This document shows positions 1 through 56,098 of a DNA stretch of 56,098 nucleotides, in pieces (positions within the stretch are counted from its first letter, which is position 1; each line of letters begins with the position of its first letter). The notes below the pieces were generated by a model. That model made no database searches and was not told the DNA's origin. It saw nothing but the letters and a program-made list of their open reading frames with translations. A program made the translations under genes and the position numbers. Origin of the DNA: a virus (taxonomy: Duplodnaviria > Caudoviricetes); IMG/VR virus record IMGVR_UViG_3300048625_000523, positions 1 to 56,098 of that record; one strand, written 5' to 3'.

Positions 1-1361
1 TGGATAACCTAGCAAAGCAATACAACGTACCTTTGTCTGCAGGGGATCTGGGTTCGTCGTTCATGCGCAATCTGGAGAACCTTGCTGGTCGGCTACCTGG
101 CACTGGTCGCACGAACACGCTTACCAAGCAAGCACTTTCGTTGCGCAACATGCTAGACGAACAGCTGGCGAAGTTTAAGCCTTCTGCCTTCTCCAGCGGT
201 GTGTATGAAGACGGTGACGAAGCAATGTTGTTGGCTGATAGCCTGCTCAAAGCGTACAAAGAAAAAACTGCTGTCAACAGAACATTGTGGCAAGGGTTGG
301 AGGATACGCTTGCAACCACGCCAACGACAAAAGTGCGTCCCGCGAATTTGAGGTCTGCTCTGTTGCCACTGTTCAACAAGTACGGCAAACAGATCAACGC
401 CATGCCCAACGAAGAAGCTGTGCGCATGTTGAAGTTCATTGCAGAGGAACCGGGCTCCGTTCGCAACGGATTGACATTCCAACAGATGCGCGAAATTCAA
501 AAGGGTTTGGGTGAGCTATCTGGGCAGGCTGAGCGGCAAGCTGCAACAGGCAACACCTCCAGAGAGCTTGCAGCGTCTATCGGGGAAGCTTACAGCGCGA
601 TCATGAATGATTTGGATAGCTGGGGGCGCAATCTTCGCAATGGTAAAGCGCATGCAGCTTACAAGGCGGCCAGTGAAGACTACAAGACTTCGGTCTTGCC
701 ATATCGTAAGACACCGATGGTGAATAAGTTGGTTGCAATGACCGACACGGATCCTCTCGGGGATGGTTCAGTTCTGCAATATGGTGTAGACCCACAACAA
801 TTGATGGCGCTGCTGACTCGTCCATCCCAGGGACAGCTGTTACAGCGCATTGTGGGGTTGTCGGGCAATGATGGAAAAGAAGCCCTGCAGTACGGGTTAT
901 TGAAAACCAAATTGCACCCCACCTTCAATGAAGCTTCTGGGTCTCTGCGGCCTGCAGCATTTGGCAACAAAGCGCGACAACTAGAACCGCAGATGCGCAT
1001 TTACACCCCAGAACAATCGAAGCTTGTGGAAGACACTACTCGCATTTTGCAAGCCGGTGACAGGGCAAATGCTAATGTGTACCATCCAGCAGACACAGTT
1101 GGTAGCGTACTGCTGGGTGCTGCAGGTGTTGCACACCCACTGGGGGCTGCTGCGGTGTTGGGCTCTGGTGATGCGCTTCAACGTGGGGCGTTCAGTAAGT
1201 GGGGCAAGAACCTGCTGCTAGCCAGCCCGCAATTGGTGCCCACCGCAGTTGGAGGCAAGCTGTCTCGAGGGCTGCCTGCTGGGGCTGCTTCTGGGCAAGG
1301 TCTGCGAATGTACAATTCGCTCATAGCACCCACAGATGATAATGAATGGGAAGACAGATGA
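1..1361 (+). CDS. C-terminal part of a large internal virion/DNA-ejection protein (5' truncated)
   Basis: Frame is open from base 3 (DNLAKQYNVPLSAGD...). Ala/Gly/Leu-rich helical composition. Probably the continuation of the ORF starting at 55625. Confidence 0.55.
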   Translation, partial: DNLAKQYNVPLSAGDLGSSFMRNLENLAGRLPGTGRTNTLTKQALSLRNMLDEQLAKFKPSAFSSGVYEDGDEAMLLADSLLKAYKEKTAVNRTLWQGLEDTLATTPTTKVRPANLRSALLPLFNKYGKQINAMPNEEAVRMLKFIAEEPGSVRNGLTFQQMREIQKGLGELSGQAERQAATGNTSRELAASIGEAYSAIMNDLDSWGRNLRNGKAHAAYKAASEDYKTSVLPYRKTPMVNKLVAMTDTDPLGDGSVLQYGVDPQQLMALLTRPSQGQLLQRIVGLSGNDGKEALQYGLLKTKLHPTFNEASGSLRPAAFGNKARQLEPQMRIYTPEQSKLVEDTTRILQAGDRANANVYHPADTVGSVLLGAAGVAHPLGAAAVLGSGDALQRGAFSKWGKNLLLASPQLVPTAVGGKLSRGLPAGAASGQGLRMYNSLIAPTDDNEWEDR

Positions 1362-2272
1362 CCGGAGTATTGTCAAAATTACCTCGGCTTGTCACCTTTG
1401 CAGCTGAGGTGGGGCGAAACAAAGGAGTCCCAACTGAAGCAATAGAGCGGCTTGGGCAGTCGTACAGAGCTGCTGCTAAAGCAACTCCAAGGTATTTCGA
1501 GAGTGGAGTGACAACTCCTGCCAGAACATGGAAAGAGGCCAACGCAAGGTATGGAACTAATACGCGCATTATCGGCGCGGGTGAGTCTAAACCGCAAGGA
1601 TTGCTAGAAGTGTCGCATGGCAAACATCCTGCTCAAATACAGCCTGTCTCGCACGCTTCTTCGCACATGCCAGACATAGATTACTTGCTTGCGCTGTCCG
1701 ACATGATGGGCAAAGATGCTTACTTGCTCAATGCAACAGACCTTGCTAAAGGCGCTGGCGCTGCAAAGCGCATATATCCTGCGGTGTTTGATGTGCAAGG
1801 CTCTGCAGGCAAGTTGAATGTCGCAGATGCGGTGAGTCTGGACAACAAGGCTCGACGCAGTTTTCAGATGGCAGATTCCAACTTAAAATTTGGCGATTCA
1901 GGACACACGCTTATCGGGCCGAAGCAACTGAGTGTGCTTGGCACCACACCAGAGCAATTTTGGGCTGCCTCTCCGGATGCACAACTTGGGTTGCTGCTCA
2001 CGGACGGTGCGCTGCAAGCTCGCAATCAGTTGCAACCTGCAGATTGGTTGTTCGAAGATGTCGCACAACAAACAGGCATCAATCCAAACTCTGCGCTTGC
2101 TGATTGGAAGCGGTATGGTCAAGCTGTGTACGACCGCACGAAGGGTTTGAACGTTTCTGCAGGAGACACCACGTTCCGCAGGCTGCACGCGATTGATCAA
2201 TTGTCACAAGGCGCACAACCCCCACTCACTTTGTTGCAGGGGTTGAATTATCGCGCTGGAGGTCTCGTATAA
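1358..2272 (+). CDS. Hypothetical late protein ending in YRAGGLV
   Basis: ATGA overlap with the upstream stop. Last gene of the plus arm, converging on the minus arm. Confidence 0.6.
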   Translation: MTGVLSKLPRLVTFAAEVGRNKGVPTEAIERLGQSYRAAAKATPRYFESGVTTPARTWKEANARYGTNTRIIGAGESKPQGLLEVSHGKHPAQIQPVSHASSHMPDIDYLLALSDMMGKDAYLLNATDLAKGAGAAKRIYPAVFDVQGSAGKLNVADAVSLDNKARRSFQMADSNLKFGDSGHTLIGPKQLSVLGTTPEQFWAASPDAQLGLLLTDGALQARNQLQPADWLFEDVAQQTGINPNSALADWKRYGQAVYDRTKGLNVSAGDTTFRRLHAIDQLSQGAQPPLTLLQGLNYRAGGLV

Positions 2273-2849
2273 TCTTTGTCAGCGGGTATGGTGCGTGCTT
2301 CTTGTGAAGCATCCAACGTGTTGGGTGAGCGCACTTGATTGCTTGCGGCACCCATTGCAAAGCCCATTTGTGGGCTTCAGAACCCAGAGCCACCACTTTG
2401 TGCATTACATTGAAGATACTCCCCCCATTGGCGGGTGTTCCGTCGGCTGAAAAAGCATTGACCCAGTACAGATCCAATTCTGGTATGTCTGCAGATTCCA
2501 ACACGTTCGCGAGCCACATTGCGCTGCTCCCAGGGTAACTACTGATAAAAGGCCAATTGGGCTTGCTGCCTCGCCATGTGGGGGAAGGCCTGTCACCAAC
2601 AATGACGATGCTCTTGTGGTTGTAACACCCGATACCTGGGCCAGTGTTGGAGTACAAAGCTCCGTACACAAGTCTCAAAGCCATGCGATGCTCTGCGACG
2701 GATCCTGAGAACTTGGTTGTGTCCCACTCCAATGTGATGTTCGAACCCTTCCAAGACTTGACACAAAGTTGCAGCACGTCCCTGAATGTTGGATTCGAAA
2801 ACACTCTGTGGTCTGGGCCAGAGCCCCCGGAGACAAGTAGTATGCTCAT
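2226..2849 (-). CDS. Uracil-DNA glycosylase superfamily-like protein
   Basis: IVIVGDRPS, LYWVNA, VVALG and AHP match the UDG-fold motif order. Start taken at MSILLV (ATGA overlap). Confidence 0.55.
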   Translation of the reverse strand: MSILLVSGGSGPDHRVFSNPTFRDVLQLCVKSWKGSNITLEWDTTKFSGSVAEHRMALRLVYGALYSNTGPGIGCYNHKSIVIVGDRPSPTWRGSKPNWPFISSYPGSSAMWLANVLESADIPELDLYWVNAFSADGTPANGGSIFNVMHKVVALGSEAHKWALQWVPQAIKCAHPTRWMLHKKHAPYPLTKIIRDLQRDNSTPATK

Positions 2850-3343
2850 CCTTGATCTACATATCTGCGTGAAGGTTCGGCTGCTGAAGTGTATTGTCTT
2901 GCAATGTCTGTGACAAGCTCCGACGCGAACTCCAAGTCTTCTACAGACTCCCATTGTGCTACTGCTGTTATTGCAAGTTCTGCTCGTATGTCTACATCGT
3001 TGGACTTGCAATAGTCTGCCAATTCTCTACAGGCTGCACCAAGCACAGACTCGTAGGTGTTGTCTCGCAACCCCAACAGACACCATTTGAAATTGTTCCA
3101 AAATGATTCTTTCGATAGGTGGGGCGGGCGCACCTCATGCTCGCGAGCCAGTTCTGTCAGCTTGCTGAGAAAGTGTTGAGCCTTTTCTACGTCTTGCAAC
3201 CCATTCTTCTTTTGGTGTCTTGTCAGGTACTTGGTGATTTGACCTTCGAAATAGCCAAGATTCAATTTCTGCACCATGTCCCAGTGCTGGTAGGAACTTT
3301 TGTAGTGGGTGCCTGCCACTTGTGTTTCGTTTGCAGAACTCAT
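2846..3343 (-). CDS. DUF3310 (SaV-like) domain protein
   Basis: QVAGTHY...GYFEGQITKYLTRHQKKNGLQDVEKAQHFL signature. Confidence 0.8.
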   Translation of the reverse strand: MSSANETQVAGTHYKSSYQHWDMVQKLNLGYFEGQITKYLTRHQKKNGLQDVEKAQHFLSKLTELAREHEVRPPHLSKESFWNNFKWCLLGLRDNTYESVLGAACRELADYCKSNDVDIRAELAITAVAQWESVEDLEFASELVTDIARQYTSAAEPSRRYVDQG

Positions 3344-3834
3344 AGCGGGTAGACTTTCAATGCGGTTTGGAAAGCTTCAAATTCGCTGGCAGACAATTCC
3401 ATGGTTGTGATGTAGTCTGTGTAGCGCCAATAACACACCTCAACTTCTTTGTTGCCCAATTGCCTTTCTCGGCAACAATGTACAATGCCATCCAGTTTGT
3501 CGGCCAGCGTCAAGATTCTGTGTTCTGCTGCGGACAACACAGGTTCTGACAATCCATGCTTTTGCAGAAATTCTTGCTCCAGTTTGGCGTATCCTTCGGA
3601 CACCCCCAGAGCCCTCTTCACAGGTGCTGGAGCGTCTCCCGTTGCCTGTTCTGCGGTGTCGTGCATCAACGCTGCTTTCAACAACGCTGTGGAACACTCT
3701 TCGCCCGCGAGCAACAACACCCACCAGGCCACGTTGTGAGAGTGCTCTGCAACTGTCTGCTGGACAACCGTGTCCAGCGCGTGGAACCGCTTTACCCTGC
3801 CACCCCTGTAAAATGCCAACACCTGTTCAAGCAT
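3340..3834 (-). CDS. HD-domain phosphohydrolase (YfbR-like 5'-deoxynucleotidase)
   Basis: VKRFH, TVAEHS, ALMHDTAE, GDAPAPVK and ADKLD motifs. Confidence 0.85.
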   Translation of the reverse strand: MLEQVLAFYRGGRVKRFHALDTVVQQTVAEHSHNVAWWVLLLAGEECSTALLKAALMHDTAEQATGDAPAPVKRALGVSEGYAKLEQEFLQKHGLSEPVLSAAEHRILTLADKLDGIVHCCRERQLGNKEVEVCYWRYTDYITTMELSASEFEAFQTALKVYPL

Positions 3835-4834
3835 TTGAACTCTCCTTCAAAAGTCTGCGAGCCAACCATTCATAACACGCCTGCCGCCACGCAGGATCGA
3901 CAATATTGTTCGCAGCGTCCAACGCACGAAGATCCTTCGATTGCCAGAGCTGCCACGCCTGATACATGGGCCAGGCAGTGTCTGCGAATACAGCATTATA
4001 GCACGCACGCGATCCACGCATCTCAGAAATGTTGAACCCTTTCCTGAATGCCAATTCCAGTTCTGCGTCAAACGTGGCGGGGTTTGAAACAAGCTCAAGA
4101 TTTGCAGCGGTCTCGAGCTTATGGATGGTCGGATCTGCTTTGAGGTGTTCAATGAACTTGCGAACCCCAGGATTGTCCGGGTACAAATGGTAGTTGAACG
4201 AAGTTTGTTCATACCACCCAACATCCGCCCTCAGTTGTGCGGCCACGTATTCCTGCAGCATGGTCATGTGTACGAAATTCGCCCCATACGCACCCCAAAT
4301 AATGTCATTGGAGCGATTACATACTTGCATGTTCAAACATCCGCCACGCAGGTCGAAGTAGATGTGTGTGTTGCACGGCACATCCTTTGCACCTTCAAGC
4401 CTTTGTAAATCCCAGAATGGTGACCACATCGACAGCACTGCTCTGCGGGATGTAGGATCTCTGCGCAATTCGCTGATCAGTTGCGGCAGTTGATCGAACC
4501 CAAGTTTGTGTCTCCACCGATTGCCGTATGCACCATGCAGCGTCTTGTTGTCATCTGAGAATTCGCGCATTCGAGGATTGAATTGCGCCAAGAACTCCAC
4601 GTCACATCTGCCCGCAAGCATCCACAATCCTTCAAAGAAGTGGAAGAACGGATTTGCGTCTCGCACAGGGCACAACAACACTCTGTCTCTGGGGTCTGCA
4701 TATCGTGTGGATGCAGGCTCTTGCAGGGTGAGTGTAGTCCCGTTGCGGCTTGTGGACAACACACCCTCCGAAAGCAGCAAGCGCACTCCGGAAACCACAG
4801 CTTCACCAACAGAATAGCATTCAATTGTTTTCAT
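3827..4834 (-). CDS. Thymidylate synthase homolog, probable dUMP hydroxymethylase
   Basis: GAYGNRWR, DPTSRRAVL, catalytic DVPCN, NRSNDIIWGAYGAN, NYHLY. Lies within the modification cluster. SD GGAGGAG. Confidence 0.85.
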   Translation of the reverse strand: MKTIECYSVGEAVVSGVRLLLSEGVLSTSRNGTTLTLQEPASTRYADPRDRVLLCPVRDANPFFHFFEGLWMLAGRCDVEFLAQFNPRMREFSDDNKTLHGAYGNRWRHKLGFDQLPQLISELRRDPTSRRAVLSMWSPFWDLQRLEGAKDVPCNTHIYFDLRGGCLNMQVCNRSNDIIWGAYGANFVHMTMLQEYVAAQLRADVGWYEQTSFNYHLYPDNPGVRKFIEHLKADPTIHKLETAANLELVSNPATFDAELELAFRKGFNISEMRGSRACYNAVFADTAWPMYQAWQLWQSKDLRALDAANNIVDPAWRQACYEWLARRLLKESSNA

Positions 4835-5748
4835 TTCAACTCCTCCGCAGGTACATACTTGGTTCGCGAATATCCTCGCGAATACTTGTAAAACTCGCAC
4901 AAACAGTTTTGCGCATCTTGAGCGTGCAACGGCTCCGAAAATAGATCTTTATGCGGGTGGGGGCCTGATTGGTCTGTGAGCAACACTCTGTTCACGTGTT
5001 TTTGCAACGCAAGCAAGCTGTCTTTCCACGCAGCTTCTTGCCATTGATGTTCCGGCTCATTGCCCATCACAACATTCAATCCTTTGCGAGAGCCTGGGCC
5101 ACTCAGTGCAAAGGTTTGCCAATCAGGTGCATCTTTGAGGTACCTTGTGTACTTCAGGTCGGCCACAACCTGTGCTGCCATGAACCCACCCCACCCATGG
5201 CCTGAGGCCAAAGCGTCTGCCACAGCTTGGCAAGTACCTTCTGTCAAAGCTTCTTGCACCCTGAATTTTTGCGCTCCGTGTACGACGCTGTGCAACACCC
5301 TGTGCGCAGTGAATGCAGGTTTGTCTCTCGGCCCGTCATAGTGGGCACCCCAATTGCAATTCAGCATGTAAGCTCCGGTGTATATCTTTTCTCCACGCCC
5401 TTGCCGCACAATCATCGCCCACCGCAGCTTGTCCAAATCCCAATTGTCCAGCTTCATATACGGCCAAGCCTTCTTGTCTTGCAACAATTCAGCCAGAGTC
5501 TCCGGATGGTTGATCTGTCTTGCCAAACAAAGCATCACCCACAAATTGGGATGGTCTGCAAAAGGTTCTCGTATGTAGTTTCGAACCCACTTTGTGACTG
5601 TGTCATCTTCACGCCGCACATTGCAAAACCGGTACGTATTGAACACGGTGTCTTGAGACCAAGGTCTTGGGGCTCCAGCATCCTTCAGCAGTCGGATCTT
5701 TTCTCGTGAGATTATAAATGTAAGAAAATCAAACAGTTTCGGGAACAT
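4831..5748 (-). CDS. aGPT-Pplase1 / 5-hmdU DNA kinase helical-domain family protein
   Basis: RPWSQDTVFNTYRFCNVRREDD, GGFMAAQVVADLKY, GPGSRKGL, QNCLCEFYKY. Confidence 0.85.
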   Translation of the reverse strand: MFPKLFDFLTFIISREKIRLLKDAGAPRPWSQDTVFNTYRFCNVRREDDTVTKWVRNYIREPFADHPNLWVMLCLARQINHPETLAELLQDKKAWPYMKLDNWDLDKLRWAMIVRQGRGEKIYTGAYMLNCNWGAHYDGPRDKPAFTAHRVLHSVVHGAQKFRVQEALTEGTCQAVADALASGHGWGGFMAAQVVADLKYTRYLKDAPDWQTFALSGPGSRKGLNVVMGNEPEHQWQEAAWKDSLLALQKHVNRVLLTDQSGPHPHKDLFSEPLHAQDAQNCLCEFYKYSRGYSRTKYVPAEELK

Positions 5749-6205
5749 GTTTTCTCAACTCCATTTTGATGTACGGTCTCGGACGGTTTTTGGGGCCGAC
5801 AGCTGTCAAGCCAATTCTGCTGAACCCCAGTTTGTCGTAGAAGGCGACAGCCTCTGTGTTACGCTCCTCAACTCCGAGCTGTACAACGCCATGCGGCGAA
5901 GTGTTCAAAGCCCACTCTACCAAAGCTCTACCCACCCCCTTGCCTGTGGTGTCCGGACACACCCCCAGATAGTGGATGACACTGACGGGTCTGGACTTCA
6001 AAACCAGGTGCCGCACATACACAAACCCACAGAGCTTTGATCCCGATGTTGCAACCCCTACGAAGCCTTTTAAATACAAATTTTGAATCTCTTCGCGGAT
6101 GTAATTGAGCGTAGCAAAGTCCTTTGTGTACTTGGACAGCTTAGCCACGTCACACACAGTGGGGTCTTCAGCCAGCACCGCTTTTCGCACGCGAACTTTA
6201 GCCAT
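5729..6205 (-). CDS. GNAT acetyltransferase
   Basis: Acetyl-CoA motif V..DTTGKGVGRALV and NTEAVAFYDKLGF. Confidence 0.9.
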   Translation of the reverse strand: MAKVRVRKAVLAEDPTVCDVAKLSKYTKDFATLNYIREEIQNLYLKGFVGVATSGSKLCGFVYVRHLVLKSRPVSVIHYLGVCPDTTGKGVGRALVEWALNTSPHGVVQLGVEERNTEAVAFYDKLGFSRIGLTAVGPKNRPRPYIKMELRKHVPETV

Positions 6206-6800
6206 GTCTCGGCTCACGAGGCAAATCTACGTCGAACAGCGCCAACACCTCGCGCACAGGCCGTTTGTGGCTGACCCACACACAGTTGCCGTTGTGTTCT
6301 GAGGCAATTTTGTGGTGTGATTGCCAAGCAGCTTTGTGCTTTTGTTCTGTGTTGCGCGGATTGAGCGGTTCGAACTTGCCTTTCAACGCTCTGCGCTGTG
6401 TCACACGCTCCAAACATAGCTCGATGGGTGTGTCCAATGTGGCCCAGACAGGATTGTGCCCCATTTCGGAGAGGCTTGACATTGCGCGCCCAACTGACCC
6501 GTACCCGCCTGAAATGAGAAGACCTTCAAATAAAATGTGGCCTTGCGACGCGTAGCGCACCAACAACTCGGGCACAATGTTCTTGTAGTCTGTAATGCCG
6601 TCACAACCCCCACATTGCGTGGCGTACCCACCGAACAAGAAGAGCGGGACGTTGTGCGGCAGGTGTATTTTGTACACGCGAGGAGTGGCCCGCGAGCCTG
6701 CACACTCTACCACACTGCTGGGGAATAGTTTCAGCAGCGTGTGTGCTACAGTACTCTTGCCAGCTCCGGACGTGCCGCGCAGATTGACGATTGTGTGCAT
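6198..6800 (-). CDS. P-loop kinase (5-hmdU DNA kinase-like)
   Basis: Walker A LRGTSGAGKST, GGY...CGGCDGI, ILFEGL, LDTPIELCLERVTQRR. Confidence 0.8.
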   Translation of the reverse strand: MHTIVNLRGTSGAGKSTVAHTLLKLFPSSVVECAGSRATPRVYKIHLPHNVPLFLFGGYATQCGGCDGITDYKNIVPELLVRYASQGHILFEGLLISGGYGSVGRAMSSLSEMGHNPVWATLDTPIELCLERVTQRRALKGKFEPLNPRNTEQKHKAAWQSHHKIASEHNGNCVWVSHKRPVREVLALFDVDLPREPRHG

Positions 6801-6801
6801 G

Positions 6802-6984
6802 TCACAAGCCTTTCTCATTGAGGGTTGTGTTATGGGTTCCATACAAGACCATCATTCGCAGACGCTCTCTGGCCTTGTGCCTGGCAATCAGTTGTCTGCA
6901 GTTTCGCAAAAGCACATATTCACGCACAGCGAACACTGCCAAAATTGTCAGTGCCAAACTGCAACATCCTGTAAAAATTGACAT
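6802..6984 (-). CDS. Small membrane-anchored hypothetical protein
   Basis: Fills the gap between adjacent genes exactly. Hydrophobic N-terminus followed by a basic tail. Confidence 0.45.
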   Translation of the reverse strand: MSIFTGCCSLALTILAVFAVREYVLLRNCRQLIARHKARERLRMMVLYGTHNTTLNEKGL

Positions 6985-6985
6985 G

Positions 6986-7801
6986 TTACAGAGCCTCCTC
7001 TGCAAATTGTACCGCCTGTGCTGCAGCCAACAGCGTGCCATTCTTCGCCCCGCCTGTGGAAACCCACGTGTTCGGAGTCACCCGGCGAAAGTACCCCGCC
7101 TTGTGACCTTCGACGTATGGGCGAACACCCACTGTCAGCTTGCCCCCGACCAATCCAAACAAGTCTCGAGCTCGTTCAAGGCTCGCAGCTCCTCGGGTCT
7201 GTGTGTTCCAAGACTTCTCCACGAGAGCAGTCCCGTCTCCAAACCACACCGACCCTTTCTTGCCTCCAATGCGCAGTGCAACTGCTTGTCGATATGGGGC
7301 ATAGACATGCAACCGATCCACAGACCAATCTGGTGGGTTCTTGTACCGCACTGAAGCTCCCCACAATCCACGAATATTGGGCATATCTTCAATCAATTCT
7401 TGAGACCACACACCTGCAGCAACAAGCACCCGCCCTTTCAAAATTGTGCCTGAGGCGAGCGTAACTTTGCCGTCTGACACAGACAATACTTGCTCTTGTA
7501 CGTCTGCAGGAATTAGGATCTTGTCGGGGTTGATGTGTTGCACTGGCAATTTGACGAGCAAATTGGTTTGCAATACACGATCTTCCACGTCGTACAAATC
7601 ACGCAACAACTGGAAGCCGTTCTCCTTCTGTTCGTCTGTCAAAGACGCCAGCCAGCTGGGCTTCAACACACATCCTGAGGCTTTAGAAGCGGCATTGGGG
7701 TGTCCTGCATCCACCACGGTCACAGAGGCTCCTCGAGCCCTGCAAAGCGTCGCAGCCATGCTGCCAAACAAGCCAGCCCCTATGATGACTATCGGTTTCA
7801 T
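6986..7801 (-). CDS. FAD-dependent oxidoreductase (DAO/glycine oxidase-like), probable flavin-dependent lyase of base modification
   Basis: IIGAGLFGS Rossmann motif, ASKASG, VLVAAGVWS, VGVRPY, TGGAKNG. Confidence 0.85.
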   Translation of the reverse strand: MKPIVIIGAGLFGSMAATLCRARGASVTVVDAGHPNAASKASGCVLKPSWLASLTDEQKENGFQLLRDLYDVEDRVLQTNLLVKLPVQHINPDKILIPADVQEQVLSVSDGKVTLASGTILKGRVLVAAGVWSQELIEDMPNIRGLWGASVRYKNPPDWSVDRLHVYAPYRQAVALRIGGKKGSVWFGDGTALVEKSWNTQTRGAASLERARDLFGLVGGKLTVGVRPYVEGHKAGYFRRVTPNTWVSTGGAKNGTLLAAAQAVQFAEEAL

Positions 7802-7822
7802 TCTCAGCTCCTGCAGTGAGTG

Positions 7823-8641
7823 TCAAACTTCTGGCGGCATGCATCGCAACAGTTGTTGTGCCAGGTCTCCCCAGCCCACGAGTGCATGCCGTATCTCTGA
7901 TATGTCTTTACCGACTTGGTAATGGCCTTTTACATGACTCTTGTACTTGCAAAAAATGGATTCCACCTCTTGAACATTGACCAGTCGGTCTCTGGCAGGG
8001 GGAGCCTTCATTCGCTTCGATCGAAAGTATTGGATCTCAGCTTCCACGGTTTCTCGAAGTTCGTCGTCTGTGATGCTAGTTTTCCAATCACCTGTGCGAA
8101 CAAGAGCTGCACCTTGACGCGGGTCTTTGTAAATGCCAAGATGGCAGTCGTCAAAATTCACGTCGTACCCCAGCACCCGCTCAGCCATGTCTGCTATCTT
8201 GAATGCAATCCACGGGCCGAAGCCTCTGTGTCGTTGTGCACAAGCTGCCACATTGTTGTATGTTGTCTGCTTGTCAAGCATGAAAGCAGGGTCTCCCACA
8301 ATCGCCCGAACAGCTGCGCTGGGAGTCTTGTACCGTTGCGTGAGTTCTTCCACTGCGTTGATTGCCTGATCTCCTCGGAAGTGTCTGCGCTCTGCGCCTC
8401 TGGGCCAGGGCTTGGGGTCTCCTAGATTGACAGCAGCTTCCAACATCTTCGCCCAATACTTCTTCGGATTTTTGATCTCGCCAAACTTGGCTGCCACCCC
8501 CAAGTGGTAGAAGCACCAATATGCCAGGCACGTACGATCCAGGGTCTCTGGATCCAGCGCTGCTTTGTGCAAAGCAACATAGACTGGATCCAGATCCTGC
8601 GTACGCAGCAAAGCTTCTCCAAACTCGCGTACGGAGAGCAT
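7823..8641 (-). CDS. Amino acid:DNA transferase (aGPT-Pplase2 family)
   Basis: TQDLDPVY, YWCFYH, WPRGAERRHFRG, GFGPWIAFKIADMAER, QEVESIFCKYKSH. Confidence 0.85.
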   Translation of the reverse strand: MLSVREFGEALLRTQDLDPVYVALHKAALDPETLDRTCLAYWCFYHLGVAAKFGEIKNPKKYWAKMLEAAVNLGDPKPWPRGAERRHFRGDQAINAVEELTQRYKTPSAAVRAIVGDPAFMLDKQTTYNNVAACAQRHRGFGPWIAFKIADMAERVLGYDVNFDDCHLGIYKDPRQGAALVRTGDWKTSITDDELRETVEAEIQYFRSKRMKAPPARDRLVNVQEVESIFCKYKSHVKGHYQVGKDISEIRHALVGWGDLAQQLLRCMPPEV

Positions 8642-8642
8642 G

Positions 8643-9299
8643 TCAGTCTTTGACCAAAATGCCGTTGGAAGTGCAGAAATAGAAGTAGCGCGTGTAGCGA
8701 GCATCTTCCTGCCCCGGATGTGCGGTCTTGACAGCAGCACACAACGATTCGCGGGTGAAAGACTTCATCTTTTGGGCTACGGCAACGAAGTCCTTGATGA
8801 AGCCGCGCTTCACTGCAGACACATCACCAATCTTGTACGTCTCCGGCTTTTCCGCTTTGGCAGCGGGTGCGGCTTTGGCAGCGGGTGCGGCTTTGGCAGC
8901 GGGTGCGGCTTTGGCAGCGGGTGCGGCTTTGGCAGCGGGTGCGGCTTTGGCAGCGGGTGCGGCTTTGGCAGCGGGTGCGGCTTTGGCCGGGGTCTTGGAA
9001 GGGGTTGCAACAGCCATTTCAGATTCTCCAGATTCTGCCAACAAGGGGAAAAAGCTCAAGAGGTGTTGGCGAACCTCAGGAGCCATAAAGACACCACGAA
9101 TTTTGAAACAAAGTGCTGCCGCTCTATCTACTGCGTAGTCCAGGTAGGGCACCCATTTGTTGTCGAACTCGGCAACAGCCGACGTGGCAAGATGAAACCC
9201 AGTGCTCAACATAGGTACGAAAGTCACAGTGGTTTTTGTTCTCGCGACGACGATGCAAGTATTTGAACGGTGTTTGCAGACATATGGCAGTGCAGACAT
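8643..9299 (-). CDS. Putative DNA-binding protein with (AAPAAK)7 linker and C-terminal winged-helix-like domain
   Basis: Histone H1/AlgP-like repeat. C-terminal domain resembles the ORF at 27985-28218. Confidence 0.6.
   Translation of the reverse strand: MSALPYVCKHRSNTCIVVARTKTTVTFVPMLSTGFHLATSAVAEFDNKWVPYLDYAVDRAAALCFKIRGVFMAPEVRQHLLSFFPLLAESGESEMAVATPSKTPAKAAPAAKAAPAAKAAPAAKAAPAAKAAPAAKAAPAAKAAPAAKAEKPETYKIGDVSAVKRGFIKDFVAVAQKMKSFTRESLCAAVKTAHPGQEDARYTRYFYFCTSNGILVKD
8854..8987. repeat. Perfect 18-bp tandem repeat, 7.4 copies
   Basis: (GCTTTGGCAGCGGGTGCG)7 + GCTTTGGC. Confidence 0.98.
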
Positions 9300-9346
9300 T
9301 TCAGCTCTCCTGTTAGACGGCAGGTCAGTACTGATACTTTACCCCA

Positions 9347-10825
9347 TTATTCTAGAAGTGGCAAGGTCTTAGCACGACGTTTCTGAAGTGCTGTGAAAAA
9401 ATCTCGCTGCTCTCGGTCTCTTCGACGCACACACCAACGCACAGCCTCTTCCACGGTGTCCTTCGCAACAAGCATGTAGCAGTGCAAGTGCTTGGCCTCA
9501 TTGCCTTGTCGCCGCAGGCGTCGATTCAATTGGTCTGTCAGCTCAAAGTCTGGGGTCATTGTGAACCACAACAAGTGCGACGCGTGAGACTTCTGCATGT
9601 TCAACCCATGCCCTGCAGATTGTGGATGCACCCACAACCACTGCAATTCTCCTGCGTTCCACAACCGTTCCAACTCCAGAGAACGTTTGGTGCTCACCCC
9701 ACCACCAATGTAAGGCACATTGTCTTTGCCGAAGTATTCTTGTGCTCGCATTAAGTCGTGTGTGAAATTGTAAGCCACAAGCAGTTGTTGCCCTTGCAAC
9801 TCTTCGAGGAGTTCTTCAACCAATACCAGCTTCTCTTTGTGCACTTCTATGTATTCACGTGCTGTGCGCTTGCGAGCTGTTGGTAGCAAGGCTGCAACTT
9901 CGTCGTCTGCATCTGTTACAAACACTGCACCACTCGCAACTTGGCGCAATTTCATGGACTTCACACCACTGTTTGCAGCAGACACAACTTTGTCGTCTAT
10001 CTCCGCGAAAAGTTGATCTTCCAATTTGTCATAGATTCTGCGAGCCTCTGGCGGGAGTTCAAACGACAGGATGTGGTCTAGTTGTTGTGGCAAGTCCAGA
10101 TAGTCGTCTGCGTTCATGCGCAACGCAAGTGGTCGCACCCGCTCGTAAATGTGTTGTTCTGCCCCGTCTTTCAGAACCCATACATGCTCATTAATGTTGG
10201 AGAAGTACGAGAATCTGAAGTACGTTATGTACTTGCCCAAGGCCTTGCCCATGTCCAACATGTAGCATTGCCCAAACAACCCCATCAACCCATTAGCGGC
10301 AGGGGAACCTGTCAAACCCCATCGGTGTTGAAATTTTACAAGCAACGGCTTCAATAGTTTGTAACGGTCTGTGTTCGGGTGTTTGAATTTTGACAATTCG
10401 TCGATTATCAGCGTGTCAATTTTACCCTGCTTCAAAAGCCTTTGCAAATGGCCTTTAGACACCAACCACTTCAACCCCTCAGGATTTATCACATACACAT
10501 CAGCCTCTTCTTGTACTGTCGCCTCTTTGTGCGGCCCGTGCAACACCACAACTTTGATGCCATGGAAGTCTGTCCATTCTTGCTGTTCAGCAGGCCATAC
10601 GCTGCGGGCTGGGCGCAGCGGTGCGACAACCAGAGCTCCTTTGAAAGAGTCATGCTTCTTTTTCAGTGCAATGGCAGCGTAGGTGATGCTTGTCTTGCCC
10701 AACCCTGGGTCAAGGAACAGCGCGGCTTCGTCGTGCTCGAGTAGAAACTTCACAGCTCTTTTCTGGTAGGCGTGCGGTGTCCAACGCTTGCTGGATTGTT
10801 TGGATTGCCACTTCTTTGTTGTCAT
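9347..10825 (-). CDS. SNF2-like superfamily 2 helicase
   Basis: PHAYQ, LDPGLGKT, IIDELS, GLTGSP, SAGHGLNMQ, RLRRQG. Start codon uncertain. Confidence 0.9.
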   Translation of the reverse strand: MTTKKWQSKQSSKRWTPHAYQKRAVKFLLEHDEAALFLDPGLGKTSITYAAIALKKKHDSFKGALVVAPLRPARSVWPAEQQEWTDFHGIKVVVLHGPHKEATVQEEADVYVINPEGLKWLVSKGHLQRLLKQGKIDTLIIDELSKFKHPNTDRYKLLKPLLVKFQHRWGLTGSPAANGLMGLFGQCYMLDMGKALGKYITYFRFSYFSNINEHVWVLKDGAEQHIYERVRPLALRMNADDYLDLPQQLDHILSFELPPEARRIYDKLEDQLFAEIDDKVVSAANSGVKSMKLRQVASGAVFVTDADDEVAALLPTARKRTAREYIEVHKEKLVLVEELLEELQGQQLLVAYNFTHDLMRAQEYFGKDNVPYIGGGVSTKRSLELERLWNAGELQWLWVHPQSAGHGLNMQKSHASHLLWFTMTPDFELTDQLNRRLRRQGNEAKHLHCYMLVAKDTVEEAVRWCVRRRDREQRDFFTALQKRRAKTLPLLE

Positions 10826-11063
10826 ACACATAAACCTCATACCCAAGTTTCTGCAGTGCTCTGTGCACAAGCTTCTGGCGCTCTGTGGGCTCTCCCCCAG
10901 GCCGTTTGAATTCTATGAACACAGCCTTGCCTTGTGGCAGAAAGAATACTCTGTCCGGCCATCCAACGTTGCCCGACACGTTCAATTTTAGAGAGATTAC
11001 ACCCTGCAGCGCAGCCCACCGCACCACAGGATCTTCAACATCTCTTTTCTCTAATATTGACAT
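10710..11063 (-). CDS. VRR-NUC domain nuclease
   Basis: GWPDR...FIEFKRPGG...Q motif. Confidence 0.88.
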   Translation of the reverse strand: MSILEKRDVEDPVVRWAALQGVISLKLNVSGNVGWPDRVFFLPQGKAVFIEFKRPGGEPTERQKLVHRALQKLGYEVYVYDNKEVAIQTIQQALDTARLPEKSCEVSTRARRSRAVP

Positions 11064-11767
11064 GGACCACCATTGGACTTGCGAAAGTGGCACCACCGGC
11101 ACTTGGCGTTCGGCGTAGGGTCGAACCGCGTATCTGCCAACATCTTTTTAGTCTTCTTCAACCACAGCTTCTTCAACTTATCAAGGTCTGCACGCTCATA
11201 GATGAGAGGGTCTTCGTCCACAGGGGGAAAGATTGTGCCTTCGTCCAAATATCGCAACATGGGCTTTACTCGTTGCGCTTCACGTACAAGAATGAGCCCT
11301 GCCAGCGCATACAACTGCAACTGTTCTACGTATGCAGCTTCGTCATCTGGTCGTTGCTTACCTGTCTTGTGATCCACCACAACCAACGTACCACACTCTG
11401 TGAATTCTGCGTAGTCCAATTTCACCCGCAACCAAGCCTCAGCCCAATCATTCCATTGCGTCTCTGTCCAGTCGGCTTTGAGCGTCCAACTGTCTTCCAC
11501 AAACACAGGCCACTGCTTGCTCTTATAAAGCTTAGCCTCGCGGGTGAAGTCTTCTTTGAAGGCATTCAATTCTGGGGGCAACTTCTTCAAAACACCTTTG
11601 ACAAAGTCTTCTGCCAATTTGTGTATTGCGGTGCCTCGCTCCATGGCAGCATTGGAAGGTTCCTTCAACTTGTCCACATGCTTGAACTTTGCTTTCGCAG
11701 GGCATTGAACGTAGTCTCTATACCTCGAGAATGACCAACTGGTAATTTTGACTTGTTTGTATGCCAT
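11051..11767 (-). CDS. PD-(D/E)XK Cas4/RecB-like exonuclease
   Basis: WSFSR..YVQCP, RGTAIH, KLD, VDHKTGK, QLQLYA, C-terminal CRWCHF...C. Confidence 0.88.
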   Translation of the reverse strand: MAYKQVKITSWSFSRYRDYVQCPAKAKFKHVDKLKEPSNAAMERGTAIHKLAEDFVKGVLKKLPPELNAFKEDFTREAKLYKSKQWPVFVEDSWTLKADWTETQWNDWAEAWLRVKLDYAEFTECGTLVVVDHKTGKQRPDDEAAYVEQLQLYALAGLILVREAQRVKPMLRYLDEGTIFPPVDEDPLIYERADLDKLKKLWLKKTKKMLADTRFDPTPNAKCRWCHFRKSNGGPCQY

Positions 11768-11768
11768 A

Positions 11769-13667
11769 TCAACTCCACGCAGATAGATTGGGTTCCGGCT
11801 CTTTCAATTCTTCGAGCTCTGACCATCTTGCACCAACTTCGCCTTCCGACAACATTGGCACGTCAAATTCAACGGACATCATGATGTCGCGCAATCGCAA
11901 CATTTCACGCTTCAAAGCTTTTTTCGGGGCGCTGATATCAATTTCATCATGCACTGTCAGCATGAATCGGGCGTCCCCGTACCCTGCTTCATAGTACCGA
12001 CAAAGAGCTTCTTTGGTGCAGTCTGCTGCCGTACCTTGAATCAAGTAATTCAGCAACTTGTATTCAAATGTTTGGATTCCTCCGTTGTCGAGCTTGCGAG
12101 GCGGTTCGCAAAAATACTGTCTCCCACCCCATGTACGGATTGATTGTCCACTGCGACCTCTGAACTTGAGCGCATCCTCCAATGTCTTCACTCCTGGCAG
12201 CACACCTTGTTGTGCCCGCTTTATGCCGCGAGCTTCTTCCACGGTGCGTTGAATGCGTTCTGCCAGGGTGCCCAACCCCATCCCGTACAACATGCCAAAG
12301 TTGATCGTCTTCACGGATCCTCTGTCCAATGCCAAGCCCAATCCTGCTAACCGTTCTCGCACATATTGGTGTACATCCAGCCACGGGTTTTCCAAGAATG
12401 CTTGCAGCAGTGCTCCGTCTTCGAAGTGGGCCAGAATGCGGATTTCTTGTGAAGAATAGTCTCTGCGACCGATCAAGTGGGTGGGTTTGTCAGCCAGCAC
12501 ATACTTGCGTATGAGCGGCAAATGTTCAAGATTCTTTATGAACGTGGGGTGCTCCCAACCATCTTGCTTTTCCTCCATGTCTTTGGGGATGTTCTGGAAG
12601 TTCGGCGAACTTTGCAGTCGATTGCTTCGAGCCCCACCTTCGTCGGATCCAGAACTTCCGCGCATTTGTCTCCAGTGAGTGTGTATCAATCCGCCGGTGT
12701 TCTCTGCTTGTTCAAGCCAAGGCCTCATGAATGTGCGGATGAATGTAGTGAGACGTGCTCTATACCCCAAAGCCAACCACAGCTCTTGATCTGCAAACTG
12801 GTGCTTCTTTGTTGTCTTCTTGCTCAGAGACTTATTGCCCTTCTCTGTCAGAGACCAATCGCTCACAGACCCTGCGTCGTCCAGAGCTGAGACCATTTTG
12901 CGTGGGCTGTCGAAGTCAAGTTCTGCAACCCCCAACCGCTTCAACATCCACTGTTCCACACGTTGCTGCGCTGCTTCGTACTTTGGCAATTCAGCTTGCA
13001 ACAGAGGCAAATCCACTCGAATGCCTTCCGCTTCATTGCGACGCAACATCGGCAACAATCGTTGCTCGCGTCTGTAGGCCTCCCACATGCCGCGCTCTCG
13101 GATGCTTGGGGCCAGGTGCTTGAACAACTTAATTGTACGCTCCACGTCGCCATTGGCGTACGGAGCCACAATATTCCCAGGCACCTTGCTAATGAATTCC
13201 CCAACATCCTTGCGAGACCGTGGAACCACGTTATGAACCCACAACCATTCACGCATGGTGTCTCGTTCATCGGGGGGCAACCCAAGTAGTCGTTCTGCCG
13301 ACGGTTTCAGCTCTAGGCTGAAGGCATGCGGGTTATCTAGCGCAAGCAAAAACATTGTGTCGTGACACTTGTCTTCCGGCGGAGCAACAGCTCCGCAGTG
13401 CGCTTCAGCCACATCTAGGTCGAATGACCCGTGGTGACAAACCAACCCGAGAGTGCAAGCTTCTTTCAAAGCTTCACGCACATGCCGCTTACCGTCTTCT
13501 TCAGAACAGTTGTTGCCCCCCGAAGAGTGCCCCCAAGCAAAGTACTTGGGGGTTCGCCAACTTGGCATTTTGATGCTGACCCCAACAGGTTTGGGCGGGT
13601 AGTCAGGCCGCTTCCTGATAGGTTCAGTTTCAAAGTCCAAGCCGATGGGATTGTCGAGACGCGACAT
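11769..13667 (-). CDS. polA: DNA polymerase family A with 3'-5' exonuclease domain
   Basis: ExoI LDFETE, PNFQNIP, motif A DYSSQEIR, motif B KTINFGMLYG, motif C VHDEI. Confidence 0.95.
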   Translation of the reverse strand: MSRLDNPIGLDFETEPIRKRPDYPPKPVGVSIKMPSWRTPKYFAWGHSSGGNNCSEEDGKRHVREALKEACTLGLVCHHGSFDLDVAEAHCGAVAPPEDKCHDTMFLLALDNPHAFSLELKPSAERLLGLPPDERDTMREWLWVHNVVPRSRKDVGEFISKVPGNIVAPYANGDVERTIKLFKHLAPSIRERGMWEAYRREQRLLPMLRRNEAEGIRVDLPLLQAELPKYEAAQQRVEQWMLKRLGVAELDFDSPRKMVSALDDAGSVSDWSLTEKGNKSLSKKTTKKHQFADQELWLALGYRARLTTFIRTFMRPWLEQAENTGGLIHTHWRQMRGSSGSDEGGARSNRLQSSPNFQNIPKDMEEKQDGWEHPTFIKNLEHLPLIRKYVLADKPTHLIGRRDYSSQEIRILAHFEDGALLQAFLENPWLDVHQYVRERLAGLGLALDRGSVKTINFGMLYGMGLGTLAERIQRTVEEARGIKRAQQGVLPGVKTLEDALKFRGRSGQSIRTWGGRQYFCEPPRKLDNGGIQTFEYKLLNYLIQGTAADCTKEALCRYYEAGYGDARFMLTVHDEIDISAPKKALKREMLRLRDIMMSVEFDVPMLSEGEVGARWSELEELKEPEPNLSAWS

Positions 13668-14518
13668 CAGAATTTGCTGCGAGCAGGCTTGGTCGGAGTG
13701 CGAACACCTGCCGGTGCAGGTTTAGCTGTTGCAGCTGCAGCCTTGCGGGACACGGGGCCGCGTACAGGCTTGACAGGAATCACTTCCTCAGGCTGTTGGT
13801 ACGGCTGTTGCAACTGCGGGGCAACTTCTGCAATCTTCTTTTTCAACCCTTCATACAACTCCTGATTCAGCTCAACCATGCCAGCAGCGGAGAACACAAT
13901 CTTGAATTGCGTGTTCGCATCCGGCAGAAGCTTGATCTTCGTGCGCACAGCCCAAGCAGGTCGCTGCAATTCTTCTGCGCATACTTGCTTGACGTACTTA
14001 GACCAGAACTTTGCGCTCGTCACAGACACCGACAACACTCGCACTTCGGCTTCCGACAAAGTTTCTGCAGATTCCACGTCATCCACCGACACAACTGCCA
14101 ACTTGCGAACATTCTTGCAAGCTTTGCCGCGACCAGTTTCCGAAGATCCCATGACATTGTTGGGGCAAGTCGCACAAGTATCACTCTGCGGATCTGATGA
14201 TTCTTCGTGCGGTACCATCGTGTCCTGCGGGTTTTCTGCTTCTGTGTCGCCAAAAGCATAGCACGCAGGAACCTGTGGCGTGTTCGGATCGTATCGACCA
14301 GTGTAGAACAGATTTTCGTGGGCCGCTACAAGCACCACACACTCCAGTTCGTTGTTCTCCAGCGGCACGTCGTCGATCGCAAGAATACCCCCTTTGGTTG
14401 AGATTTTCTTCGTCGTGTTGTAAAGCTGTTCCGTATTGGCCTGACGTTTCGCAGCTTCTGCGAGTTCTTCGTCCCAATTGACCAACGCGGTAGTTTTCGA
14501 CTTCTTTGCTGTTGCCAT
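13667..14518 (-). CDS. Putative ssDNA-binding/annealing replication protein
   Basis: Immediately upstream of pol. CATCPNN.MGS...GKACKN motif is typical of phage replication modules. Confidence 0.55.
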   Translation of the reverse strand: MATAKKSKTTALVNWDEELAEAAKRQANTEQLYNTTKKISTKGGILAIDDVPLENNELECVVLVAAHENLFYTGRYDPNTPQVPACYAFGDTEAENPQDTMVPHEESSDPQSDTCATCPNNVMGSSETGRGKACKNVRKLAVVSVDDVESAETLSEAEVRVLSVSVTSAKFWSKYVKQVCAEELQRPAWAVRTKIKLLPDANTQFKIVFSAAGMVELNQELYEGLKKKIAEVAPQLQQPYQQPEEVIPVKPVRGPVSRKAAAATAKPAPAGVRTPTKPARSKF

Positions 14519-14519
14519 C

Positions 14520-15173
14520 TCAATTACTCCTAGTTGTTGCCAACCAACTCGGGGCTGCTTGGCGGGTGTACGTCCTTTCACGGACAGGAAGGTTTTGCAA
14601 CCAATTTCTGTAACTTTGCACTGCGTCTTCGAAACCATCTACGACAACAACCTTCACCCCCAATACAGGCGGCTCTGAATGCATTTCTGCCGCAGGTGGT
14701 TTGGTGGGGGTGAGTGACAATGCCTGCATCGCGTCTCGCGTGTAATGAGGCTTTTTGAATCTGATCAAATGTTCTTCAAGCAATTGCAGCCCATGTTCTG
14801 CCAACCACTCATAGTTCGCAGCAGTTTCGCGAACCCACACAGCTGCAGGACAGTGCGGGTGCCACAACCTGTAGATCGCAGCGGAACCAAGCCGCACTGT
14901 GAAGTAGTTCAACTCGTCTGGCAGCGAATCCTTGACAGAACCCCATTCATACACCAACATGTCTTGTTGGTCGTGATCCATGACCCATGCATTGCACAAC
15001 AACCTTGTTGTCTCTACCAAAGCTTGCTGCAACATATTGTCCGGCAAAGCTTTAGCTGCAGCCACAGGACAGTGGTCCAAATACCAGACTCTGAGCGCAG
15101 GTGGGGGGTTGTTTGCAATTGACACAGCGTCTCCAGCAGCCGCAATGATTCGCATCTCTTCAAACAGGTTCAT
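14520..15173 (-). CDS. Pyrimidine-dimer DNA glycosylase (DenV-family)-like protein, divergent
   Basis: WYLDHCPVAAA, LVETTRLL, HPHCPAAVWVRETAANYEWL, RFKKPH, DAVQSYR. Confidence 0.65.
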   Translation of the reverse strand: MNLFEEMRIIAAAGDAVSIANNPPPALRVWYLDHCPVAAAKALPDNMLQQALVETTRLLCNAWVMDHDQQDMLVYEWGSVKDSLPDELNYFTVRLGSAAIYRLWHPHCPAAVWVRETAANYEWLAEHGLQLLEEHLIRFKKPHYTRDAMQALSLTPTKPPAAEMHSEPPVLGVKVVVVDGFEDAVQSYRNWLQNLPVRERTYTRQAAPSWLATTRSN

Positions 15174-15574
15174 GACACTTTGCGCAGAGACACTTGCGGT
15201 ATAAGCATCTTCTCTACGCCCGGCACCTTGACATTGGAAGCCCACAATGCCTTGATAGATGCGTCACCCACTCGTCGTTGCAACAAACTCCACGCACCAG
15301 GATCCTTCTTGACAGACTTGACGATGTAGTCGTACAACGCATCCCAGTCGGTCACAGACACAACTTCTTTGGTTTCGATTGTTGCATTGGCAAACTTGCC
15401 TGTGATGCCAAGTGCTTGTGACTTGGGCAGATTCTGAATCAAGTGTTCGCGCAAAGAAGATTCTCGCGCCTCAAGTTCTTGCACCTGCTTAGACAGCGCC
15501 AGTCGTTCTTGGCGTGTGGTGTACAACAAATCGGCACACACAGCCAATTGCTTGGGAATTTTGAATTCAGCCAT
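15170..15574 (-). CDS. Conserved phage hypothetical protein
   Basis: Coiled coil followed by V.DWDALY.YI and LLQRRV. Strong SD. Confidence 0.7.
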   Translation of the reverse strand: MAEFKIPKQLAVCADLLYTTRQERLALSKQVQELEARESSLREHLIQNLPKSQALGITGKFANATIETKEVVSVTDWDALYDYIVKSVKKDPGAWSLLQRRVGDASIKALWASNVKVPGVEKMLIPQVSLRKVS

Positions 15575-15622
15575 TTTCAGCTCCTCTTAGACACTAGATA
15601 ACAATATGCTGCCAGAACAATT

Positions 15623-15651
15623 ATCTTACTTCTGACAGCGAGGTAAGACAA
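15623..15651 (-). promoter_or_regulatory. Sigma70-like promoter
   Basis: TTGTCT-N17-TAAGAT in an intergenic gap. Confidence 0.6.
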
Positions 15652-15654
15652 GTA

Positions 15655-16515
15655 CTACTTCTTGATCGTAAAACCTGCTGCTGCCGGGTGCCCACCACCT
15701 CCAAATTGTTCCGCAATCTTCGCGACATTCACTCCGCCACTGCGGCCTCGTAGTGAGTACTTGCGAGTGGTATTGTCTACATCATAGTAACTCACAGAGA
15801 ATGCTGACAGCGGGTACATGTCGAGCAGTGCATGACCCACTTCAGAAATTAGCTCCCCTGTGTTGCAATGCGGCACTCGATGCGCCCCCAGTTCGCACAT
15901 GTAGCTGCGCTGAAGAATGCGGTCAATCCGCATGGCGTCTTCTTTCAAGAACAAGGCCCCTGTACGTTCAAGAACCGGAGTGTCTGTCACAGCCCAATCA
16001 AAATATTCCAATGATTGTGGGGTTGCAAATAGCGCACGACACACTTCCTTTGTGAAGGGCAATTCAAACTTCCACAGGTCTCTGTCTTCGATGTGGTTGA
16101 TCAAAGCTGGCGCAGCGGTTTCGCGATGGAAGAACTTCCACGCCAACATAGCTCCTGAATGTCGAGGATCCAACTCAACCCACATTGCATCCAGAAGTTC
16201 TTGTGCTCGGGGCTCCAGCTTGCGGATTGCACTGTCGTGATGGTCTAACAATACCATCGCCCCTGCTCTTGCAGACATTGTCAGCAACGTGTCTGCGTCG
16301 AACGAAAAATCTACCACTGCAACCAAATCAGTGGGCAATATCGTCTCCAATGACGGCGCTTCTCCGTACGTGCAGGGCAACCCAACGTATTGAATATTGT
16401 TCTGCTTACACCAACGCACTGCAGCCCAGTACGCCCCGAAGCCGTCCAGACAATCTGCGTGGTAGTATATAACTGCACGAGTGATTTCACTTGTTGCCAG
16501 GCGTTGAATGCTCAT
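15655..16515 (-). CDS. DHH/DHHA1 phosphoesterase
   Basis: YHADCLDG, VDFS, LDHH, IEDRDLW, SLR, FGGGGHPAAAGF. Confidence 0.92.
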   Translation of the reverse strand: MSIQRLATSEITRAVIYYHADCLDGFGAYWAAVRWCKQNNIQYVGLPCTYGEAPSLETILPTDLVAVVDFSFDADTLLTMSARAGAMVLLDHHDSAIRKLEPRAQELLDAMWVELDPRHSGAMLAWKFFHRETAAPALINHIEDRDLWKFELPFTKEVCRALFATPQSLEYFDWAVTDTPVLERTGALFLKEDAMRIDRILQRSYMCELGAHRVPHCNTGELISEVGHALLDMYPLSAFSVSYYDVDNTTRKYSLRGRSGGVNVAKIAEQFGGGGHPAAAGFTIKK

Positions 16516-16901
16516 TTCTTAGACCCCTCAAACTTGGGTTGCTTGGATGCTGCGACCAATTCCAACAATTCTTTGGTGTACTTTTCACCCAAATTTGCAC
16601 GTTTCAAAAAATACTCCAAAGATTCCTGCAACCGAACAAGCCTGATGGCGGCAGGATGTTCCTGAGACACGCGCATGCTTTGCAAATGGGCTTCAAGTAT
16701 CTCAAGCACTTGGGCTTCCAACCCTTCCCACCATGCATCCGGCTTATCATCTATGTAACACCTCATCTGCAGTTTTCTGCTGGCCAGCGCAATCCGCCAA
16801 CTATCCCATGTCGACACATTGTCTCGCGATTCATGCTCTGTACAATACTTTGCAACGGAGAATACCAGGTTGTGAAAGTCAGTGGGTTGCATTTTCAACA
16901 C
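16512..16901 (-). CDS. Hypothetical protein
   Basis: SD GAGGAGG. Tightly packed with neighbours. Confidence 0.55.
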   Translation of the reverse strand: MLKMQPTDFHNLVFSVAKYCTEHESRDNVSTWDSWRIALASRKLQMRCYIDDKPDAWWEGLEAQVLEILEAHLQSMRVSQEHPAAIRLVRLQESLEYFLKRANLGEKYTKELLELVAASKQPKFEGSKK

Positions 16902-17115
16902 CTCCTCGTGCTACGATGTTGGCGATCTCTGTGGTCATGAATCTCGCAACCTCTGACACAAGACTTTGAACCTCCGTTGCATCCACACGGGCCATGCTCT
17001 CTGCAGCCTTCATCGCCAACTGCACTGCAGCGCCGAACACCACAAATGCAGGAGCCCCTTCACAATTCTGTTCAAACTTCGACAACAACTCTGCGCCATC
17101 TTCGACAATGTTCAT
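16879..17115 (-). CDS. Hypothetical protein
   Basis: SD GGAGGAG before MNIVEDG. Confidence 0.55.
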   Translation of the reverse strand: MNIVEDGAELLSKFEQNCEGAPAFVVFGAAVQLAMKAAESMARVDATEVQSLVSEVARFMTTEIANIVARGGVENATH

Positions 17116-17417
17116 TTCACAGCTCCTCCGCAAGAATCACAAGGCACTTCTACAGTTTTAAACCCTCGCTTACGCGAGAGCTTCCCCAATCCGCCACACA
17201 CAACACACACACTCTTCCACAATCCGCTGTGTGCGTCGTACAACTTACGCGCTGTCGGATCTAGCAACACGGCGCAAATTTGATTCACTTCGACCATCCT
17301 CTGCGCATCCCCATGATCTCGGTCTGGGTGTAATTGTCCTGCCAACACTTTGCGCCGTTGGCGAATCTCTTCCGAAGAGGCTGTCTCAGCCACTCCGAGT
17401 CGTTCGTAGTAATTCAT
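17112..17417 (-). CDS. J-domain (DnaJ-like) protein with Zn-finger
   Basis: MNYYERLGV...LHPDR...VLLDP..RKLYD, plus CVVCGGLG and CDSCGG. Confidence 0.85.
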   Translation of the reverse strand: MNYYERLGVAETASSEEIRQRRKVLAGQLHPDRDHGDAQRMVEVNQICAVLLDPTARKLYDAHSGLWKSVCVVCGGLGKLSRKRGFKTVEVPCDSCGGAVK

Positions 17418-17572
17418 AGCTCGCTCGCAAGAACCAACACCCACAGAGGCCACAACAACACACTGCGGACACCACCCCACAAGCTGATTCGATCTTCGAA
17501 CATAGCAGCTGCGATAAACGTCACGCAACAACCAACGTAGATGTAAATGACACTCCAAACAGGCCAAGGCAT
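17414..17572 (-). CDS. Small membrane protein, 52 aa (not in the ORF track)
   Basis: MPWPVWSVIYIYVGCCVTFIAAAMFEDRISLWGGVRSVLLWPLWVLVLASEL. SD GAGGAG. ATGA overlap with the J-domain gene. Confidence 0.65.
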   Translation of the reverse strand: MPWPVWSVIYIYVGCCVTFIAAAMFEDRISLWGGVRSVLLWPLWVLVLASEL

Positions 17573-17602
17573 TTTCAACTCCTCGATTTCAGACGGTACT
17601 TT

Positions 17603-17631
17603 ATCTTACTCCAACTTTACTGATTTGGCAA
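17603..17631 (-). promoter_or_regulatory. Sigma70-like promoter
   Basis: TTGCCA-N17-TAAGAT. Confidence 0.7.
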
Positions 17632-19656
17632 CTACCATTTTGACTTTGACGCGAGCGGATGATGTTCGTCGTAGTGGTTGCACGCTTCCTTCCACGCAGC
17701 TGAGCCTCTCCAATATCCGTCATTGCGAATCGCATATACCATAATCATCGTACCATCCGCCGTGCGCAGTCGGTTCCCAGCACAAGGTGGGTTGAATCCT
17801 GCCCTCTTCAACTCGCGCGACATTGTATTGAGCGTGCAGCGCGAATTGCCCAACGGGTCGTACAGTGCCAACAATTCTTTGGGTGTGAACAGGTCTCCAG
17901 TCAGTCCAGCGCGGTGCAGCATGGAAGTGGTGTTGATGCGCAGTTCTTGCACCCATGCAGCGATATCACTCTTGTTCGCCGATTGCATGTGCATCTTGCT
18001 GATCGTCATTGGTGCGGGCTCCGTGGGGTCGAATTTGCTGGTGTCCACGGTCAGCAAGTGGTGCCACAAAGCGGATATAAATTCGTCATCATTTAGTGCT
18101 GCAACAGCTCGTTTGCGCAAAGACACAGACAACTTACCGCTCAAAACTTCGTGGATGAAGAACCTTCGGTCTTGGTCGTCCATTGTCAGTGCGTCAGGAT
18201 CGTTGGACGTGATGTAGTAGTTGATAGTGTCCAGTATGGAGTATGATGGTATGAACTTCGGATCTAGTCGTATGTACTTCTGCGTGACCATTGTCATCAA
18301 TCGCCTCATGAACCTGCGGTCTCCACGTGCTGTAATATCGTCAGCCAATGCAAACTGCTTGTTCTCAGCCCACTGGAACCGTCCATCGTCCAAGTCTTGA
18401 TCCTTCAGCTCTGTGCTGTTCTTGCCGTAAATCCGACACACCATACTTCCGATCAACGTCTTGCCTGTGCCGTGCTCCGGCCCCCACACCAACACAGCAG
18501 TGTTCAATTTGTATCCGGGGTTCTGCAGCGGATAGGCCAGCCATTGTTCGAACCAATTGCGCGATTCATCCTGCTTCAGGAACAAGTGGTCCAATAACTC
18601 GTGCCAAACTGAACAATCACCTTGTCTCGGTGCGTCTATACCCCACCCACTCCATGTATTGAGAAGCCCTTGTTGTGTGACCGTGGGTTCTCCAGGCGCG
18701 AAGGCCACGCCACGCACTTCACTGCGATGCTCCCACTTCAACCACTCCGTGGCTGCAGACTTCTTGGTCAGCGTTACTTCGCCACGCTTGTTCACAGTTT
18801 GTTCCCAGTGTGCAATGTTGGCAAAGGCGTGGTTTGTAAATGATTGTGGGGGCAGCTTTTGTTTCAGTTCATGATCCCACACGAATCCTGGGTCTCTGAC
18901 ATACACCACTCTTTGGTTGAGCGCATGCAGTGCTTGCGATGGGCTGAACTCGACAGCACCCAATAACACTGCATCCAATTCTTCCGCACCGTACAAGAGT
19001 ATGAAGTCGTCCAACCCAACCTTGCTGACTTCTTCATTTGCGGGCAACCGCGCCAACATTACTCGGGCTCCCAGCTCTAGCAGTCGTTTAGACAACACAC
19101 CTTCGGCCCGCACAATGTCGGGATTCGTGGCTGCGTCGGAGTCGAACACAATGTATACCATGCGTCCATCCCATGCAAATTGTTGCAAGGAAGGTAGCAC
19201 ATGCAACTCATTCTTTTTGGACATGAAACACCAAACCCCGCCCAATCCCAGCGTGGGGTACCCAAACTTGGTCGCGCAAGCAGCTTTCAACTCACCTTCA
19301 GTGATAATCAGTGGTACTGAAGGGTCTTGAGCGATGGCAACCCAATCAACGAATGGTGCAAAATACACTTCATTGATCGTGGCCGAAGGTTGTCCGTATC
19401 TCAGGGGCTTGGGTTGTGTGATTTTATCGAAACCTTTGCGGGTGTCTGCAAGGTACCGGTACCGATAGAACTTCGTGACTTTGCCATCCAGGGCGAAGTA
19501 TGGTATTTTGAAGCCTGCTGCGTATGCAGGCAATTTGAGAGACTTTTTGGCTTCAGCTTCTTGAAGCAGCTCCAGCTTGAGCAATTTTGCATCAGACAAA
19601 TCAAGCAGCGAACCACCCAGCTTATTCTCAAACAGCGTTTCTAAGGGTTCTGTCAT
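17632..19656 (-). CDS. Primase-helicase (Toprim/DUF3854-like plus SF3/D5-like helicase)
   Basis: IITEGELKA, VFDSD, KVGLDDF. LAYPLQNPG and Walker A GPEHGTGKT. Confidence 0.9.
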   Translation of the reverse strand: MTEPLETLFENKLGGSLLDLSDAKLLKLELLQEAEAKKSLKLPAYAAGFKIPYFALDGKVTKFYRYRYLADTRKGFDKITQPKPLRYGQPSATINEVYFAPFVDWVAIAQDPSVPLIITEGELKAACATKFGYPTLGLGGVWCFMSKKNELHVLPSLQQFAWDGRMVYIVFDSDAATNPDIVRAEGVLSKRLLELGARVMLARLPANEEVSKVGLDDFILLYGAEELDAVLLGAVEFSPSQALHALNQRVVYVRDPGFVWDHELKQKLPPQSFTNHAFANIAHWEQTVNKRGEVTLTKKSAATEWLKWEHRSEVRGVAFAPGEPTVTQQGLLNTWSGWGIDAPRQGDCSVWHELLDHLFLKQDESRNWFEQWLAYPLQNPGYKLNTAVLVWGPEHGTGKTLIGSMVCRIYGKNSTELKDQDLDDGRFQWAENKQFALADDITARGDRRFMRRLMTMVTQKYIRLDPKFIPSYSILDTINYYITSNDPDALTMDDQDRRFFIHEVLSGKLSVSLRKRAVAALNDDEFISALWHHLLTVDTSKFDPTEPAPMTISKMHMQSANKSDIAAWVQELRINTTSMLHRAGLTGDLFTPKELLALYDPLGNSRCTLNTMSRELKRAGFNPPCAGNRLRTADGTMIMVYAIRNDGYWRGSAAWKEACNHYDEHHPLASKSKW

Positions 19657-19689
19657 AATTCAACGTTGTGACGGAGTTGAAGACGAGGC

Positions 19690-19767
19690 GTCGCCTCGCG
19701 CTACATAGAGTGAGGAGGAGCTGAACCCGACTCACTCGCAGGCCGTCTCCTGGTAGCGCGAGGCGAC
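19690..19767 (-). ncRNA. Putative structured small RNA/leader (three-way junction)
   Basis: Perfect 15-bp outer stem (19690-19704/19753-19767), 7-bp stem (19708-14/19731-37) and 4-bp stem (19739-42/19749-52). Its 5' end coincides with the predicted start site of the adjacent promoter. Confidence 0.65.
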
Positions 19768-19772
19768 AATGT

Positions 19773-19801
19773 ATTGTGTCTCAGACACAAGTAAAAGGCA
19801 A
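19773..19801 (-). promoter_or_regulatory. Sigma70-like promoter for the ncRNA/primase
   Basis: TTGCCT-N17-CACAAT. Confidence 0.6.
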
Positions 19802-19803
19802 TC

Positions 19804-20265
19804 TCAAAACGCAACCCCCATGCGCAGCTGCGTTACACTCACAGTGCCGTTGCCAATGGCTGGAACCCACAACACATCCCAACGTCCTTTGCCAATTTGA
19901 CCACTCAGCACTGCACCACCAAGCATGTTGCAGGTCTTGAGTTGTGCGCACGTGTAGCCTGTAGCATATACACCCCACACCCCGGCTGAGAAGGTTCCAA
20001 GCTTCAGAGGCTTGTAAGCTCCGCCCATGTGCATGGAACCGCCTCCATAGCTGTTCGTGCCGAAGCCCACGTCGGTGGAAAGTGTTTCGTTGAAGTCGTG
20101 TTGCCAACTGATGCGGTGCGGCTGTTGCCACGGCTCACACTTCTTGGCGTACGAAGATTGACATTCGGAAGTGTGTTTTGTGTATGCGTCCAACATGATT
20201 CTATCTTCTGCAACACACACCCCACTGCTCAACAACATTGCAACACACAACCATCTTACTTGCAT
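19804..20265 (-). CDS. Secreted, probably outer-membrane beta-barrel protein (PagP-like)
   Basis: Signal peptide, alternating beta-strand pattern, YTKH and TNSYG motifs, terminal Phe. Confidence 0.55.
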   Translation of the reverse strand: MQVRWLCVAMLLSSGVCVAEDRIMLDAYTKHTSECQSSYAKKCEPWQQPHRISWQHDFNETLSTDVGFGTNSYGGGSMHMGGAYKPLKLGTFSAGVWGVYATGYTCAQLKTCNMLGGAVLSGQIGKGRWDVLWVPAIGNGTVSVTQLRMGVAF

Positions 20266-20311
20266 TTTAGTTCTCCTGAAATAGACAGTTCGTGGGTACT
20301 GTCTCAACCCA

Positions 20312-20512
20312 TTATGTTCGCTCTTCGAACATCTCTTGCGCTGCTTCGATTGTGTACAGATCGTCGTTCGGCACAATGAGCAGTCTGCATCCGTCAAGCG
20401 TCACACGCCAACAATCTGTGCGCCCATCGCTTGTTTGAATGTACACTTCAGTGTTGGGTTGTGTGTTGTGCTTCAGCAATTCCGCGATGAGTTCTTTGAT
20501 TTGCATTGCCAA
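20312..20512 (-). CDS. Hypothetical protein
   Basis: Small early ORF in the co-oriented block. Confidence 0.5.
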   Translation of the reverse strand: MAMQIKELIAELLKHNTQPNTEVYIQTSDGRTDCWRVTLDGCRLLIVPNDDLYTIEAAQEMFEERT

Positions 20513-20517
20513 TCCTT

Positions 20518-20739
20518 TTAAAGTGTGCTCAACCTGCTGATAGCTGCATCCAACAACATCCCAGCTGTTTGTGTTCTGCTGGCTACTGCTGATCCGCCAA
20601 GTCTGTACCGACCGCCAGACAATTCTTCTACCACTGTGAAGGCAATTGTCTCTCCTGCTTCACACCGTTGCAACAACTCCTTGGCGCATTCTACAGCCTT
20701 GAAGTCTGGGGTTGTTTGCAGCTCAACAATATTGCTCAT
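20518..20739 (-). CDS. Hypothetical protein
   Basis: Small early ORF with ATGA overlap. Confidence 0.6.
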   Translation of the reverse strand: MSNIVELQTTPDFKAVECAKELLQRCEAGETIAFTVVEELSGGRYRLGGSAVASRTQTAGMLLDAAISRLSTL

Positions 20740-21027
20740 TTTGGCATCCTGTGTGCGTATGCTTCAAAGTACCGGTCGTATGCTTCTTTTGCAGAACGGC
20801 CAGTTGTCTCGGCGTATACATAGTTGCGCACAAAGAAGCTGTCTGCCAACACAAAACCGTGACACACCCAACCGCCAAGTCTGTCCAAACATAGATGGGG
20901 TTTCTTGCTGCTCAACCTATTTCTGGCAATCATTGTTGTCCTCCGTTGTTGTCTACACCTTGTATCTAGATATGTGCTTTGGGTGTCAGCCCTTCGGTCG
21001 GCTGTCGCTGATCTCAAACGTCAGAAC

Positions 21028-21261
21028 TCATTTTCTACCATTCAGCCACTGTTTAGCCTTTGCAAGCCGCGAGTTCATTGCTTCGCTTTTGTATGGGCCT
21101 GAAGTGTGCTTAATGCTGTTTTGCAAATCAATAGTCGATGCATGCCCAAGTGGTACACCTAGTAGTCCAAAGCCTAAGCACGAATTTGATATGTTTTGCT
21201 GCTGCGCGTTGTATCGGGCGCGGGCTGCATCGCTCATTGAAAAGTATTCGTATTGGTCCAT
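21028..21261 (-). CDS. Hypothetical protein (degenerate cassette)
   Basis: SD AGGAG. Flanked by decayed attC halves. Confidence 0.5.
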   Translation of the reverse strand: MDQYEYFSMSDAARARYNAQQQNISNSCLGFGLLGVPLGHASTIDLQNSIKHTSGPYKSEAMNSRLAKAKQWLNGRK

Positions 21262-21279
21262 TTCTAACTCCTATGTGCG

Positions 21280-21337
21280 TTCTAGCTCTTCAATCCATGG
21301 GACTCGCTACAAGCCGCCGGGTATTTCTGCGTTATCC
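21280..21337 (+). repeat. Degenerate attC-like site
   Basis: TTCTAGC TCTTC AATCCATG...GACTCGCTAC...TTCTGC GTTATCC. Confidence 0.5.
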
Positions 21338-21613
21338 GACACGGCCTTCTAGCATTCTGATCGTGTCATCCCACCGAATAGCACTACGGTCATTCCACTT
21401 TTTCAACTTCGACAAAATCAACTCATCACGCCCTTTATATCGGTTTGCAATTGCGACAGTCAGAGCCACCTCCATGTCCGCAGCGCGCTCCATTACATCG
21501 ATCCGAGACGCCTCTATGCCTCGCGCTACGTGGTCGCTGACATAGGCCGATACCTCTGGGTTTTCTTTTACGTAGTCTTGCACATAGTTCAAAAATGCGA
21601 TGTGGTCTTTCAT
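21332..21613 (-). CDS. Hypothetical cassette protein
   Basis: Single ORF between attC sites, stop codon inside the core site. Confidence 0.65.
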   Translation of the reverse strand: MKDHIAFLNYVQDYVKENPEVSAYVSDHVARGIEASRIDVMERAADMEVALTVAIANRYKGRDELILSKLKKWNDRSAIRWDDTIRMLEGRVG

Positions 21614-21633
21614 GGCTTGCCCTTTCTTAGAAA

Positions 21634-21721
21634 GCCTAACACGCCAGCCAAGCTGGCTCCGGCAAGCTGCGCTTGTGATGCCCTCGTTTCACTCGGCTGC
21701 CTCTTACCTCAAACGTTCGGC
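21634..21721 (+). repeat. attC-like site (88 bp)
   Basis: GCCTAAC...CTTACC TCAAAC GTTCGGC. Confidence 0.75.
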
Positions 21722-21722
21722 G

Positions 21723-22106
21723 TCATGGGCGGCTATCCGCGCCGCACCTGGGGCAGCAGCCAGACCACATCTGCGCTTCGCTCATAAACACCTTGCAGCT
21801 TTCGCACCGGTATTGCTCGCGCTTCGGCTTCGGCTTTGGCTCGGGCGTCAGCACAATACCGGTTCCGGCCAGCGCCTCTTCGCGCTTGATGTACTGCATA
21901 TCAACAGCCGGGCGCGTCTTGGCGTCGATGTAATCCTTGGGCCACGGAATGTCCGTCTCGCGCATTTCGTGTTGGGCAACTGCTTCGTCTTTGGTGTAAG
22001 CGTGAGCCTTACTTAAATCAGTCGTGTAACCTTTGCCGTCCTTGGCCCACCAAAGCACATCGTTCCCGACATAGCCACGGCTGTCTTGCAGATAAAATAG
22101 TTGCAT
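21723..22106 (-). CDS. Phage hypothetical protein with C-terminal Zn ribbon (cassette)
   Basis: MQLFYLQDSRGYVGND..WW...GYTTDL. CESC/CPRC. SD AAGGA. Confidence 0.7.
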   Translation of the reverse strand: MQLFYLQDSRGYVGNDVLWWAKDGKGYTTDLSKAHAYTKDEAVAQHEMRETDIPWPKDYIDAKTRPAVDMQYIKREEALAGTGIVLTPEPKPKPKREQYRCESCKVFMSEAQMWSGCCPRCGADSRP

Positions 22107-22127
22107 GTTTAGTCCTTTTAAGATGAC

Positions 22128-22190
22128 GCCGAACACTACATTCGAGGGGATTCGCTGCAAGCTGCGCTTTCCGCTCTCCCCTCACTTACT
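22128..22190 (+). repeat. attC-like site with the right core site lost
   Basis: GCCGAAC ACTAC ATTCGAGG...CCCCTCA. Near-duplicate of 23357-23427. Confidence 0.6.
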
Positions 22191-22372
22191 TCAGCCAGTA
22201 TGCACGCTGTTGCGAGTTTCGCAATCAAGCTATTGTGTGCGGCATGCCACCCTGCCCACGCATCTTGTACCGATGGCAAAACATAATCCCCCGCCTCGTT
22301 TCGGCGTTTTGTGTGCTGATTGTTTCCGAGATGTTCGAGTTCAAACGCCTTACGAATTTTGTTTTCATTCAT
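22136..22372 (-). CDS. Hypothetical cassette protein
   Basis: SD AAGGAG. Contains Y....VQDAWAGW.A. Reads through the damaged attC. Confidence 0.6.
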   Translation of the reverse strand: MNENKIRKAFELEHLGNNQHTKRRNEAGDYVLPSVQDAWAGWHAAHNSLIAKLATACILAEVSEGRAESAACSESPRM

Positions 22373-22393
22373 TTAATTCTCCTTGTTTAGCCA

Positions 22394-22454
22394 GCCTAAC
22401 TAATCGCTTGAGCGCGACTCCGCTTCGCTACGCGCCTCATCTCAAACGTTCGGC
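22394..22454 (+). repeat. attC-like site (61 bp, classic 59-base-element size)
   Basis: GCCTAAC TAATC GCTTGAGC ...CCGCTTCGCTACGCG CCTCATC TCAAAC GTTCGGC. Confidence 0.85.
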
Positions 22455-22690
22455 GTCAAAATCGCTTCAGCCAATTGCATGCCTTCTGCAACAGCCTCAT
22501 CCCGCATCACTCTGGCGGCGAGCCGGTCAATTCCCAGCACCTTGGCAAATTGCCCCTCGCTTAGATTTCCCGTCTCCCATGCCAGCAGCAATTGCGCGTT
22601 CTCCAGTTCTGTCTTCAGGCTGCATGCCGTGCCTCTGTGTTTGGCTTGGTAGAGCCTGTAGCGTCGTTGCTTTAGTTGATCCATGTTCAT
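22442..22690 (-). CDS. Small HTH protein (UPF0175-like), cassette
   Basis: WETGNLSEGQFAKVLGIDR. Ends TPNV* inside attC. Confidence 0.55.
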   Translation of the reverse strand: MNMDQLKQRRYRLYQAKHRGTACSLKTELENAQLLLAWETGNLSEGQFAKVLGIDRLAARVMRDEAVAEGMQLAEAILTPNV

Positions 22691-22704
22691 CACCTTTCTG
22701 TGAC

Positions 22705-22788
22705 GCCGAACAATTCCGTCGAGCGGACGGTTGCAAGCTGGGTTTCTTAACGTGGTCAGTCCGCGCCTGCTCACGTCAAACGTTAGGC
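22705..22788 (+). repeat. attC-like site (84 bp)
   Basis: GCCGAAC AATTC CGTCGAGC...GCTCACG TCAAAC GTTAGGC. Confidence 0.85.
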
Positions 22789-22967
22789 GTCGAGTTTGCC
22801 CGCACTTTCTTTGCTGCGTCCTTGAGCAAAGTTGTTGCAAAACTGTCCAGCAAGTATTCGCAAGATTGGTTCGTTTTCCACAGGGCGATATTCTGTTCTG
22901 CGGCTTCTACCAACTGCATCGCAGTTGAGTTTTCAATGCTTTCTTCCGGCAAACAAAACAAGCCCAT
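22776..22967 (-). CDS. Hypothetical cassette protein
   Basis: SD GGAG. Ends TPNV* inside attC. Confidence 0.55.
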   Translation of the reverse strand: MGLFCLPEESIENSTAMQLVEAAEQNIALWKTNQSCEYLLDSFATTLLKDAAKKVRANSTPNV

Positions 22968-22987
22968 AGTTATCTCCGTTATCGCCT

Positions 22988-23070
22988 GCCTAACCACTCC
23001 GCCGAGCAGACGGGTTGAAGCTAGGCCGTTTAATTAGTCTTGTCCGCCGCTGCTCACGTCAGCGTTATGC
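22988..23070 (+). repeat. attC-like site (83 bp)
   Basis: GCCTAAC CACTC CGCCGAGC...GCTCACG TCAGC GTTATGC. Confidence 0.8.
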
Positions 23071-23337
23071 ATCACGATCATCAAGCGCCAAAGCTGCGTC
23101 AATCGCACTCAGCGCGCCTTCATCGTAGGTGCGGCACACAATCGCGGCCCGCGCCTCTTTCAGAGCTGACAAAAGTTGCTCGCACTTCCCTGTGCCTGTT
23201 TCGTGGTCGGCTTCAAGTTCAAGCGTTTTCACTCTCAAGCGTTCAATTTCCTTCGCCGCAGCCAGATATAGCGACGTGTTTTCATAAAGGTGATTTCTCT
23301 CTGCCACATCGCGCAGATGTTCGACTACATCGTACAT
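23065..23337 (-). CDS. Hypothetical cassette protein
   Basis: SD GGGAG. Contains AAKEIERLR and LLSALKEA. Stop codon in the attC core. Confidence 0.65.
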   Translation of the reverse strand: MYDVVEHLRDVAERNHLYENTSLYLAAAKEIERLRVKTLELEADHETGTGKCEQLLSALKEARAAIVCRTYDEGALSAIDAALALDDRDA

Positions 23338-23356
23338 TTCAGTCTCCCTAAGTGAC

Positions 23357-23427
23357 CCCTAACACTACATTCGAGAGGGATTCGCTCAAGCTACGCTTTT
23401 CGCTACCCCTCAATTACGACGTCAACC
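23357..23427 (+). repeat. attC-like site with mutated right core (GTC)
   Basis: CCCTAAC ACTAC ATTCGAGA...CCTCAAT TACGAC GTCAACC. Confidence 0.65.
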
Positions 23428-23562
23428 AACACGAACATGCCGGCAGCCCGCGATATCGCAATCGCGACAAACGATCACAGCTCCGCTGTCCGGGCTTCTG
23501 ACTTTGCACTATAACTCCGCACAGCAAGTCCAGTTGCTGTTGTTTTGTCGGGTACATGAGGC

Positions 23563-23856
23563 TTACAGCATTTCGTCCAAACGCGCACGGTCTGCCTTGG
23601 ACAACTTCTTTTCTTTAGTTGCAAGATGCTGGCCCACGTACCGTTCCCCTCCCTTGATAAGCAAAGCTGTTTCATCCGGGGAAAGAAAGGTAATAACGTC
23701 GGGGTTACGTCTCAATGTGTCATGAATAAGCCCCATAATGTTCTTATATGCAGGCACGTCAGAGGCCAAGGCTGTTTCTAATTCTGCAAAATGCATCTGC
23801 AAACGGGTTGCATCTTCGGCTGAAAGCGTCGCTTCCGGTATGTCCAACATTGGCAT
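23563..23856 (-). CDS. Hypothetical protein with its own promoter
   Basis: SD AGGAG. Upstream TTGCCA-N17-CAAACT at 23872-23900. Confidence 0.65.
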   Translation of the reverse strand: MPMLDIPEATLSAEDATRLQMHFAELETALASDVPAYKNIMGLIHDTLRRNPDVITFLSPDETALLIKGGERYVGQHLATKEKKLSKADRARLDEML

Positions 23857-23912
23857 ATAAGGTGTTCTCCTAGTTTGTTAAAACTTAAGTAGTTTGGCAA
23901 GTACCCCTGCTA

Positions 23913-24104
23913 TCATTTAATCCTCCGCATGATGTTACGTTTAACCCACGGCTCCGGGCGTGTAGCCAGCTTCTTTGCTGCATCATCCTTGGCCTTGGCC
24001 TGTTCATTTGCCACAGCCGCGAGCATAAACACAGCCAAAGATGCAGCGAAAAAGTATCCAAATATCTTAGCCACAGTTAGATACCTCCAAGATGGATAAA
24101 CCAA
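23913..24104 (-). CDS. Small membrane protein
   Basis: One hydrophobic helix followed by a basic tail. Confidence 0.45.
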   Translation of the reverse strand: MVYPSWRYLTVAKIFGYFFAASLAVFMLAAVANEQAKAKDDAAKKLATRPEPWVKRNIMRRIK

Positions 24105-24111
24105 TACGGCC

Positions 24112-24462
24112 TCATTTTGAGGCCGACTTCACGTTAGGGGTCAGCGGCTCCATCGTGTAGTTGCCACGCCAAGCCATATCGCTCGGCCAGTGCGAACCGT
24201 CCTCACAATCGCAGTCCTGATCTAGTGGTGCGCTGTCGGGGCGCATGTCCTTGTCAATGCACTGCGCAGAGTGCGTGACAACGCCGCAGCAAACCTGCTC
24301 AACTTCCTCGCTCCAGCCTTCATCAAGGTATCCGGCGATGGCGTCCTCTGCTGCTGCATCGCGGTCTTCTTCTGTGCGGAAAAACATCACCCCTTCCCAC
24401 TCAGGATCGAACAACCAAAACGGGTATTCGCTGTGCGGGTGCATCTTGTAATCTTTTGCCAT
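24112..24462 (-). CDS. Acidic phage hypothetical protein (cassette)
   Basis: DEGWSEEVEQVCCGVVTH. Ends TPNVKSASK across an orphan core site GTTAGGG (24133-24139). Confidence 0.7.
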   Translation of the reverse strand: MAKDYKMHPHSEYPFWLFDPEWEGVMFFRTEEDRDAAAEDAIAGYLDEGWSEEVEQVCCGVVTHSAQCIDKDMRPDSAPLDQDCDCEDGSHWPSDMAWRGNYTMEPLTPNVKSASK

Positions 24463-24485
24463 GCTTAAACCTTTCTGGGTCGAAC

Positions 24486-24563
24486 CGCTAACAAATCAAT
24501 CAACCACGCTCCACTTCGTTCCGCTGGACTCGCTACGCTCGCCGGTTATCTCAAACGTTAGCG
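24486..24563 (+). repeat. attC-like site (78 bp)
   Basis: CGCTAAC AAATC AATCAACC...GGTTATC TCAAAC GTTAGCG. L'' carries the extra base expected of attC. Confidence 0.9.
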
Positions 24564-24570
24564 CCCATGT

Positions 24571-24804
24571 TCAAAGTGCATCTAGCGCCGCTTGTATTGC
24601 AATTCGTTCCGCTGGTATGTCTGCCACCAGCATCCATGAGCTTTCACCCTGCTCCCAATGTGTGCTGCTACATTCCACATAGGCCCGCTCTTTGGGATCA
24701 ATATAAAAACACACAGCATCTTCGTTCCCAAGAACCATATGCCCTTCCGTGCATGAAAGCTGCACAGAACCTTGCCGCAACACTGTTAGTCGAGTGTCTT
24801 TCAT
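24571..24804 (-). CDS. Hypothetical protein
   Basis: SD GAGG, co-oriented with neighbours. Confidence 0.55.
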   Translation of the reverse strand: MKDTRLTVLRQGSVQLSCTEGHMVLGNEDAVCFYIDPKERAYVECSSTHWEQGESSWMLVADIPAERIAIQAALDAL

Positions 24805-25000
24805 TTCTTCCTCCCCTCAACCCCAAAACACCCTGTTTCCTACCAATGCACCCATCAAGATTGCATCCGCTCCAACAGCCACAGCCGCACGTCGCAAGGT
24901 GCCAGGCTCACCACTTCATAGCAAATGCCGTACAGGCTCCGGAACTCCGGTCGCAACACCTCTTGCAACCTCTGCCTCACACTCTTCAAGTGCCCGCGAT

Positions 25001-25294
25001 TCATTTCTGCACCTCGCGAACCTTCAACCTGCGCTTCTGCGTCTCCGGAGCCCGCTCAGCCACAATGCGCACCCGTGTGTCAAGCAACGGCGTGGCGAGC
25101 CAGTACAAAACTCCACCCTGCTCACTCGACTCTACTGCGTGGTACTGGTGCAGCACATGCAACGCTCTGCTTACGTCTGCACGCTCTAGTCCCACAGCCT
25201 CAGCAACCTTACGCGCCGTGGCGAAGTCATCCAACTGTTCAAGGTACTCCATGCACATTGAAGTGTGTGTCGGCTGTTTCAATATCCGTGGCAT
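25001..25294 (-). CDS. Winged-HTH protein
   Basis: TARKVAEAVGLERADVSRALHVL...V....G.LYW. Confidence 0.65.
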   Translation of the reverse strand: MPRILKQPTHTSMCMEYLEQLDDFATARKVAEAVGLERADVSRALHVLHQYHAVESSEQGGVLYWLATPLLDTRVRIVAERAPETQKRRLKVREVQK

Positions 25295-25295
25295 A

Positions 25296-25568
25296 TCAAA
25301 CTCCGTAGTATTCAATCTCACGCAGCGCTGCGTTGTACGCAGCCTGCCACCAGTACTGCGCCACTGCAGCTCGCTCTGTGCTCGTGAGCGCATCGTAGTA
25401 CTTGTCCGCACCCAGAGCTTCTTCAATCCTGTGGGGCCGCCACGGGAAGTACTGCGACGTTGCACACCCCACTTCCGCGTCTGCTCGCTTCTCCGCCTCC
25501 GCGTGGAAGGTCTCCGCCTCTTCGCAAGCCCTGTGGTGCGCGTTCTCTGCCCGTTCCAGGAAGTCCAT
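25296..25568 (-). CDS. Hypothetical protein
   Basis: Start MDFLERA abuts the upstream stop codon. Confidence 0.55.
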   Translation of the reverse strand: MDFLERAENAHHRACEEAETFHAEAEKRADAEVGCATSQYFPWRPHRIEEALGADKYYDALTSTERAAVAQYWWQAAYNAALREIEYYGV

Positions 25569-25921
25569 CACACACCCCCTTTCCGCGCCGCAGCAATCCG
25601 CTGCTCTAGGCTCTTCAACTCCTCCTCGAAGGTGTGGTCGATGCACTGTTCGTCCAACTCATTCACAGCCCGAAACGCCACATCCACCGCTGCATCCGCA
25701 ATCTGCTGCAGCTCCTCAGCAACCCCTCTTGCAGCAGCAATGCGCACTTCTAACTCCGGGGGCAGCCCTACTTGCCTGCTGCGCTCAGCGTCGCGGTACG
25801 CAAGGGCTTCCGCCTTCGTAAAAAACACGCGTGCATCCGTGGAAAACTCACTGCGGTACGGCAGGTGTGTCTCAATGTAGCCGTCAGCCGACGACACATA
25901 GATAGTGCGATATTCAACCAT
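25568..25921 (-). CDS. Hypothetical early protein
   Basis: Strong SD GAGGAG. First gene after the promoter at 25968-25996. Confidence 0.65.
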   Translation of the reverse strand: MVEYRTIYVSSADGYIETHLPYRSEFSTDARVFFTKAEALAYRDAERSRQVGLPPELEVRIAAARGVAEELQQIADAAVDVAFRAVNELDEQCIDHTFEEELKSLEQRIAAARKGGV

Positions 25922-25967
25922 TTCTCAGCTCCTCATTTTGCGAGGCCTCGACGGAGACCTCAGTAAC

Positions 25968-25996
25968 AGTCTATGCCTCAATTCCGCGCTGGGCAA
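25968..25996 (-). promoter_or_regulatory. Sigma70-like promoter
   Basis: TTGCCC-N17-TAGACT. Confidence 0.7.
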
Positions 25997-26027
25997 GCTC
26001 TTTTACAAGCCCGCCCAGCCGTTTATT

Positions 26028-27017
26028 TCACGCAGAGAGGGCCAACTGCACGGCAGCCGCTTTGCGCCCAGCTCCAGCCCCGTACCATGCTTGGTACAAG
26101 CTGTGATCCACCGTCTTGCGCGTCCTGGCGGCAGCCAAGTCATAATCAACAGTCTCCGTCACGGCGTTCAACCACCCCCAAGCCGTGCCTGCCACTCCGG
26201 CGAGCTCCGCGCCTTTGCCCGCGCCGTCGAAGAGTGTGAGGATCTTCGTGTAAGCGGGGGACGCCTCAACCTTCCGAGCTGCGTCGGTTCCACGGCCTGC
26301 ACCGGGGGCGAGCAGTTGCAGCGTCATGTCGGCAGCTGCGAGGTCGGAAACACGCTTCTTTGCAAGGTCGCGAGCTGTGGAGATGAACTCTTTGAAGTTC
26401 CCTCGAGCCACACCCAGGGAGTCCTTCACTGCTGCCGGGTTGAACGTGGAGCGGTGCCCAATCTTCACGCCTTGCAGCTGTCCAGGTTGCATCGCCATCG
26501 ACAACGTATTGTTGCACACTACACGCACCGTCGTGAAGCGTGCATCCGTGGCGGTGGATCCGTCTGCACTGGTAGAAAGCAACAAGTACCCACCCACCAC
26601 ATCTTTGGGGGAGATAATTTTGGCCGACTCATTGATGCGAGCCAAAGCCCAGAACCGCTTGCCCTGGAACAACGTGCCTGCGGTCTCGAGTGTGAAGCCA
26701 TTATCCACCACAAGGTCGCTGAAGAACTCCAGCACCTCGGCAGGTTGCACCACTTTATACATGTCGGACACAATGCCCAATCCCTCTCCGGTGTCGGAGC
26801 GGTGCAGCACGCGCTGATTGTCGAAGGTGCGCAGGCCTTCGGGGGTGCTGTATGCCACAGCGGAAGATTGGATGCTCCAATCGAACCGTGCGGCTTGGAT
26901 CCAGGTGGGGATGTCAGCACCTTCGGGCAATTGTTGGCCCAATTGGTGCCACGGTGTGGTTCCTACGTAAGCCATTTCAGCCTTGTTGTCTGCGCGGATG
27001 GTAAGTTCGTGTGCCAT
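26028..27017 (-). CDS. DUF932 family phage/plasmid protein
   Basis: MAHEL...MAYVG.TPWHQLG, YKVVQP, ETAGTL..GKRFWALA, TVRVVCNNTL, GTAWG.LNAVTE. Confidence 0.9.
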   Translation of the reverse strand: MAHELTIRADNKAEMAYVGTTPWHQLGQQLPEGADIPTWIQAARFDWSIQSSAVAYSTPEGLRTFDNQRVLHRSDTGEGLGIVSDMYKVVQPAEVLEFFSDLVVDNGFTLETAGTLFQGKRFWALARINESAKIISPKDVVGGYLLLSTSADGSTATDARFTTVRVVCNNTLSMAMQPGQLQGVKIGHRSTFNPAAVKDSLGVARGNFKEFISTARDLAKKRVSDLAAADMTLQLLAPGAGRGTDAARKVEASPAYTKILTLFDGAGKGAELAGVAGTAWGWLNAVTETVDYDLAAARTRKTVDHSLYQAWYGAGAGRKAAAVQLALSA

Positions 27018-27060
27018 GGTTCTCAGCTCCTCTGTTTGTACTACGATTGACGGAGATATC

Positions 27061-27090
27061 AGTATGGACTCAAGTTACTGACTTGGGCAA
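27061..27090 (-). promoter_or_regulatory. Leftward early promoter
   Basis: TTGCCC-N18-CATACT. Confidence 0.6.
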
Positions 27091-27904
27091 AGTATTTTGA
27101 GAATATTTGTACGCTTGCCAGGCAGCCTTGAGATTCTCTAGACAAATAGATCTTTTGACGTTCAAAGTGGTTGCGCATCTCAGGGTCTCGGGGGCTGCGG
27201 ATGGGGTGTGGACATATCTGGGGTGGTATAAAAAGCAAGGCAAGCTTGAAAACACGGGAAAACCCTGATGAAAGTGGTGATATCCGTTTGGAATTAGAGT
27301 TTGGGGGTGAAAGTCAGTAAATCGACACGTTTTTAGCTGTTTTTATCAGTAAAACGCATGACGACAAAATAGACAAATAAGTTGGCGAAAACCTGCAATA
27401 TCCGAAACGCATACAAGGTTCGAAGACAATTTATTTGTCTGTCAAAACAAGGTAGAATGAATATCTGCGCGGGTTTGCGGCTGGTTCGCGGTTAGTTCTA
27501 CCGAGGTTGCAAAAGGCGAACTAGCGGAGACGCTGTGGAGGCGCGGGTTGCTACGGTTTTTTAGATTAAAAAAAGCTTGGTTCGTCTTTTTTACGTCCAT
27601 TACTATATATATATATTACTATACTCTTACTGATATCTCTCTTCTCCTTCCTCTCTAATAATAAAAGAAAAAGAAGAACCACTACTTTTCTCTCTCCTCT
27701 CAGCCCCGAGACCCGCGATCCTACACGCTTTGCGACTGTTCTTCTTCTGCGCCCATTGGACGACGTCATTTACCCTCCAATCGCCCGCAGACCCTGGGTA
27801 CTCCGGTGTCTGCGATAGTTCGCCTTTCTTAAAAAAGACGAACTGCATCTAACTTATGCGAACGGCATATGCTTACGGGATATTGCGGATTCTCAACAAA
27901 TTTA

Positions 27905-27933
27905 TTGCCCAAGTCAGTAAGTTGAGCCAGAGT
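27905..27933 (+). promoter_or_regulatory. Rightward promoter, an inverted copy of the leftward one
   Basis: TTGCCC-N17-CAGAGT. 21/22 identical to the reverse complement of 27069-27090. Confidence 0.55.
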
Positions 27934-27984
27934 TCGTCTTACCGACTTGCCGGATCGCAAGAACTTTCCAAATTGGAGAACACC

Positions 27985-28218
27985 ATGGCCTACACCACAA
28001 TCCGTACCCAAGTTCTGAAGCCTGCGAATGTCGAAGCTGCGAAGCGTGGCTTCCTGAAGACGTTGTGCGACTACGTTGCCAAGAATGGCGACGTACCGAC
28101 ATCGAAGCTGGTGAAGCGATTTGCAGGCAAGACCGACGGCAGCAAGGTTGTTTCGACTGAGCGTGTCGTGCGGTATGCGTACTACGCAGTTCAGCATGGC
28201 TTGCTGACTGCGCACTGA
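27985..28218 (+). CDS. Small basic putative DNA-binding protein
   Basis: SD GGAG. Has its own promoter and terminator. Resembles the C-terminus of 8643-9299. Confidence 0.7.
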   Translation: MAYTTIRTQVLKPANVEAAKRGFLKTLCDYVAKNGDVPTSKLVKRFAGKTDGSKVVSTERVVRYAYYAVQHGLLTAH

Positions 28219-28248
28219 GCTCTCCTCGTCGCCAAGTGCGGCGCTTGA

Positions 28249-28282
28249 CCCAGCCCTGGGGCAGCCTGGGGCTGGGCTTTTT
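28249..28282 (+). terminator. Rho-independent terminator
   Basis: CCCAGCCC...GGGCTGGG followed by CTTTTT. Confidence 0.75.
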
Positions 28283-28286
28283 ACAT

Positions 28287-28315
28287 TTGCCGGCAGCGCA
28301 GCGCTGCGGTATAAA
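28287..28315 (+). promoter_or_regulatory. Promoter for the terminase operon
   Basis: TTGCCG-N17-TATAAA. Confidence 0.5.
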
Positions 28316-28321
28316 CGCCGC

Positions 28322-28735
28322 ATGGCCTCCACACGCGCATCCAAACCGGCTCAACGCCTGACACCACTGGCGAGCACAGGCACGTTCATCACCGAACAAG
28401 GTGTGATCGTCGATGCTCGGGGTGTCGGCATCTCATTTCAACAGTTGCAATCGCAAGACGATACGTACTTTGCCGAAGTGCTGGGTAAGTCGGTCGAGAC
28501 ACCCGCTGAGCTGCTGAAAGCCGTGGCCCTGGACCCTCGGCAACCGTTGGCGCGAAGATTGGCGTGTGCCAAGGACGCCGCGCCGTACTTCGACAAGAAG
28601 ACGCCAGTGATGATCGAAACGCCTGCTGAAGACCCGACGAAACTTATGGACTTGTCGAAGCTGACGGACAAAGAGCTGGGGCAATTCCTGGTGCTTGCTG
28701 AGAAACTAGGGCTTTCACCTACGGAGAAGGGTTGA
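28322..28735 (+). CDS. terS: Terminase small subunit (putative)
   Basis: Directly upstream of terL. Contains RLACAKDAAPYF and DLSKLTDKEL. Confidence 0.65.
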   Translation: MASTRASKPAQRLTPLASTGTFITEQGVIVDARGVGISFQQLQSQDDTYFAEVLGKSVETPAELLKAVALDPRQPLARRLACAKDAAPYFDKKTPVMIETPAEDPTKLMDLSKLTDKELGQFLVLAEKLGLSPTEKG

Positions 28736-30393
28736 TGCGTACAGCCCGCGAGAAGCCCTCCAAGACCGTCGAAGCCCCCTCCCCCTCAGGAACCGTTGAA
28801 AAATCGCCTCTACGGGCTGAGAAGGGCCTTGCAACGGGGGTTCTGAGCCTCTCGCCTTCCGTTATCCGCGCAGCCCAGCGTGAAAAGCGTCGCCGCGACG
28901 CAGCCAAGGATCTGCGCTCCTTCACCCGAGCGTCGTGGCCCACCATCGAACCTGGGTGTCAGTTCGTGTCGGGGTGGCACTTGGACGCAATCTCAGAGCA
29001 CTTGGAAGCTGTGTTGAATCGGCAAATACGATTCTTGGTCATCAACATGCCGCCACGCCACATGAAGTCGATCAGCGCAGCAGTGCTGCTGACACCCTAC
29101 GCGTGGATTCGCAATCCGTCGCACCAATTCCTGTACTCGTCATACGCAAAAGACCTCGCAGTCCGCGACAGCGTCAAGTCGCGCAGGCTGATCCAATCGC
29201 CGTGGTTCCAAGAGCTGTGGGGCGACGTGTTCCAACTGGCGGGAGACCAGAATGCCAAGACCCGCTTCGAGAACACACACAATGGGCACAGGCTCTGTTG
29301 CTCCACGGGCTCAGCCACTACGGGCGAAGGTGGCGACACGTTGGTGATGGACGACCCCCACAACGCGATGGAAGCACAGAGTGACGTCATGCGCAAGAGC
29401 GACCTGGAATGGTATGACCAAGGATTCAGCACTCGACACAACAACCCCAAGACCGGAGCCACGGTGTGCGTGATGCAGAGGCTCCACGAGAACGACATGA
29501 CCGGACACTTGTTGGAGATGGGTGGGTGGGAGCACCTGTGCTTGCCTGCCGAGTACGACGGACGGCGCATCGTGACCAGTATAGGATGGGTGGATCCACG
29601 TAAAGAACAGGGTGAGTTGCTGTGGCCCGAGCGGTTCGACACGAAGGAGCTGGCACGGCTGAAGAAGCCTCTTGGGGACTACGGTGTCGCAGGGCAATTG
29701 CAGCAGCGACCCGATCCGGCCACGGGTGGCATCATCAACGCAGCGAAGATTCGCTTGTGGCCTGCGAAGTCTCCGTTGCCCGACTTCAGCGCCGTCATAC
29801 AGAGCTACGACACAGCGTTGGATGAGAACGAAATGAACGACTACACAGCGTGCGTCGTGCTTGGGTTGTTCGAACATAAAGGGCGCATTCGTGTGATGCT
29901 TGTGGATGCGTGGCACGAGCGGCTGGGGTACGACAAGCTGCGCCCCCGAGTCAAAAAGGACATAGAGGACAACGCATACGGAGAAGAGGAGATGGCCAAG
30001 CGTGCGGACTACGCACTCATCGAGCGCAAGGGCTCAGGCATCAGCCTCATCCAAGACCTCGCAGGCCGTGCGCGCAACCGCATTCGAGGCTATAATCCAG
30101 GCAGCTTGGACAAAGTAGCTCGTGCCCGCTTGGTGGCCCCACTCATTGACGACGAATTGGTGTTTGTGTGTGAGAGCACCAAGAACCCAGGACAATGGGC
30201 AAACTGGGCTGCGTGGCTGCACAAAGAGTTGCGGCAATTCCCAGTGGGTGAACATGACGACGGAGTAGATGCATTGGTGCAAGGTCTGCGGCACTTGCAT
30301 GTTGAAGGATTCATCACTATCTCCGACGACATTGAAGAGCCTGACGAGTTCGCAGAGGAGCGAGCCCCGAGGGTCAATCCGTACGCAGCATAA
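28732..30393 (+). CDS. terL: Terminase large subunit
   Basis: INMPPRHMKS, TGEGGD.LVMDDPH, MQRLHEND, QSYDTA, FPVGEHDDGVDA. Confidence 0.95.
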   Translation: MMRTAREKPSKTVEAPSPSGTVEKSPLRAEKGLATGVLSLSPSVIRAAQREKRRRDAAKDLRSFTRASWPTIEPGCQFVSGWHLDAISEHLEAVLNRQIRFLVINMPPRHMKSISAAVLLTPYAWIRNPSHQFLYSSYAKDLAVRDSVKSRRLIQSPWFQELWGDVFQLAGDQNAKTRFENTHNGHRLCCSTGSATTGEGGDTLVMDDPHNAMEAQSDVMRKSDLEWYDQGFSTRHNNPKTGATVCVMQRLHENDMTGHLLEMGGWEHLCLPAEYDGRRIVTSIGWVDPRKEQGELLWPERFDTKELARLKKPLGDYGVAGQLQQRPDPATGGIINAAKIRLWPAKSPLPDFSAVIQSYDTALDENEMNDYTACVVLGLFEHKGRIRVMLVDAWHERLGYDKLRPRVKKDIEDNAYGEEEMAKRADYALIERKGSGISLIQDLAGRARNRIRGYNPGSLDKVARARLVAPLIDDELVFVCESTKNPGQWANWAAWLHKELRQFPVGEHDDGVDALVQGLRHLHVEGFITISDDIEEPDEFAEERAPRVNPYAA

Positions 30394-30407
30394 CAGAGGA
30401 GTTGAGA

Positions 30408-30683
30408 ATGATCGGCATGAATTTTGGCGAAGCAATCGAAGCACTGAAAGCAGGCCGCAAAGTGGCGCGTGCTGGGTGGAATGGCAAAGGCATGTGGCTT
30501 GTGCTAGTGCCTGCAAGCCAACCCACGTTGCGCGAAGGCTCTGTGTACCACGAAGCCCTGAGCGGCGCAGGCACTTGCCACATCAATGCACATATTGACA
30601 TGTTCACCGCCACGGGCGATATGCAGCCAGGGTGGCTCGCATCACAATCAGACATGCTTGCTGAAGATTGGAGCACGGTATGA
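30408..30683 (+). CDS. tad2: DUF2829 / Thoeris anti-defence Tad2-like protein
   Basis: MNFGEAIEALKAGRKVARAGWNGKGMWL...GWLASQSDMLAEDW. Confidence 0.85.
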   Translation: MIGMNFGEAIEALKAGRKVARAGWNGKGMWLVLVPASQPTLREGSVYHEALSGAGTCHINAHIDMFTATGDMQPGWLASQSDMLAEDWSTV

Positions 30684-30931
30684 AGACACCAGTGTTCGAT
30701 CCGCAGCGCGACGGCAATCCGTTCGCATGGATTGTGAAGACAGCGCAGACCCTGAGGTCTCAGGCTCGAGAACAGCACAACCTGGATAGCCTGCTTGTCG
30801 CGCCGCTGCTTTCGAAGTATGAGGAACAGCTGCGGGAACGGATCCGCACGTTTGAGAGGCTCGATGCCAAGGTCTCCAAGCGTGCACACCCACCCAGAGG
30901 TGTGACGAGGATGGCAGACTGGAATATGTAG
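30680..30931 (+). CDS. Hypothetical protein
   Basis: ATGA overlap with tad2. Confidence 0.55.
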   Translation: MKTPVFDPQRDGNPFAWIVKTAQTLRSQAREQHNLDSLLVAPLLSKYEEQLRERIRTFERLDAKVSKRAHPPRGVTRMADWNM

Positions 30932-30941
30932 GAGGTGCACC

Positions 30942-33689
30942 ATGGGAGTGTTGGACAGAATTGCCAAGATTGCTACGAAGGCATCCTCGGACGCAGGAAA
31001 CCTTGCCCGCAAAGGTGCAACCTCTCTCGCTGACACAGCTGCAACTCAAATTGAGCAGGGCAAAGGCATCCTTGGGCGCATTCAGAATCCTATGCAGCTG
31101 CGCAACGCAGGGCTTGGACCAAATAAAGTTGTGCGCACGAGGTCTCAACCCATTGTGAATTGGAAGTCTACAGAACCTGGCATATTTCACAACCCTGTAG
31201 ATAGTGAATTACGCACACCAGTATTGCGCCCAGACCAGTATGGACGAGAAACAAGCCCCACTCCGCACCCAGTCAAGCAGTGGGTAGACAGTGTGTTGGG
31301 AAAGTACTACACGCGAGACATTGGGACTGCAGAAGACCCCATTTTGCAGCTGCTACGTGCGGGCGAACCAATTCACAAAGAAATGACAGGGTGGGCTCCT
31401 GTACACAGGCTGCCAAGCATAGAAACTGAACCCAATGGCTTGGCTGCTGAGTGGGCTGCGGAGTCAGACAACATGCTCACGCGCAGATCACCTCGAGAAT
31501 TGAAGAGACTGTTCGCGAATCGCGGGCGACACATTCCCAAGTGGTTGGCATTTGCGGAAGACAAGCCAATGCTGGTGCTAGATGAAGGCGACAACACAGA
31601 CCTTGGCTTCCAACACATTGTGGACTACTTGAACAATCAACTCAACACAGGACAATTGCGTCCTGAGCAGCTGAGCAAGGTCAGTCTCAAACAAGCAGTG
31701 CAAGGCACAGCCAAGTGGAACAAGCAATTGGCGAAACAGAAGGAAGTTGAGGGTTTGAAAGCCATCCGAGGTGTGTACAAGGAGTACCCCGAAGGATACA
31801 AGTGGGTTGAGGTTGCTCCGGAAGGTCTGGCAGCTGAGGGTGCTGCTATGAAGCACTGCGTGGGCGGCTACTGCGACGACGTGGAGAGCGGATACACGAA
31901 GATTTACTCGCTGAGGGATCCCAGTGGGAAGCCGGTGACGACGGTGGAGATAGACACACGACCAGGGTTCTCGGGTGATGTGCTTATGCGGGACGACGAT
32001 TTGAATTCCACAGGGTACGATGCATGGCGAGGGTTTTTAGACAGAGAAGATCGAAATTTGGCGCTTCCAGAATACTTGAAGAAGCACCATCCTAAAGTTT
32101 ACGAACGACACGCAGCACCTAAAATTCTGCAAATCAAAAGCCCAGCCAATGGTGCTCCGAAACCTGAGTATCTGAAATACGTACAAGACTTCGTACGCAG
32201 TGGCAAGTGGGGTAGCGTGGAAGATCTGAAAAATGCAGGCATGTACAATGCACCAGGAAAATTCTGGGATGCTTCACAAGCTAATCGCAGCAAGGTTGTG
32301 CCGTACAATGTAGGCGCGAATGGACAACCGCTGCCGATGATACCTGAAGGGTACTACACTGAAGAAGATTTAGCCAACATGTTCACCCCCAAGCAAAACA
32401 TTCCTTCGCGCGACACAGGGCCTGAGGAGTTTGCAGAAGGTGGCTTCGTGCGCACAAATGCAGGGAACCCGAGACAAGTGCGAAACGCAGAGGTGGTTGA
32501 ACCGCTGACACAGCTGCCGAAGATGTTCGCGGGAGCTGCCCGAGGTGCTGTAAAGACAGCTGTGACGTGGCCAGGAGAGTTGGAGCGTATTGCGCTAGAT
32601 TTGGCGTATAAACGCGACAATGACACGCCTGTGGAGAATACTGAGTTGCACGAGGTACAAGGCCCACTACGTATCCGAGCCCCGAGTACCGGAGTATTGT
32701 CGAAGAATGTACTGTCGGACGACGTTATCAACGCGTACGGGAACATTCCCAATTCCACGGAGCGGTGGCGGAGCGGGCACGGCAGCACGAAGACATGGTT
32801 GCCCACTGGCGAAGATTTTGACCGCGTGTTACCCGCAACGCCAAAGATTCAGAACACTGGGTATGGCGCAGCTGTGAATCCGTACGAACAAATTGGTGAA
32901 GCCTTCATGCTCTCACCACAACAAGTTGGCAGAGGAGCCAAGACGCTACTGGACGCGACACGGATGGAACTGGGCAAGGTGCTGCCACAGCGCACAGTGG
33001 CGACGACAGCTTTGGCGCACAGAGCTGCACCTATAGCCCGCCCAAGCACAAGAGCCGTCGGGGTAGACACATCAACCACAGCGCACACAGTCATGCCTGT
33101 AGTCGGTCTGCCGTTCGTATCCGAAGGTGCCACACAAAAGTTTGCTAAGGGTGGTCTGGTGGTGCCACAAGACCTGACAGCCAAGCTCGAAGATATGTAC
33201 AAACTACCCACAGGGTTGCTTGCAGCAGTGGCGAAGGTGGAGTCCAACAATGATCCCGAAGCAGTGTCGCCCAAAGGTGCGCAAGGGTTGATGCAGCTTA
33301 TGCCGCAGACAGCTAAGATGCTTGAGGTGGATCCAACCAACCCGGTGGAAGCATTGCATGGCGGGGCGAAGTATTTGGCGATGCTGCAACACAGGTTCGG
33401 CGACTTGCCCACAGCCTTGGCTGCGTGGAACTGGGGGCCTGGCAACGTGGCGAAGCACGGAGTGGAAGCGCTGCCACAAGAAACAATGCAGTTTGTGCAC
33501 AAAGTGATGCAGAAGTTGCGCAAAGAAGAACCTGCGCAGCCGAAACAACAACCGTTTGAACCAATCTCATTGGGCGAGCACGGCAGCATTGAGGACGAGG
33601 ATGAAATGTCCGAGGTGTTGCTTGCACTACTAGACGAACAAGACGAACCACAGCAAGAAGACGAGGAAAATTATGCCGACGCAGCCTGA
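30942..33689 (+). CDS. Multidomain protein: PcfJ-like domain plus C-terminal lytic transglycosylase (SLT)
   Basis: EGAAMKHCVGGY...IYSLRD...TVEI. VESNN...AVSPKGAQGLMQLMP...ALAAWNWGPGNV. Confidence 0.85.
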   Translation: MGVLDRIAKIATKASSDAGNLARKGATSLADTAATQIEQGKGILGRIQNPMQLRNAGLGPNKVVRTRSQPIVNWKSTEPGIFHNPVDSELRTPVLRPDQYGRETSPTPHPVKQWVDSVLGKYYTRDIGTAEDPILQLLRAGEPIHKEMTGWAPVHRLPSIETEPNGLAAEWAAESDNMLTRRSPRELKRLFANRGRHIPKWLAFAEDKPMLVLDEGDNTDLGFQHIVDYLNNQLNTGQLRPEQLSKVSLKQAVQGTAKWNKQLAKQKEVEGLKAIRGVYKEYPEGYKWVEVAPEGLAAEGAAMKHCVGGYCDDVESGYTKIYSLRDPSGKPVTTVEIDTRPGFSGDVLMRDDDLNSTGYDAWRGFLDREDRNLALPEYLKKHHPKVYERHAAPKILQIKSPANGAPKPEYLKYVQDFVRSGKWGSVEDLKNAGMYNAPGKFWDASQANRSKVVPYNVGANGQPLPMIPEGYYTEEDLANMFTPKQNIPSRDTGPEEFAEGGFVRTNAGNPRQVRNAEVVEPLTQLPKMFAGAARGAVKTAVTWPGELERIALDLAYKRDNDTPVENTELHEVQGPLRIRAPSTGVLSKNVLSDDVINAYGNIPNSTERWRSGHGSTKTWLPTGEDFDRVLPATPKIQNTGYGAAVNPYEQIGEAFMLSPQQVGRGAKTLLDATRMELGKVLPQRTVATTALAHRAAPIARPSTRAVGVDTSTTAHTVMPVVGLPFVSEGATQKFAKGGLVVPQDLTAKLEDMYKLPTGLLAAVAKVESNNDPEAVSPKGAQGLMQLMPQTAKMLEVDPTNPVEALHGGAKYLAMLQHRFGDLPTALAAWNWGPGNVAKHGVEALPQETMQFVHKVMQKLRKEEPAQPKQQPFEPISLGEHGSIEDEDEMSEVLLALLDEQDEPQQEDEENYADAA

Positions 33690-36192
33690 AAAGAACCACT
33701 CCTACGGCAGCACAGTGCCGGCACCTGCTGAAGAATTGGCAGAATTGGCGGACGAAGCACGCGAGGATTCGGACGGCAGCTACTTGGCGGAGATTGAAGA
33801 CGCAGAGGGCGAAGAAGGCGACATTGTAGAGATGGAAGACGGTTCAGCCATCGTAGTTGTCAAGGATAAAGAAGATCCCGAGGACGGAGAATTTTTGACG
33901 AACTTGGCTTCGAAGATTTCAGCTACTGCAAGACACCGTATTGGCAGCATGTTGGCAGAACTGCTTGAACACGATGTGGAAGCTCGCAAAGAGCGCGACA
34001 AGCAGTATGCCGAAGGCATTATGCGCATGGGCATCCAAGGCGAGACCAAGGGTGGGGCTCAGTTCGAGGGGGCCAGCCGCGCAGCGCACCCGGTGTTGAT
34101 GGAAGGGTGCATTGATTTTATGTCGCGCACAATGAAGGAAACATTCCCATCCAAAGGGCCTGTACGCGCACATATCGTGGGGAGTTCAGACGAAAAGAAA
34201 ATTCTGCGCGCACGCAAGAAGCAGCAGTTGCTGAACTACCAACTGACACAACAAGTATCTGAATACCCATTCGAGCAAGAACAGTTGTTGATGCAACTGC
34301 CACTCGCAGGGTCTCAGTACAAACGATGGAGGTGGGAACCCTCGCTGAACCGACCTTGTTGTGAGTTCGTACCCCAAGACAAAGTAGTCATCCCAGCCAC
34401 GGCATCAAATATCTACACTGCCAATCGATTCGCAATTGTGTTGTCGGTCACAGCAGAAGATTTCGAAGAGCGGATGGACACAGGGTTCTATTGGCGGCCT
34501 GATGGCAAAGTACCGTCAGACGTGCCCGAGCCCGAGCGCACGGCGACGGAAGATGCTTCGAACCGTGTGGCAGGGCTCACAGACACAGCGTACAACGACG
34601 ACGGCGAACGTAAGATGTACGAAGTGTACACGTGGCTGGAGATTGAAGAAGACGCAGAGAGCGGAGGCGAAAGGGCTCCATACATCGTACATTTGGATGA
34701 TGCAAATGACGAAGTTGTTGGGGTGTATCGCAATTGGAAGGAATCCGACGAACTGCGGCGCAAGCTGGACTGGGTGGTGGAATACACATTCATACCTTGG
34801 CGTGGGCCGCTGGGGTTGGGGTTGTACCACGTGGTGGGCTCCCTCAGTATTGCAGCCACAGGTGCCCTGCGTGCGATTCTAGATTCTGCACTGCTCAACA
34901 CCATGCCAGGTGGTGTCAAGGTCAAGGGGGGTGGCAATGCACAAACCATCGAACTGAGACCGTTGGAGTTTGCAGAAGTTGATATTGGTGGGGTGGATGA
35001 CATTCGCAAAGCCATCATGCAACTATCACTACCCCCCACGTCTCCTGTGCTGTTCCAGGTTTTGCAATGGCTGACAGATCAAGCGAAAGGTGTTGTCAGC
35101 ACTGCGGAAGAAACTATTGCCAACGCTTCGAACAACATGCCTGTTGGCACCGCGCTGGCACTAATTGAACAAGGCAGCCAGGTTTTCAGCGCATTGCATG
35201 CACGCATCCACCGGTCACAAGCCAAAGAACTTGAAATTCTGTGTCGGCTGAATGGACAATACCTGACCGACGAAATGCAGCAAGACACGATAGGCGAAGT
35301 GCTTTGTTCGCGCGAAGACTTTGAAACCGCAGACGGCGTGCAGCCTGTGTCAGACCCCAACATCTTCAGCGATTCACAACGCTACGCACAATTGCAAGCA
35401 GTTATGCAATTGGCAGAACAACACCCAGAATTGTACGATATTGCGGCGCTGCATCGCAGAGCCTTGACCCTGTTGAACTACCAAGACAGTGAAGAAATTC
35501 TCAAGGTTCAACCAGCACCATTCCACGCCAACGCAGTTGCTGAGAATGTGGCAGTGTCGCAAGGTGCGGTGCTTGTTGCAGCCCCCACAGACGACCCACT
35601 CGCACACTTAGTGGGGCATCTGCAATACATGCTGGATCCATTGCTGAGCATGACGCTCAACCCACAAGCGTACAATGGGTTGTGGCAACATTGTCTGCAA
35701 CACATTTCGTTCTACTATGCAACACAAATGCAGCAAGCTGCGAATGAAGCAGTTGGAGAGGATTTGGAAGAAATGGCAGGCAGTTCGGAAGGCCACGCAT
35801 TGGTGGATTCAACATTGGCAGCACAAGTAGAGTTGGTGCAAGAGCAAATCAAAGGTGCTTTGCAGCCACTGACACCACTGCTGCAAGCAGCGATGCAGAA
35901 ATTGCAAGCAATGCAACCCCCACAACCACCAGTGCCGATGGATCCGGTCATTGCAGCGCTGCAAGAGACCAAGCGTCGTGCAGACAAAGATGCTGTGGAC
36001 GCGCAGCAAGCTATGCAGAAATTGATTGTCGAAATGCGCATGGGCATGGAAGCATTGCAACGACAACGAGACAAAGATGCAAAAGATTTTCAAGCTGCAC
36101 TACTGAACGTAGTTGCAAAGGTGTCCCCCGATTCAGCTGCCGTTGGGGTGTCTGCCGCATTGTCCACAGGTGGCGCAGGAGTACAGCAATGA
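33673..36192 (+). CDS. Portal protein
   Basis: 839 aa, positioned after terL. HPVLMEGC, LPLAGSQYK, PVGTALALIEQG, PVSDPNIFS. Q-rich C-terminal region. Confidence 0.85.
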   Translation: MPTQPEKNHSYGSTVPAPAEELAELADEAREDSDGSYLAEIEDAEGEEGDIVEMEDGSAIVVVKDKEDPEDGEFLTNLASKISATARHRIGSMLAELLEHDVEARKERDKQYAEGIMRMGIQGETKGGAQFEGASRAAHPVLMEGCIDFMSRTMKETFPSKGPVRAHIVGSSDEKKILRARKKQQLLNYQLTQQVSEYPFEQEQLLMQLPLAGSQYKRWRWEPSLNRPCCEFVPQDKVVIPATASNIYTANRFAIVLSVTAEDFEERMDTGFYWRPDGKVPSDVPEPERTATEDASNRVAGLTDTAYNDDGERKMYEVYTWLEIEEDAESGGERAPYIVHLDDANDEVVGVYRNWKESDELRRKLDWVVEYTFIPWRGPLGLGLYHVVGSLSIAATGALRAILDSALLNTMPGGVKVKGGGNAQTIELRPLEFAEVDIGGVDDIRKAIMQLSLPPTSPVLFQVLQWLTDQAKGVVSTAEETIANASNNMPVGTALALIEQGSQVFSALHARIHRSQAKELEILCRLNGQYLTDEMQQDTIGEVLCSREDFETADGVQPVSDPNIFSDSQRYAQLQAVMQLAEQHPELYDIAALHRRALTLLNYQDSEEILKVQPAPFHANAVAENVAVSQGAVLVAAPTDDPLAHLVGHLQYMLDPLLSMTLNPQAYNGLWQHCLQHISFYYATQMQQAANEAVGEDLEEMAGSSEGHALVDSTLAAQVELVQEQIKGALQPLTPLLQAAMQKLQAMQPPQPPVPMDPVIAALQETKRRADKDAVDAQQAMQKLIVEMRMGMEALQRQRDKDAKDFQAALLNVVAKVSPDSAAVGVSAALSTGGAGVQQ

Positions 36193-36416
36193 GCGGAGCA
36201 AATGGTGACAAGCCACTGCGCAAGCGGTTGGCGAGCGGTGAGAAGGTGTCGGTGACGAAGCTTGCAAATGGCGGTATGTGTGGCATGAACATGACTCCGA
36301 CCATCCCCAGTGGCAAGAAGAAGGTGTTTGCGCCCAACCCGATTACAGCAGCGAAGCGCAACAACGGCGTGCCAGGCTTCAAGAAGGGTGGCAAAGCCAA
36401 AGGGGGTTCAAAATGA
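36189..36416 (+). CDS. Small basic protein with xxGG motifs
   Basis: LANGG and FKKGGKAKGG. Confidence 0.65.
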   Translation: MSGANGDKPLRKRLASGEKVSVTKLANGGMCGMNMTPTIPSGKKKVFAPNPITAAKRNNGVPGFKKGGKAKGGSK

Positions 36417-36751
36417 ACACTTTTGAACTTCGATATTCTTCCGGGGCAACTGAAAAGCTTTGCACAGAACTGAAGACGGTTGCACAGGTTGCGAACCAAG
36501 TGTTCGGCATGTCGCTGGAAGAAGTGCGTGACTTTGGTGCGGATGTAGTTGCCGTGTCGACCACAGAAGCTCCTGCAGAGGTCGTAGAAGCTCCTGCAGA
36601 GGTCGTAGAAGCTCCTGCAGAGGTCGTAGAAGCTACTGCAGAGGTCGTAGAAGCTCCTGCAGAGGTCGTAGAAGCTCCTGCAGAGGTCGTAGAAGCTCCT
36701 GCAGAGGTCGTAGAAGCTCCTGCAGCAAAGAAAGCAGGCAAAGCCAAGTGA
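36413..36751 (+). CDS. Hypothetical protein with (EAPAEVV)7
   Basis: ATGA overlap. Acidic repeat followed by a basic tail. Confidence 0.65.
   Translation: MNTFELRYSSGATEKLCTELKTVAQVANQVFGMSLEEVRDFGADVVAVSTTEAPAEVVEAPAEVVEAPAEVVEATAEVVEAPAEVVEAPAEVVEAPAEVVEAPAAKKAGKAK
36565..36725. repeat. 21-bp tandem repeat, about 7.7 copies
   Basis: (AGAAGCTCCTGCAGAGGTCGT)n with a single substitution. Confidence 0.98.
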
Positions 36752-36936
36752 GCGGGTATTTAACGGTTCGAGAGGCTTGTACGAAGCTGGAAGCAGAGCG
36801 GGACAGGTTGGTATCCACTCTTGCAACGCAGCCAGCTTCGTCTTTGGAAGAGTATAAACACCGAGTTGGTGTTTGTGAGGGGCTTGTGAGAGCACAAGCA
36901 ATATTGAAGTCAATTTCAGAGGAGGAAGATGCATGA
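36748..36936 (+). CDS. Hypothetical protein
   Basis: EEYKHRVGVCEGL. Immediately upstream of groES. Confidence 0.7.
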   Translation: MSGYLTVREACTKLEAERDRLVSTLATQPASSLEEYKHRVGVCEGLVRAQAILKSISEEEDA

Positions 36937-37376
36937 CGAAGATTCATGAATTGTTGCGAGAACAATTCCCGGATTTGTCGGAAGAGCAAGTTGAAGATCT
37001 ATTTCCGTCAGTGGATCCAGGTGTTGAACCCCTAGGGGCTCGTGTATTGGTGCAAATTCGCACCGCAAAGTCAGTCAGCAAAGGTGGCATTGTGTTGGCT
37101 GAAGAAACCCGCAAAGACGAGCAGTGGCAGACACAGGTTGCGCTTGTACTCAAACTCGGCCCATATGCTTTCCGCGATCGCGACGGAGAGCAGAATCTTG
37201 AAGTGTGGGCTCAACCAGGCAAGTTGGTACGGGTGCCACGATGGGGTGGAGACAGGCTAAATGTCGCAATCCCAGGCCGCCCACATGAAAAAGCCCTGTT
37301 TTGCATGTTCAAAGATCACGAATTGAGCGGGGTTGTCACAATCAACCCAATTCTCGTGGACAACTACTACATCTAG
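36933..37376 (+). CDS. groES: Co-chaperonin GroES-like protein
   Basis: EPLGARVLVQ...SKGGIVL...VLKLGP. Confidence 0.85.
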   Translation: MTKIHELLREQFPDLSEEQVEDLFPSVDPGVEPLGARVLVQIRTAKSVSKGGIVLAEETRKDEQWQTQVALVLKLGPYAFRDRDGEQNLEVWAQPGKLVRVPRWGGDRLNVAIPGRPHEKALFCMFKDHELSGVVTINPILVDNYYI

Positions 37377-37390
37377 AAAGGATTGCTGAC

Positions 37391-38407
37391 ATGAGCAATG
37401 AAGTATTTGAACTGAACACCCCCGCTACGGCTGAGCACGACATGCTTATTGACGAAGACGGTGGCTTGGTGGAGTCTTCCAACTTGTTGCAAGATTCTTC
37501 GGAGGAAGATATCGAAGAAGAGCACGGCGAAGAAGACAATGAGTCCGACGGTGCAAGCAGCACAGACGCTGATAGCGAAGACCCGCAAGAGCAGCGACGC
37601 ATCGAGCGCAGGGCCGAGCGCAAACGACGCGCACAAGCTCGACGAGCCCGCGAAGAAGGTACGGCACAATTATTGGCACAACTCAAGCAACAGAATGACC
37701 ACTTGGCAACGCAATTGGCTGCGGTGCAGCGCAATAGCGTGACCTCACAACTGGCACAGGTGGATGCGCGGATCAACGATTTGTCATTGCAAGAGCAAGC
37801 GCTGCTTGAACAACACGCACAGGCAGTGACGATGGCAGACGGCATTGCAGCATCTTCGGCCATGGACGGATTGGCGCAAACCCGTGCTACGCGGCAGGCA
37901 CTGGAAGCGGCCAAGGCCAATGCAGTGCGTGCGATGCAACAGCAAAACACTCGCAGGCCTGCGCCACAACAAATGCAACAGCCTGAAGAGTTGCCCCCGA
38001 TTGTGCAACGTCGAGCACAAGCTTTTATGGCGAAGGTGCCTTGGTATGATATCAACGGAGGTGACGAAAAGTCGGCGATGGTCATTGCGCTAGATGCATC
38101 TGTCACAAAGGATGGGTTTGACCCAGCTACAAAGGCGTATTGGGATGAGTTGGAGGCTCGCGTGAACAAATACTTGCCCAGCGCAAACGGTCGCAGCTAT
38201 AATCGCGAAGAGAATTCTGGTTCTGCACGCAGCCCGGTAGTTGGCAGTGTGCGGTCTGGGAAGACTGCAGACGGGAAGCAGGTGTTTCGGATCTCAGCTG
38301 AGCGAGTTCAGGCGATGAAAGACGCAGGCATGTGGGAAGACCCTGTTAAGCGCAAGAAGATGTTTGCGCGTTACCAAGAAGCAGACAAGAAAGGTGGTGC
38401 AGCATGA
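37391..38407 (+). CDS. Capsid scaffolding protein (putative)
   Basis: Acidic N-terminus, long coiled coil, upstream of the capsid genes. Confidence 0.65.
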   Translation: MSNEVFELNTPATAEHDMLIDEDGGLVESSNLLQDSSEEDIEEEHGEEDNESDGASSTDADSEDPQEQRRIERRAERKRRAQARRAREEGTAQLLAQLKQQNDHLATQLAAVQRNSVTSQLAQVDARINDLSLQEQALLEQHAQAVTMADGIAASSAMDGLAQTRATRQALEAAKANAVRAMQQQNTRRPAPQQMQQPEELPPIVQRRAQAFMAKVPWYDINGGDEKSAMVIALDASVTKDGFDPATKAYWDELEARVNKYLPSANGRSYNREENSGSARSPVVGSVRSGKTADGKQVFRISAERVQAMKDAGMWEDPVKRKKMFARYQEADKKGGAA

Positions 38408-38949
38408 GCAAGAACAATTCTCGCAATCGTGGTTCGCTGAACAGCGAAGACGACACACTGCTCAATGGTGTTGAAGACGACACAACATTGGTAAGTGAAG
38501 AAGACTTGATGCTCGAACTGCAGGCTGAAGGCATGCAAACAGCATTGCCGACAATCAAGCCTCCACCTGGATGGCACTACTGTTGGTTGTCCACAACCAA
38601 TCAGTACGACCATTTGGCACGCCGCACGCGCATGGGGTACCAACCCGTGCCGGCAGCAGAGGTACCTGGTGCAGAGTACCTTGTAGCCAAAGACGGGCAA
38701 TTTGAGGGTTGCATTACGTGCAACGAAATGGTTTTGTTCAAGATTCCAGATCGTCTGTATCAAATGATTATGACCCACAATCACCTGACTGCACCGCGTC
38801 AAGAGCAAGATAAACTCAGTGTTTCTATCAAGCAAAATTTCCGAGACTCGAAATACGGAGATTTGGCTAAAGAAATTGGGGATGGGTTTGTGGCTACGGA
38901 CGAAGACGCTCGACCTGTCCATGTGGGCCGGTCTCCTATCTTCACATAA
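38404..38949 (+). CDS. Head-module hypothetical protein
   Basis: PPGWHYCWLS...RMGYQPV. Confidence 0.65.
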   Translation: MSKNNSRNRGSLNSEDDTLLNGVEDDTTLVSEEDLMLELQAEGMQTALPTIKPPPGWHYCWLSTTNQYDHLARRTRMGYQPVPAAEVPGAEYLVAKDGQFEGCITCNEMVLFKIPDRLYQMIMTHNHLTAPRQEQDKLSVSIKQNFRDSKYGDLAKEIGDGFVATDEDARPVHVGRSPIFT

Positions 38950-38960
38950 AGGAGTGTACC

Positions 38961-39545
38961 ATGAGTTCATCTCTCGCTCCGTTCGGGCTGAAACCAATCT
39001 TCCACCCGAGCGGTCAGATTCGCGCCAATGAGCGCAAGAGCGGCATCGCTTCTGGCTACGCCACGGCAATCTACAAAGGTTCCCCCGTCGCGTTGAACAC
39101 CAGTGGTGTCTACATTATTGCAGCAGGCGGCTCCAGCTTCGTGGGAGCTTTCGCAGGGTGTGCATACACCACTTCCAGTGGTCAGCGTGTGGTGTCGTCG
39201 CAATGGACAGCCAGCGCTACCTACGCAAGTGACATGGTTGCGTACGCCTATGAGGATCCGGACATTGTGTACGCAATCCAGGCCGACGGAGCAGTTCCGC
39301 AGACTGGGGTTGGTGCGCACATGGATTTCTCGGGCGATTCAGGCTATGCGATTGGAGACGGCAACACCACTACAGGGCTGAGCACTGCAGCAGGTGAGAG
39401 CACACTGATTGCAGCAGCTTCGCAAGGCATGTTGCGGGTACTTGGGTTGCATGAAGTTCCGGGCAATGCTTGGAACGATACTTACACGCAAGTGCAAGTT
39501 CAAGTGGCTCGTCATCAATTCGTCGCCAACATTGTCGGCATCTAA
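38961..39545 (+). CDS. Capsid decoration/minor capsid protein (putative)
   Basis: APFGLKP, Gly/Ala/Ser-rich, strong SD, precedes the major capsid gene. Confidence 0.6.
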   Translation: MSSSLAPFGLKPIFHPSGQIRANERKSGIASGYATAIYKGSPVALNTSGVYIIAAGGSSFVGAFAGCAYTTSSGQRVVSSQWTASATYASDMVAYAYEDPDIVYAIQADGAVPQTGVGAHMDFSGDSGYAIGDGNTTTGLSTAAGESTLIAAASQGMLRVLGLHEVPGNAWNDTYTQVQVQVARHQFVANIVGI

Positions 39546-39560
39546 CAAGGGAGCATTATC

Positions 39561-40478
39561 ATGGTCATGCGATCTACTGACTTTCGCTCCATTGTGGAGC
39601 CCATTCTCAACGAAGTGTTTGATGGTGTTTATGATCAACGCGCCGATGAGTTCAAAGACGTGTTCCAAGTGGTCGACGGCACTCCGCGTCAATACCACGA
39701 AGAGCCTGTGCTGTACGGGTTCAATGCAGCTCCGGAACTCCCGGACGGCAAACCTGTGTCGTACGACGAAGGTGGTGTGTTGTTCATCAAGCGGTACATC
39801 TACAAGGTGTTCGGCTTGGCATACTCGATGACCCGCACGGTCATGGAAGACGGCGACCACATCCGACTCGGCAGCATCTACGCCAAGCATTTGGCACAAT
39901 CGCTCATCGAGACCAAAGAAACTCGTTGCGCGAACGTGCTGAACTACGCCTTCACTTCTGGGTACACTGGTGGGGATGGCATCATCCTGAACTCGGCATC
40001 ACACCCGATTCAAGGTGGTACGTTCAGCAACCTGCTTGGCACTGCAGCAACCCTGTCGCAAACATCTGTAGAACAGATGTGCATCCAGATTCGCGGCGCA
40101 GTGGACAATAATGGCAAGAAGATCCGACTCAAGCCTCTCAAGCTTGTTGTCAGCCCTTCGCAAGAGCTGCAAGCCGAAGTTGTTCGCAAGTCTGCGCTGC
40201 GCACTGGTTCGGGGTACGCCACGTACAACGATATCAATCCGATCAACTCCAAAGGCATGTTGGCAGAGGACACAGCCGTGTTGTCGCGTCTGACGTCCAC
40301 AACTGCTTGGTGGATCAAGACGGATGCTCCGGAAGGTCTGAAACTGATGATGCGTACTGCGCTCAAGAAGTCCATGGAAGGTGATTTCGAAACCGACTCC
40401 ATGCGCTACAAGGCTACGGAACGTTACATCGAAGGTTGGACTGACCCGCGTGGCGTGTTTGGCACTCCTGGCGTGTAA
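39561..40478 (+). CDS. Major capsid protein
   Basis: 305 aa. GGDG..L.SASHP and RYKATERY..GWTDPRG. Followed by a terminator. Confidence 0.88.
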   Translation: MVMRSTDFRSIVEPILNEVFDGVYDQRADEFKDVFQVVDGTPRQYHEEPVLYGFNAAPELPDGKPVSYDEGGVLFIKRYIYKVFGLAYSMTRTVMEDGDHIRLGSIYAKHLAQSLIETKETRCANVLNYAFTSGYTGGDGIILNSASHPIQGGTFSNLLGTAATLSQTSVEQMCIQIRGAVDNNGKKIRLKPLKLVVSPSQELQAEVVRKSALRTGSGYATYNDINPINSKGMLAEDTAVLSRLTSTTAWWIKTDAPEGLKLMMRTALKKSMEGDFETDSMRYKATERYIEGWTDPRGVFGTPGV

Positions 40479-40489
40479 TTGAAGCACTG

Positions 40490-40520
40490 AGAGACCCACT
40501 GTAGAGTGGGTCTCTTTGTT
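40490..40520 (+). terminator. Rho-independent terminator
   Basis: AGAGACCCACT-GTAG-AGTGGGTCTCT-TTGTT. Confidence 0.85.
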
Positions 40521-40569
40521 CAAATAGTAGCAGGCTGCTGAAGAGTAGCGTCTCATTGAAGGGTCAATC

Positions 40570-41553
40570 GTGAGCACTACTTCAGGCATGCTTGGCAACA
40601 CACAGATGACGGCCATACAGCTGATTGAATTAGCTGCTCGTCGTGCCAAGCTCAACCCCGAAACACTGACCGGCGAACAGCTTGAAGTTGCTGCGCTGGA
40701 TCTGTACCTGACAGTCACGCAATTGTCCACAGTTGGACTTCAATTGTGGGTGGTGGAAGGGGTCACCATATCACTGGAAGAAGGTCGCGGCACGTATCTT
40801 TTGTCTGTACCAGGATATGTAGAGGAACTCAAAGAAGTTGTTCTCCGCAGACTCACAGACACAGACACATTATCTGCCGACGCAGTAACGACCACACTCA
40901 CTTCCGCGCTGTATGACGCAGCACAGATGCAAAGTGTTGGGGTTGAATTTACAGCTACTCCCGCAGGGGTGGCACACTTGGAGCTGTTTGACGGAACTGC
41001 TTGGCAATCGGTCTCCGACGATACACGAATGTCCGATACGGTGCAGTGGTTTGTACCCCACAAGTTGTTTTCATCCACAAGAGCTCGTATTGTGTGGACA
41101 ACAGGCACTGCAGCAGCAGGCGACATTGTAGTTTCTACAAGCGTGAATGACAGACCATTGCAAGCCATGTCGCGAGACGAGTGGGCGCAACAACCGCGCA
41201 AGTTGCAAACAGGTGGGCAACCCACGCTGTGGTACTTGGAGCGACACACACAACCCAAGTTGAATCTGTTCCCAGCGCCGCAATCAGACACAGACCATTT
41301 GTTAGTGTGGTGGCGACGCAGGATGGAGGATGTAGGAGCACTGAGCAATTTGCTGGAAATACCGCCACGATGGTATGACCCCATTGTCACAGAATTGTCT
41401 GTGAGGCTTGGCACAGACATATCGGGTGCGGATGAAGTTCGCTTACAGACCAATGTTGCTGCAGCTGGAGCACGAACCACGATGGCAGCAGGGGCAGAAA
41501 CAGACAGTGGCTGTGTGCGGCTTAATTACGCTTTGTCGGGGTATACACGATGA
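40570..41553 (+). CDS. Head-tail adaptor/neck protein (putative)
   Basis: Position after the capsid gene. Contains GLQLW, GQPTLWY and LFPAP. Confidence 0.6.
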   Translation: MSTTSGMLGNTQMTAIQLIELAARRAKLNPETLTGEQLEVAALDLYLTVTQLSTVGLQLWVVEGVTISLEEGRGTYLLSVPGYVEELKEVVLRRLTDTDTLSADAVTTTLTSALYDAAQMQSVGVEFTATPAGVAHLELFDGTAWQSVSDDTRMSDTVQWFVPHKLFSSTRARIVWTTGTAAAGDIVVSTSVNDRPLQAMSRDEWAQQPRKLQTGGQPTLWYLERHTQPKLNLFPAPQSDTDHLLVWWRRRMEDVGALSNLLEIPPRWYDPIVTELSVRLGTDISGADEVRLQTNVAAAGARTTMAAGAETDSGCVRLNYALSGYTR

Positions 41554-41786
41554 GCAAATTTCTTTCTCCAATGATTTCAGGAGTTTGTCAAGCAATCGGC
41601 GTTTGCGATCGATGCAAGATGAAAGCACATCTTGTAGATTTGATAGCAGACCACGATAATCCTGGGTTGCGGGTGCATGAAGCTTGCGCAGATGTGCGAG
41701 ACCCATATAAATTGGCTCCTCGTCTGACTGAACGAATTGTTGTCAGAAACCCCCGTAGGGATGACGATGAGGCTGTGAGAACATGA
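41550..41786 (+). CDS. Small Zn-binding virion-module protein
   Basis: CDRC...H..C.D. Confidence 0.6.
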   Translation: MSKFLSPMISGVCQAIGVCDRCKMKAHLVDLIADHDNPGLRVHEACADVRDPYKLAPRLTERIVVRNPRRDDDEAVRT

Positions 41787-42418
41787 GCGCCGAAACAATG
41801 ACCTTCGCCACGTTGCAGACGGATGCGCTGAACTATGTGGAGCGTACGTCGGATGAAGAATTGACGACACAATTGCCACGATTGGTGATGTTGGCCGAAG
41901 ATTGGTTGTCCCGCAACATTCGCGGTCTGGGCAAGCAAAATATCATCCGAGGCGAACTGACCCAAAGTGACAACGTGTTGGTGAAGCCTGCACGGTGGCG
42001 AGAAACCAACTACATTCGAGTGTTGGTGGCAGGCCAGTGGCAAATTCTTCGCAAACGCACACTCACATTTTGCCAACAGTATTGGCAAACTTTGTCTGTC
42101 GAATCAGTGCCAATGTATTACGCAGACTACGACTATGACCGTTGGTTTGTGGCAGCCACACCGGACGATAATTACACAATAGAAGTTGGCTTCTATGAGA
42201 AGCCCGCCCCATTGTCTTCGGAAGCCCAAGAAAATTGGACCACACAGAACGCACCTGCATTGTTATTGAATGCCACATTGGCAGAAGTGCACGGGTTTCT
42301 AAAGAATTATGAAGCGGAAGGGCGTTACCGCCAAATGGCTTCCGCAGGTGCTGCAGATATTCTGCAAGAAGCTTCTCGTCGATTGTCCGATGCTTCAGCT
42401 AACAGAGTAGAGGGTTGA
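41783..42418 (+). CDS. Tail tubular/adaptor protein (putative)
   Basis: PMYYA, VAATPD, NWTT.NAP.LLL. Confidence 0.6.
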   Translation: MSAETMTFATLQTDALNYVERTSDEELTTQLPRLVMLAEDWLSRNIRGLGKQNIIRGELTQSDNVLVKPARWRETNYIRVLVAGQWQILRKRTLTFCQQYWQTLSVESVPMYYADYDYDRWFVAATPDDNYTIEVGFYEKPAPLSSEAQENWTTQNAPALLLNATLAEVHGFLKNYEAEGRYRQMASAGAADILQEASRRLSDASANRVEG

Positions 42419-42419
42419 T

Positions 42420-44558
42420 ATGTCCTGGACTTCCAGATTTTCTTCTGACGCCGTTTCTTCTGCTTCAAACTCGTTTGCGAGCTATGAGATGTCGGAAAGC
42501 TTTTCGCTTGTGTGGGAGCAACAAGCTGCCGAAGGCACCACCACAATCTCAGACCTCATAGAACTTTACACAGACACGACAAGCTTGTCAGTGACGTTGC
42601 CAGAAGCCAATGCCGCAAGTGTAGGTTCCGGCAGCGTATTCACCAACACAGGTTCCGTTGCAGTGACGTTGCTAGACGCTGCAGCAGGCACAGTGTGTGT
42701 GTTGCAAGCAGGACAAGCGAGAGTTGTGTACATCACGGACAACAGCACAACAGCTGGCGTGTGGTCGAACATTCTACTGGGCACAACCACTTCTGCAGTG
42801 GACGCAGCCAGCATCGCAGGCAAGGGCTTGTATGCAAATGGAGATAGATTGGACGTGTCTTCTCTGGTAGTTGAGACGACAAGCAACAGAACCATTTCAA
42901 ATACAGACAAGGGCAAGGTGCTCACGCTGACGTCAGGCTCTGCGACCTTTACACTGCCTGCGCTCGTCGCGTCTACAACAGAAGGATTTCCTGTTTGCGT
43001 ACACAATGCAGGGCTTGGCACACTGACAATTGCAACGTCTGGAGGGGCTACAATTGACGGTGAGAGCTCTTTGAGCGTAGCTCCGGACGAATCGACTTGG
43101 CTCGTTGCAGGCACTGTAGGATGGTACAAAGTTGGGTATGGTCGCACTGTGGCATTCGCCATCACACAGTTGGTGTTGGATGTTACAGCAGGTGGCACAT
43201 TCACCCTGACTTCTGCACAAGCAGCAAACAAAATGCTGCAATTGACCGGGACTTCAGGATATCCCACTGTGGCAACCACGATCATTGTTCCTGGTACAGC
43301 TAGCATCTATTTTGTACAAGCAGCCTACAATGGCAGTGCCACAACCACAGTCAAGACTGCAGGCGCAGGTTCCACGGTGAATCTGTCTGCGGGTCAGAAG
43401 GCAGTATTGTATTGTGATGGTGTGAATGTCACACTTGGCCAATCCACCACTGTGGGCACTACAATCGGCATTCTGGACGGCACTGTGTCCAATCCGGCGC
43501 TGTATTTCTCTTCGGAAGCAGGCACTGGGGTATACCGAGCAAGCGCAGGAGTGTTGGGGTTGGCGGTGCTTGGGGTTCTTCGGTTTTCGCTGTCAGCAAC
43601 AGGTGCTACTGTGGTAGGCACGCTAACCGTGGATGGGCTTTTGAACGAGAAGCACGGAGCAGACATTGCTTCCGCAAACACCATCAATCTTACAACAGCC
43701 ACAGGCAATTTGGTGGACGTGACAGGCACGACAACAATCACAACCATCACGTTGGTGGAAGGTGCAGAACGCACGGTGCGATTCACAGGTGCTTTGACGC
43801 TGACGAATGGAGCATCATTGGTGTTGCCTGGAGGCATAAACATCAAGACTGTTGCAGGTGATTGTGCAACGTTCAGAGGATATGCAGCAGGAGTTGTGAG
43901 GTGTGTCAACTATTCGCGCATGCCGGCAGCAGCCAATTTGACACTAGAACAAATAACCACGACTGGGTCTGGCAATACCTTTGTAGCAACTCCCACAGTG
44001 CCCTGGACTGCATACACGCCTGGCCAACAGATAATTGTTGAGCTGCATCACGCAGCTGTATACAGCTCAATTGTCACTGTGAATGTCAGTGGGTTGGGGG
44101 CCTTGGAACTCATAGACTACTCTACAGGCGGTAGTTTTGGATGGCAGTTCTTGCCAGCATTCAAACCAATATTGCTGCGCGTAAGTTCGGATGGAGCTAC
44201 TTTCGAGGTTATGCACATCTATCGAGGTGCTCTGACTCTGCAAAGCGTCAGCAGCACAGTCTCTTCATACGACATTGAGAATATTGAACACAGATTCTTT
44301 GTGGTAGAGACCGTTGGCGCTTTTGCAGGAGTTAGGTTGCTGTACAAAGCTGGGCCTGGAGAAGTGTGGTCTGGAGGGCTGACAATTTTTGACAAATACT
44401 TGACCAATTTTGCGAGCGGGTCTGCTATTTTTGTCGTGGGGGTGTATGAGGCTGCAACCAATTTGATAACAGTTGGATATTACACAGTCAATGTGTCCAC
44501 TGGGGCTGCCTCAACCACAACATACACAACCTTCAAAGTATATCCGGTGGCAGGATGA
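42420..44558 (+). CDS. Tail fibre/spike protein
   Basis: Thr/Gly/Ser-rich beta composition. Contains DGTVSNPALYFSSE..TGVYR. Confidence 0.75.
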   Translation: MSWTSRFSSDAVSSASNSFASYEMSESFSLVWEQQAAEGTTTISDLIELYTDTTSLSVTLPEANAASVGSGSVFTNTGSVAVTLLDAAAGTVCVLQAGQARVVYITDNSTTAGVWSNILLGTTTSAVDAASIAGKGLYANGDRLDVSSLVVETTSNRTISNTDKGKVLTLTSGSATFTLPALVASTTEGFPVCVHNAGLGTLTIATSGGATIDGESSLSVAPDESTWLVAGTVGWYKVGYGRTVAFAITQLVLDVTAGGTFTLTSAQAANKMLQLTGTSGYPTVATTIIVPGTASIYFVQAAYNGSATTTVKTAGAGSTVNLSAGQKAVLYCDGVNVTLGQSTTVGTTIGILDGTVSNPALYFSSEAGTGVYRASAGVLGLAVLGVLRFSLSATGATVVGTLTVDGLLNEKHGADIASANTINLTTATGNLVDVTGTTTITTITLVEGAERTVRFTGALTLTNGASLVLPGGINIKTVAGDCATFRGYAAGVVRCVNYSRMPAAANLTLEQITTTGSGNTFVATPTVPWTAYTPGQQIIVELHHAAVYSSIVTVNVSGLGALELIDYSTGGSFGWQFLPAFKPILLRVSSDGATFEVMHIYRGALTLQSVSSTVSSYDIENIEHRFFVVETVGAFAGVRLLYKAGPGEVWSGGLTIFDKYLTNFASGSAIFVVGVYEAATNLITVGYYTVNVSTGAASTTTYTTFKVYPVAG

Positions 44559-44590
44559 TAAAAGCATTTTCGCGGGGAGGAGTATTTGGG

Positions 44591-44842
44591 ATGGAAGATC
44601 GATTTCTGGGTGCAAGCAAGCTTGGACTGTACACAAGCAGCGCAGTCGGATTTTTCGGAGCATTCACGCTCACGCAATGGGCGACGCTTCTTGGAATTTG
44701 TGGTACGATTGTGGGGATCGTGTGCACAATATTTTTGACTGTGGTTCGCAATAGGCGCGAGCGTGAAGAGCATGATGCACGCATGTTGAGTTTTAGGTTG
44801 CACCCGCGCACAGCAGACCGAAGGAAGAAACGCGATGAATGA
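44591..44842 (+). CDS. Holin (putative)
   Basis: 1-2 hydrophobic helices and a highly charged C-terminus. Confidence 0.6.
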   Translation: MEDRFLGASKLGLYTSSAVGFFGAFTLTQWATLLGICGTIVGIVCTIFLTVVRNRREREEHDARMLSFRLHPRTADRRKKRDE

Positions 44843-45143
44843 AGTTTCACACGACTTATTGCGCAGATTGCAAGAGTTGGAGAAGGTGGTTGCTCCGACA
44901 GCGAACTATGTTGCGGACGGTTCTGAGGATGTAATATTCTTCAACACCGGAGGTTCAGCCTTGACATGCAGTTTAAGAGCTCAGCGAGGGTTGAGGACGA
45001 GCGTGGTGAAAGTAGGTGGTGGCAGTGTTGTGGTTTCAGTACAAGGTGGTGGCACTGTCAATGGTGCTGCGAGTAAGACGATATCAACCGATTATGCTCC
45101 GCTGAGGCTAAAGGCTGTTGCGGGCAACATGTTGGAGGTGTGA
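44835..45143 (+). CDS. Hypothetical tail-associated protein
   Basis: Short beta-rich domain resembling the tail fibre modules. Confidence 0.5.
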   Translation: MNEVSHDLLRRLQELEKVVAPTANYVADGSEDVIFFNTGGSALTCSLRAQRGLRTSVVKVGGGSVVVSVQGGGTVNGAASKTISTDYAPLRLKAVAGNMLEV

Positions 45144-45144
45144 G

Positions 45145-45465
45145 ATGGGTACTCCGGTACGAGCAATTAAGACACAAACAGGTTCAGGCACTTCGGGTTG
45201 GGTTCCATTGGATCCAGCACAGACGCCTTTTTGTGTTGGGTTCGGTGCAGTGGTTTCTGGAACCGTTGCATATTCAATCGAACATACTTTCGACAACATT
45301 TTCGACAGCAGTATCACTCCAACAGCATTCACAAATGCTTTGGGCACCGGGTTGTCGACAAATCAGGACGGCAATTACATCGCCCCGGTAGCAGCAGTGC
45401 GCATCAATGTTGCAAGTGGTTCAGGGTCTGTCACACTGACAGTGCTTCAAGGTCGCGGCAACTGA
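45145..45465 (+). CDS. Small beta-sandwich virion protein
   Basis: YSIEHTFD...PVAAVRINV. Confidence 0.6.
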   Translation: MGTPVRAIKTQTGSGTSGWVPLDPAQTPFCVGFGAVVSGTVAYSIEHTFDNIFDSSITPTAFTNALGTGLSTNQDGNYIAPVAAVRINVASGSGSVTLTVLQGRGN

Positions 45466-45475
45466 GGAGAACATC

Positions 45476-46708
45476 ATGGCAGTCTCTAGCAGCAATGTAT
45501 CCTATGTCAATGTCACCAACGCAAATGGAGACATTGAAGCCTCAGTCCAACCCCGCTCCGGCACACTATCTTTCCTTCACTCGCTCGCTGGCCTTACGGG
45601 TGAGCTTGCTTATCCCACAGACGCACCGGGTATCGTGCAGCTTACCGGAACGGCTGGGGCTGAGCGGCTTTATGCTCCCGTGCAAAATGGGCAGACGCTT
45701 ACGTATAACGCGCTGGACGACGATATTCTGGACTTGACGGACTATCCGCTGCTAACTTCGGTATTTATTACTGGCGTAGCAGGCACGGCGCAACTGGCAT
45801 ACACAGATTCCGCACAGGCAGGTACAACGGGGCAGGTTACGTTTTACAACCAAAGCGGCTCTACAGTCACGCTCTTGGCCACCGACCAAGCTTTAAGTCA
45901 GCGTCTGCCGGCCATCACAATTCTGGTTATGGCCCGCACCCCAACAGATACACTGAACACAGGCAGCACCCTTGTGCCTATTGCTTTTCTGCCAATGGGT
46001 GGCGGCGACAAGTTATATCGTGGACAAGACTCTCGCCACATTCTGCCCAAGGTAAATACAAGCAGCATTCTATTTGGCTGTACCGGGGCAACCTATGGGC
46101 GCGGCGGGACTTTGGTAACCGTTACAAGTGCTGCCCACGGCTTGACGAACGCCAAAAACGGCAGCCGCATCTATCTCAACGTCAGCACCGGCGGCATGAG
46201 TTCGGGGTGGAAAACAGGCTTCACTTATATAGATGCAAACAGCTTCACTTGCTATGACACGGTTGCCGGCACTATCTCTGCTGGTTCATTGCTTGCCGCC
46301 AATACAGCACTTACTACGCTGGCGTCTGTGACGGTACCTGCTAACTACATGGGTGTCAACGGGGAGTGTGATTTCTCAGCAACCTTTGGGCTGAAGAGCG
46401 GACTTAGCAGTACAACGTGCAGCATCAACTTTGGTGCGCTCAATGTATGGGTGAATAGCCTGAGTGGTGTCTCAAATCAGCATACGTGCATTGGCAAAGT
46501 GATTAACGAGAACACCACCGCCATTCAGCGTATCAACTGCACACCTTATGGTGGCGGCACCGGTAGTACAGCCGTGGTTCCAGCAAAGGGTTCTGTTGAT
46601 ACCGCTATTGATGTAACGCTTGCAGTGACGGCTCAACTATCAACAGGGGCGGATTGGGTGAGCTTGGAAACGTGGAGCGCAGGCGTAACATATTCTTCGG
46701 GCACGTAA
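45476..46708 (+). CDS. Tail fibre/receptor-binding protein (putative)
   Basis: Thr/Gly/Ser-rich. Contains VTVTSAAHGL. SD GAGGAG. Confidence 0.6.
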   Translation: MAVSSSNVSYVNVTNANGDIEASVQPRSGTLSFLHSLAGLTGELAYPTDAPGIVQLTGTAGAERLYAPVQNGQTLTYNALDDDILDLTDYPLLTSVFITGVAGTAQLAYTDSAQAGTTGQVTFYNQSGSTVTLLATDQALSQRLPAITILVMARTPTDTLNTGSTLVPIAFLPMGGGDKLYRGQDSRHILPKVNTSSILFGCTGATYGRGGTLVTVTSAAHGLTNAKNGSRIYLNVSTGGMSSGWKTGFTYIDANSFTCYDTVAGTISAGSLLAANTALTTLASVTVPANYMGVNGECDFSATFGLKSGLSSTTCSINFGALNVWVNSLSGVSNQHTCIGKVINENTTAIQRINCTPYGGGTGSTAVVPAKGSVDTAIDVTLAVTAQLSTGADWVSLETWSAGVTYSSGT

Positions 46709-46711
46709 GCT

Positions 46712-47989
46712 ATGAACATCATCTGGTCAGCGGATCGTGTTATTCGTGGGATCGACGTAACCAATGATTTCACAGTAAGCACGACGTATAACTATACCCA
46801 GCATGGCGGTACAACTGGCCCTGTTACGGACAAGGACGTATCCGCCACACAAGCAACGGGCACCACTACAGATATCGGTTTCTCGGTATCCGTAACAAAT
46901 CCGCTTGGCACGGGCTACAGCATCACGAACAACTCGCCAGCTGTTGCAAGTCTAAGTGGAACAACATTTACGCCTCTGGCAAATGGCACTGTGAATTACA
47001 CGGTAACAGTTCCGGGAAATGGCACAAGGGCTTACAGCGGAACAAGTGCTTTGGGCGGCTCGCCCATGACAACCTACGAAGTGAGTGGCTACACAAGCGG
47101 CTCGCTGGCAAGGCATGTCAAAGATGCAATTGTCGCTAGGCTGGCGACTACATTGCCCAGTATTACAAGCCGCACACCTTGGCTCCGTTATAGCGGCGGG
47201 ACGGAATACATTGATAGCGTAGCTTCCCCAAGCAACACGAAGAATGCTTCTTGCTGGGCGAGTAACTGGGATTTCTCCGGGATTTCCTACAATCGCCATG
47301 TGCTGAGCGGTGGAGTGCAGCAAGAACGCTGGACGCTTCCGGTAACGCTGATCCACACAGGCAGCGATACGACTACACGCTTCGGCTTGGTGGCGAATCA
47401 CACGCCGATCTTGCCGGGGTACAAAGTCAATTGGATGAAGCAAGACGGCAGCTTTGTGCAAGGCACTGTGCAGAGCGTGGTCAATATTGGTGGCGACCTT
47501 GATCTGGTCTATTTCACATCGAACATTGTCGGGCCTCTCCCACTGAAAACACTGGGCTCAGGCTGGGAAGCCAAGCTTCCTTGTGCCGGTGGCGGATTGA
47601 GCAATGCAGGCGGCAATGCGAATTCGACTTGCCTCTTTGTCGGTGGACTGATGTGGGACAACTCAGGCTATTCTCATGTGCGCGTAGGCAAGCTTGGAGG
47701 GCTGAACTCTTCCGGCGCGGGGATGAACACAACCTTCAATGCTGTGAATGATCCCTATCTTTACACGCTCTTTGGCAGTTATTCGTGGCCTATCTGGATT
47801 GGCGATAGTAGCGGGCCGGGGGTTCTGCCGATCAATGGTGTGCCCACACTGATAACTACGCAACACACTATAGGGGGTGGCCCCAGCATTCCTTACTACC
47901 GCACAGCCATTGACGCTGCCATGACAACACTGGCGGGCGCGAGCACAACCTTTTCAACGGTGGATCTGAGCGGATTCACGACTTTCTGA
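46712..47989 (+). CDS. Ig-like domain plus trypsin-like serine protease domain protein
   Basis: Ig-like NNSPAVASLSG..TPLANGTV. Candidate triad LVANH, GDLDLV, GDSSGP. Confidence 0.55.
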   Translation: MNIIWSADRVIRGIDVTNDFTVSTTYNYTQHGGTTGPVTDKDVSATQATGTTTDIGFSVSVTNPLGTGYSITNNSPAVASLSGTTFTPLANGTVNYTVTVPGNGTRAYSGTSALGGSPMTTYEVSGYTSGSLARHVKDAIVARLATTLPSITSRTPWLRYSGGTEYIDSVASPSNTKNASCWASNWDFSGISYNRHVLSGGVQQERWTLPVTLIHTGSDTTTRFGLVANHTPILPGYKVNWMKQDGSFVQGTVQSVVNIGGDLDLVYFTSNIVGPLPLKTLGSGWEAKLPCAGGGLSNAGGNANSTCLFVGGLMWDNSGYSHVRVGKLGGLNSSGAGMNTTFNAVNDPYLYTLFGSYSWPIWIGDSSGPGVLPINGVPTLITTQHTIGGGPSIPYYRTAIDAAMTTLAGASTTFSTVDLSGFTTF

Positions 47990-47996
47990 GGATGAC

Positions 47997-48359
47997 ATGG
48001 CGATGGATCAAGTTCAAACGACATCACTACCAACTGTTGGTGAAATTTCTGCCGCAACAGATCTTGCTTCCGTTCAAAAGCTTTTGGTTCGTGTTGAAAC
48101 ATTCAAGGCACAGCAATCGGCGCTTGAAGCAGAACATATGGGTAAGGCGGCAGAGAGCACAAATCATCTTGCGCAGACAGAATCCAAGAATTGGGATCGC
48201 AATTCGATGTGCACCCTGCTTGCGGCCTGCATCGCTGCACGCAAGCAGAACATGACGACCGTGACAAAAGAGCCAACTTTGAACGACGTGATTGACGATT
48301 CGCTTTACATGCTAGACAGAGCATTGGCGGGGATTGATTCACGGATGTCGAAGCGATGA
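47997..48359 (+). CDS. Hypothetical protein
   Basis: Co-oriented, helical composition. Confidence 0.55.
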   Translation: MAMDQVQTTSLPTVGEISAATDLASVQKLLVRVETFKAQQSALEAEHMGKAAESTNHLAQTESKNWDRNSMCTLLAACIAARKQNMTTVTKEPTLNDVIDDSLYMLDRALAGIDSRMSKR

Positions 48360-48613
48360 TAGTAGGATTCTCCACCGCTCTCATGGTTGCAGAAGCCGGA
48401 GAAGAGGCCTACTTCGAGGATTTCGTGCTGACTGAAAAAGGCATTTTCAAGAACGGCGAAAAGCTGGACTCGATCAGCTGGGATTTGATCGGCGCACCGT
48501 GGGATGTGGAAGATTTTGAGGCGGTTCGGCTGCATCAATTGATGCGTGGCCGAAAGCGAGACCTTGCAAGAGCTGCAAAGGTTGTAAAGTTCATCAACTT
48601 CATAGGGCGATAA
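48356..48613 (+). CDS. Hypothetical protein
   Basis: ATGA overlap. Confidence 0.5.
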   Translation: MIVGFSTALMVAEAGEEAYFEDFVLTEKGIFKNGEKLDSISWDLIGAPWDVEDFEAVRLHQLMRGRKRDLARAAKVVKFINFIGR

Positions 48614-48614
48614 C

Positions 48615-49028
48615 ATGTCCAGCAGAGATTTGAATGCTTTGAATGCAGACACCAAGCGGCTTGCTGAAGCTTTCACAGCTTCTTGTCGCAAAGCAGGTAT
48701 CGACGTGCTCATCTACAACACTCTGCGCACAACAGAAGAGCAGGATATCTTGTACGCACAAGGTCGCACACAACCAGGCAACATTGTGACCAATGCGCGG
48801 GGTGGAGATAGTTGGCACAACTACGGAGCAGCATTTGACTTCGTGCCGATGCTTGTCGGAAAGCCTCAATGGAAGAATGATTCACTTTACACGAAGTGTG
48901 GAATCATCGCCGAGAGCGTCGGGCTGGAGTGGGGTGGACGCTGGCGCGGAAAGTTGCACGACAAACCGCATTGTCAATTCCGCAATGGCAAGTCTCTCGA
49001 AGATATGAAGAAAGGCGCTGGTAAGTAG
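48615..49028 (+). CDS. Endolysin, M15 family L-Ala-D-Glu peptidase
   Basis: RT.EEQ..LYAQGRT, SWHNYGAAFD, EWGGRW, DKPHCQ. Confidence 0.92.
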   Translation: MSSRDLNALNADTKRLAEAFTASCRKAGIDVLIYNTLRTTEEQDILYAQGRTQPGNIVTNARGGDSWHNYGAAFDFVPMLVGKPQWKNDSLYTKCGIIAESVGLEWGGRWRGKLHDKPHCQFRNGKSLEDMKKGAGK

Positions 49029-49029
49029 C

Positions 49030-50544
49030 ATGCCCACACCCCCCGCGATACCACTCAATTTGAAGCCCGGTGTGCAGCGAGACGGCACGGAACTGGATTG
49101 CGACGCGTACACAGCGGCCCAGTGGGTTCGCTTTATCCGTGGAGGCAGGCCTCGCAAGATTGGCGGTTGGCGAATAATCACAGGCGATCTTCAAGGCCCA
49201 AGTTCTAGTTGTCAATTGTGGTCTCAAGGCGTGTTGAACAGCTTTACCTCATTCCACCCAGCAGGGGTAGAATCTTTGTTGCTCACCAAGGACGGAGTGG
49301 GTAACGACATTATCGACAGAACCCCCAGTGGCTTTACAGCTTCCGACGACATCTGCTGGAGCTCCGACATTATGTATGATGCAGCCGCAGGCTCCGAAGC
49401 AGCGCTGATAATCGCCACCCCAACGACTTCTCTCTCCACAATTGAAAGCGAAGACGAAACCCCTATCTACTACGGTTCCGCAGTAGGTACAGACCAATTT
49501 CAAGCAATTTCTGGGATCACAACTTCGGGCTTTGTGTTGGCAGTACACCCATTCTTGTTTGTGGGGGGCTCCAATGGACTCTTACAATGGAGCAATGAAA
49601 ACGAGCCTCGCAATTTTACAAGTGGTGACGCTTCGTTGGGGGGTGTTCGTATCGCAGCCAATAAGCTTGTGGCAGGCATCCGCACATTGTCTTCCAATGG
49701 GCCGGGAGCATTGATCTGGGCTCTGGATGCTTTGGTGCAAGTAAGCTACGTCGGTGGTGCTGCAATTTTCAGAGCAACCACAATTTCTACATCTACAAAC
49801 ATTTTGTCGTCTCGCAGTGTTGTGGAAATGGACAATGTGTACTATTGGGCTGGGGTGGACAAGTTCTGGGTGAGTGATGGCACTTCAGCAAAAGAGCTGC
49901 CCAACACCCAAAATTTGAATTGGTTCTTCGACAATTTGGATTTTACACAACGACAAAAAGTTTGGGCGACCAAGGTTCCTCGTTGGGGTGAAATTTGGTG
50001 GCACTTTCCTTCCGTTGATGGCACAGGGGAGTGTGACAAGTGTGTCATCTACAACACCCGACTCAATGTCTGGTACGACTCCGAAAGCAGCCGTGCAGCA
50101 GGCACCCCTGCGCGATTGGTGAACTACCCATTGTGGACAGCTTCCGAAGCTGTGGACGACTCATATGCTTTGTATGCGCATGAATCACAATGGGATGCGG
50201 TGGAGCGCAACGGTGTCGTCAGTGCGATCACAGCTACAGCAACAACTTCAGACATTGCAGCTCTGGGTTCAACCAGTCGAGATTCCACGCGGCTGAATCG
50301 CATAGAGCCAGACTATATTGGAGCAGGTACTTTGCGAATAGAGGTTGTGGGTCGGAAATACCCTCAAAGCACCACAACAGTATTGGCTGCCAAAGACACC
50401 ACAATAGACACAGAAGTGGTTGATGTGCGCACACAAGCGAGGCATTTACAACTGAAGCTCACCAGTGCAGAACAAGGTTCTTGGTTTGAACTGGGTAAAT
50501 TCAATCTTTATGAGGAGCCCGGCGACGTACGCCCGGCTGGCTAA
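49030..50544 (+). CDS. Tail tube/nozzle (DNA stabilisation) protein
   Basis: PGVQRDGT, WVRF..GRPRKIGG, WGEIWWHFP. Precedes the ejection proteins. Confidence 0.7.
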   Translation: MPTPPAIPLNLKPGVQRDGTELDCDAYTAAQWVRFIRGGRPRKIGGWRIITGDLQGPSSSCQLWSQGVLNSFTSFHPAGVESLLLTKDGVGNDIIDRTPSGFTASDDICWSSDIMYDAAAGSEAALIIATPTTSLSTIESEDETPIYYGSAVGTDQFQAISGITTSGFVLAVHPFLFVGGSNGLLQWSNENEPRNFTSGDASLGGVRIAANKLVAGIRTLSSNGPGALIWALDALVQVSYVGGAAIFRATTISTSTNILSSRSVVEMDNVYYWAGVDKFWVSDGTSAKELPNTQNLNWFFDNLDFTQRQKVWATKVPRWGEIWWHFPSVDGTGECDKCVIYNTRLNVWYDSESSRAAGTPARLVNYPLWTASEAVDDSYALYAHESQWDAVERNGVVSAITATATTSDIAALGSTSRDSTRLNRIEPDYIGAGTLRIEVVGRKYPQSTTTVLAAKDTTIDTEVVDVRTQARHLQLKLTSAEQGSWFELGKFNLYEEPGDVRPAG

Positions 50545-50546
50545 AT

Positions 50547-53087
50547 ATGAAATACACAGACTTGCACAGAATCGGAGCACACAATTCGGGTGGAGAAGAT
50601 ACCGAACTGGCCTGGCTCACCCCACAAGACAGAGCTTTGTTGCATGCGCTGGGGGGTTCTGGTAGCGTGGATCCAGACACTGGGCTGCAGCACTTCAACA
50701 CGGATGACAACACAGGAGATGCGCCATCAGGCCCCAGTGAAGGTGGGTGGTCAGACACTGATTTCGAAGACCAATCACACATGAACGACTACAGCACAGG
50801 TCGTAATGCTGAGCGGTCGGACAATGACCCATTCGGCAGTACTCTTGACTGGGGTAAGAATGATTACCAAGGTGTTGTACAAGACGGTCGCGGCAATGCT
50901 GTGTTGGACAGCTTCGGGAACCCTGTTGGGTATGGTGGGTACTATTCTGGTTCCGACGCGTACGGGAATAATGGCAGGGGTTACGACGCGCTGGCACAGG
51001 GCAATATGTGGAGCACAACCAACAACGGTTGGATGTCCAGAGACGAAGTAAATCAGGCAATCTTCAATGACATTAATGCAGCACTTGGTACCAACTACAA
51101 CATCAACACACACTTTTTGAACAATGATTTCACAGTCTCTGCGTTCAACCCACACGGAGTTGCCAACACAACGTTCGATGAAAATGATGCAGCCACTACA
51201 GGCGGAGTTGCCAACAATGTGGGTCGTACGGATGCACTGGGCAATACGGTTTCTCGCGGCGACATGCCAGGCATTCTTTCGCAAGATATTGCGCAGTGGC
51301 AAAATGACAACCCAGGTACGAACGCATTAATGATGTTGGGGTTGTTCGCAGCTGACCCGCTTGCGGCACTGGCGTATTCTACAGCATCCAATTTGAACTC
51401 TGGGAATGTTGTGGGGGCTTTGTCTTCAGCTGCAGGTGCAGGATTCGGCACGCCTGCAGGGGCTGTGGTGGGGGCTCTCGGCAATTTAGCAAGTGGTCGC
51501 GAACAATCAGCTGCCAACAGTGTCATAAATGGCACACTCAACAGCACAGGCAATGGGTTGGGGTCTTGGATGGCTGGACAGTTGGATGCAACACCTTTCG
51601 AACAGGCTACAGCCAGCATGTTTGGCAGTGGGTTGCAAGGTGGGCTTGTGAACTCTGCGACAGGGGTTGCAGGCTTGAGCAATACAGGCTCCACAGCGCT
51701 GTCTGGCGGAAACAGTTTCTACGTGTCTGGGGATGGTGAAACACCTTCTACCCACAACACTACGCCTGCAGAAACAACGGTCGCTGAAGCAATTTTGAAC
51801 CCCCAAACCCTTGCGGTTTCAACACCAAACCCATATAATGGAGGTTGGAACCCTCGTGAACCGCGCACATTTACCGGTGTTGCCGACGCAGCACATTACG
51901 GTGAGCGTAGAGGCGGGCAGTCAATGTATAGTTCGATCAATCCGGTGCGCAAGGCACAAGGTGGTCGAGTTGATTACCCGGAGCAAAATATGCACAACCC
52001 CTTGGAACGAATCCGCCAAATCGGTGCAGCACAATCCGTAGATGGTCAAGACACGGAACTCGCACACATCAACCCTGAAGAAGCTGCACTGCTGGAATAT
52101 CTCGGCGGCAGTGGGCGCATGGATCCGATTACTGGGTTGCGACACTTTGATGATGGTTTCGGGATAGATGACACCACAGCAAACATTCAAGCCCTGTTGT
52201 CAGGATCTACCCCGACACCTACAAACCCCAGCTTCGTATTTGACATGCCGACTGACTATGTCAATAATGAATCTGACGACGCACAACAATTTACTTCGAT
52301 GTTGCCGCAATCAGTGGCAGCCACGAATCGATTCTTACAAAACCCCGGCGAGTGGAATCGTACACATGATGGCGACATGGGTGGTCTGGACTATATCAAT
52401 GCTCGTGAGATGGTTCGAGACATGGAGCGTCAAAATGCCCCTGCAGAAAGTTCCAAGTCTGCTTGGGACTATGTGACGGATGCTGCAGGCGGAGTGGGGG
52501 CCGGGTTGGCCAAGGCGCTTGGCAGCGCAGCGGCTGGGGTGGTTGCCAACCCTGTCGGCCTGTTGGCTGCCTACGGTCAATACAAGGCAAGCAAGGGTGC
52601 TCAGCGCGAAGCTCGAGACGCTCGCGACTTTGCAAGACAACAAGCAGACCCGAACTACCAAAAATCTCTTTTGCGACAAGATCCTCTGTATCGCAACTTT
52701 ACAATCAATCGAACACCTCGCACGCAAAGCAATACTATCGATCCTCGCACCTATGGTGAGCGTGGCGGGCAACAACAATTCAATTCTGTTAATCCGACAG
52801 TAACACGAACTCCGGTCGCATTGGCGGGCGGGGGCTCTCCGTTGCAACGCATGGTGCAAGGCCCTGGCGGTGGGCAAGACGACTTGGTGCCTGCGCAACT
52901 CAGCCCCAATGAATATGTGATGGACTCAGATGTTGTAGCAGCCCTGGGCGACGGCAACCCAGAAGAAGGAGCTCGCAGGTTGGACAAAATGCGTGAGAAT
53001 GTGCGCAAACATAAGCGCGGTACTTCTGCAAAGAAGATCCCGCCAAAGGCTCTTCCCCCTGAACAATATTTGAAGAGAGGTAAGTAA
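50547..53087 (+). CDS. Internal virion protein with a duplicated module
   Basis: Two DTELA...LGGSG..DP.TGL.HF domains. C-terminal GPGGGQDDLVPAQLSPNEYV. Confidence 0.7.
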   Translation: MKYTDLHRIGAHNSGGEDTELAWLTPQDRALLHALGGSGSVDPDTGLQHFNTDDNTGDAPSGPSEGGWSDTDFEDQSHMNDYSTGRNAERSDNDPFGSTLDWGKNDYQGVVQDGRGNAVLDSFGNPVGYGGYYSGSDAYGNNGRGYDALAQGNMWSTTNNGWMSRDEVNQAIFNDINAALGTNYNINTHFLNNDFTVSAFNPHGVANTTFDENDAATTGGVANNVGRTDALGNTVSRGDMPGILSQDIAQWQNDNPGTNALMMLGLFAADPLAALAYSTASNLNSGNVVGALSSAAGAGFGTPAGAVVGALGNLASGREQSAANSVINGTLNSTGNGLGSWMAGQLDATPFEQATASMFGSGLQGGLVNSATGVAGLSNTGSTALSGGNSFYVSGDGETPSTHNTTPAETTVAEAILNPQTLAVSTPNPYNGGWNPREPRTFTGVADAAHYGERRGGQSMYSSINPVRKAQGGRVDYPEQNMHNPLERIRQIGAAQSVDGQDTELAHINPEEAALLEYLGGSGRMDPITGLRHFDDGFGIDDTTANIQALLSGSTPTPTNPSFVFDMPTDYVNNESDDAQQFTSMLPQSVAATNRFLQNPGEWNRTHDGDMGGLDYINAREMVRDMERQNAPAESSKSAWDYVTDAAGGVGAGLAKALGSAAAGVVANPVGLLAAYGQYKASKGAQREARDARDFARQQADPNYQKSLLRQDPLYRNFTINRTPRTQSNTIDPRTYGERGGQQQFNSVNPTVTRTPVALAGGGSPLQRMVQGPGGGQDDLVPAQLSPNEYVMDSDVVAALGDGNPEEGARRLDKMRENVRKHKRGTSAKKIPPKALPPEQYLKRGK

Positions 53088-53088
53088 G

Positions 53089-54054
53089 ATGGCAGACGTG
53101 TGGTCATATCTTTACAACCCCTCTGCAGCTTCTTCAAGCGGAACTACAGGCGGGGCTTCTGCAAGTGCGATGCCGGATTGGTATGTGAATTACACCCAGA
53201 ACCTGCTCGCACAAGCGCAGTCTGCTGCTGAAGAACCATTCCAAGTCTACAATGGTCAGCGTGTTGCAGAATTGCAACCGCTACAGCAACAAGCTATTGA
53301 CAAGACTGTAGCCAACCAAGGTTCTTGGAATCCTGCGCTGACACAAGGTCAAGCCCTGACAACACAAGGTGCTACAACCAATACGTTGAATGGCGTACCC
53401 ACATTTGGCACGGGCATCAATGCATACATGAACCCCTACACGCAGAATGTCACAGACACTTTGGCGCGATTGGGCACTCGTAACTTGACCGAGAATTTGC
53501 TGCCAGCAGTTAATTCTACTTTTGTCGGTGCAGGCCAATTTGGGTCTGGTCGCAACGCAGAATTCACCAACAGAGCCCTGAGGGATGTGGGTGAAAGTAC
53601 TTTGAATGCTCAATCACAAGCATTGAATACAGGGTATCAACAAGCTGCGCAAAACATGTTGGGGGATCAACAAATGCGCATCGGAGCTGCTGCGGCAGAC
53701 GCTGGGCGTAATTTGCAAGGTGGCGCGCAACTAGGAGCTCTTGGTCAGTTGAGGCAACAACTCTCTGCTACTGATACGGGGGCATTGTCAGCAGCAGGAC
53801 AACAACAACAAAATCAGCTGCAATCCAACTTGTCAACAGCCTACAATGACTTCCTGGAGCAGCGCAATTACCCGATGAACGCGGTGTCATTCATGAACAG
53901 CGCCCTGAATGGTGTGCCGACAGGAGCCTCTCAACTCTTCTCCAACACTGAAGCATCTACCAAAGTACCTGCCTCTACCACTTCTCCGCTGGCCAGCATG
54001 GTTCAAGCAGGTGGTAGTGCAGGCATCCTCAGCAAACTTTTGTCGGGGTCATAA
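53089..54054 (+). CDS. DNA ejection/pilot protein (putative)
   Basis: Q/A/G-rich. Contains YNGQRVA, YMNPYTQNV and AGQFGSGR. Confidence 0.65.
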   Translation: MADVWSYLYNPSAASSSGTTGGASASAMPDWYVNYTQNLLAQAQSAAEEPFQVYNGQRVAELQPLQQQAIDKTVANQGSWNPALTQGQALTTQGATTNTLNGVPTFGTGINAYMNPYTQNVTDTLARLGTRNLTENLLPAVNSTFVGAGQFGSGRNAEFTNRALRDVGESTLNAQSQALNTGYQQAAQNMLGDQQMRIGAAAADAGRNLQGGAQLGALGQLRQQLSATDTGALSAAGQQQQNQLQSNLSTAYNDFLEQRNYPMNAVSFMNSALNGVPTGASQLFSNTEASTKVPASTTSPLASMVQAGGSAGILSKLLSGS

Positions 54055-55628
54055 TGCCTTCTCCGCTCGAATCGTTGTCAAACACACCAATCAAGCCTGG
54101 GCAATCTGGGCAAGAGTGGTTGCAAACCATGTTGTCAGACAGAATTGCTTCTCAGCAATCTCGTCTTCGAGATGTGCGTGCTCGCAACGCAGATACTTCA
54201 GCTGGATTGTACACCCCACCATCCGAAGAAGAGACCGCAGGCTTTGAACAAGCTGCTCGTGCAGCTGCTCTTGCTGCAATGTCGGGACAAGGCACTTTTG
54301 GATCTTCTTTGGCAGCAGCCAATTCAACATATCTTGGGTTGAAAAAGGCTGAGCAAGATGCGCAACGACTTGCCAAAGAGAAGTCTGCACAAGTAATGTA
54401 CCCAGCACAACTTCGAGAAGAAGCCTCTGTAGAAGGTTCTTTGAACGCAGCTCTGGCAGCGGCTGCCAGGTTGCGCACGGGTGCAAATGCACAACAGGCT
54501 TCTAGGTTCAAGGTTGTGCCCAACAGGGGGCTTGTAGACACCCAGGCCGAAGGCGGCCCTCAAGTAGTGTTGGAAACAAACAATTTGCCAGCGCTGACAG
54601 TGCAACTGCAACGCACAATTTCTCAGCGAGCCAATGGATTGAATTTCAACACGGCAGAAGAGAAAGAAGCTTGGATTCGACAACAGCTTTCTACAGCGCT
54701 CGCCAAGCTCAAAGGTCTCATGCCAGGGTTGCCTCAAGACGAAGCAGATTCCGCACCTCAGGGCTCCGCACCTCAGGGCTCCGCACCTCAGGGCTCCGCA
54801 CCTCAGGGCTCCGCACCTCAGGGCTCCGCACCTCAGGGCTCCGCACCTCAGGGCTCCGCACCTCAGGGTTCTTACACTCCGATAGAGCCTGTAGGAGTGT
54901 CCAAGTTTGGCGAATTCATTCAGCCGGTGCAGACAGCCACAGCTCAAAATGCTGTCGGTTCTGTAAAAAATGCGGGGCAAGATAAAGTGCGTACGCAATC
55001 AATGATTGAAGCCAATAAGCAAGCCGCTAAAGCTTTTGAAGACAAAGTATCTCCGTTGCAAACGTCGGGCGAAGCGATGTTGCAACAGCTGAACATGTTG
55101 CAACGCATGCCGGTGCCTTGGGGTGCTGCCAAGAGCATTGCGGTACAGACGCTCGGCCCGGTATCAGACGCCTTGAAGGCCATGGGTGTTGGGGATGGGG
55201 GTGAGTTGTTGAAGCGGTCTGTGGAGTTGAATTCTGCAAAGCCTATTCTTGAAGGTATGGCCAACGCTTTGCTGCTGCAAGCCAAAGGTGTGCAAACTGA
55301 GGGTGATTATCAACGCGCCAAGAACCAAGGCCCGTCACTCACGCAGCCAAAAGAAGCGGCAGAATATACTATTCGCATGGGCAAGGCAATTGCAAGCCGT
55401 TCGCTGGATAAAGCGCAATTCTATTCTTTGTATGCACAAGGCAATGAGGGTAGTTACCTGGGGGCTGACACCAGGTGGACAGATCTTGTAAAGACGACAC
55501 CACTGTTCGCCAAGAATAGTCGTGGTCAAGTAGTGTTTGAAAATGAGTTCTTGGGCAAGTATAAAGAATTGCACCCGAAAGCCTCTGAAGCAGAAGCGCG
55601 GGCAGCGTGGCGCGAGGCTGCAAAATGA
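54054..55628 (+). CDS. Internal virion/ejection protein with (SAPQG)8
   Basis: Ala/Gln-rich. Contains KGVQTEGD. Confidence 0.6.
   Translation: MPSPLESLSNTPIKPGQSGQEWLQTMLSDRIASQQSRLRDVRARNADTSAGLYTPPSEEETAGFEQAARAAALAAMSGQGTFGSSLAAANSTYLGLKKAEQDAQRLAKEKSAQVMYPAQLREEASVEGSLNAALAAAARLRTGANAQQASRFKVVPNRGLVDTQAEGGPQVVLETNNLPALTVQLQRTISQRANGLNFNTAEEKEAWIRQQLSTALAKLKGLMPGLPQDEADSAPQGSAPQGSAPQGSAPQGSAPQGSAPQGSAPQGSAPQGSYTPIEPVGVSKFGEFIQPVQTATAQNAVGSVKNAGQDKVRTQSMIEANKQAAKAFEDKVSPLQTSGEAMLQQLNMLQRMPVPWGAAKSIAVQTLGPVSDALKAMGVGDGGELLKRSVELNSAKPILEGMANALLLQAKGVQTEGDYQRAKNQGPSLTQPKEAAEYTIRMGKAIASRSLDKAQFYSLYAQGNEGSYLGADTRWTDLVKTTPLFAKNSRGQVVFENEFLGKYKELHPKASEAEARAAWREAAK
54750..54869. repeat. 15-bp tandem repeat, 8 copies
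   Basis: (TCCGCACCTCAGGGC)8, last base variant. Confidence 0.98.
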
Positions 55629-56098
55629 GCAAGAGTATTCTAGACCTTGTGGACACCACAACGCCGGGGTTTGATACTGGGCGTGCTCGCGAACTCAAGA
55701 AGTTCAACAAGGCTGTGGATGTTCTGGAATCCACACTCCCACAGGATACCCCTGAAAAAGACACCACGGAAGGCATGTCTACTTCGCAGAAAGTGTTGGC
55801 AGGAGCTGGTAAAGCTCTGTCAGACACAGCACTCGGGGTTCGTCAATTGCTGACACGAGACCCTGCTAAAAGTGCTGCTTTGTTGCAAGAGATTCGCGAT
55901 CGTAAAGTGCGAGACAAATCGTTGATGTCTTCCGGGGCTGGTATGGTGGGGGCTGTCATCCCACAAGCAGCTGCAACAGCTGTATTGGGGGGTGTAAAGG
56001 TGTTGCCAGACATTGCGCTGAATGCTGCCATTGGCGCTGTGCAGCCTGCCGAAGATTCGACAGACCGCACAATGAACACAGTTGCGGGGGGTGTCGGG
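55625..56098 (+). CDS. N-terminal part of a large ejection protein (3' truncated)
   Basis: ATGA overlap. Open for 158 codons to the window end (MSKSILDLVD...VAGGVG). Confidence 0.7.
   Translation, partial: MSKSILDLVDTTTPGFDTGRARELKKFNKAVDVLESTLPQDTPEKDTTEGMSTSQKVLAGAGKALSDTALGVRQLLTRDPAKSAALLQEIRDRKVRDKSLMSSGAGMVGAVIPQAAATAVLGGVKVLPDIALNAAIGAVQPAEDSTDRTMNTVAGGVG

Follow-up and report, generated by a model that had tools for sequence, protein, structure and literature searches.

Organization of the primase leader

The window analyzed here is the whole of a 56,098-nt viral contig (IMG/VR record IMGVR_UViG_3300048625_000523), and over positions 17500–20000 it is identical to contigs from four DNA runs in three freshwater studies. 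A primase-helicase gene is located on its minus strand, and in the leader of this gene there is a 78-nt element predicted to fold as a three-way junction, with its 3' end (19690) 34 nt short of the primase start (Table 1). No integrase, repressor or antirepressor families were found among the 45 and 32 proteins scanned.

A first-pass annotation of this DNA, made from the sequence alone, had proposed that the element is transcribed from a promoter TTGCCT-N17-CACAAT. The sequence is present and would place the +1 at about 19767, but only 8 of its 12 positions agree with the sigma-70 consensus, and it is not in the list produced by our promoter scan. The hexamer TTGCC[ACT] is common to other putative early promoters of the window, one of which (17631–17603) is in the scan list. 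A perfect palindrome covers the promoter spacer and the -10-like hexamer; its half-site is paired nowhere else in the window, and it is operator-like and may function as such. Between the element and the primase start is a second, unstructured anti-RBS-like copy, UUCAACUCC, which is the exact complement of the GGAGUUGAA variant (4/59 versus 0.15 expected, p = 1.9e-5).

Table 1. Coordinates of the primase leader, the folded element and the putative target sites in the window.
Feature	Position	Strand	Remarks
Primase-helicase gene (DUF3854 Toprim-like + DUF5906), downstream of element	17632..19656	minus	
Putative promoter, -35-like hexamer TTGCCT	19796..19801	minus	Read from sequence; absent from promoter scan
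-10-like hexamer CACAAT	19773..19778	minus	17 nt past -35; +1 at about 19767
Palindrome TTGTGTC-TGA-GACACAA	19774..19790		Perfect; over promoter spacer and -10
Three-way-junction element (P1, hairpin 1, hairpin 2)	19690..19767	minus	78 nt; sequence and RNAfold
P1 closing stem	19767-19753 with 19704-19690	minus	15 perfect pairs
Hairpin 1, CAGG[AGACGG]CCUG	19752-19739	minus	
Loop 1, AGACGG	19743..19748	minus	Complement of box 1 CCGUC(U)
Linker C	19738	minus	Between hairpins
Hairpin 2, GAGUGAG[UCGGGUUCAGCUCCUC]CUCACUC	19737-19708	minus	
Loop 2, UCGGGUUCAGCUCCUC	19715..19730	minus	Complement of box 2 GAGGAGCUGAA (SD + 5 nt)
Joiner UAU	19707-19705	minus	
Second anti-RBS-like copy, UUCAACUCC, primase leader	19673..19681	minus	Unstructured; plus-strand GGAGTTGAA at 19673
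Box 1 CCGUC, primase leader	19670..19674	minus	In 11-nt loop of small hairpin
GUUGAA adjoining primase AUG, partial box 2	19659..19664	minus	6 bp with loop 2; lacks GGAG
Target leader, DUF932 gene (start 27017)	27023..27055	minus	Box 1 CCGUC 27053-27049; box 2 GAGGAGCUGA 27032-27023
Target leader, gene 25568-25921	25925..25956	minus	Box 1 25954-25950; box 2 25934-25925
Target leader, small ORF directly after primase (start 17572)	17575..17596	minus	Box 1 CCGUCU 17596-17591; box 2 GAGGAGUUGA 17584-17575
Box 2 GAGGAGCUGA, start 15574	15577..15586	minus	UGUCU 2 nt upstream
Box 1 CCGUCU and bulged box 2 GGAGAGCUGAA, start 9299	9300..9320	minus	Box 1 9320-9315
Box 2 variant AGGAGCUGAG, start 7801 (FAD oxidoreductase)	7802..7812, approximate	minus	
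Box 1 CCGUC and box 2 variant GGAGUUGAG, start 5748 (5-hmdU DNA kinase helical domain)	5754..5785, approximate	minus	
Box 2 GAGGAGUUGA, start 4834 (thymidylate-synthase-like gene)	4836..4845	minus	
Box 2 GAGGAGUUGA, start 30408 (Tad2-like gene)	30396..30405	plus	Sole plus-strand site

The primase leader is predicted to fold as a three-way junction

The three-way junction proposed earlier, running on the minus strand from 19767, was reproduced by RNAfold, in which it is both the minimum free energy and the centroid structure of the 78-nt element. Its energy is -57.0 kcal/mol compared with -38.9 +/- 3.9 for shuffled sequences (z = -4.60), none of 200 shuffles reaches it, and folding of the entire primase leader agrees (z = -4.44). 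The closing stem, P1, encloses two hairpins with stems of 4 bp (hairpin 1) and 7 bp (hairpin 2). A search of the window for inverted repeats of 13 nt or more gives 12, and of these only the pair formed by the P1 arms, 15 nt each and 48 nt apart, is 100% complementary.

We considered whether the element corresponds to a known type of structured RNA. A tRNA-like element was rejected, as ARAGORN reports no tRNA or tmRNA genes in the whole window, and the Infernal search of Rfam suggested in the first-pass annotation was performed and yielded no family match for the element; matches to mir-275, COG3860 and snoR35 are weak and far under the thresholds. An intrinsic terminator was also rejected, as the stem is followed by GCCUCGUCUUCAAC and not by a U run, and the element is absent from the 20 terminator-like sites in the window. 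Because there is no terminator 3' of the element, we interpret it as the 5' end of the primase leader, and a discrete small RNA would require processing; processing at the 5' side may be unnecessary, since the predicted +1 is the first base of P1.

The element loops are complementary to motifs at multiple start sites

Loop 2 contains an anti-Shine-Dalgarno sequence together with a flank specific to this phage. The complementary motif, GAGGAGYTGA, is present in eight copies in the window, compared with 0.17 +/- 0.40 expected, and none of 100 shuffles reaches eight. Six of these end 1–5 nt upstream of start codons, one is intragenic (25615), and one is the complement of the element itself. All of the sequence statements in the first-pass annotation could be located, including the loop 2 complement before the starts at 15574, 17572, 25921, 27017 and 4834 and on the plus strand at 30408, and the partial matches upstream of 7801, 9299 and 17115. 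When the flank is scored separately (UUCAG|CUCC in the loop against GGAG|YUGAR at the starts), it matches at 8 of 59 SD starts versus 0.38 expected (p = 4.6e-9). The complementarity stops at about 11 nt, and the full 16-nt loop 2 complement has no other match under three mismatches. Little structure is predicted in the target leaders (z between -0.96 and +1.29), which suggests that the boxes are accessible.

Loop 1 is complementary to a second box, CCGUC(U), that lies upstream of the box 2 motif in the leaders of 27017, 25921, 17572, 9299 and 5748. CCGTC is present within 40 nt upstream at 4 of 8 motif sites as against 7 of 62 SD-bearing starts (hypergeometric p = 0.0037), and the copies listed earlier for 9299, 17572, 25921, 27017 and the primase (19670-74), with UGUCU at 15574, are all there. 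Box 1 precedes box 2 in the targets and loop 1 precedes loop 2 in the element, so the two pairings are crossed; the caution in the first-pass annotation that they are not colinear reflects a real feature, and one that differs from P1 C4. The primase leader itself matches the element only in part in the window. Its box 1 (19674-19670) is displayed in a small hairpin that also contains the start codon region, but the primase lacks an SD, and the duplex of loop 2 with its start is limited to a 6-nt match (-8.3 kcal/mol).

Architecture of the element in related phages

Relatives were sought in IMG/VR using an alignment of 30 primase homologues, as the primase protein alone returned no loci; about 1,069 homologues scored at E <= 0.001. 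The exact two-loop pattern has no match in viral contigs. A covariance model built from the single window sequence matches locus L003 at 2778-2865, directly 5' of the primase, where the three helices are kept and the stem sequences differ; applied to the small loci of eight relatives, it gives E = 8.6e-4 for L003, a weak match to L012 (E = 0.3), and no others. P1, P2 and P3 are all detected in L002, L003, L006, L007, L010 and L012, and a hairpin-1 loop motif is common to nine loci. By eye, a -10-like hexamer (TATACT, TATAAT, TATAGT, or CACAAT) can be seen a few nucleotides 5' of the closing stem in relatives.

The hairpin-1 helix is 96.4% paired in seven relatives, compared with 56.9% in shuffled sequences, in a count that leaves out the window because the alignment misplaced its shorter loop; none of 500 shuffles equals the observed value, all four pairs vary on both sides, and slid controls give 21–64%. 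A MAFFT alignment of the whole element was structurally inconsistent and was left out. Contiguous P1 helices exceed those of shuffled flanks in the window (16 bp, p < 0.001), L006 (9 bp, p = 0.002), L007 (p = 0.005), L003 (p = 0.013) and L002 (p = 0.026), and there are compensatory changes from A-U to C-G between L006 and L007, and from U-A to C-G between the cultured phages AXL3 and PW916, in which the interior is identical. Against a null with flexible boundaries, the hairpin-2 helix stands out only in L012; in the other relatives p ranges from 0.07 to 0.45. When G-U pairs are allowed, stems of 11 bp or longer are not enriched upstream of primases (30 of 823, in a region making up 4.5% of the sequence); Watson-Crick stems of at least 12 bp number 5 versus 1.66 expected, although these counts are small, and choosing structures by total minimum free energy is biased toward long windows. 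From these sequence comparisons we consider P1 and hairpin 1 of the three-way junction to be supported.

Loops and start-site motifs change together between phages

Co-variation of loops and leaders in related phages had been named beforehand as a check on the antisense proposal, and the outcome is positive. Loop 2 and the SD extension fall into four matched classes: that of the window; the L012 group, in which the loop GUCGG|CUCC accompanies the start motif GGAG|YYGAC; L002, in which GGUGG|CUCC accompanies GGAG|YYRCC; and AXL3 and PW916, in which the loop CCUCCUCAG accompanies CUGAGGAG. In tests designed post hoc once the pattern had been noticed, and in which the counts are not independent as phages inside one class are kin, cognate starts (those whose 5 nt past GGAG can pair with the 5 nt preceding CUCC) number 7 of 58 in L012 (p = 3.2e-5), 5 of 25 in L002 (p = 9e-4) and 2 of 11 in L016 (p = 0.012). 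The matches are largely confined to the cognate flank: window starts give 10 matches with the window flank and 1–2 with the others, L002 starts give 5 with their own flank and none with others, and L012 starts give none with the window flank. The gene directly after the primase bears the class-specific motif in four phages, at a position orthologous to 17572 in L007, L016 and L002.

The two cultured phages provide an out-of-sample check. In AXL3, CCUCCUCAG lies within a 96-nt element of the primase leader that has a 13-bp stem; among annotated starts, its complement CUGAGGAG is upstream of 7 of 39 on the minus strand and of none of 26 on the plus strand. This motif is present in 9 of 54 AXL3 start regions compared with 3 of 600 in other genomes, and the PW916 motif is in 11 of 57 start regions.

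The loop/RBS signal is not universal. Among the 16 genomes tested it is absent in seven (L018, L020, L022, L017, L014, L015, and L004) and not significant in L003 and L040, and more distant relatives show no loop/start-site signal. Predicted loop/RBS duplexes have means of -16.7 kcal/mol for cognate and -13.7 kcal/mol for non-cognate pairs, with the two not cleanly separated and the cognate pair best in its column in 3 of 10 cases. In 9 of 16 genomes the reversed control of a G-U-permissive 9-mer scan is as high as the real maximum or higher, and a tally of RBS extensions in 8-kb loci gave no dominant word.

Changes in loop 1 are likewise accompanied by changes in its box. Read by eye, the pairs switch in step, with GACGG/CCGUC in the window, GUUACGG/CCGUAAC in most relatives (where loop 1 is AGUUACGG), and GUUGCG/CGCAAC in L016; box 1 accompanies box 2 at 4 of 6 sites before ATG in L012 and at 2 of 4 in L002. 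The complementarity in the window together with the co-variation between phages supports pairing of the loops with their boxes.

Comparison with known antisense RNAs and early-gene regulators

The element has similarities to the C4 RNAs of phages P1 and P7 (RF01695, clan CL00128), which are of similar size (77 nt versus 78 nt here) and in which a long closing helix likewise surrounds two hairpins. P1 C4 also derives from the leader of its own target operon, and its target sites follow just 3' of it (c4 48343-48419, a2 48423-48429, b2 48452-48459, icd start 48470); RNase P frees C4 from the precursor transcript at the 5' end of the closing helix. In the C4 literature (PMC5320573), the b' loop is described as occluding the RBS, with a' upstream adding specificity. 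The loop of the second hairpin is complementary to the target RBS region in both systems, with cognate-specific enrichment here in the window, L012 and L002. There are also clear differences. In P1 the second specificity element, which holds the complement of a2, is a joiner of 7 nt located 3' of hairpin 2, while the complement of b2 is in the hairpin-2 loop and hairpin 1 has a structural tetraloop; here the second specificity appears to reside in the hairpin-1 loop and the joiner is only 3 nt (UAU). Moreover, the P1 targets run in the order a2, b2, colinear with b', a' in the RNA, whereas the two pairings cross here. The Rfam C4 model has no match in the whole window at the gathering score (45 bits), and even with E up to 10 allowed it finds nothing in 701 nt, in 111 nt, or in the L003 element; run on P1 c4 as a positive control, it gives 68.8 bits (E = 1.4e-13). 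C4 controls icd/ant immunity in a temperate phage, whereas here there are about ten early, replication and DNA-modification targets and no lysogeny genes were found. The relative AXL3 is reported to be virulent (PMC7504290).

A second precedent is the CI RNA of satellite phage P4 (PMC4825925). This small antisense RNA is cut out of the untranslated leader that precedes the replication genes, and by pairing with sites in the same transcripts it keeps those genes down. The element described here is similarly in the leader of an operon with a primase-helicase, a position kept in relatives, and it has no sequence or model match to P4 CI. CI acts in lysogeny by premature transcription termination at seqA and seqC (PMC4825925), whereas here the targets overlap the SDs of many genes, which points to translation. 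The first-pass annotation had likened the element to C4 and CI as a two-loop antisense RNA made from an operon leader; the co-variation of loops and leaders supports this likeness, but with no terminator the element is better described as the 5' end of that leader.

A functional parallel is found in RegA and RegB of T4, phage proteins that shut off early messages at translation initiation regions, with RegB cutting in GGAG. These are proteins and not RNA, and to our knowledge they have no sequence or structure relation to the element.

A model for the element and alternative explanations

In the interpretation that we favor, with a probability of about 0.6, the primase-helicase transcript of a probably virulent siphophage begins with this structured element, which serves as an antisense regulator like C4 and CI. 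Transcription would start at the foot of the 15-bp closing stem from the sigma-70-like promoter, and the leader RNA is predicted to fold as a three-way junction. Loop 2, with CUCCUC and its 5-nt flank, would pair with GAGGAG-YUGAR at about ten start sites, and loop 1 with CCGUC(U) 2–25 nt upstream in about half of the leaders bearing box 2. Occupancy of the SD would block 30S binding, and translation of an early, replication and DNA-hypermodification regulon could thereby be lowered, either as feedback or as a temporal shut-off. The targets at 27017, 25921 and 30408 would be on other transcripts and could be reached only in trans, perhaps by the intact leader or by an RNA of about 80 nt cut from it. 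Repression, action in trans and the existence of a discrete small RNA are all predictions of this model.

An alternative explanation, which we judge to be unlikely, is that the leader structure acts purely in cis, as protection against mRNA decay, as an RNase III-type processing site or to tune translation of the primase alone, with the other matches being by-products of a CUCC-rich loop. The location at the predicted 5' end, 34 nt from the primase start and with no terminator, and the retention of this position in relatives are consistent with this, as is the inclusion of the window primase start in a small hairpin. In relatives, moreover, the primase's own RBS is a main target and indeed the best one, and RNAfold pairs loop 2 there in cis in L016 and L006. 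However, none of 27017, 25921 and 30408 can be reached in cis, the first two being upstream of the promoter and the third on the opposite strand, and a cis role leaves unexplained the cognate-only match of the 5-nt flank (window 8/59, L012 7/58), the class-specific motif after the primase in four phages, and the second box matching loop 1.

It is quite unlikely that chance and shared ancestry account for the observations, with each phage favoring one RBS cassette, arising from extended 16S pairing or duplication, and a loop that resembles its complement without pairing. The canonical extended SD, dictated by the 16S tail, is GGAGGUGA, and the GGAG-YUGA of the window is identical to it at 7 of 8 positions; because YUGA resembles this extension, ribosome pairing could account for part of the enrichment in the window. 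The post hoc tests, the lack of independence within classes and the relatives lacking a signal are also consistent with such an origin. It is difficult to reconcile, however, with the variety of the extensions, as YYGAC, YYRCC and a 5'-side CUGA cannot all suit one 16S tail and each suits its own loop, or with stems that vary around conserved loops. An inverted duplication of the leader is excluded by the order of loops and boxes, as an inverted copy would reverse the boxes.

Finally, a role at the DNA level, as a hairpin or cruciform at or near an origin or as a primase-helicase loading or priming site, is very improbable, for although the element is directly 5' of the primase-helicase gene and the distant relatives L044, L050 and L051 hold iteron-like direct or inverted repeats and AT-rich DNA there, the window locus has no iterons and no AT-rich stretch, the G-U pairs (4 of 28 cells in the hairpin-1 helix and several in P3) fit only the sense strand and would be A-C mismatches on the opposite one, the covariance model scores 112 bits sense versus 35 bits antisense, and neither a -10-like box at a fixed distance nor loops matched to start sites would be expected of an origin.

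If the antisense interpretation is correct, then RBS occlusion by a leader antisense RNA is not confined to the immunity of the temperate P1, P7 and P4 but also controls about ten genes in virulent phages, in a regulon spanning replication, thymidine hypermodification and a Tad2-like anti-defense gene. A more general proposition, which is possible but which we hold only tentatively, is that each lineage has a private RBS 'address' in its early and replication genes and a leader RNA loop that mimics the 16S rRNA tail and is retuned to that address. The loop stretches that would mimic this tail are …UCA-G-CUCCU in the window and GAUCAC…CCUCCUCAG in AXL3. Such an RNA would gate translation across the genome in a programmable way, as an RNA counterpart of T4 RegA/RegB that competes with ribosomes and co-evolves with some ten start sites. 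A regulator that shifts across lineages together with its many start sites would be a rare natural example of a specificity switch in a multi-target RNA.

A literature search, which was not exhaustive, identified no earlier description of the element, and in the available portion of the AXL3 paper (PMC7504290) the strings 'promoter' and 'ribosom' each have 0 occurrences. As a marker of true start codons and operon leaders, the motif should be useful for annotation in a large and mostly uncultured group of phages, and a version of the element is present in both AXL3 and PW916, which are in culture.

A three-helix RNA at the start of the primase leader

The IMG/VR virus record (56,098 bp, completeness estimated at 94%) has a rightward arm of late genes from about 28.3 kb and a leftward arm of early, replication and nucleotide-metabolism genes from about 27.0 kb. 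The element, a three-way-junction RNA of 78 nt, lies on the minus strand in the 147-nt gap separating a small signal-peptide ORF from the primase-helicase gene. It folds exactly as drawn in the first-pass annotation: a 15-bp closing stem, a 4-bp hairpin 1 (loop 1, AGACGG), a single C, a 7-bp hairpin 2 with a 16-nt loop (loop 2), and UAU. None of 200 shuffled sequences was equally stable (z = -4.60), and the stem is the sole 100%-complementary pair among 12 inverted repeats found in the window. A tRNA search rejected a tRNA identity, and Rfam gave no match at the gathering score or, in small search spaces, at E up to 10. No intrinsic terminator follows the element, which is therefore best taken as the 5'-terminal part of the primase leader. 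The promoter proposed for it (TTGCCT, 17 nt, CACAAT) is present, with a start predicted at the first base of the stem, but it is only an 8/12 match and is absent from the promoter scan list. It is similar to TTGCC-type promoters before the genes starting at 27017, 25921, 17572, 9299 and 23856, one of which is on that list.

Features of the window and of related loci
Feature	Coordinates	Strand	Remarks
Three-way-junction RNA	19767-19690	minus	
Palindrome TTGTGTC-TGA-GACACAA	19774-19790		perfect 7+3+7; overlaps the inferred primase promoter (spacer and -10)
Second antisense word, UUCAACUCC	19681-19673		primase leader
Primase-helicase	17632-19656	minus	674 aa, DUF3854 plus DUF5906
Small signal-peptide ORF	19804-20265		
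Thymidine-hypermodification gene set	3827-8740	minus	
Thymidylate-synthase-like gene	3827-4834	minus	
5-hmdU DNA kinase helical domain gene	4831-5748	minus	
Acetyltransferase	5729-6217	minus	
5-hmdU kinase / P-loop match	6198-6842	minus	weak, under curated cut-off
FAD oxidoreductase	6986-7801	minus	
Amino acid:DNA transferase	7823-8740	minus	
Thoeris anti-defense 2 (Tad2)-like domain protein	30408-30683	plus	91 aa, PF11195, E = 2.2e-27; directly after large terminase
Covariance-model match, locus L003	2778-2865		just upstream of the L003 primase
Iteron-like repeats, locus L044	2619-2719		locus coordinates
Iteron-like repeats, locus L050	2694-2740		locus coordinates
Iteron-like repeats, locus L051	2697-2826		locus coordinates

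The leftward arm (genes at 26028-27017, 17112-17567, 9347-10870 and 15655-16515) starts with the gene of a DUF932 protein; its further products include a DnaJ-domain protein, an SNF2-type helicase and a DHH/DHHA1 phosphoesterase. We saw no integrase or repressor family among the window proteins scanned. From 17500 to 20000 the window shows zero differences from contigs of three freshwater or sediment studies, one of them possibly the source sample; because the DNA is identical across the three, micro-diversity is uninformative for the element.

Loop complements precede start codons in the window

The predicted complement of loop 2, GAGGAGYTGA (box 2), is indeed concentrated in the window, with eight copies against 0.17 expected: six lie 1-5 nt before start codons, one is intragenic and one is the complement of the element itself. 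A looser form, GGAG plus 5 nt pairing with the five bases before CUCC in loop 2 (the loop flank), is strongly over-represented at Shine-Dalgarno (SD)-bearing starts on the primase strand (see the co-variation table). The loop-1 complement CCGUC (box 1), likewise predicted, lies within 40 nt upstream of 4/8 looser-form starts, against 7/62 of all SD starts (p = 0.0037). The target leaders show no strong folding. Among the genes that follow them are the earliest genes of the arm, the ORF next to the primase, a conserved gene of the replication module (15574), three genes of the thymidine-hypermodification set whose starts carry box 2 (4834, 5748 and 7801) and the Tad2-like gene, whose start carries GAGGAGUUGA, the sole plus-strand copy of the motif. 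The window primase is without an SD, having only a 6-nt match (GUUGAA) beside its AUG, which lies within a small hairpin that displays CCGUC in its loop. Its leader also holds an unstructured second copy of the antisense word, the exact complement of a GGAGUUGAA variant.

The architecture is retained in related phages

The primase has no close relative: of the 1,069 homologues with a score at E up to 0.001, the best shares 57% identity. We gathered 80 IMG/VR loci through an alignment of 30 primase homologues. Synteny is kept downstream of the primase and not upstream. Long stems upstream of primases were not enriched when G-U pairs were allowed; with Watson-Crick pairs only they were enriched two- to five-fold, on small counts. 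A covariance model built from the window's element alone and searched against 506 kb gave as its top match outside the window a segment of L003, with the same three helices in different letters. This match showed that two words conserved among the closest relatives correspond to the loops of hairpin 1 and hairpin 2; the hairpin-1 word, taken from L003 by coordinate, is found in nine loci.

Helices surround both loops, together with a closing helix, in the loci L002, L003, L006, L007, L010 and L012. Across the seven distinct relatives, pairing in the hairpin-1 helix reaches 96.4%, against 56.9% in shuffles; each of its four pairs varies on both sides, and register-shifted controls pair poorly. 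The closing helix exceeds the shuffled-flank null in 5/6 cases. The hairpin-2 helix does so only in L012, and support for hairpin 2 in relatives therefore comes mainly from its conserved loop and from analogy. By eye, a -10-like hexamer lies a few nt before the closing stem in these relatives. An RNA of primase sense is favoured by the G-U pairs that the helices contain and by the covariance model, which scores the sense strand three-fold higher. Upstream of the primase in distant relatives (L044, L050 and L051) are iteron-like direct and inverted repeats and AT-rich DNA; these may be replication origins and are unlike the window's element.

Loops and start sites vary together

In whole contigs of 15 relatives we took each CUCC in the 450 nt preceding the primase and counted the SD-bearing starts at which the 5 nt following GGAG pair with the 5 nt that precede CUCC. 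Co-variation of loops with start sites, put forward earlier as a test, is seen in the window and three relatives, in tests that were all framed post hoc with the pattern already seen.

SD-bearing starts matched by the loop flank of the same phage
Phage	Loop flank	Starts matched	Expected	p
Window	UUCAG	8/59	0.38	4.6e-9
L012	GUCGG	7/58	0.9	3.2e-5
L002	GGUGG	5/25	0.77	9e-4
L016	GUCGG	2/11	0.17	0.012

Counts were marginal in L007 (2/29), L025 (2/29) and L013 (1/26), not significant in L003 and L040, and without signal in L018, L020, L022, L017, L014, L015 and L004. A cross matrix gave no enrichment for non-cognate pairs: window starts have 10 matches to their own flank and 1-2 to others, L002 starts have five against none, and L012 starts have none to the window flank. 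The diagonal of a duplex-energy matrix of loops against ribosome-binding sites (RBSs) was not clean.

With the GUCGG class as reference, two positions are compensated in the window (G-C to U-A and G-C to A-U) and two different ones in L002 (U-A to G-C and C-G to U-A). Directly after the primase, the next gene carries a class-specific word: GAGGAGUUGAA in the window, CAGGAGUCGACA in L007, GGAGCUGACGA in L016 and AGGAGCUACC in L002. Six of the seven sense-strand sites in L012 lie immediately before ATG, that of the primase included; the loop-1 complement is upstream of 4/6 such sites, and of 2/4 in L002. Loop 1 and box 1 also vary in step, from GACGG/CCGUC in the window to GUUACGG/CCGUAAC in most relatives and, by eye, GUUGCG/CGCAAC in L016. 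In the contig of L018 (G009), the start-site word GGAG-YAGCACC-ATG or GGAGCACAGCC-ATG recurs at at least eight genes, and its complement was not found in the L018 primase leader.

A fourth specificity class in cultured phages

A DNA search for cultured relatives returned only Stenotrophomonas phage AXL3 and Pseudoxanthomonas phage PW916, which share the window's genome layout. Each primase is preceded by a 96-nt element with 13 perfect closing pairs; the two elements differ by one compensated stem pair and have identical interiors, with a mostly unpaired stretch, CCUCCUCAG. Its complement, CUGAGGAG, precedes 7/39 annotated minus-strand and 0/26 plus-strand starts in AXL3. In a Watson-Crick 8-mer test it was the top word in both phages (9/54 start regions in AXL3 and 11/57 in PW916, against 3/600 in other genomes), and its phage-specific extension 5' of the SD makes a fourth specificity class. 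The annotated primase ATG of PW916 (L129, record 18146), and likewise that of AXL3, has an in-frame GTG 48 nt upstream in the leader, preceded by GCUGAGGAG. The PW916 primase may start there, as may, probably, that of AXL3, in which case the primase's own start would be a target. The accessible text of the AXL3 paper (PMC7504290) reports a virulent phage with DNA resistant to most restriction enzymes and makes no mention of promoters or ribosome sites.

Proposed action and comparison with C4 and CI

We consider it somewhat probable (roughly 0.6) that the element is an antisense, RBS-occluding leader RNA. The earlier observation is confirmed, and the core of the earlier proposal, an antisense leader RNA controlling several operons, is supported. 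The analysis shows the fold, its place at the start of the primase leader, loops that stay conserved while the stems vary, and a complementarity of loops to start sites that is particular to each phage. A fragment of about 80 nt might be released. Transcribed from the putative promoter, the RNA would pair with its targets in vivo, occlude the SD and repress translation, acting in trans on messages that lack the element (27017, 25921 and plus-strand 30408). Plausibly, once the replication operon is transcribed, the RNA would exert feedback on the translation of early and replication genes or shut it off at a set time. The crossed order of the parts (loop 1 precedes loop 2, and box 1 precedes box 2) excludes the trivial explanation that the element arose as an inverted leader copy. 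The window's YUGA extension also resembles an ideal extended SD, and loop 2 is similar to the 16S tail except for a single altered base; the extensions of relatives do not fit that tail.

The likeness drawn to P1 C4 and P4 CI holds for the way the element would work and fails in two tests that define C4, its score with the model and where the second specificity element lies. In the P1 record c4 (77 nt; 68.8 bits with the Rfam C4 model) is followed by a2 after 4 nt and by b2 after 33 nt; b2 stops 11 nt short of icd. Alignment and sequence place b' in the hairpin-2 loop and a' in the joiner after hairpin 2, hairpin 1 having a tetraloop, in agreement with the published C4 account (PMC5320573), in which b' occludes the RBS, a' gives upstream specificity and RNase P makes the 5' end. 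The P4 CI RNA, too, is processed from the leader of an operon with replication genes and keeps those genes off (PMC4825925). Unlike C4, our element has its second specificity element elsewhere than the joiner, and unlike C4 and CI it is found in phages without lysogeny genes. Because both defining tests failed and lysogeny genes are absent, we file it as a variant related in kind to C4/CI and not as a C4 family member.

The palindrome at the inferred primase promoter looks operator-like, and its half-site is unpaired everywhere else in the window.

Follow-up and report, generated by a model that had tools for sequence, protein, structure and literature searches.

A probable cluster of inverted, Burkholderiales-type attC cassettes, partly eroded, in the genome of a freshwater phage

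A 56-kb phage sequence (56,098 nt; referred to below as the window, meaning the whole stretch analysed) carries a series of integron-type attC sites separated by small genes which all lie antisense to the attC top strand. We interpret this region as a partly eroded CALIN (a cluster of attC sites lacking an integrase) of inverted cassettes with attC sites of Burkholderiales type, located in the accessory region of the phage, which would have entered by way of a host IntI and subsequently decayed; we assign this reading a probability of about 0.8. Integrons are regarded as bacterial gene-capture devices, and a CALIN is a set of two or more neighbouring attC sites that face the same way, with no integron integrase nearby. 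CALINs were reportedly defined, and surveyed in bacterial replicons, by Cury and colleagues in 2016 with IntegronFinder.

The unit of the array would be an inverted cassette composed of a small phage-type gene opposite to the attC top strand, with its attC site located 5′ of the gene. Such units may have been brought in and reordered through attC x attC recombination, with a host-encoded IntI acting in trans during infection. Several sites would later have decayed; in the five survivors the R and L boxes and the bulged base persist, and the central stems are weak.

Genome context

The record is a phage genome from freshwater with a completeness of 94% (CheckV). Its genes include those for thymidylate synthase, helicase, DNA polymerase, primase, large terminase, a lytic tail protein, an exonuclease and a DNA-binding protein. 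Across the whole record there were no matches to IntI (TIGR02249) or to tyrosine recombinases (PF00589), in agreement with the original prediction, made from sequence alone, that the window contains no tyrosine recombinase. The array occupies the variable early/accessory region of a phage with its own replication genes. Its GC content equals that of the remaining genome, window-wide, and so bears no mark of recent arrival; in a distant relative the array is missing altogether. The cumulative GC skew turns at about 26–28 kb, the point at which gene strands diverge, which is compatible with outward replication but is no proof of it.

Identification and layout of the attC sites

The motif TCAAACGTTMGSCGYC, with up to two mismatches, has five matches in the window, four of them on the + strand within 21.7–24.6 kb, against an expectation of 0.12; none of 100 shuffles reached five. 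We built a covariance model, R1, from an alignment (A1) of 30 bacterial attC sites from integrase-bearing Burkholderiales genomes and ran it over the whole window on both strands with filters off. Its consensus fold consists of R″/R′ and L″/L′ with a bulge, with compensatory changes in six pairs. R1 is a proxy, distinct from the attC model of IntegronFinder. Five sites were significant, all on the + strand, with 61 to 28 bits and E from 9e-15 to 1e-5; these E-values are rough. A 16-mer from the window had served to gather the training sites; S4 and S7 do not carry it. At the same five places the minus strand scored 13.1 bits at best. Rfam, which may hold no attC family, gave no match in the window. 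The sites and remnants are as follows.

20982..21029, +, weak remnant (orphan core near 21020) of the 3′ end of an attC; R1 9.2 bits, E 1.9; direct-repeat families D1/D7, 69–77%
21280..21337, +, possible heavily decayed attC; 23-nt direct-repeat likeness to S2d/S7 (family D5) only
21634..21721 (R1 21631–21724), +, attC S1; 30.4 bits, E 2.6e-6; L boxes poorly paired
22125..22196, +, decayed attC S2d; 12.2 bits, E 0.29; R′ end missing; overlap with the 3′ end of g7
22394..22454 (R1 22391–22457), +, attC S2; 46.2 bits, E 1.1e-10
22705..22788 (R1 22702–22791), +, attC S3, the best site; 61.0 bits, E 9e-15
22988..23070 (R1 22985–23073), +, attC S4; 28.3 bits, E 1e-5
23357..23427 (R1 23362–23422), +, decayed attC S5d; 16.0 bits, E 0.024; R′ end lost
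24133..24142, +, orphan R′ box; complementary at 10/10 positions to the left box of S5d at 23354–23363
24486..24563 (R1 24483–24566), +, attC S7; 31.3 bits, E 1.5e-6

The original prediction had named five intact sites and proposed a covariance model as a check. R1 recovered all five on the + strand at 28–61 bits, down to E 9e-15, with match coordinates equal to the predicted ones plus 3-nt model flanks. The damaged sites fared unevenly: those at 23362–23422 and 22125–22196 were matched weakly (16.0 and 12.2 bits), whereas 21280–21337 had no match at E≤10. At least three sites (three to five) are damaged. A terminator-like hairpin on the minus strand (24107–24125) adjoins the orphan R′ box.

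In the R1 alignments the sites include a 7-nt R″, 5 nt, an L″ with one bulged base, a loop, L′, a spacer of 6 nt (5 nt in one site) and R′, which is the layout that had been described, with + as the top strand. The five sites carry xxxxAAC...GTTxxxx boxes whose 7-nt R″/R′ pairing has 0–1 mismatch, and R1 places the spacers and the bulged base on the R″/L″ arm in all of them. This bulged base is the canonical strand-selection feature of attC. L″ and L′ pair cleanly in S3 and with 1–2 mismatches in S2, S4 and S7; in S1 they pair poorly. That + is the attC top strand follows from the R1 scores, far higher on + than on −, from the direction of the Piscinibacter array described below (contig L163) and from the strand of bacterial ORFs on the model.

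The five significant sites span 2.9 kb and, with the decayed sites, the array extends over 3.6 kb. Five sites on one strand and the lack of an integrase in 56 kb identify it as a CALIN. In these features it agrees with the CALINs defined for IntegronFinder; those were surveyed in bacterial replicons, and this one is in a phage.

Genes of the array and their orientation

Every gene in and next to the array is on the minus strand.

21028..21261, −, g4, 77-aa ORF with SD motif; no Pfam or PHROG match
21332..21613, −, g5, 93-aa ORF with SD motif; phrog_26335, E 8.6e-4
21723..22106, −, g6, 127-aa zinc-ribbon protein; phrog_2457, E 3.5e-25
22136..22372, −, g7, 78-aa ORF with SD motif; phrog_343, E 1.4e-5
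22442..22684, −, g8, 80-aa ORF; final codons and stop within the S2 spacer and R′ box
22776..22967, −, g9, 63-aa ORF
23065..23337, −, g10, 90-aa ORF
23563..23856, −, g11, 97-aa ORF
23913..24074, −, g12, 53-aa ORF, GTG start; hydrophobic stretch judged by eye
24112..24462, −, g13, 116-aa acidic protein; phrog_35663, E 8.7e-6
24571..24804, −, g14, 77-aa ORF; precedes the array in the order of transcription

An SD-supported ORF antisense to the attC top strand is present in all six inter-site intervals, as had been predicted, and the PHROG matches of g6, g7 and g13 lie on this minus strand. The array genes share their strand with the neighbouring phage genes. Their supposed co-orientation with early promoters found no support: a scan of the minus strand between 19.5 and 28.8 kb gave no sigma-70-like site. 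The product of g6 falls in an Atlas cluster annotated as 'putative zinc ribbon protein' (score 0.98), and the gene has 74% nucleotide identity over 259 nt with Burkholderia phages. A homolog of g13 (39% over 59 aa) occurs in an attC-flanked cassette of another viral contig, L034. Three ORFs enter the spacer and R′ box: g8 and g9 terminate in TPNV-stop and g13 has TPNV near its end. The bacterial arrays fetched contained no homologs of g1–g16.

Related arrays in bacteria and in other viral contigs

The attC sites of the window are of the family found in the chromosomal integrons of Burkholderiales and allied betaproteobacteria. The bacterial arrays compared were from Piscinibacter, Aquabacterium, Rhizobacter, Rubrivivax and others, and three of the five genomes holding arrays of this family encode an IntI above the TIGR02249 cut-off (446–457 bits). 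On the Piscinibacter contig L163 the order is intI, a divergent cassette ORF and attC, with attC pointing away from intI. Bacterial cassette ORFs lie on the R1 top strand in 88 of the 99 intervals scored and on the opposite strand in 11. S2d and S5d, which have lost the end bearing the 16-mer used for the training set, are identical to a 72-nt Rhizobacter attC site at 54 of 75 and 54 of 76 aligned nucleotides respectively. Over 36 nt the 3′ half of S7 has 92% identity with an attC site of the viral contig L005. Many of the arrays fetched sit at contig ends.

A further signature of cassettes is complementarity between the R″ of an attC and the TTRRRY found at the 5′ end of its own cassette, within the R′ of the preceding site. 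Among 127 pairs of adjacent bacterial sites, the R″ of the second site is better matched by the R′ of the first than by its own R′ in 99, with 6 in the reverse sense and 22 ties. In the window, S1 R′ and S2d R″ are complementary at 10/10 positions, as are S2 R′ and S3 R″, the own pair of S3 having one mismatch; S3 to S4 is a tie (3 vs 3 mismatches), S4 to S5d has 3 mismatches, and from S6o to S7 the own 7-nt core is better paired than the cross pair (two vs three). The window shares with the sedentary chromosomal integrons of Burkholderiales the order of elements within a site (R″, spacer, L″ pattern, spacer, R′) and, in two pairs of adjacent sites, the 10-nt complementarity. Of three other properties of those arrays, intI (in 3/5 genomes) and co-oriented genes are absent from the window, and its hairpins appear less well paired.

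Inversion recurs in other IMG/VR viral contigs with the same attC family: of their 72 inter-site intervals, 59 have a longest ORF that is antisense, whereas in bacteria this holds for 11 of the 99 scored. The comparison suggests a systematic inversion of the phage-borne cassettes of this family with respect to those of bacteria. Five of the ten longest antisense ORFs in these viral contigs match PHROG families, including PAPS reductase, queuine tRNA-ribosyltransferase and a Lar-like restriction-alleviation protein, and none of the ten longest sense ORFs does. Cassettes of L034 have a GC content of 0.49–0.50 against 0.28–0.36 in the flanks, and L012 and L017 have one gene and its attC in common; cassettes in these three viral contigs look as if they moved recently.

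Present activity of the array

Bottom-strand folds of the window sites (z −0.4 to −1.5) are no better than those of shuffles, whereas 30 bacterial sites have a median z of −3.9 (range −10.2 to −0.7), only the three weakest of them folding as poorly. The dG of the window sites is −0.11 to −0.18 kcal/mol per nt, and they lie in the weak tail of the bacterial range. The weak central stems of the five remaining sites imply that present activity is probably low. Contigs of four runs from three studies contained no joints, indels or cassette polymorphism, although rare variants drop out of contigs. Together with the decayed sites, these observations make present host-IntI activity plausible at most.

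The original prediction had gone further, with the phage borrowing a host IntI to acquire, excise and shuffle genes. In its strongest form this reading makes the array fully functional today, and cassettes would be gained, lost and reordered fairly often in each infection of an intI-positive host. Its integron-type attC sites, its real integrase-less phage and its antisense genes stand; current shuffling is disfavoured by the weak folds, the three to five decayed sites, the absence of structural variants in those contigs, the lack of the array in a distant relative and a GC content identical to that of the genome. We consider a fully functional array unlikely, while recognising that the boxes, spacers and bulged base are intact in five sites, that two adjacent-site pairs are perfectly complementary over 10 nt, that IntI1 recombined five of six phage attC sites in the published assays cited below, and that L034 (GC contrast) and L012/L017 (common gene and attC) suggest recent moves.

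Erosion might also have left relics with another role, either portable homology at gene boundaries, used by general or phage-encoded recombination, or RNA hairpins in early transcripts, and no present role for IntI. The sites do lie exactly at gene boundaries, g8, g9 and g13 run into the R′ box and spacer, genes for an exonuclease and a DNA-binding protein are present in the phage, and weak DNA hairpins would fit relaxed selection for IntI recognition. However, neither RNA nor DNA folds of the sites exceed shuffles, a scan found no terminator-like sites coinciding with attC sites, and homology alone needs neither a bulged base nor fixed spacer lengths. We therefore hold this explanation to be improbable, more so than a functional array.

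Two further explanations, which question the attC identity of the sites or the integrity of the sequence, can be given very little weight. Phages commonly have quasi-palindromic intergenic repeats, and the window has no Rfam match, but convergence on an attC-like form is highly improbable given E-values down to 9e-15 with a model made from bacterial sites only, the approximately 72% identity of S2d and S5d to a bacterial attC over the full length of the latter, loop included, and the presence of the same attC family next to intI. Least probable is an assembly chimera joining a bacterial integron fragment to a phage contig, since, although attC repeats break or mis-join metagenome assemblies and many of the arrays fetched lie at contig ends, positions 17000–26035 are spanned at even depth by one contig (17,023 nt) of run X1, a second study's run provides pieces at ≥99% identity for the flanks and array edges (20624–21161, 24585–24799), GC is uniform, and the genes are phage-type, co-oriented with the flanks and, unlike those of bacterial arrays, antisense to attC.

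Relation to known systems and possible significance

Chromosomal integrons include inverted cassettes, for example toxin-antitoxin cassettes with their own promoters, in which, as in the window, the gene is opposite to the attC top strand in an otherwise normal cassette. In bacteria these are a scattered minority, whereas in the window every cassette is inverted, and, unlike the bacterial ones, window cassettes carry early-type phage ORFs read through from outside.

CALINs in phages, including virulent ones, have been described by Qi, Rajabal, Ghaly, Tetu and Gillings (2023, Front Microbiol; PMC9892861). The portions of that paper considered here report 17 CALINs among 10,705 phage genomes and recombination by IntI1 of five of six phage attC sites tested, and propose that a host integrase is used in trans. 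These CALINs, like the window, are integrase-less clusters recognisable by attC models; the one for which those portions give counts has 3 attC sites and 4 ORFs, against five significant and at least three decayed sites here. The window attC sites, of Burkholderiales chromosomal type, are also unlike those described there, and its genes are all antisense, while the best examples in that paper are termed 'typical' of bacterial arrays. A term search of its text gave no mention of antisense genes, and its supplementary tables may bear on orientation. The statement that integron elements are rarely reported in phages is right as to rarity, but the kind was already published with IntI1 assays (PMC9892861). 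Phage CALINs themselves being known, the novelty appears to lie in the size of the array and in the recurrence of the inverted orientation in viral contigs.

More tentatively, and with doubts outweighing our confidence, phages of freshwater and soil betaproteobacteria may hold a cassette pool of their own, inverted and moved by host IntI, in which inversion is selected through strand placement. Cargo would consist of early, DNA-modification and anti-restriction genes, and with attC 5′ of the gene the recombinogenic bottom strand would be the sense strand. With genes running in the direction of transcription and replication, inversion would assign the attC bottom strand to both the non-template strand and the lagging-strand template, where it would fold most easily. 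The recurrent inversion in viral contigs, the PHROG matches among their antisense ORFs and the turn in GC skew are in keeping with this reading. This proposed placement is opposite to that in sedentary chromosomal integrons, whose attC bottom strand lies on the leading-strand template according to the part of PMC8946536 considered here.

Phage attC clusters have so far been rare, small finds, and the window contains a long array in an accessory early region. If the inversion survives proper gene calling and IntegronFinder, it would define a distinct, phage-adapted cassette pool. Such a pool would offer a direct route by which unrelated phages sharing intI-positive hosts could exchange counter-defence and DNA-modification genes, and a natural test of the rule by which the strand placement of attC determines how fast it recombines. 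The attC type also provides a clue to the host of this uncultured phage, pointing to betaproteobacteria, mostly Burkholderiales.

Phage genome and array context

The record is linear (56,098 bases; CheckV completeness 94%). Its PHROG matches identify it as a genuine phage:

3827-4900, minus strand, thymidylate synthase
9347-10870, minus strand, helicase
11051-11767, minus strand, exonuclease
11769-13667, minus strand, DNA polymerase
17632-19656, minus strand, primase
28732-30393, plus strand, large terminase
30942-33689, plus strand, lytic tail or transglycosylase protein

Between about 2 and 27 kb the long ORFs lie on the minus strand, and further on they lie on the plus strand; the cumulative GC skew changes direction at 26-28 kb. 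Profile searches of the window revealed neither an integron integrase (TIGR02249) nor any tyrosine recombinase (PF00589), the latter already noted as missing from inspection of the sequence alone.

The window sequence is present in four metagenome runs (freshwater or freshwater sediment) from three studies. When Logan contigs were placed on 17000-28000, a single contig of 17,023 nt was found to cover 17000-26035, which counts against a chimera. No joints or indels relative to 17000-28000 occur in the contigs of the four runs, two of which (X3 and X4) leave parts of the array uncovered, and there is thus no sign of cassette turnover in these contigs. The X4 contig ends at 21671/21725 and 22806 stem from short contigs of other organisms. 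A short X4 contig, from another freshwater study, shares with the window just the 3′ half of one site (S1; 21671-21725), between two unrelated flanks; this attC subtype therefore exists in another genetic context.

A bacterial attC reference and the sites of the window

A 16-mer motif (up to 2 mismatches) has five matches in the window where 0.12 are expected, and four of the five lie on the plus strand within 21.7-24.6 kb; the repeats are not due to chance. An exact scan of bacterial genomes with the 16-mer matched at least 120 contigs. By our own arithmetic about 555 chance matches are expected in 596 Gb, and lone matches therefore carry no meaning. Among the matches listed, many Burkholderiales contigs contain several same-strand copies at cassette spacing, and multi-copy contigs include Piscinibacter, Aquabacterium, Rhizobacter, Rubrivivax and Polaromonas together with Nitrosomonas and Methylotenera. 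We extracted 144 candidate box-to-box stretches (47-139 nt), including a few nested alternatives or chance pairings. In the convincing candidates R″ is followed by 5 nt, an L″ that carries an additional base, a well-paired stem, L′, 6 nt and R′. IntI scored above the curated cut-off in three of five array-holding genomes (446-457 bits), and one Piscinibacter contig carries intI (plus), a divergent cassette ORF (minus) and then an attC (minus), which is the canonical integron layout.

Thirty short bacterial sites were aligned for a covariance model, and RNAalifold recovered from this alignment the R and L helices with the bulge, including six compensatory pairs. A near-identical 72-nt attC occurs in seven of the contigs collected (L044, L056, L057, L079, L097, L133 and L150), labelled Rhizobacter, Polaromonas, Burkholderiaceae, Burkholderiales and an "Acidobacteriaceae" MAG; either these bacteria draw on a widely shared pool of cassettes or the bins are contaminated.

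Run over the whole window with filters off, the model matched five sites, all on the plus strand, with 61.0, 46.2, 31.3, 30.4 and 28.3 bits (E-values 9e-15 to 1e-5; best minus-strand score at these places 13.1 bits). They are exactly the five sites called intact in the original prediction (S1, S2, S3, S4 and S7, starting at 21634, 22394, 22705, 22988 and 24486). Since two of the five lack the 16-mer with which the training set was collected, the result is not circular. The sites described as damaged behaved as such: 23362-23422 (S5d) scored 16.0 bits, 22125-22196 (S2d) 12.2 bits and 20982-21029 a marginal 9.2 bits, while 21280-21337 gave no model match. S2d and S5d each lack the R′ end, now lost, and agree with the 72-nt Rhizobacter attC, across the loop as well, at 54 of 75-76 aligned nt. 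A further match at 49903-49970 (minus; 16.3 bits, E 0.021) lies within a 504-aa plus-strand ORF, has no GTT core and is probably due to chance. Rfam at gathering thresholds gave 0 matches in the window, a result informative only if Rfam includes an attC family.

Folding, proposed at the outset as a check, proved less favourable. Whole-site DNA folds of both strands were not significant against dinucleotide shuffles, and the sites therefore cannot be validated on folding energy alone. For the bottom strand, the 30 bacterial sites have a median z of -3.9 (-10.2 to -0.7) against -0.4 to -1.5 for the window sites, which keep the R and L boxes, the spacers and the bulge and have weak central stems.

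Cassette signature between adjacent sites

In integron arrays the TTRRRY within each R′ is part of the cassette that follows and hence pairs with the R″ of that cassette. Scored on 10-nt boxes, this rule is obeyed in 99 of 127 adjacent pairs of the bacterial arrays, with 6 reversed and 22 ties. Two window junctions, S1 to S2d and S2 to S3, are perfect (10/10; 12/12 for S1 to S2d), and the own-site pair of S3 carries one mismatch. The remaining junctions tie or fail for adjacent-box complementarity. This pattern fits gene-plus-attC units once moved by site-specific recombination which have drifted since.

The left box of S5d (23354-23363) is a perfect 10-nt complement of an orphan R′ box (24133-24142) some 770 nt to the right. 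The stretch between them contains two array ORFs (g11 and g12) as well as a terminator-like hairpin (24107-24125, minus), and the arrangement suggests an insertion into, or a rearrangement inside, one former attC.

Array genes are antisense to the attC sites

The attC adjoining intI in Piscinibacter is directed away from intI, cassette ORFs of the bacterial arrays begin 10-50 nt past R′ on the top strand of the model, and across the bacterial loci 88 intervals have their longest ORF co-oriented with attC against 11 with the opposite orientation (our own sum, over intervals in which the lengths differed by at least 15%). From these three tests, the top strand of the model is the true attC top strand.

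Eleven small ORFs, all on the minus strand and each with an SD motif, occupy the window intervals, and in every one of the six inter-site intervals the SD-supported ORFs run antisense to attC. The sole family matches in the array are minus-strand PHROGs: phrog_2457 for g6 (3.5e-25), phrog_343 for g7 and phrog_35663 for g13. Pfam returned nothing above threshold for ten cassette ORFs, and the ESM Atlas matches of g13 and g6 were limited to "zinc ribbon" and to viral or bacterial clusters without a name. Three plus-strand ORFs, 22105-23037 (310 aa), 24567-25880 (437 aa) and 20525-21352 (275 aa), cross several attC sites and minus-strand genes and were rejected as antisense shadows. Taken together, the SD-supported ORFs, the minus-strand PHROGs and the nature of the plus-strand ORFs uphold the antisense arrangement that had been proposed.

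The C-termini of g8 and g9 read TPNV-stop, encoded by the R′ box and the TCAAAC spacer, both of the neighbouring site (22442-22459 and 22776-22793); g13 has the same TPNV close to its end (24127-24141). Both g8 and g9 have their final codons and stop slightly outside the cassette they belong to, within the conserved end of the site that follows, so that a relocated cassette would still meet a stop codon.

Relatives and gene homologs

A primase scan of viral contigs revealed no close relative, and a TerL scan gave a single locus at 35% identity. The nearest relatives found are three metagenome loci with 44-48% primase identity, too distant for a test of breakpoints at G/TT; none of their attC matches is better than E 0.19, and the window ORFs g1-g16 have no homolog there. 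The longest of them (L172; primase 48%) shares the primase and some downstream genes with the window phage, and carries other small co-oriented ORFs and no attC upstream of the primase (1-6290); the upstream regions of the relatives in general hold different small ORFs. The position upstream of the primase is thereby marked as accessory and hypervariable within this group of phages, and the array, in view of the relatives' upstream regions, as an acquired feature of that region rather than a lineage trait.

In a tblastn comparison of the window ORFs with all fetched loci, about 120 bacterial ones among them, the only match was that of g13 to the phage contig L034, and blastn of 20000-25500 yielded only a 36-nt attC match to L005. 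The search for these ORFs in bacterial integron arrays, suggested with the original prediction, thus found no window gene in the approximately 120 bacterial loci. In INPHARED phages the 72-nt attC has no match at E≤1, and a g6 homolog in Burkholderia phages is the only match to the 6-kb region.

Possible origin and the inverted orientation

The window therefore contains a partially decayed attC array, in a phage with no integrase and with genes antisense to the sites. The original observation is confirmed and its interpretation partly supported: attC membership, phage context, missing integrase and antisense genes stand, while for the shuffling by a host integrase we only infer that host IntI may have mediated entry and past shuffling of the units.

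The reason for the gene inversion is speculative. According to a review (PMC8946536), a bottom strand on the lagging-strand template favours attC folding and recombination, and chromosomal integrons hold theirs on the leading-strand template. The attC bottom strand in the window is the sense strand of the array genes and, judging by GC skew, these genes run with replication; the bottom strand would consequently fall on the lagging-strand template, a possible explanation of the inversion that can be tested.

attC arrays in other viral contigs

Phage CALINs (attC clusters without integrase) and a host integrase acting in trans are both already published: Qi et al. (2023; PMC9892861) report 3 integrons, one In0 and 17 CALINs in 10,705 phage genomes, and IntI1 recombination for five of six attC sites from virulent phages. 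We found no mention of antisense genes in that article, supplements aside, and our literature search found no paper on phage attC orientation or on IntegronFinder applied to IMG/VR. The main worth of the present data is the apparently recurrent inverted orientation.

Run on 41 viral contigs holding the 16-mer, the model gave 101 matches in 25 of them (100 distinct sites, one being scored on both strands); 14 contigs have at least three sites and the largest array has 17. IntI was above the cut-off in none of five array-bearing viral records (CheckV 50-88%), and one array-bearing record includes a TerL homolog. In 12 contigs, 52 of 63 viral-array intervals have a longest ORF that runs antisense to attC, as do 7 of 9 further intervals from the remaining contigs that have at least two sites. 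Five of the ten longest antisense ORFs have PHROG matches, namely PAPS reductase (7.6e-41), phrog_12600 (9.4e-63), queuine tRNA-ribosyltransferase (1.5e-49), phrog_924 and a Lar-like restriction-alleviation protein, against 0 of the ten longest sense ORFs. An SD-based heuristic gave 62/63 and 12/12 antisense in viral arrays and was noisy for the bacterial ones (60 vs 43 and 14 vs 7). It was for this reason dropped as sole discriminator of orientation, and the contrast between viral and bacterial arrays rests mainly on ORF length and family matches.

Cassette-level mobility among phages can be seen at three places. L017 and L012 have in common a gene together with its attC (68% amino-acid identity) between unrelated flanks, and L018 and L025 share another cassette gene. 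The third is an island at 6200-7010 of the AT-rich contig L034 (GC 0.49-0.50 vs 0.28-0.36 in the flanks) with two model-supported attC sites and one recognized by eye, the g13 homolog lying antisense between two of them; the R″ of its second site pairs with the R′ of the first and not with its own. L034 has a further 10/10 box pair between adjacent sites near 6221 and 6445.

Near-identical 60-aa ORFs at 3500-3682 and 9267-9449 of L025, within and beside its 17-site array, suggest a cassette duplication. L005 carries two opposite arrays, 217-1197 (plus) and 8639-12929 (minus). In one of them 8 of 9 intervals have a longest ORF that is antisense to attC; the two intervals of the other are divided 1:1, and there SD motifs are confined to the antisense ORFs.

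Follow-up and report, generated by a model that had tools for sequence, protein, structure and literature searches.

The leftward early accessory region of a freshwater phage genome (~20.9-24.6 kb) probably consists of integron-type cassettes, in which small open reading frames (ORFs) lie between attC sites of a Burkholderiales family. The window, that is the whole 56,098-nucleotide stretch analysed (IMG/VR virus record IMGVR_UViG_3300048625_000523), is a near-complete phage genome and not a bacterial integron, with a record completeness of 94% and, in a domain search, terminase, family A DNA polymerase, primase-helicase and DUF932 domains. Burkholderiales are the likely host group. With the primase-helicase as the query, viral_contigs yielded no close relative of the phage, and no tRNA genes were found.

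Five significant attC-type sites, all on the + strand, occupy 2.9 kb (21634-24563). IntI (TIGR02249) and Phage_integrase (PF00589) profiles gave no match across the 94%-complete record, in which tyrosine recombinases of any other kind were not found either. As the record contains no intI gene, the locus is a CALIN and not a complete integron, and phage-borne CALINs are a kind of locus already described: attC clusters in phages were reported in 2023, and five of six phage attC sites tested there recombined with attI1 in the presence of IntI1 (PMC9892861). As far as the available part of that report goes, its phages resemble the window in that attC sites bracket small ORFs without intI, but they are other phages with another attC family, that of the window being of Burkholderiales type.

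attC-type sites and ORFs of the probable cassette region

By their sequence, the S repeats of the window (Table 1) are attC-type sites, an identity supported by two covariance models. The R1 model was built from 14 attC-type sites on other viral contigs. These seeds carry compensatory changes at six of nine L-box pairs, and 92.9% of their cells pair versus 78.1% in shuffles, a value reached in none of 500 shuffles. Over the window, R1 found S1, S3, S4, S5 and S7, all on the + strand, and every remaining match had an E value of at least 0.42; for S1, S3 and S4 the 3' half of R1 is partly circular, as the seed-fishing pattern was derived from them. This circularity does not affect the R1 matches on S5 and S7, nor the R2 model, which was built from 27 non-seed sites taken exclusively from bacterial Burkholderiales integron arrays and recovered the same five sites on the + strand with 18.9-50.1 bits (E 0.0088 to 2.7e-11).

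Table 1. Repeats, ORFs and inverted repeats of the cassette region, in order along the window
Feature	Coordinates	Strand	Description	Matches and scores
S0	20984..21027	+	short relic; both family spacer motifs kept, cores decayed; repeat family D1	R1 10.9 bits, E 0.87 (non-significant)
g16	21332..21613	-	93 aa; left of S1	phrog_26335, E 8.6e-4 (weak)
S1	21634..21721	+	attC-type site; R'' GCCTAAC (21634-40), R' GTTCGGC (21715-21)	R1 23.6 bits, E 3.9e-4; R2 18.9 bits, E 0.0088; both on +
12-bp inverted repeat	21715..21726 (left arm)	+	partner 22123-22134; brackets g15	
g15	21723..22106	-	127 aa; phage-type protein; SD-preceded ATG	phrog_2457, E 3.5e-25
S2	22128..22195	+	degenerate attC-type relic; R'' GCCGAAC, R' decayed to CTTCAGC (GTT lost)	R1 12.1 bits, E 0.42; R2 no match at E<=5
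g14	22136..22372	-	78 aa	phrog_343, E 1.4e-5, residues 1-54 only
S3	22394..22454	+	attC-type site; R'' GCCTAAC, R' GTTCGGC	R1 38.6 bits, E 4e-8; R2 36.3 bits, E 1.5e-7
g13	22442..22684	-	80 aa; stop codon within S3 spacer	
11-bp inverted repeat	22448..22458 (left arm)	+	partner 22701-22711; brackets g13	
S4	22705..22788	+	best attC-type site; R'' GCCGAAC, R' GTTAGGC	R1 46.8 bits, E 2.9e-10; R2 50.1 bits, E 2.7e-11
g12	22776..22967	-	63 aa; SD-preceded ATG; stop codon within S4 spacer	
S5	22988..23070	+	attC-type site; R'' GCCTAAC, R' GTTATGC	R1 25.8 bits, E 1e-4; R2 29.6 bits, E 1e-5
g11	23065..23337	-	90 aa; SD-preceded ATG; stop codon within S5 R'	
S6	23357..23427	+	degenerate attC-type relic of the S2 subfamily; R' decayed to GTCAACC; repeat family D2/D3	partial R1 match 23369-23415, 8 bits, E 4.9
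g7	24112..24462	-	116 aa; left of S7	phrog_35663, E 8.7e-6
S7	24486..24563	+	attC-type site; R'' CGCTAAC, R' GTTAGCG; ends cluster	R1 29.8 bits, E 9e-6; R2 32.1 bits, E 2e-6

Both cores (R'' RYYYAAC and R' GTTRRRY) are present in S1, S3, S4, S5 and S7, with GTTCGGC, GTTATGC and GTTAGCG as deviations from the consensus, and are incomplete in S2 and S6, which lack GTT in R' and share 75% identity over 57 nt (repeat family D2). The first-pass annotation had singled out GTTCGGC as deviant, and the variant is indeed rare, occurring in none of 62 bacterial and three of 51 viral non-seed R' boxes. In the model alignments, L'' pairs with L' and has an extrahelical base on the '' arm, while spacers of 5 nt and 6 nt stay unpaired; at the extrahelical L'' position, five of six aligned window sites have a C and S3 has a T. 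S4 has both spacers and, in the R1 alignment, the extra C within L'', and S1 and S3 have imperfectly paired L boxes. Single-strand folds of nine sites on both strands (18 folds) gave z values from -0.87 to +0.87 against shuffles. The sites are therefore not identifiable by folding alone, and several of them may be poor substrates.

The attC family of the window is a genuine integron family used by Burkholderiales chromosomal integrons (for example in Rhizobacter, Methylibium and Ideonella). In bacteria, R1 gave 213 matches at E<=0.001 over 75 loci, and in each of 15 bacterial arrays drawn from these loci all sites lie on a single strand, as they do within each of 17 arrays on other viral contigs and within the window. 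Unlike the phage, three of five bacterial source genomes checked encode an IntI that scores 441-469 bits and so passes the NCBIfam cut-off, located ~5 kb or less from the array stretch in two genomes and ~7.5 kb in the third, and always transcribed away from the array. The bacterial units are also larger than those of the window, with ~400-600 nt between sites. A strong viral attC site used as a BLAST query against GenBank phages gave no match at E<=1.

Pfam, PHROGs and NCBIfam assign no function to the cassette ORFs, and g12 and g11 match no family in these collections. The product of g15 shares 61% identity with GP047 from Burkholderia phage phiE131. A search of viral_contigs for close relatives of g15 produced 17 pattern matches of which none was confirmed. 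Four relatives of g13 share 52-64% identity with it and 30 invariant columns, and the final ~20 codons of g14 pass through the relic S2. In a tblastn search of 22 window ORFs against 178 loci, the only matches were that of g15 to phiE131 and a weak one of g7 to viral locus L037 (39% identity over 59 aa), where the g7 relative lies inside an attC-bounded unit and is likewise antisense to the sites. The phiE131 relative of g15 and the relatives of g13 (all four metagenome loci) sit in tight operons without attC; at E<=0.1 the g13-relative loci contain one model match, of 12.5 bits and 23 nt, ~1.8 kb from the gene (locus L195). In one other complete phage, a Lar-like anti-restriction gene forms an attC unit.

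Cassette-end complementarity and possible circle formation

Complementary cassette ends are textbook integron biology. The first-pass annotation had proposed that the core opening a cassette pairs with the R'' closing the same cassette and not with the R'' of its own palindrome, and its six strings were borne out as exact reverse complements: the two inverted repeats of Table 1 match at 12 of 12 and 11 of 11 positions, and 22782-22788 pairs with 22988-22994 at seven of seven. The opening cores of S1, S3 and S4 each match their own R'' at only six of seven positions, core position 4 being the one that differs. GTTCGGCGTCA occurs exactly four times in the 56 kb, twice per strand in alternation; allowing up to one mismatch, there are six matches versus 1.18 expected, a count that none of 100 shuffles reached. 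The two long pairs are interchangeable, as the right end of S1 pairs with the left end of S4, and the right end of S3 with the left end of S2, at 11 of 11 positions each. The third pair is the family consensus core, and the right end of S4 also matches S1 and S3 at their left ends (seven of seven each), which leaves only two informative units.

Over all seven adjacent junctions of the window, the matching positions add up to 57 of 91 versus a permutation mean of 49.1, and the observed sum is reached by 21 of 5040 permutations, so that end complementarity beats chance. The same signature is found in arrays of this attC family elsewhere. In bacterial arrays, the circle junction pairs better than the site within the array at 56 of 71 junctions (worse at seven, equal at eight), and in viral arrays at 38 of 54 (nine worse, seven tied), with none of 5000 partner shuffles attaining the observed viral sum. 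These comparisons support the view that the hybrid-R' signature of the window mirrors that of bona fide integron arrays. Because the signature is symmetric, it is silent on which attC belongs to which ORF; its use for deriving polarity was rejected, as it is symmetric between both polarity models.

The suggestion that at least three units had once been free circles stood in part. In-silico circularisation gave better folds than the array for the sites of the three named units (-20.7 versus -11.1 kcal/mol for S2, -22.6 versus -16.7 for S4 and -16.9 versus -13.1 for S5), and the fold of S0b improved as well. Among the seven reconstituted junctions, however, four improved and three (S1, S3 and S7) became worse, and only two of the pairs invoked are informative. 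No identical unit of ORF and attC was found elsewhere. Neither a free circle nor an excision joint of window units was found. Logan contigs from four runs, with the uncovered parts of two of them left out of account, show no joints, insertions or deletions over 19500-25500, but contigs drop rare variants, and this lack of joints is therefore no argument against excision. Contigs from the source sample span S1, S2 with S3, and S5 with S6 in unchanged order. Localisation of the crossover in a unit common to two other viral contigs (68% identity) was also attempted, and the pair is too diverged to decide.

Orientation of genes relative to attC sites

In the window, the top strand of the attC sites corresponds to +, and all ORFs between sites, which have SD-preceded starts and homologues, are on the minus strand. 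The canonical cassette arrangement, with the ORF on the attC top strand and the attC 3' of the ORF, is thus absent. The distance from start codon to R'' is 19-23 nt in all seven ORFs left of S1-S7. This orientation implies that the recombination unit is an ORF together with the attC upstream of its start codon, and that the recombinogenic bottom strand is also the coding one. The 17 other viral-contig arrays lean likewise, with none scored as same-strand, 31 as opposite and 19 as undecided. In bacterial arrays of this family the picture differs: ORFs share the attC top strand in 66 of 71 intervals and are opposite in five, and counting only SD-preceded, interval-filling ORFs, which are present in just 28 of the 71, gives 23 same, five opposite and 43 undecided.

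The available text of the published literature on phage attC arrays yielded no statement of antisense polarity. PMC9892861 describes its cassettes as 'oriented in the same direction', whereas the window ORFs run antisense to the top strand of attC; in the available part of that report, no comment was found on how genes are oriented relative to attC, and its supplementary tables may bear on the matter. It is conceivable, although we consider it rather unlikely at present, that phage-borne attC arrays make up a cassette pool of their own, with antisense polarity.

Replication adds a further aspect to this orientation. Arrays with attC bottom strands on the lagging-strand template are in an arrangement that favours folding and excision, according to the available part of Richard et al. 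(2024; PMC13108822). The skew minimum of the window lies near 26-27 kb, and the array would share the lagging-template arrangement if replication ran outward from there. The inverted Vibrio cholerae integron of that study, as far as described in the part available, was engineered in a bacterium and its genes were inverted along with the sites, whereas the inversion in the window affects the sites but not the genes.

Recombination model, alternatives and implications

In the model that we favour, a host IntI acting in trans would be the only means of rearranging the phage array. An IntI folds the attC bottom strand and exchanges strands at the R' box, with the cut at G|TT in top-strand notation. 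The next unit therefore takes along six bases past the cut and the adjoining flank, which gives rise to hybrid R boxes in the array. The first bases of a unit stay complementary to its far-end R'', a complementarity seen for the g15 and g13 units. That rearrangements were catalysed by IntI and proceeded through circles is inferred, and units of the now decayed S2, S6 and S0 would be fixed in place.

A considerably less probable explanation is that the sites descend from attC but now serve as mere homology between ORFs, by which co-infecting phages swap modules through general or phage-encoded homologous recombination, as at other phage mosaic joints. Neither IntI nor circles would be needed, and end complementarity would reflect half-sites carried along with an ORF. 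A phage without integrase, poorly folding sites and ORF relatives that exist without attC agree with this explanation, crossovers inside sites could also produce the symmetric end signature, and a 151-nt contig from another study matches the window over no more than the right half of S1 (21671-21725), both of its flanks being unlike. However, a signature of similar size in bacterial arrays of IntI-encoding genomes and the confinement of sites to one strand in every viral array and in the window argue against it. Moreover, the viral-contig sites have kept the unpaired base as well as compensatory pairing of their L boxes, which points to selection for a folded recombination substrate beyond sequence homology.

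Pairing covariation is equally compatible with an RNA hairpin, and the sites occupy every gap of the co-transcribed minus-strand genes g16-g11 as well as both flanks, with stop codons within sites and start codons at a short distance. The repeats could accordingly be processing, stability or termination hairpins of an early polycistronic transcript whose likeness to attC is incidental, but this is improbable. None of the repeats overlaps a terminator-like or promoter-like site, an Rfam search of 19500-28000 returned no family at E<=1, fold energies on either strand are no better than those of shuffles, and the sites match the attC model of bacterial integrons, in which the opposite strand is transcribed. 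Passive acquisition, through illegitimate recombination, of a bacterial integron piece that does nothing for the phage would account for the attC family and follows an entry route discussed in the available part of PMC9892861, but is very improbable given phage-type ORFs (PHROG matches of g15, g14 and g7, and a Burkholderia phage homologue) that have SD sites, follow the direction of the phage early operon and run antisense to attC, an orientation found in only five of the 71 bacterial intervals.

PeSL cassettes of T4-type phages are small early ORFs bracketed by structured repeats of ~70 nt that are thought to mediate modular shuffling. The window resembles them in having small early phage ORFs with repeated structured motifs on either side. 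In contrast to the early promoters of PeSL elements, its sites are without promoter-like sequence (no promoter-like site was found within 19500-27000, the sole one being at 27590-27617), and, unlike PeSL elements, they are homologous to integron attC sites.

In all, integron-type cassettes in a phage are in themselves an ordinary finding, and what is unusual is the placement of the genes, which occupy the recombinogenic bottom strand. If the proposed reading is true, early transcription leaves the attC bottom strand as the non-template strand and, should replication start near 27 kb, lagging-strand synthesis would also leave it single-stranded. The recombinogenic hairpins would thereby become accessible, and accessory genes of the phage, some of them anti-defence, could be shuffled by a host IntI within one infection. 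Opposite polarity would moreover keep each cassette pool silent in the platform of the other, as Pc would read a phage cassette at attI in antisense, and early transcription would do so with a bacterial cassette in the phage. If this polarity is general across viromes, phages would keep an integron-compatible pool of accessory genes that relies on host integrases, which would tie integrons to the phage side of the phage-defence arms race and provide a testable rule relating cassette orientation to expression and mobility.

attC sites of an integron family in a phage accessory region

A fishing pattern derived from the right ends of S1, S3 and S4, which belong to a left-to-right series of attC-type sites and relics (S1 to S7), retrieved 41 stretches in IMG/VR. 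Of these, 22 were judged to be clear attC-type sites, with outer cores, a 5-nt spacer followed by an L'' of 8 nt that carries one extra base, a loop of variable length, and an L' of 7 nt followed by a 6-nt spacer. In an alignment of 14 short sites, six of the nine L-box pairs show compensatory changes, and pairing is found in 92.9% of cells as compared with 78.1% in shuffles, the observed value being reached in 0/500 shuffles. A covariance model built from the same 14 sites (R1) identifies five significant sites in the window, with all further matches at E >= 0.42. Because the 3' half of R1 is partly circular for S1, S3 and S4, from which the fishing pattern came, a second model (R2) was built from 27 bacterial-array sites, none matching that pattern. 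R2 recovers the same five sites (18.9-50.1 bits), and its best minus-strand match in the window reaches 13.3 bits (E 0.29). The window sites are attC sites of this family, and all significant ones lie on one strand.

A gapped pattern of this family matches more than 130 stretches in bacterial genomes among the matches listed, the titles of which are mostly Burkholderiales or unclassified Betaproteobacteria (e.g., Rhizobacter, Hydrogenophaga, Polaromonas, Rhodoferax, Methylibium and Leptothrix). At E <= 0.001, R1 detects 213 sites in 75 bacterial loci from the pattern matches, and in each of 15 arrays taken from these loci all sites share one strand. Of the five bacterial genomes checked, three encode an IntI that exceeds the NCBIfam cut-off (at 441-469 bits), located at most about 5 kb from the fetched array stretch in two genomes and about 7.5 kb in the third. 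In all three the integrase gene is oriented away from the array, as in the canonical integron layout, and the family is a real integron family. Domain searches of the window, a 56,098-base IMG/VR record that is 94% complete, returned neither an IntI nor any tyrosine-recombinase domain, which makes the locus a CALIN. PMC9892861 has already described phage-borne CALINs, reporting 17 in phages and attC x attI1 recombination under IntI1 for five of six tested phage sites; the present locus is one more. IntI was above the cut-off in none of five viral records checked. In one viral record (G006, 12286-12453), a 103-aa open frame that adjoins the attC array of that contig bears a weak resemblance to the IntI C-terminal part, at 34.9 bits and so far under the cut-off.

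The window encodes a large terminase, only 45% identical to that of the nearest GenBank phages, a family A DNA polymerase, a DUF3854/DUF5906 primase-helicase and a DUF932 protein. Gene orientation switches at about 27 kb, from the minus strand on the left to the plus strand on the right, and the cumulative GC skew has its minimum at 26-27 kb. From this gene content and strand layout, the locus belongs to a phage rather than to a bacterial integron, and lies in its early accessory region, which is transcribed leftward. The divergent intergenic region at the skew minimum is AT-rich (44.6% GC), contains a TA run as well as two long inverted repeats, and is likely a control or origin region. Between ORF g21 and the primase-helicase start lies a long hairpin, its 15-bp outer arms pairing perfectly and with additional pairing inside, for which no Rfam match was found. 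A 22-nt stretch at the g21 stop resembles the S7 right end at 73% and may represent another decayed site, in which case the cluster would reach 19.8 kb.

Features of the window, with attC model scores and bottom-strand folding energies (DNA parameters) of circularised units and in-array sites
Feature	Coordinates	Strand	R1 (bits)	R2 (bits)	Circle (kcal/mol)	In-array (kcal/mol)	Circle fold	Remark
Possible decayed site	19801-19822							at g21 stop
Long hairpin	19687-19767
S0	20984-21027		10.9 (E 0.87)					short relic, weak match
S0b	21262-21337				-5.6	-4.3	better	possible further relic, by eye only, no model match
S1	21634-21721	+	23.6	18.9	-13.4	-15.0	worse
g15	21723-22106	-						ORF
S2	22128-22195		12.1 (E 0.42)		-20.7	-11.1	better	relic, weak match
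S3	22394-22454	+	38.6	36.3	-9.3	-10.2	worse
g13	22442-22684	-						ORF
S4	22705-22788	+	46.8	50.1	-22.6	-16.7	better
S5	22988-23070	+	25.8	29.6	-16.9	-13.1	better
S6	23357-23427							relic
S7	24486-24563	+	29.8	32.1	-5.3	-9.1	worse
Divergent intergenic region	27050-27950
Long inverted repeat	27069-27097 with 27898-27926							in divergent region
Long inverted repeat	27512-27531 with 27808-27827							in divergent region

Complementary cassette ends

The first-pass annotation had described three pairs of complementary cassette ends at 21715..22994 and attributed them to the site-specific insertion of circular cassettes. All six strings are present at the positions given and are exact reverse complements, and the reading itself is textbook integron biology. 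GTTCGGCGTCA occurs in exactly four copies on alternating strands (+ / - / + / -), so that g15 and g13 each lie between the arms of the same perfect 11-12 bp inverted repeat; allowing at most one mismatch there are six matches versus 1.18 expected, a number reached in 0/100 shuffles. When every right end was compared with every left end (13 nt each), the S1 right end matched the S2 left end (12/12) but also that of S4 (11/11), and the S3 right end matched the left ends of S4 and S2 equally (11/11 each). The S4 right end pairs equally well (7/7) with the left ends of S1, S3 and S5, because this match is the family consensus core. Two of the three pairs are therefore informative and the third, from S4, is not. 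Over the seven adjacent junctions of the window the summed match is 57/91, against a permutation mean of 49.1 (21/5040 permutations reach 57). In addition, TGACCCCTAAC (23353-23363) at the left end of relic S6 is matched, as an exact reverse complement, by GTTAGGGGTCA (24133-24143) within the 3' end of g7; the two enclose three small minus-strand ORFs (g8-g10), an order that corresponds to a single very long site or a split one.

In the 15 bacterial arrays, used as positive control, 56 of the 71 junctions pair better when reconstituted as circles than in the array, 7 pair worse and 8 equally well (means 10.45 versus 8.35, of 13). Arrays from 18 viral contigs behave alike (of 54 junctions, 38 pair better, 9 worse and 7 equally well), with 0/5000 partner shuffles reaching the observed sum. 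The end signature is therefore a genuine mark of R'-box recombination, general in phage-borne arrays. In silico circularisation favoured the circle junction in the three named units (S2, S4 and S5), whose cognate donor ends rank first, second and first of nine, but the pattern is not array-wide, since S1, S3 and S7 fold worse as circles. The expectation that the same units would occur beside other neighbours was not borne out, as no identical unit was found in phage phiE131 or in the metagenome loci. The g15 relative in Burkholderia phage phiE131 lies in a tight operon devoid of intergenic sites, and the relatives of g13 (48-65% identity) have different neighbours and, in 4/4 metagenome loci, no adjoining attC match. 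Neither a circle nor an excision joint was found; that the assembled contigs of four runs contain no joints does not count against rare excision. A run of another study (X4) yielded a 151-nt contig whose overlap with the window is limited to 21671-21725, the S1 right half, with one differing letter and flanks unlike the window on both sides. Either homologous exchange or a different cassette junction would account for it.

Gene polarity relative to attC polarity

The end signature is symmetric, being identical for a cut at the right-hand or the left-hand cores, and only the internal asymmetry of the sites reveals polarity. Both models place the attC top strand on the plus strand, while all ORFs between the sites lie on the minus strand, each with an SD-preceded ATG. 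Among them, g15 matches phrog_2457 (E 3.5e-25) and shares 61% identity with an annotated phage CDS, four conserved relatives were found for g13, and g14 and g7 have PHROG matches. The ORFs between the sites are thus antisense to the attC polarity. In the bacterial arrays the longest ORF is on the attC top strand in 66/71 intervals, whereas among the arrays of the 18 viral contigs, which were retrieved by window-derived patterns and scored by simple ORF criteria, 17 arrays have it on the opposite strand in 38/50 intervals. Requiring an SD-preceded start and at least 60% interval coverage gives 23 same, 5 opposite and 43 undecided intervals in bacteria (of 71), 0, 31 and 19 in viruses (of 50), and 0, 4 and 0 in the window (of 4). 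A further viral array (L188) is likewise antisense; of two single viral sites, one looks canonical (L189) and one is ambiguous (L183). Some long viral attC sites (L015, L023, L044) appear to hold the SD and start codon of the antisense ORF in their variable loop. In the literature searched, the supplementary tables of PMC9892861 lying outside its scope, we could not find antisense polarity described relative to bacterial arrays of the same family, and its systematic occurrence is apparently a new variant.

All seven ORFs g16, g15, g14, g13, g12, g11 and g7 (21613-24486) have a nearly constant 19-23 nt, containing only the SD, between the minus-strand start codon and the R'' core on its right. 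The stop codon lies in or beside one core and the other core precedes the start codon, so that units read along the ORF direction look canonical and the inversion is easily missed. Given the roughly 10^3-fold preference of IntI for the attC bottom strand reported in PMC13108822, the unit is the ORF plus the attC upstream of its start (g15+S2, g13+S4 and g12+S5). The decayed right core of S2 lacks the minus-strand stop codons that intact sites supply, and g14 runs for about 20 codons through this relic (at 22136-22195), its PHROG match covering only residues 1-54 of 78.

Possible mobility and cargo of the units

Host IntI, acting in trans during infection, probably allowed the g15, g13 and perhaps g12 units to enter or move via attC x attC recombination or circle insertion, the decay of S2, S6 and S0 then fixing units in place. 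More speculatively, the bottom strand, as coding strand, would be left as non-template strand by transcription and, if replication starts near the skew minimum, would also be the lagging-strand template, a position reported in PMC13108822 to favour attC folding and excision in Vibrio. Homologous recombination at the conserved repeats could yield the same symmetric signature and agrees with the poor folds of the window sites; however, selection on L-box pairing argues for a folded substrate, as does the fact that arrays from IntI-encoding genomes behave identically. A role of the repeats at the RNA level has no positive support, as terminator-like and promoter-like sites and Rfam matches are absent from them. 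The ORFs, being phage-type, antisense and SD-bearing, contradict passive capture of a bacterial array.

The arrangement recurs in a complete 55.7-kb phage with terminal repeats (G007), in which seven sites on one strand (E <= 0.05) are accompanied by ORFs on the opposite strand that lie downstream of genes for a replication initiator, DnaB and a Holliday-junction resolvase. One attC-bounded unit of this phage (L182, 7693-8211) encodes a Lar-like restriction-alleviation protein (phrog_599, E 2.7e-8), which hints at anti-defence genes as cargo of such units.
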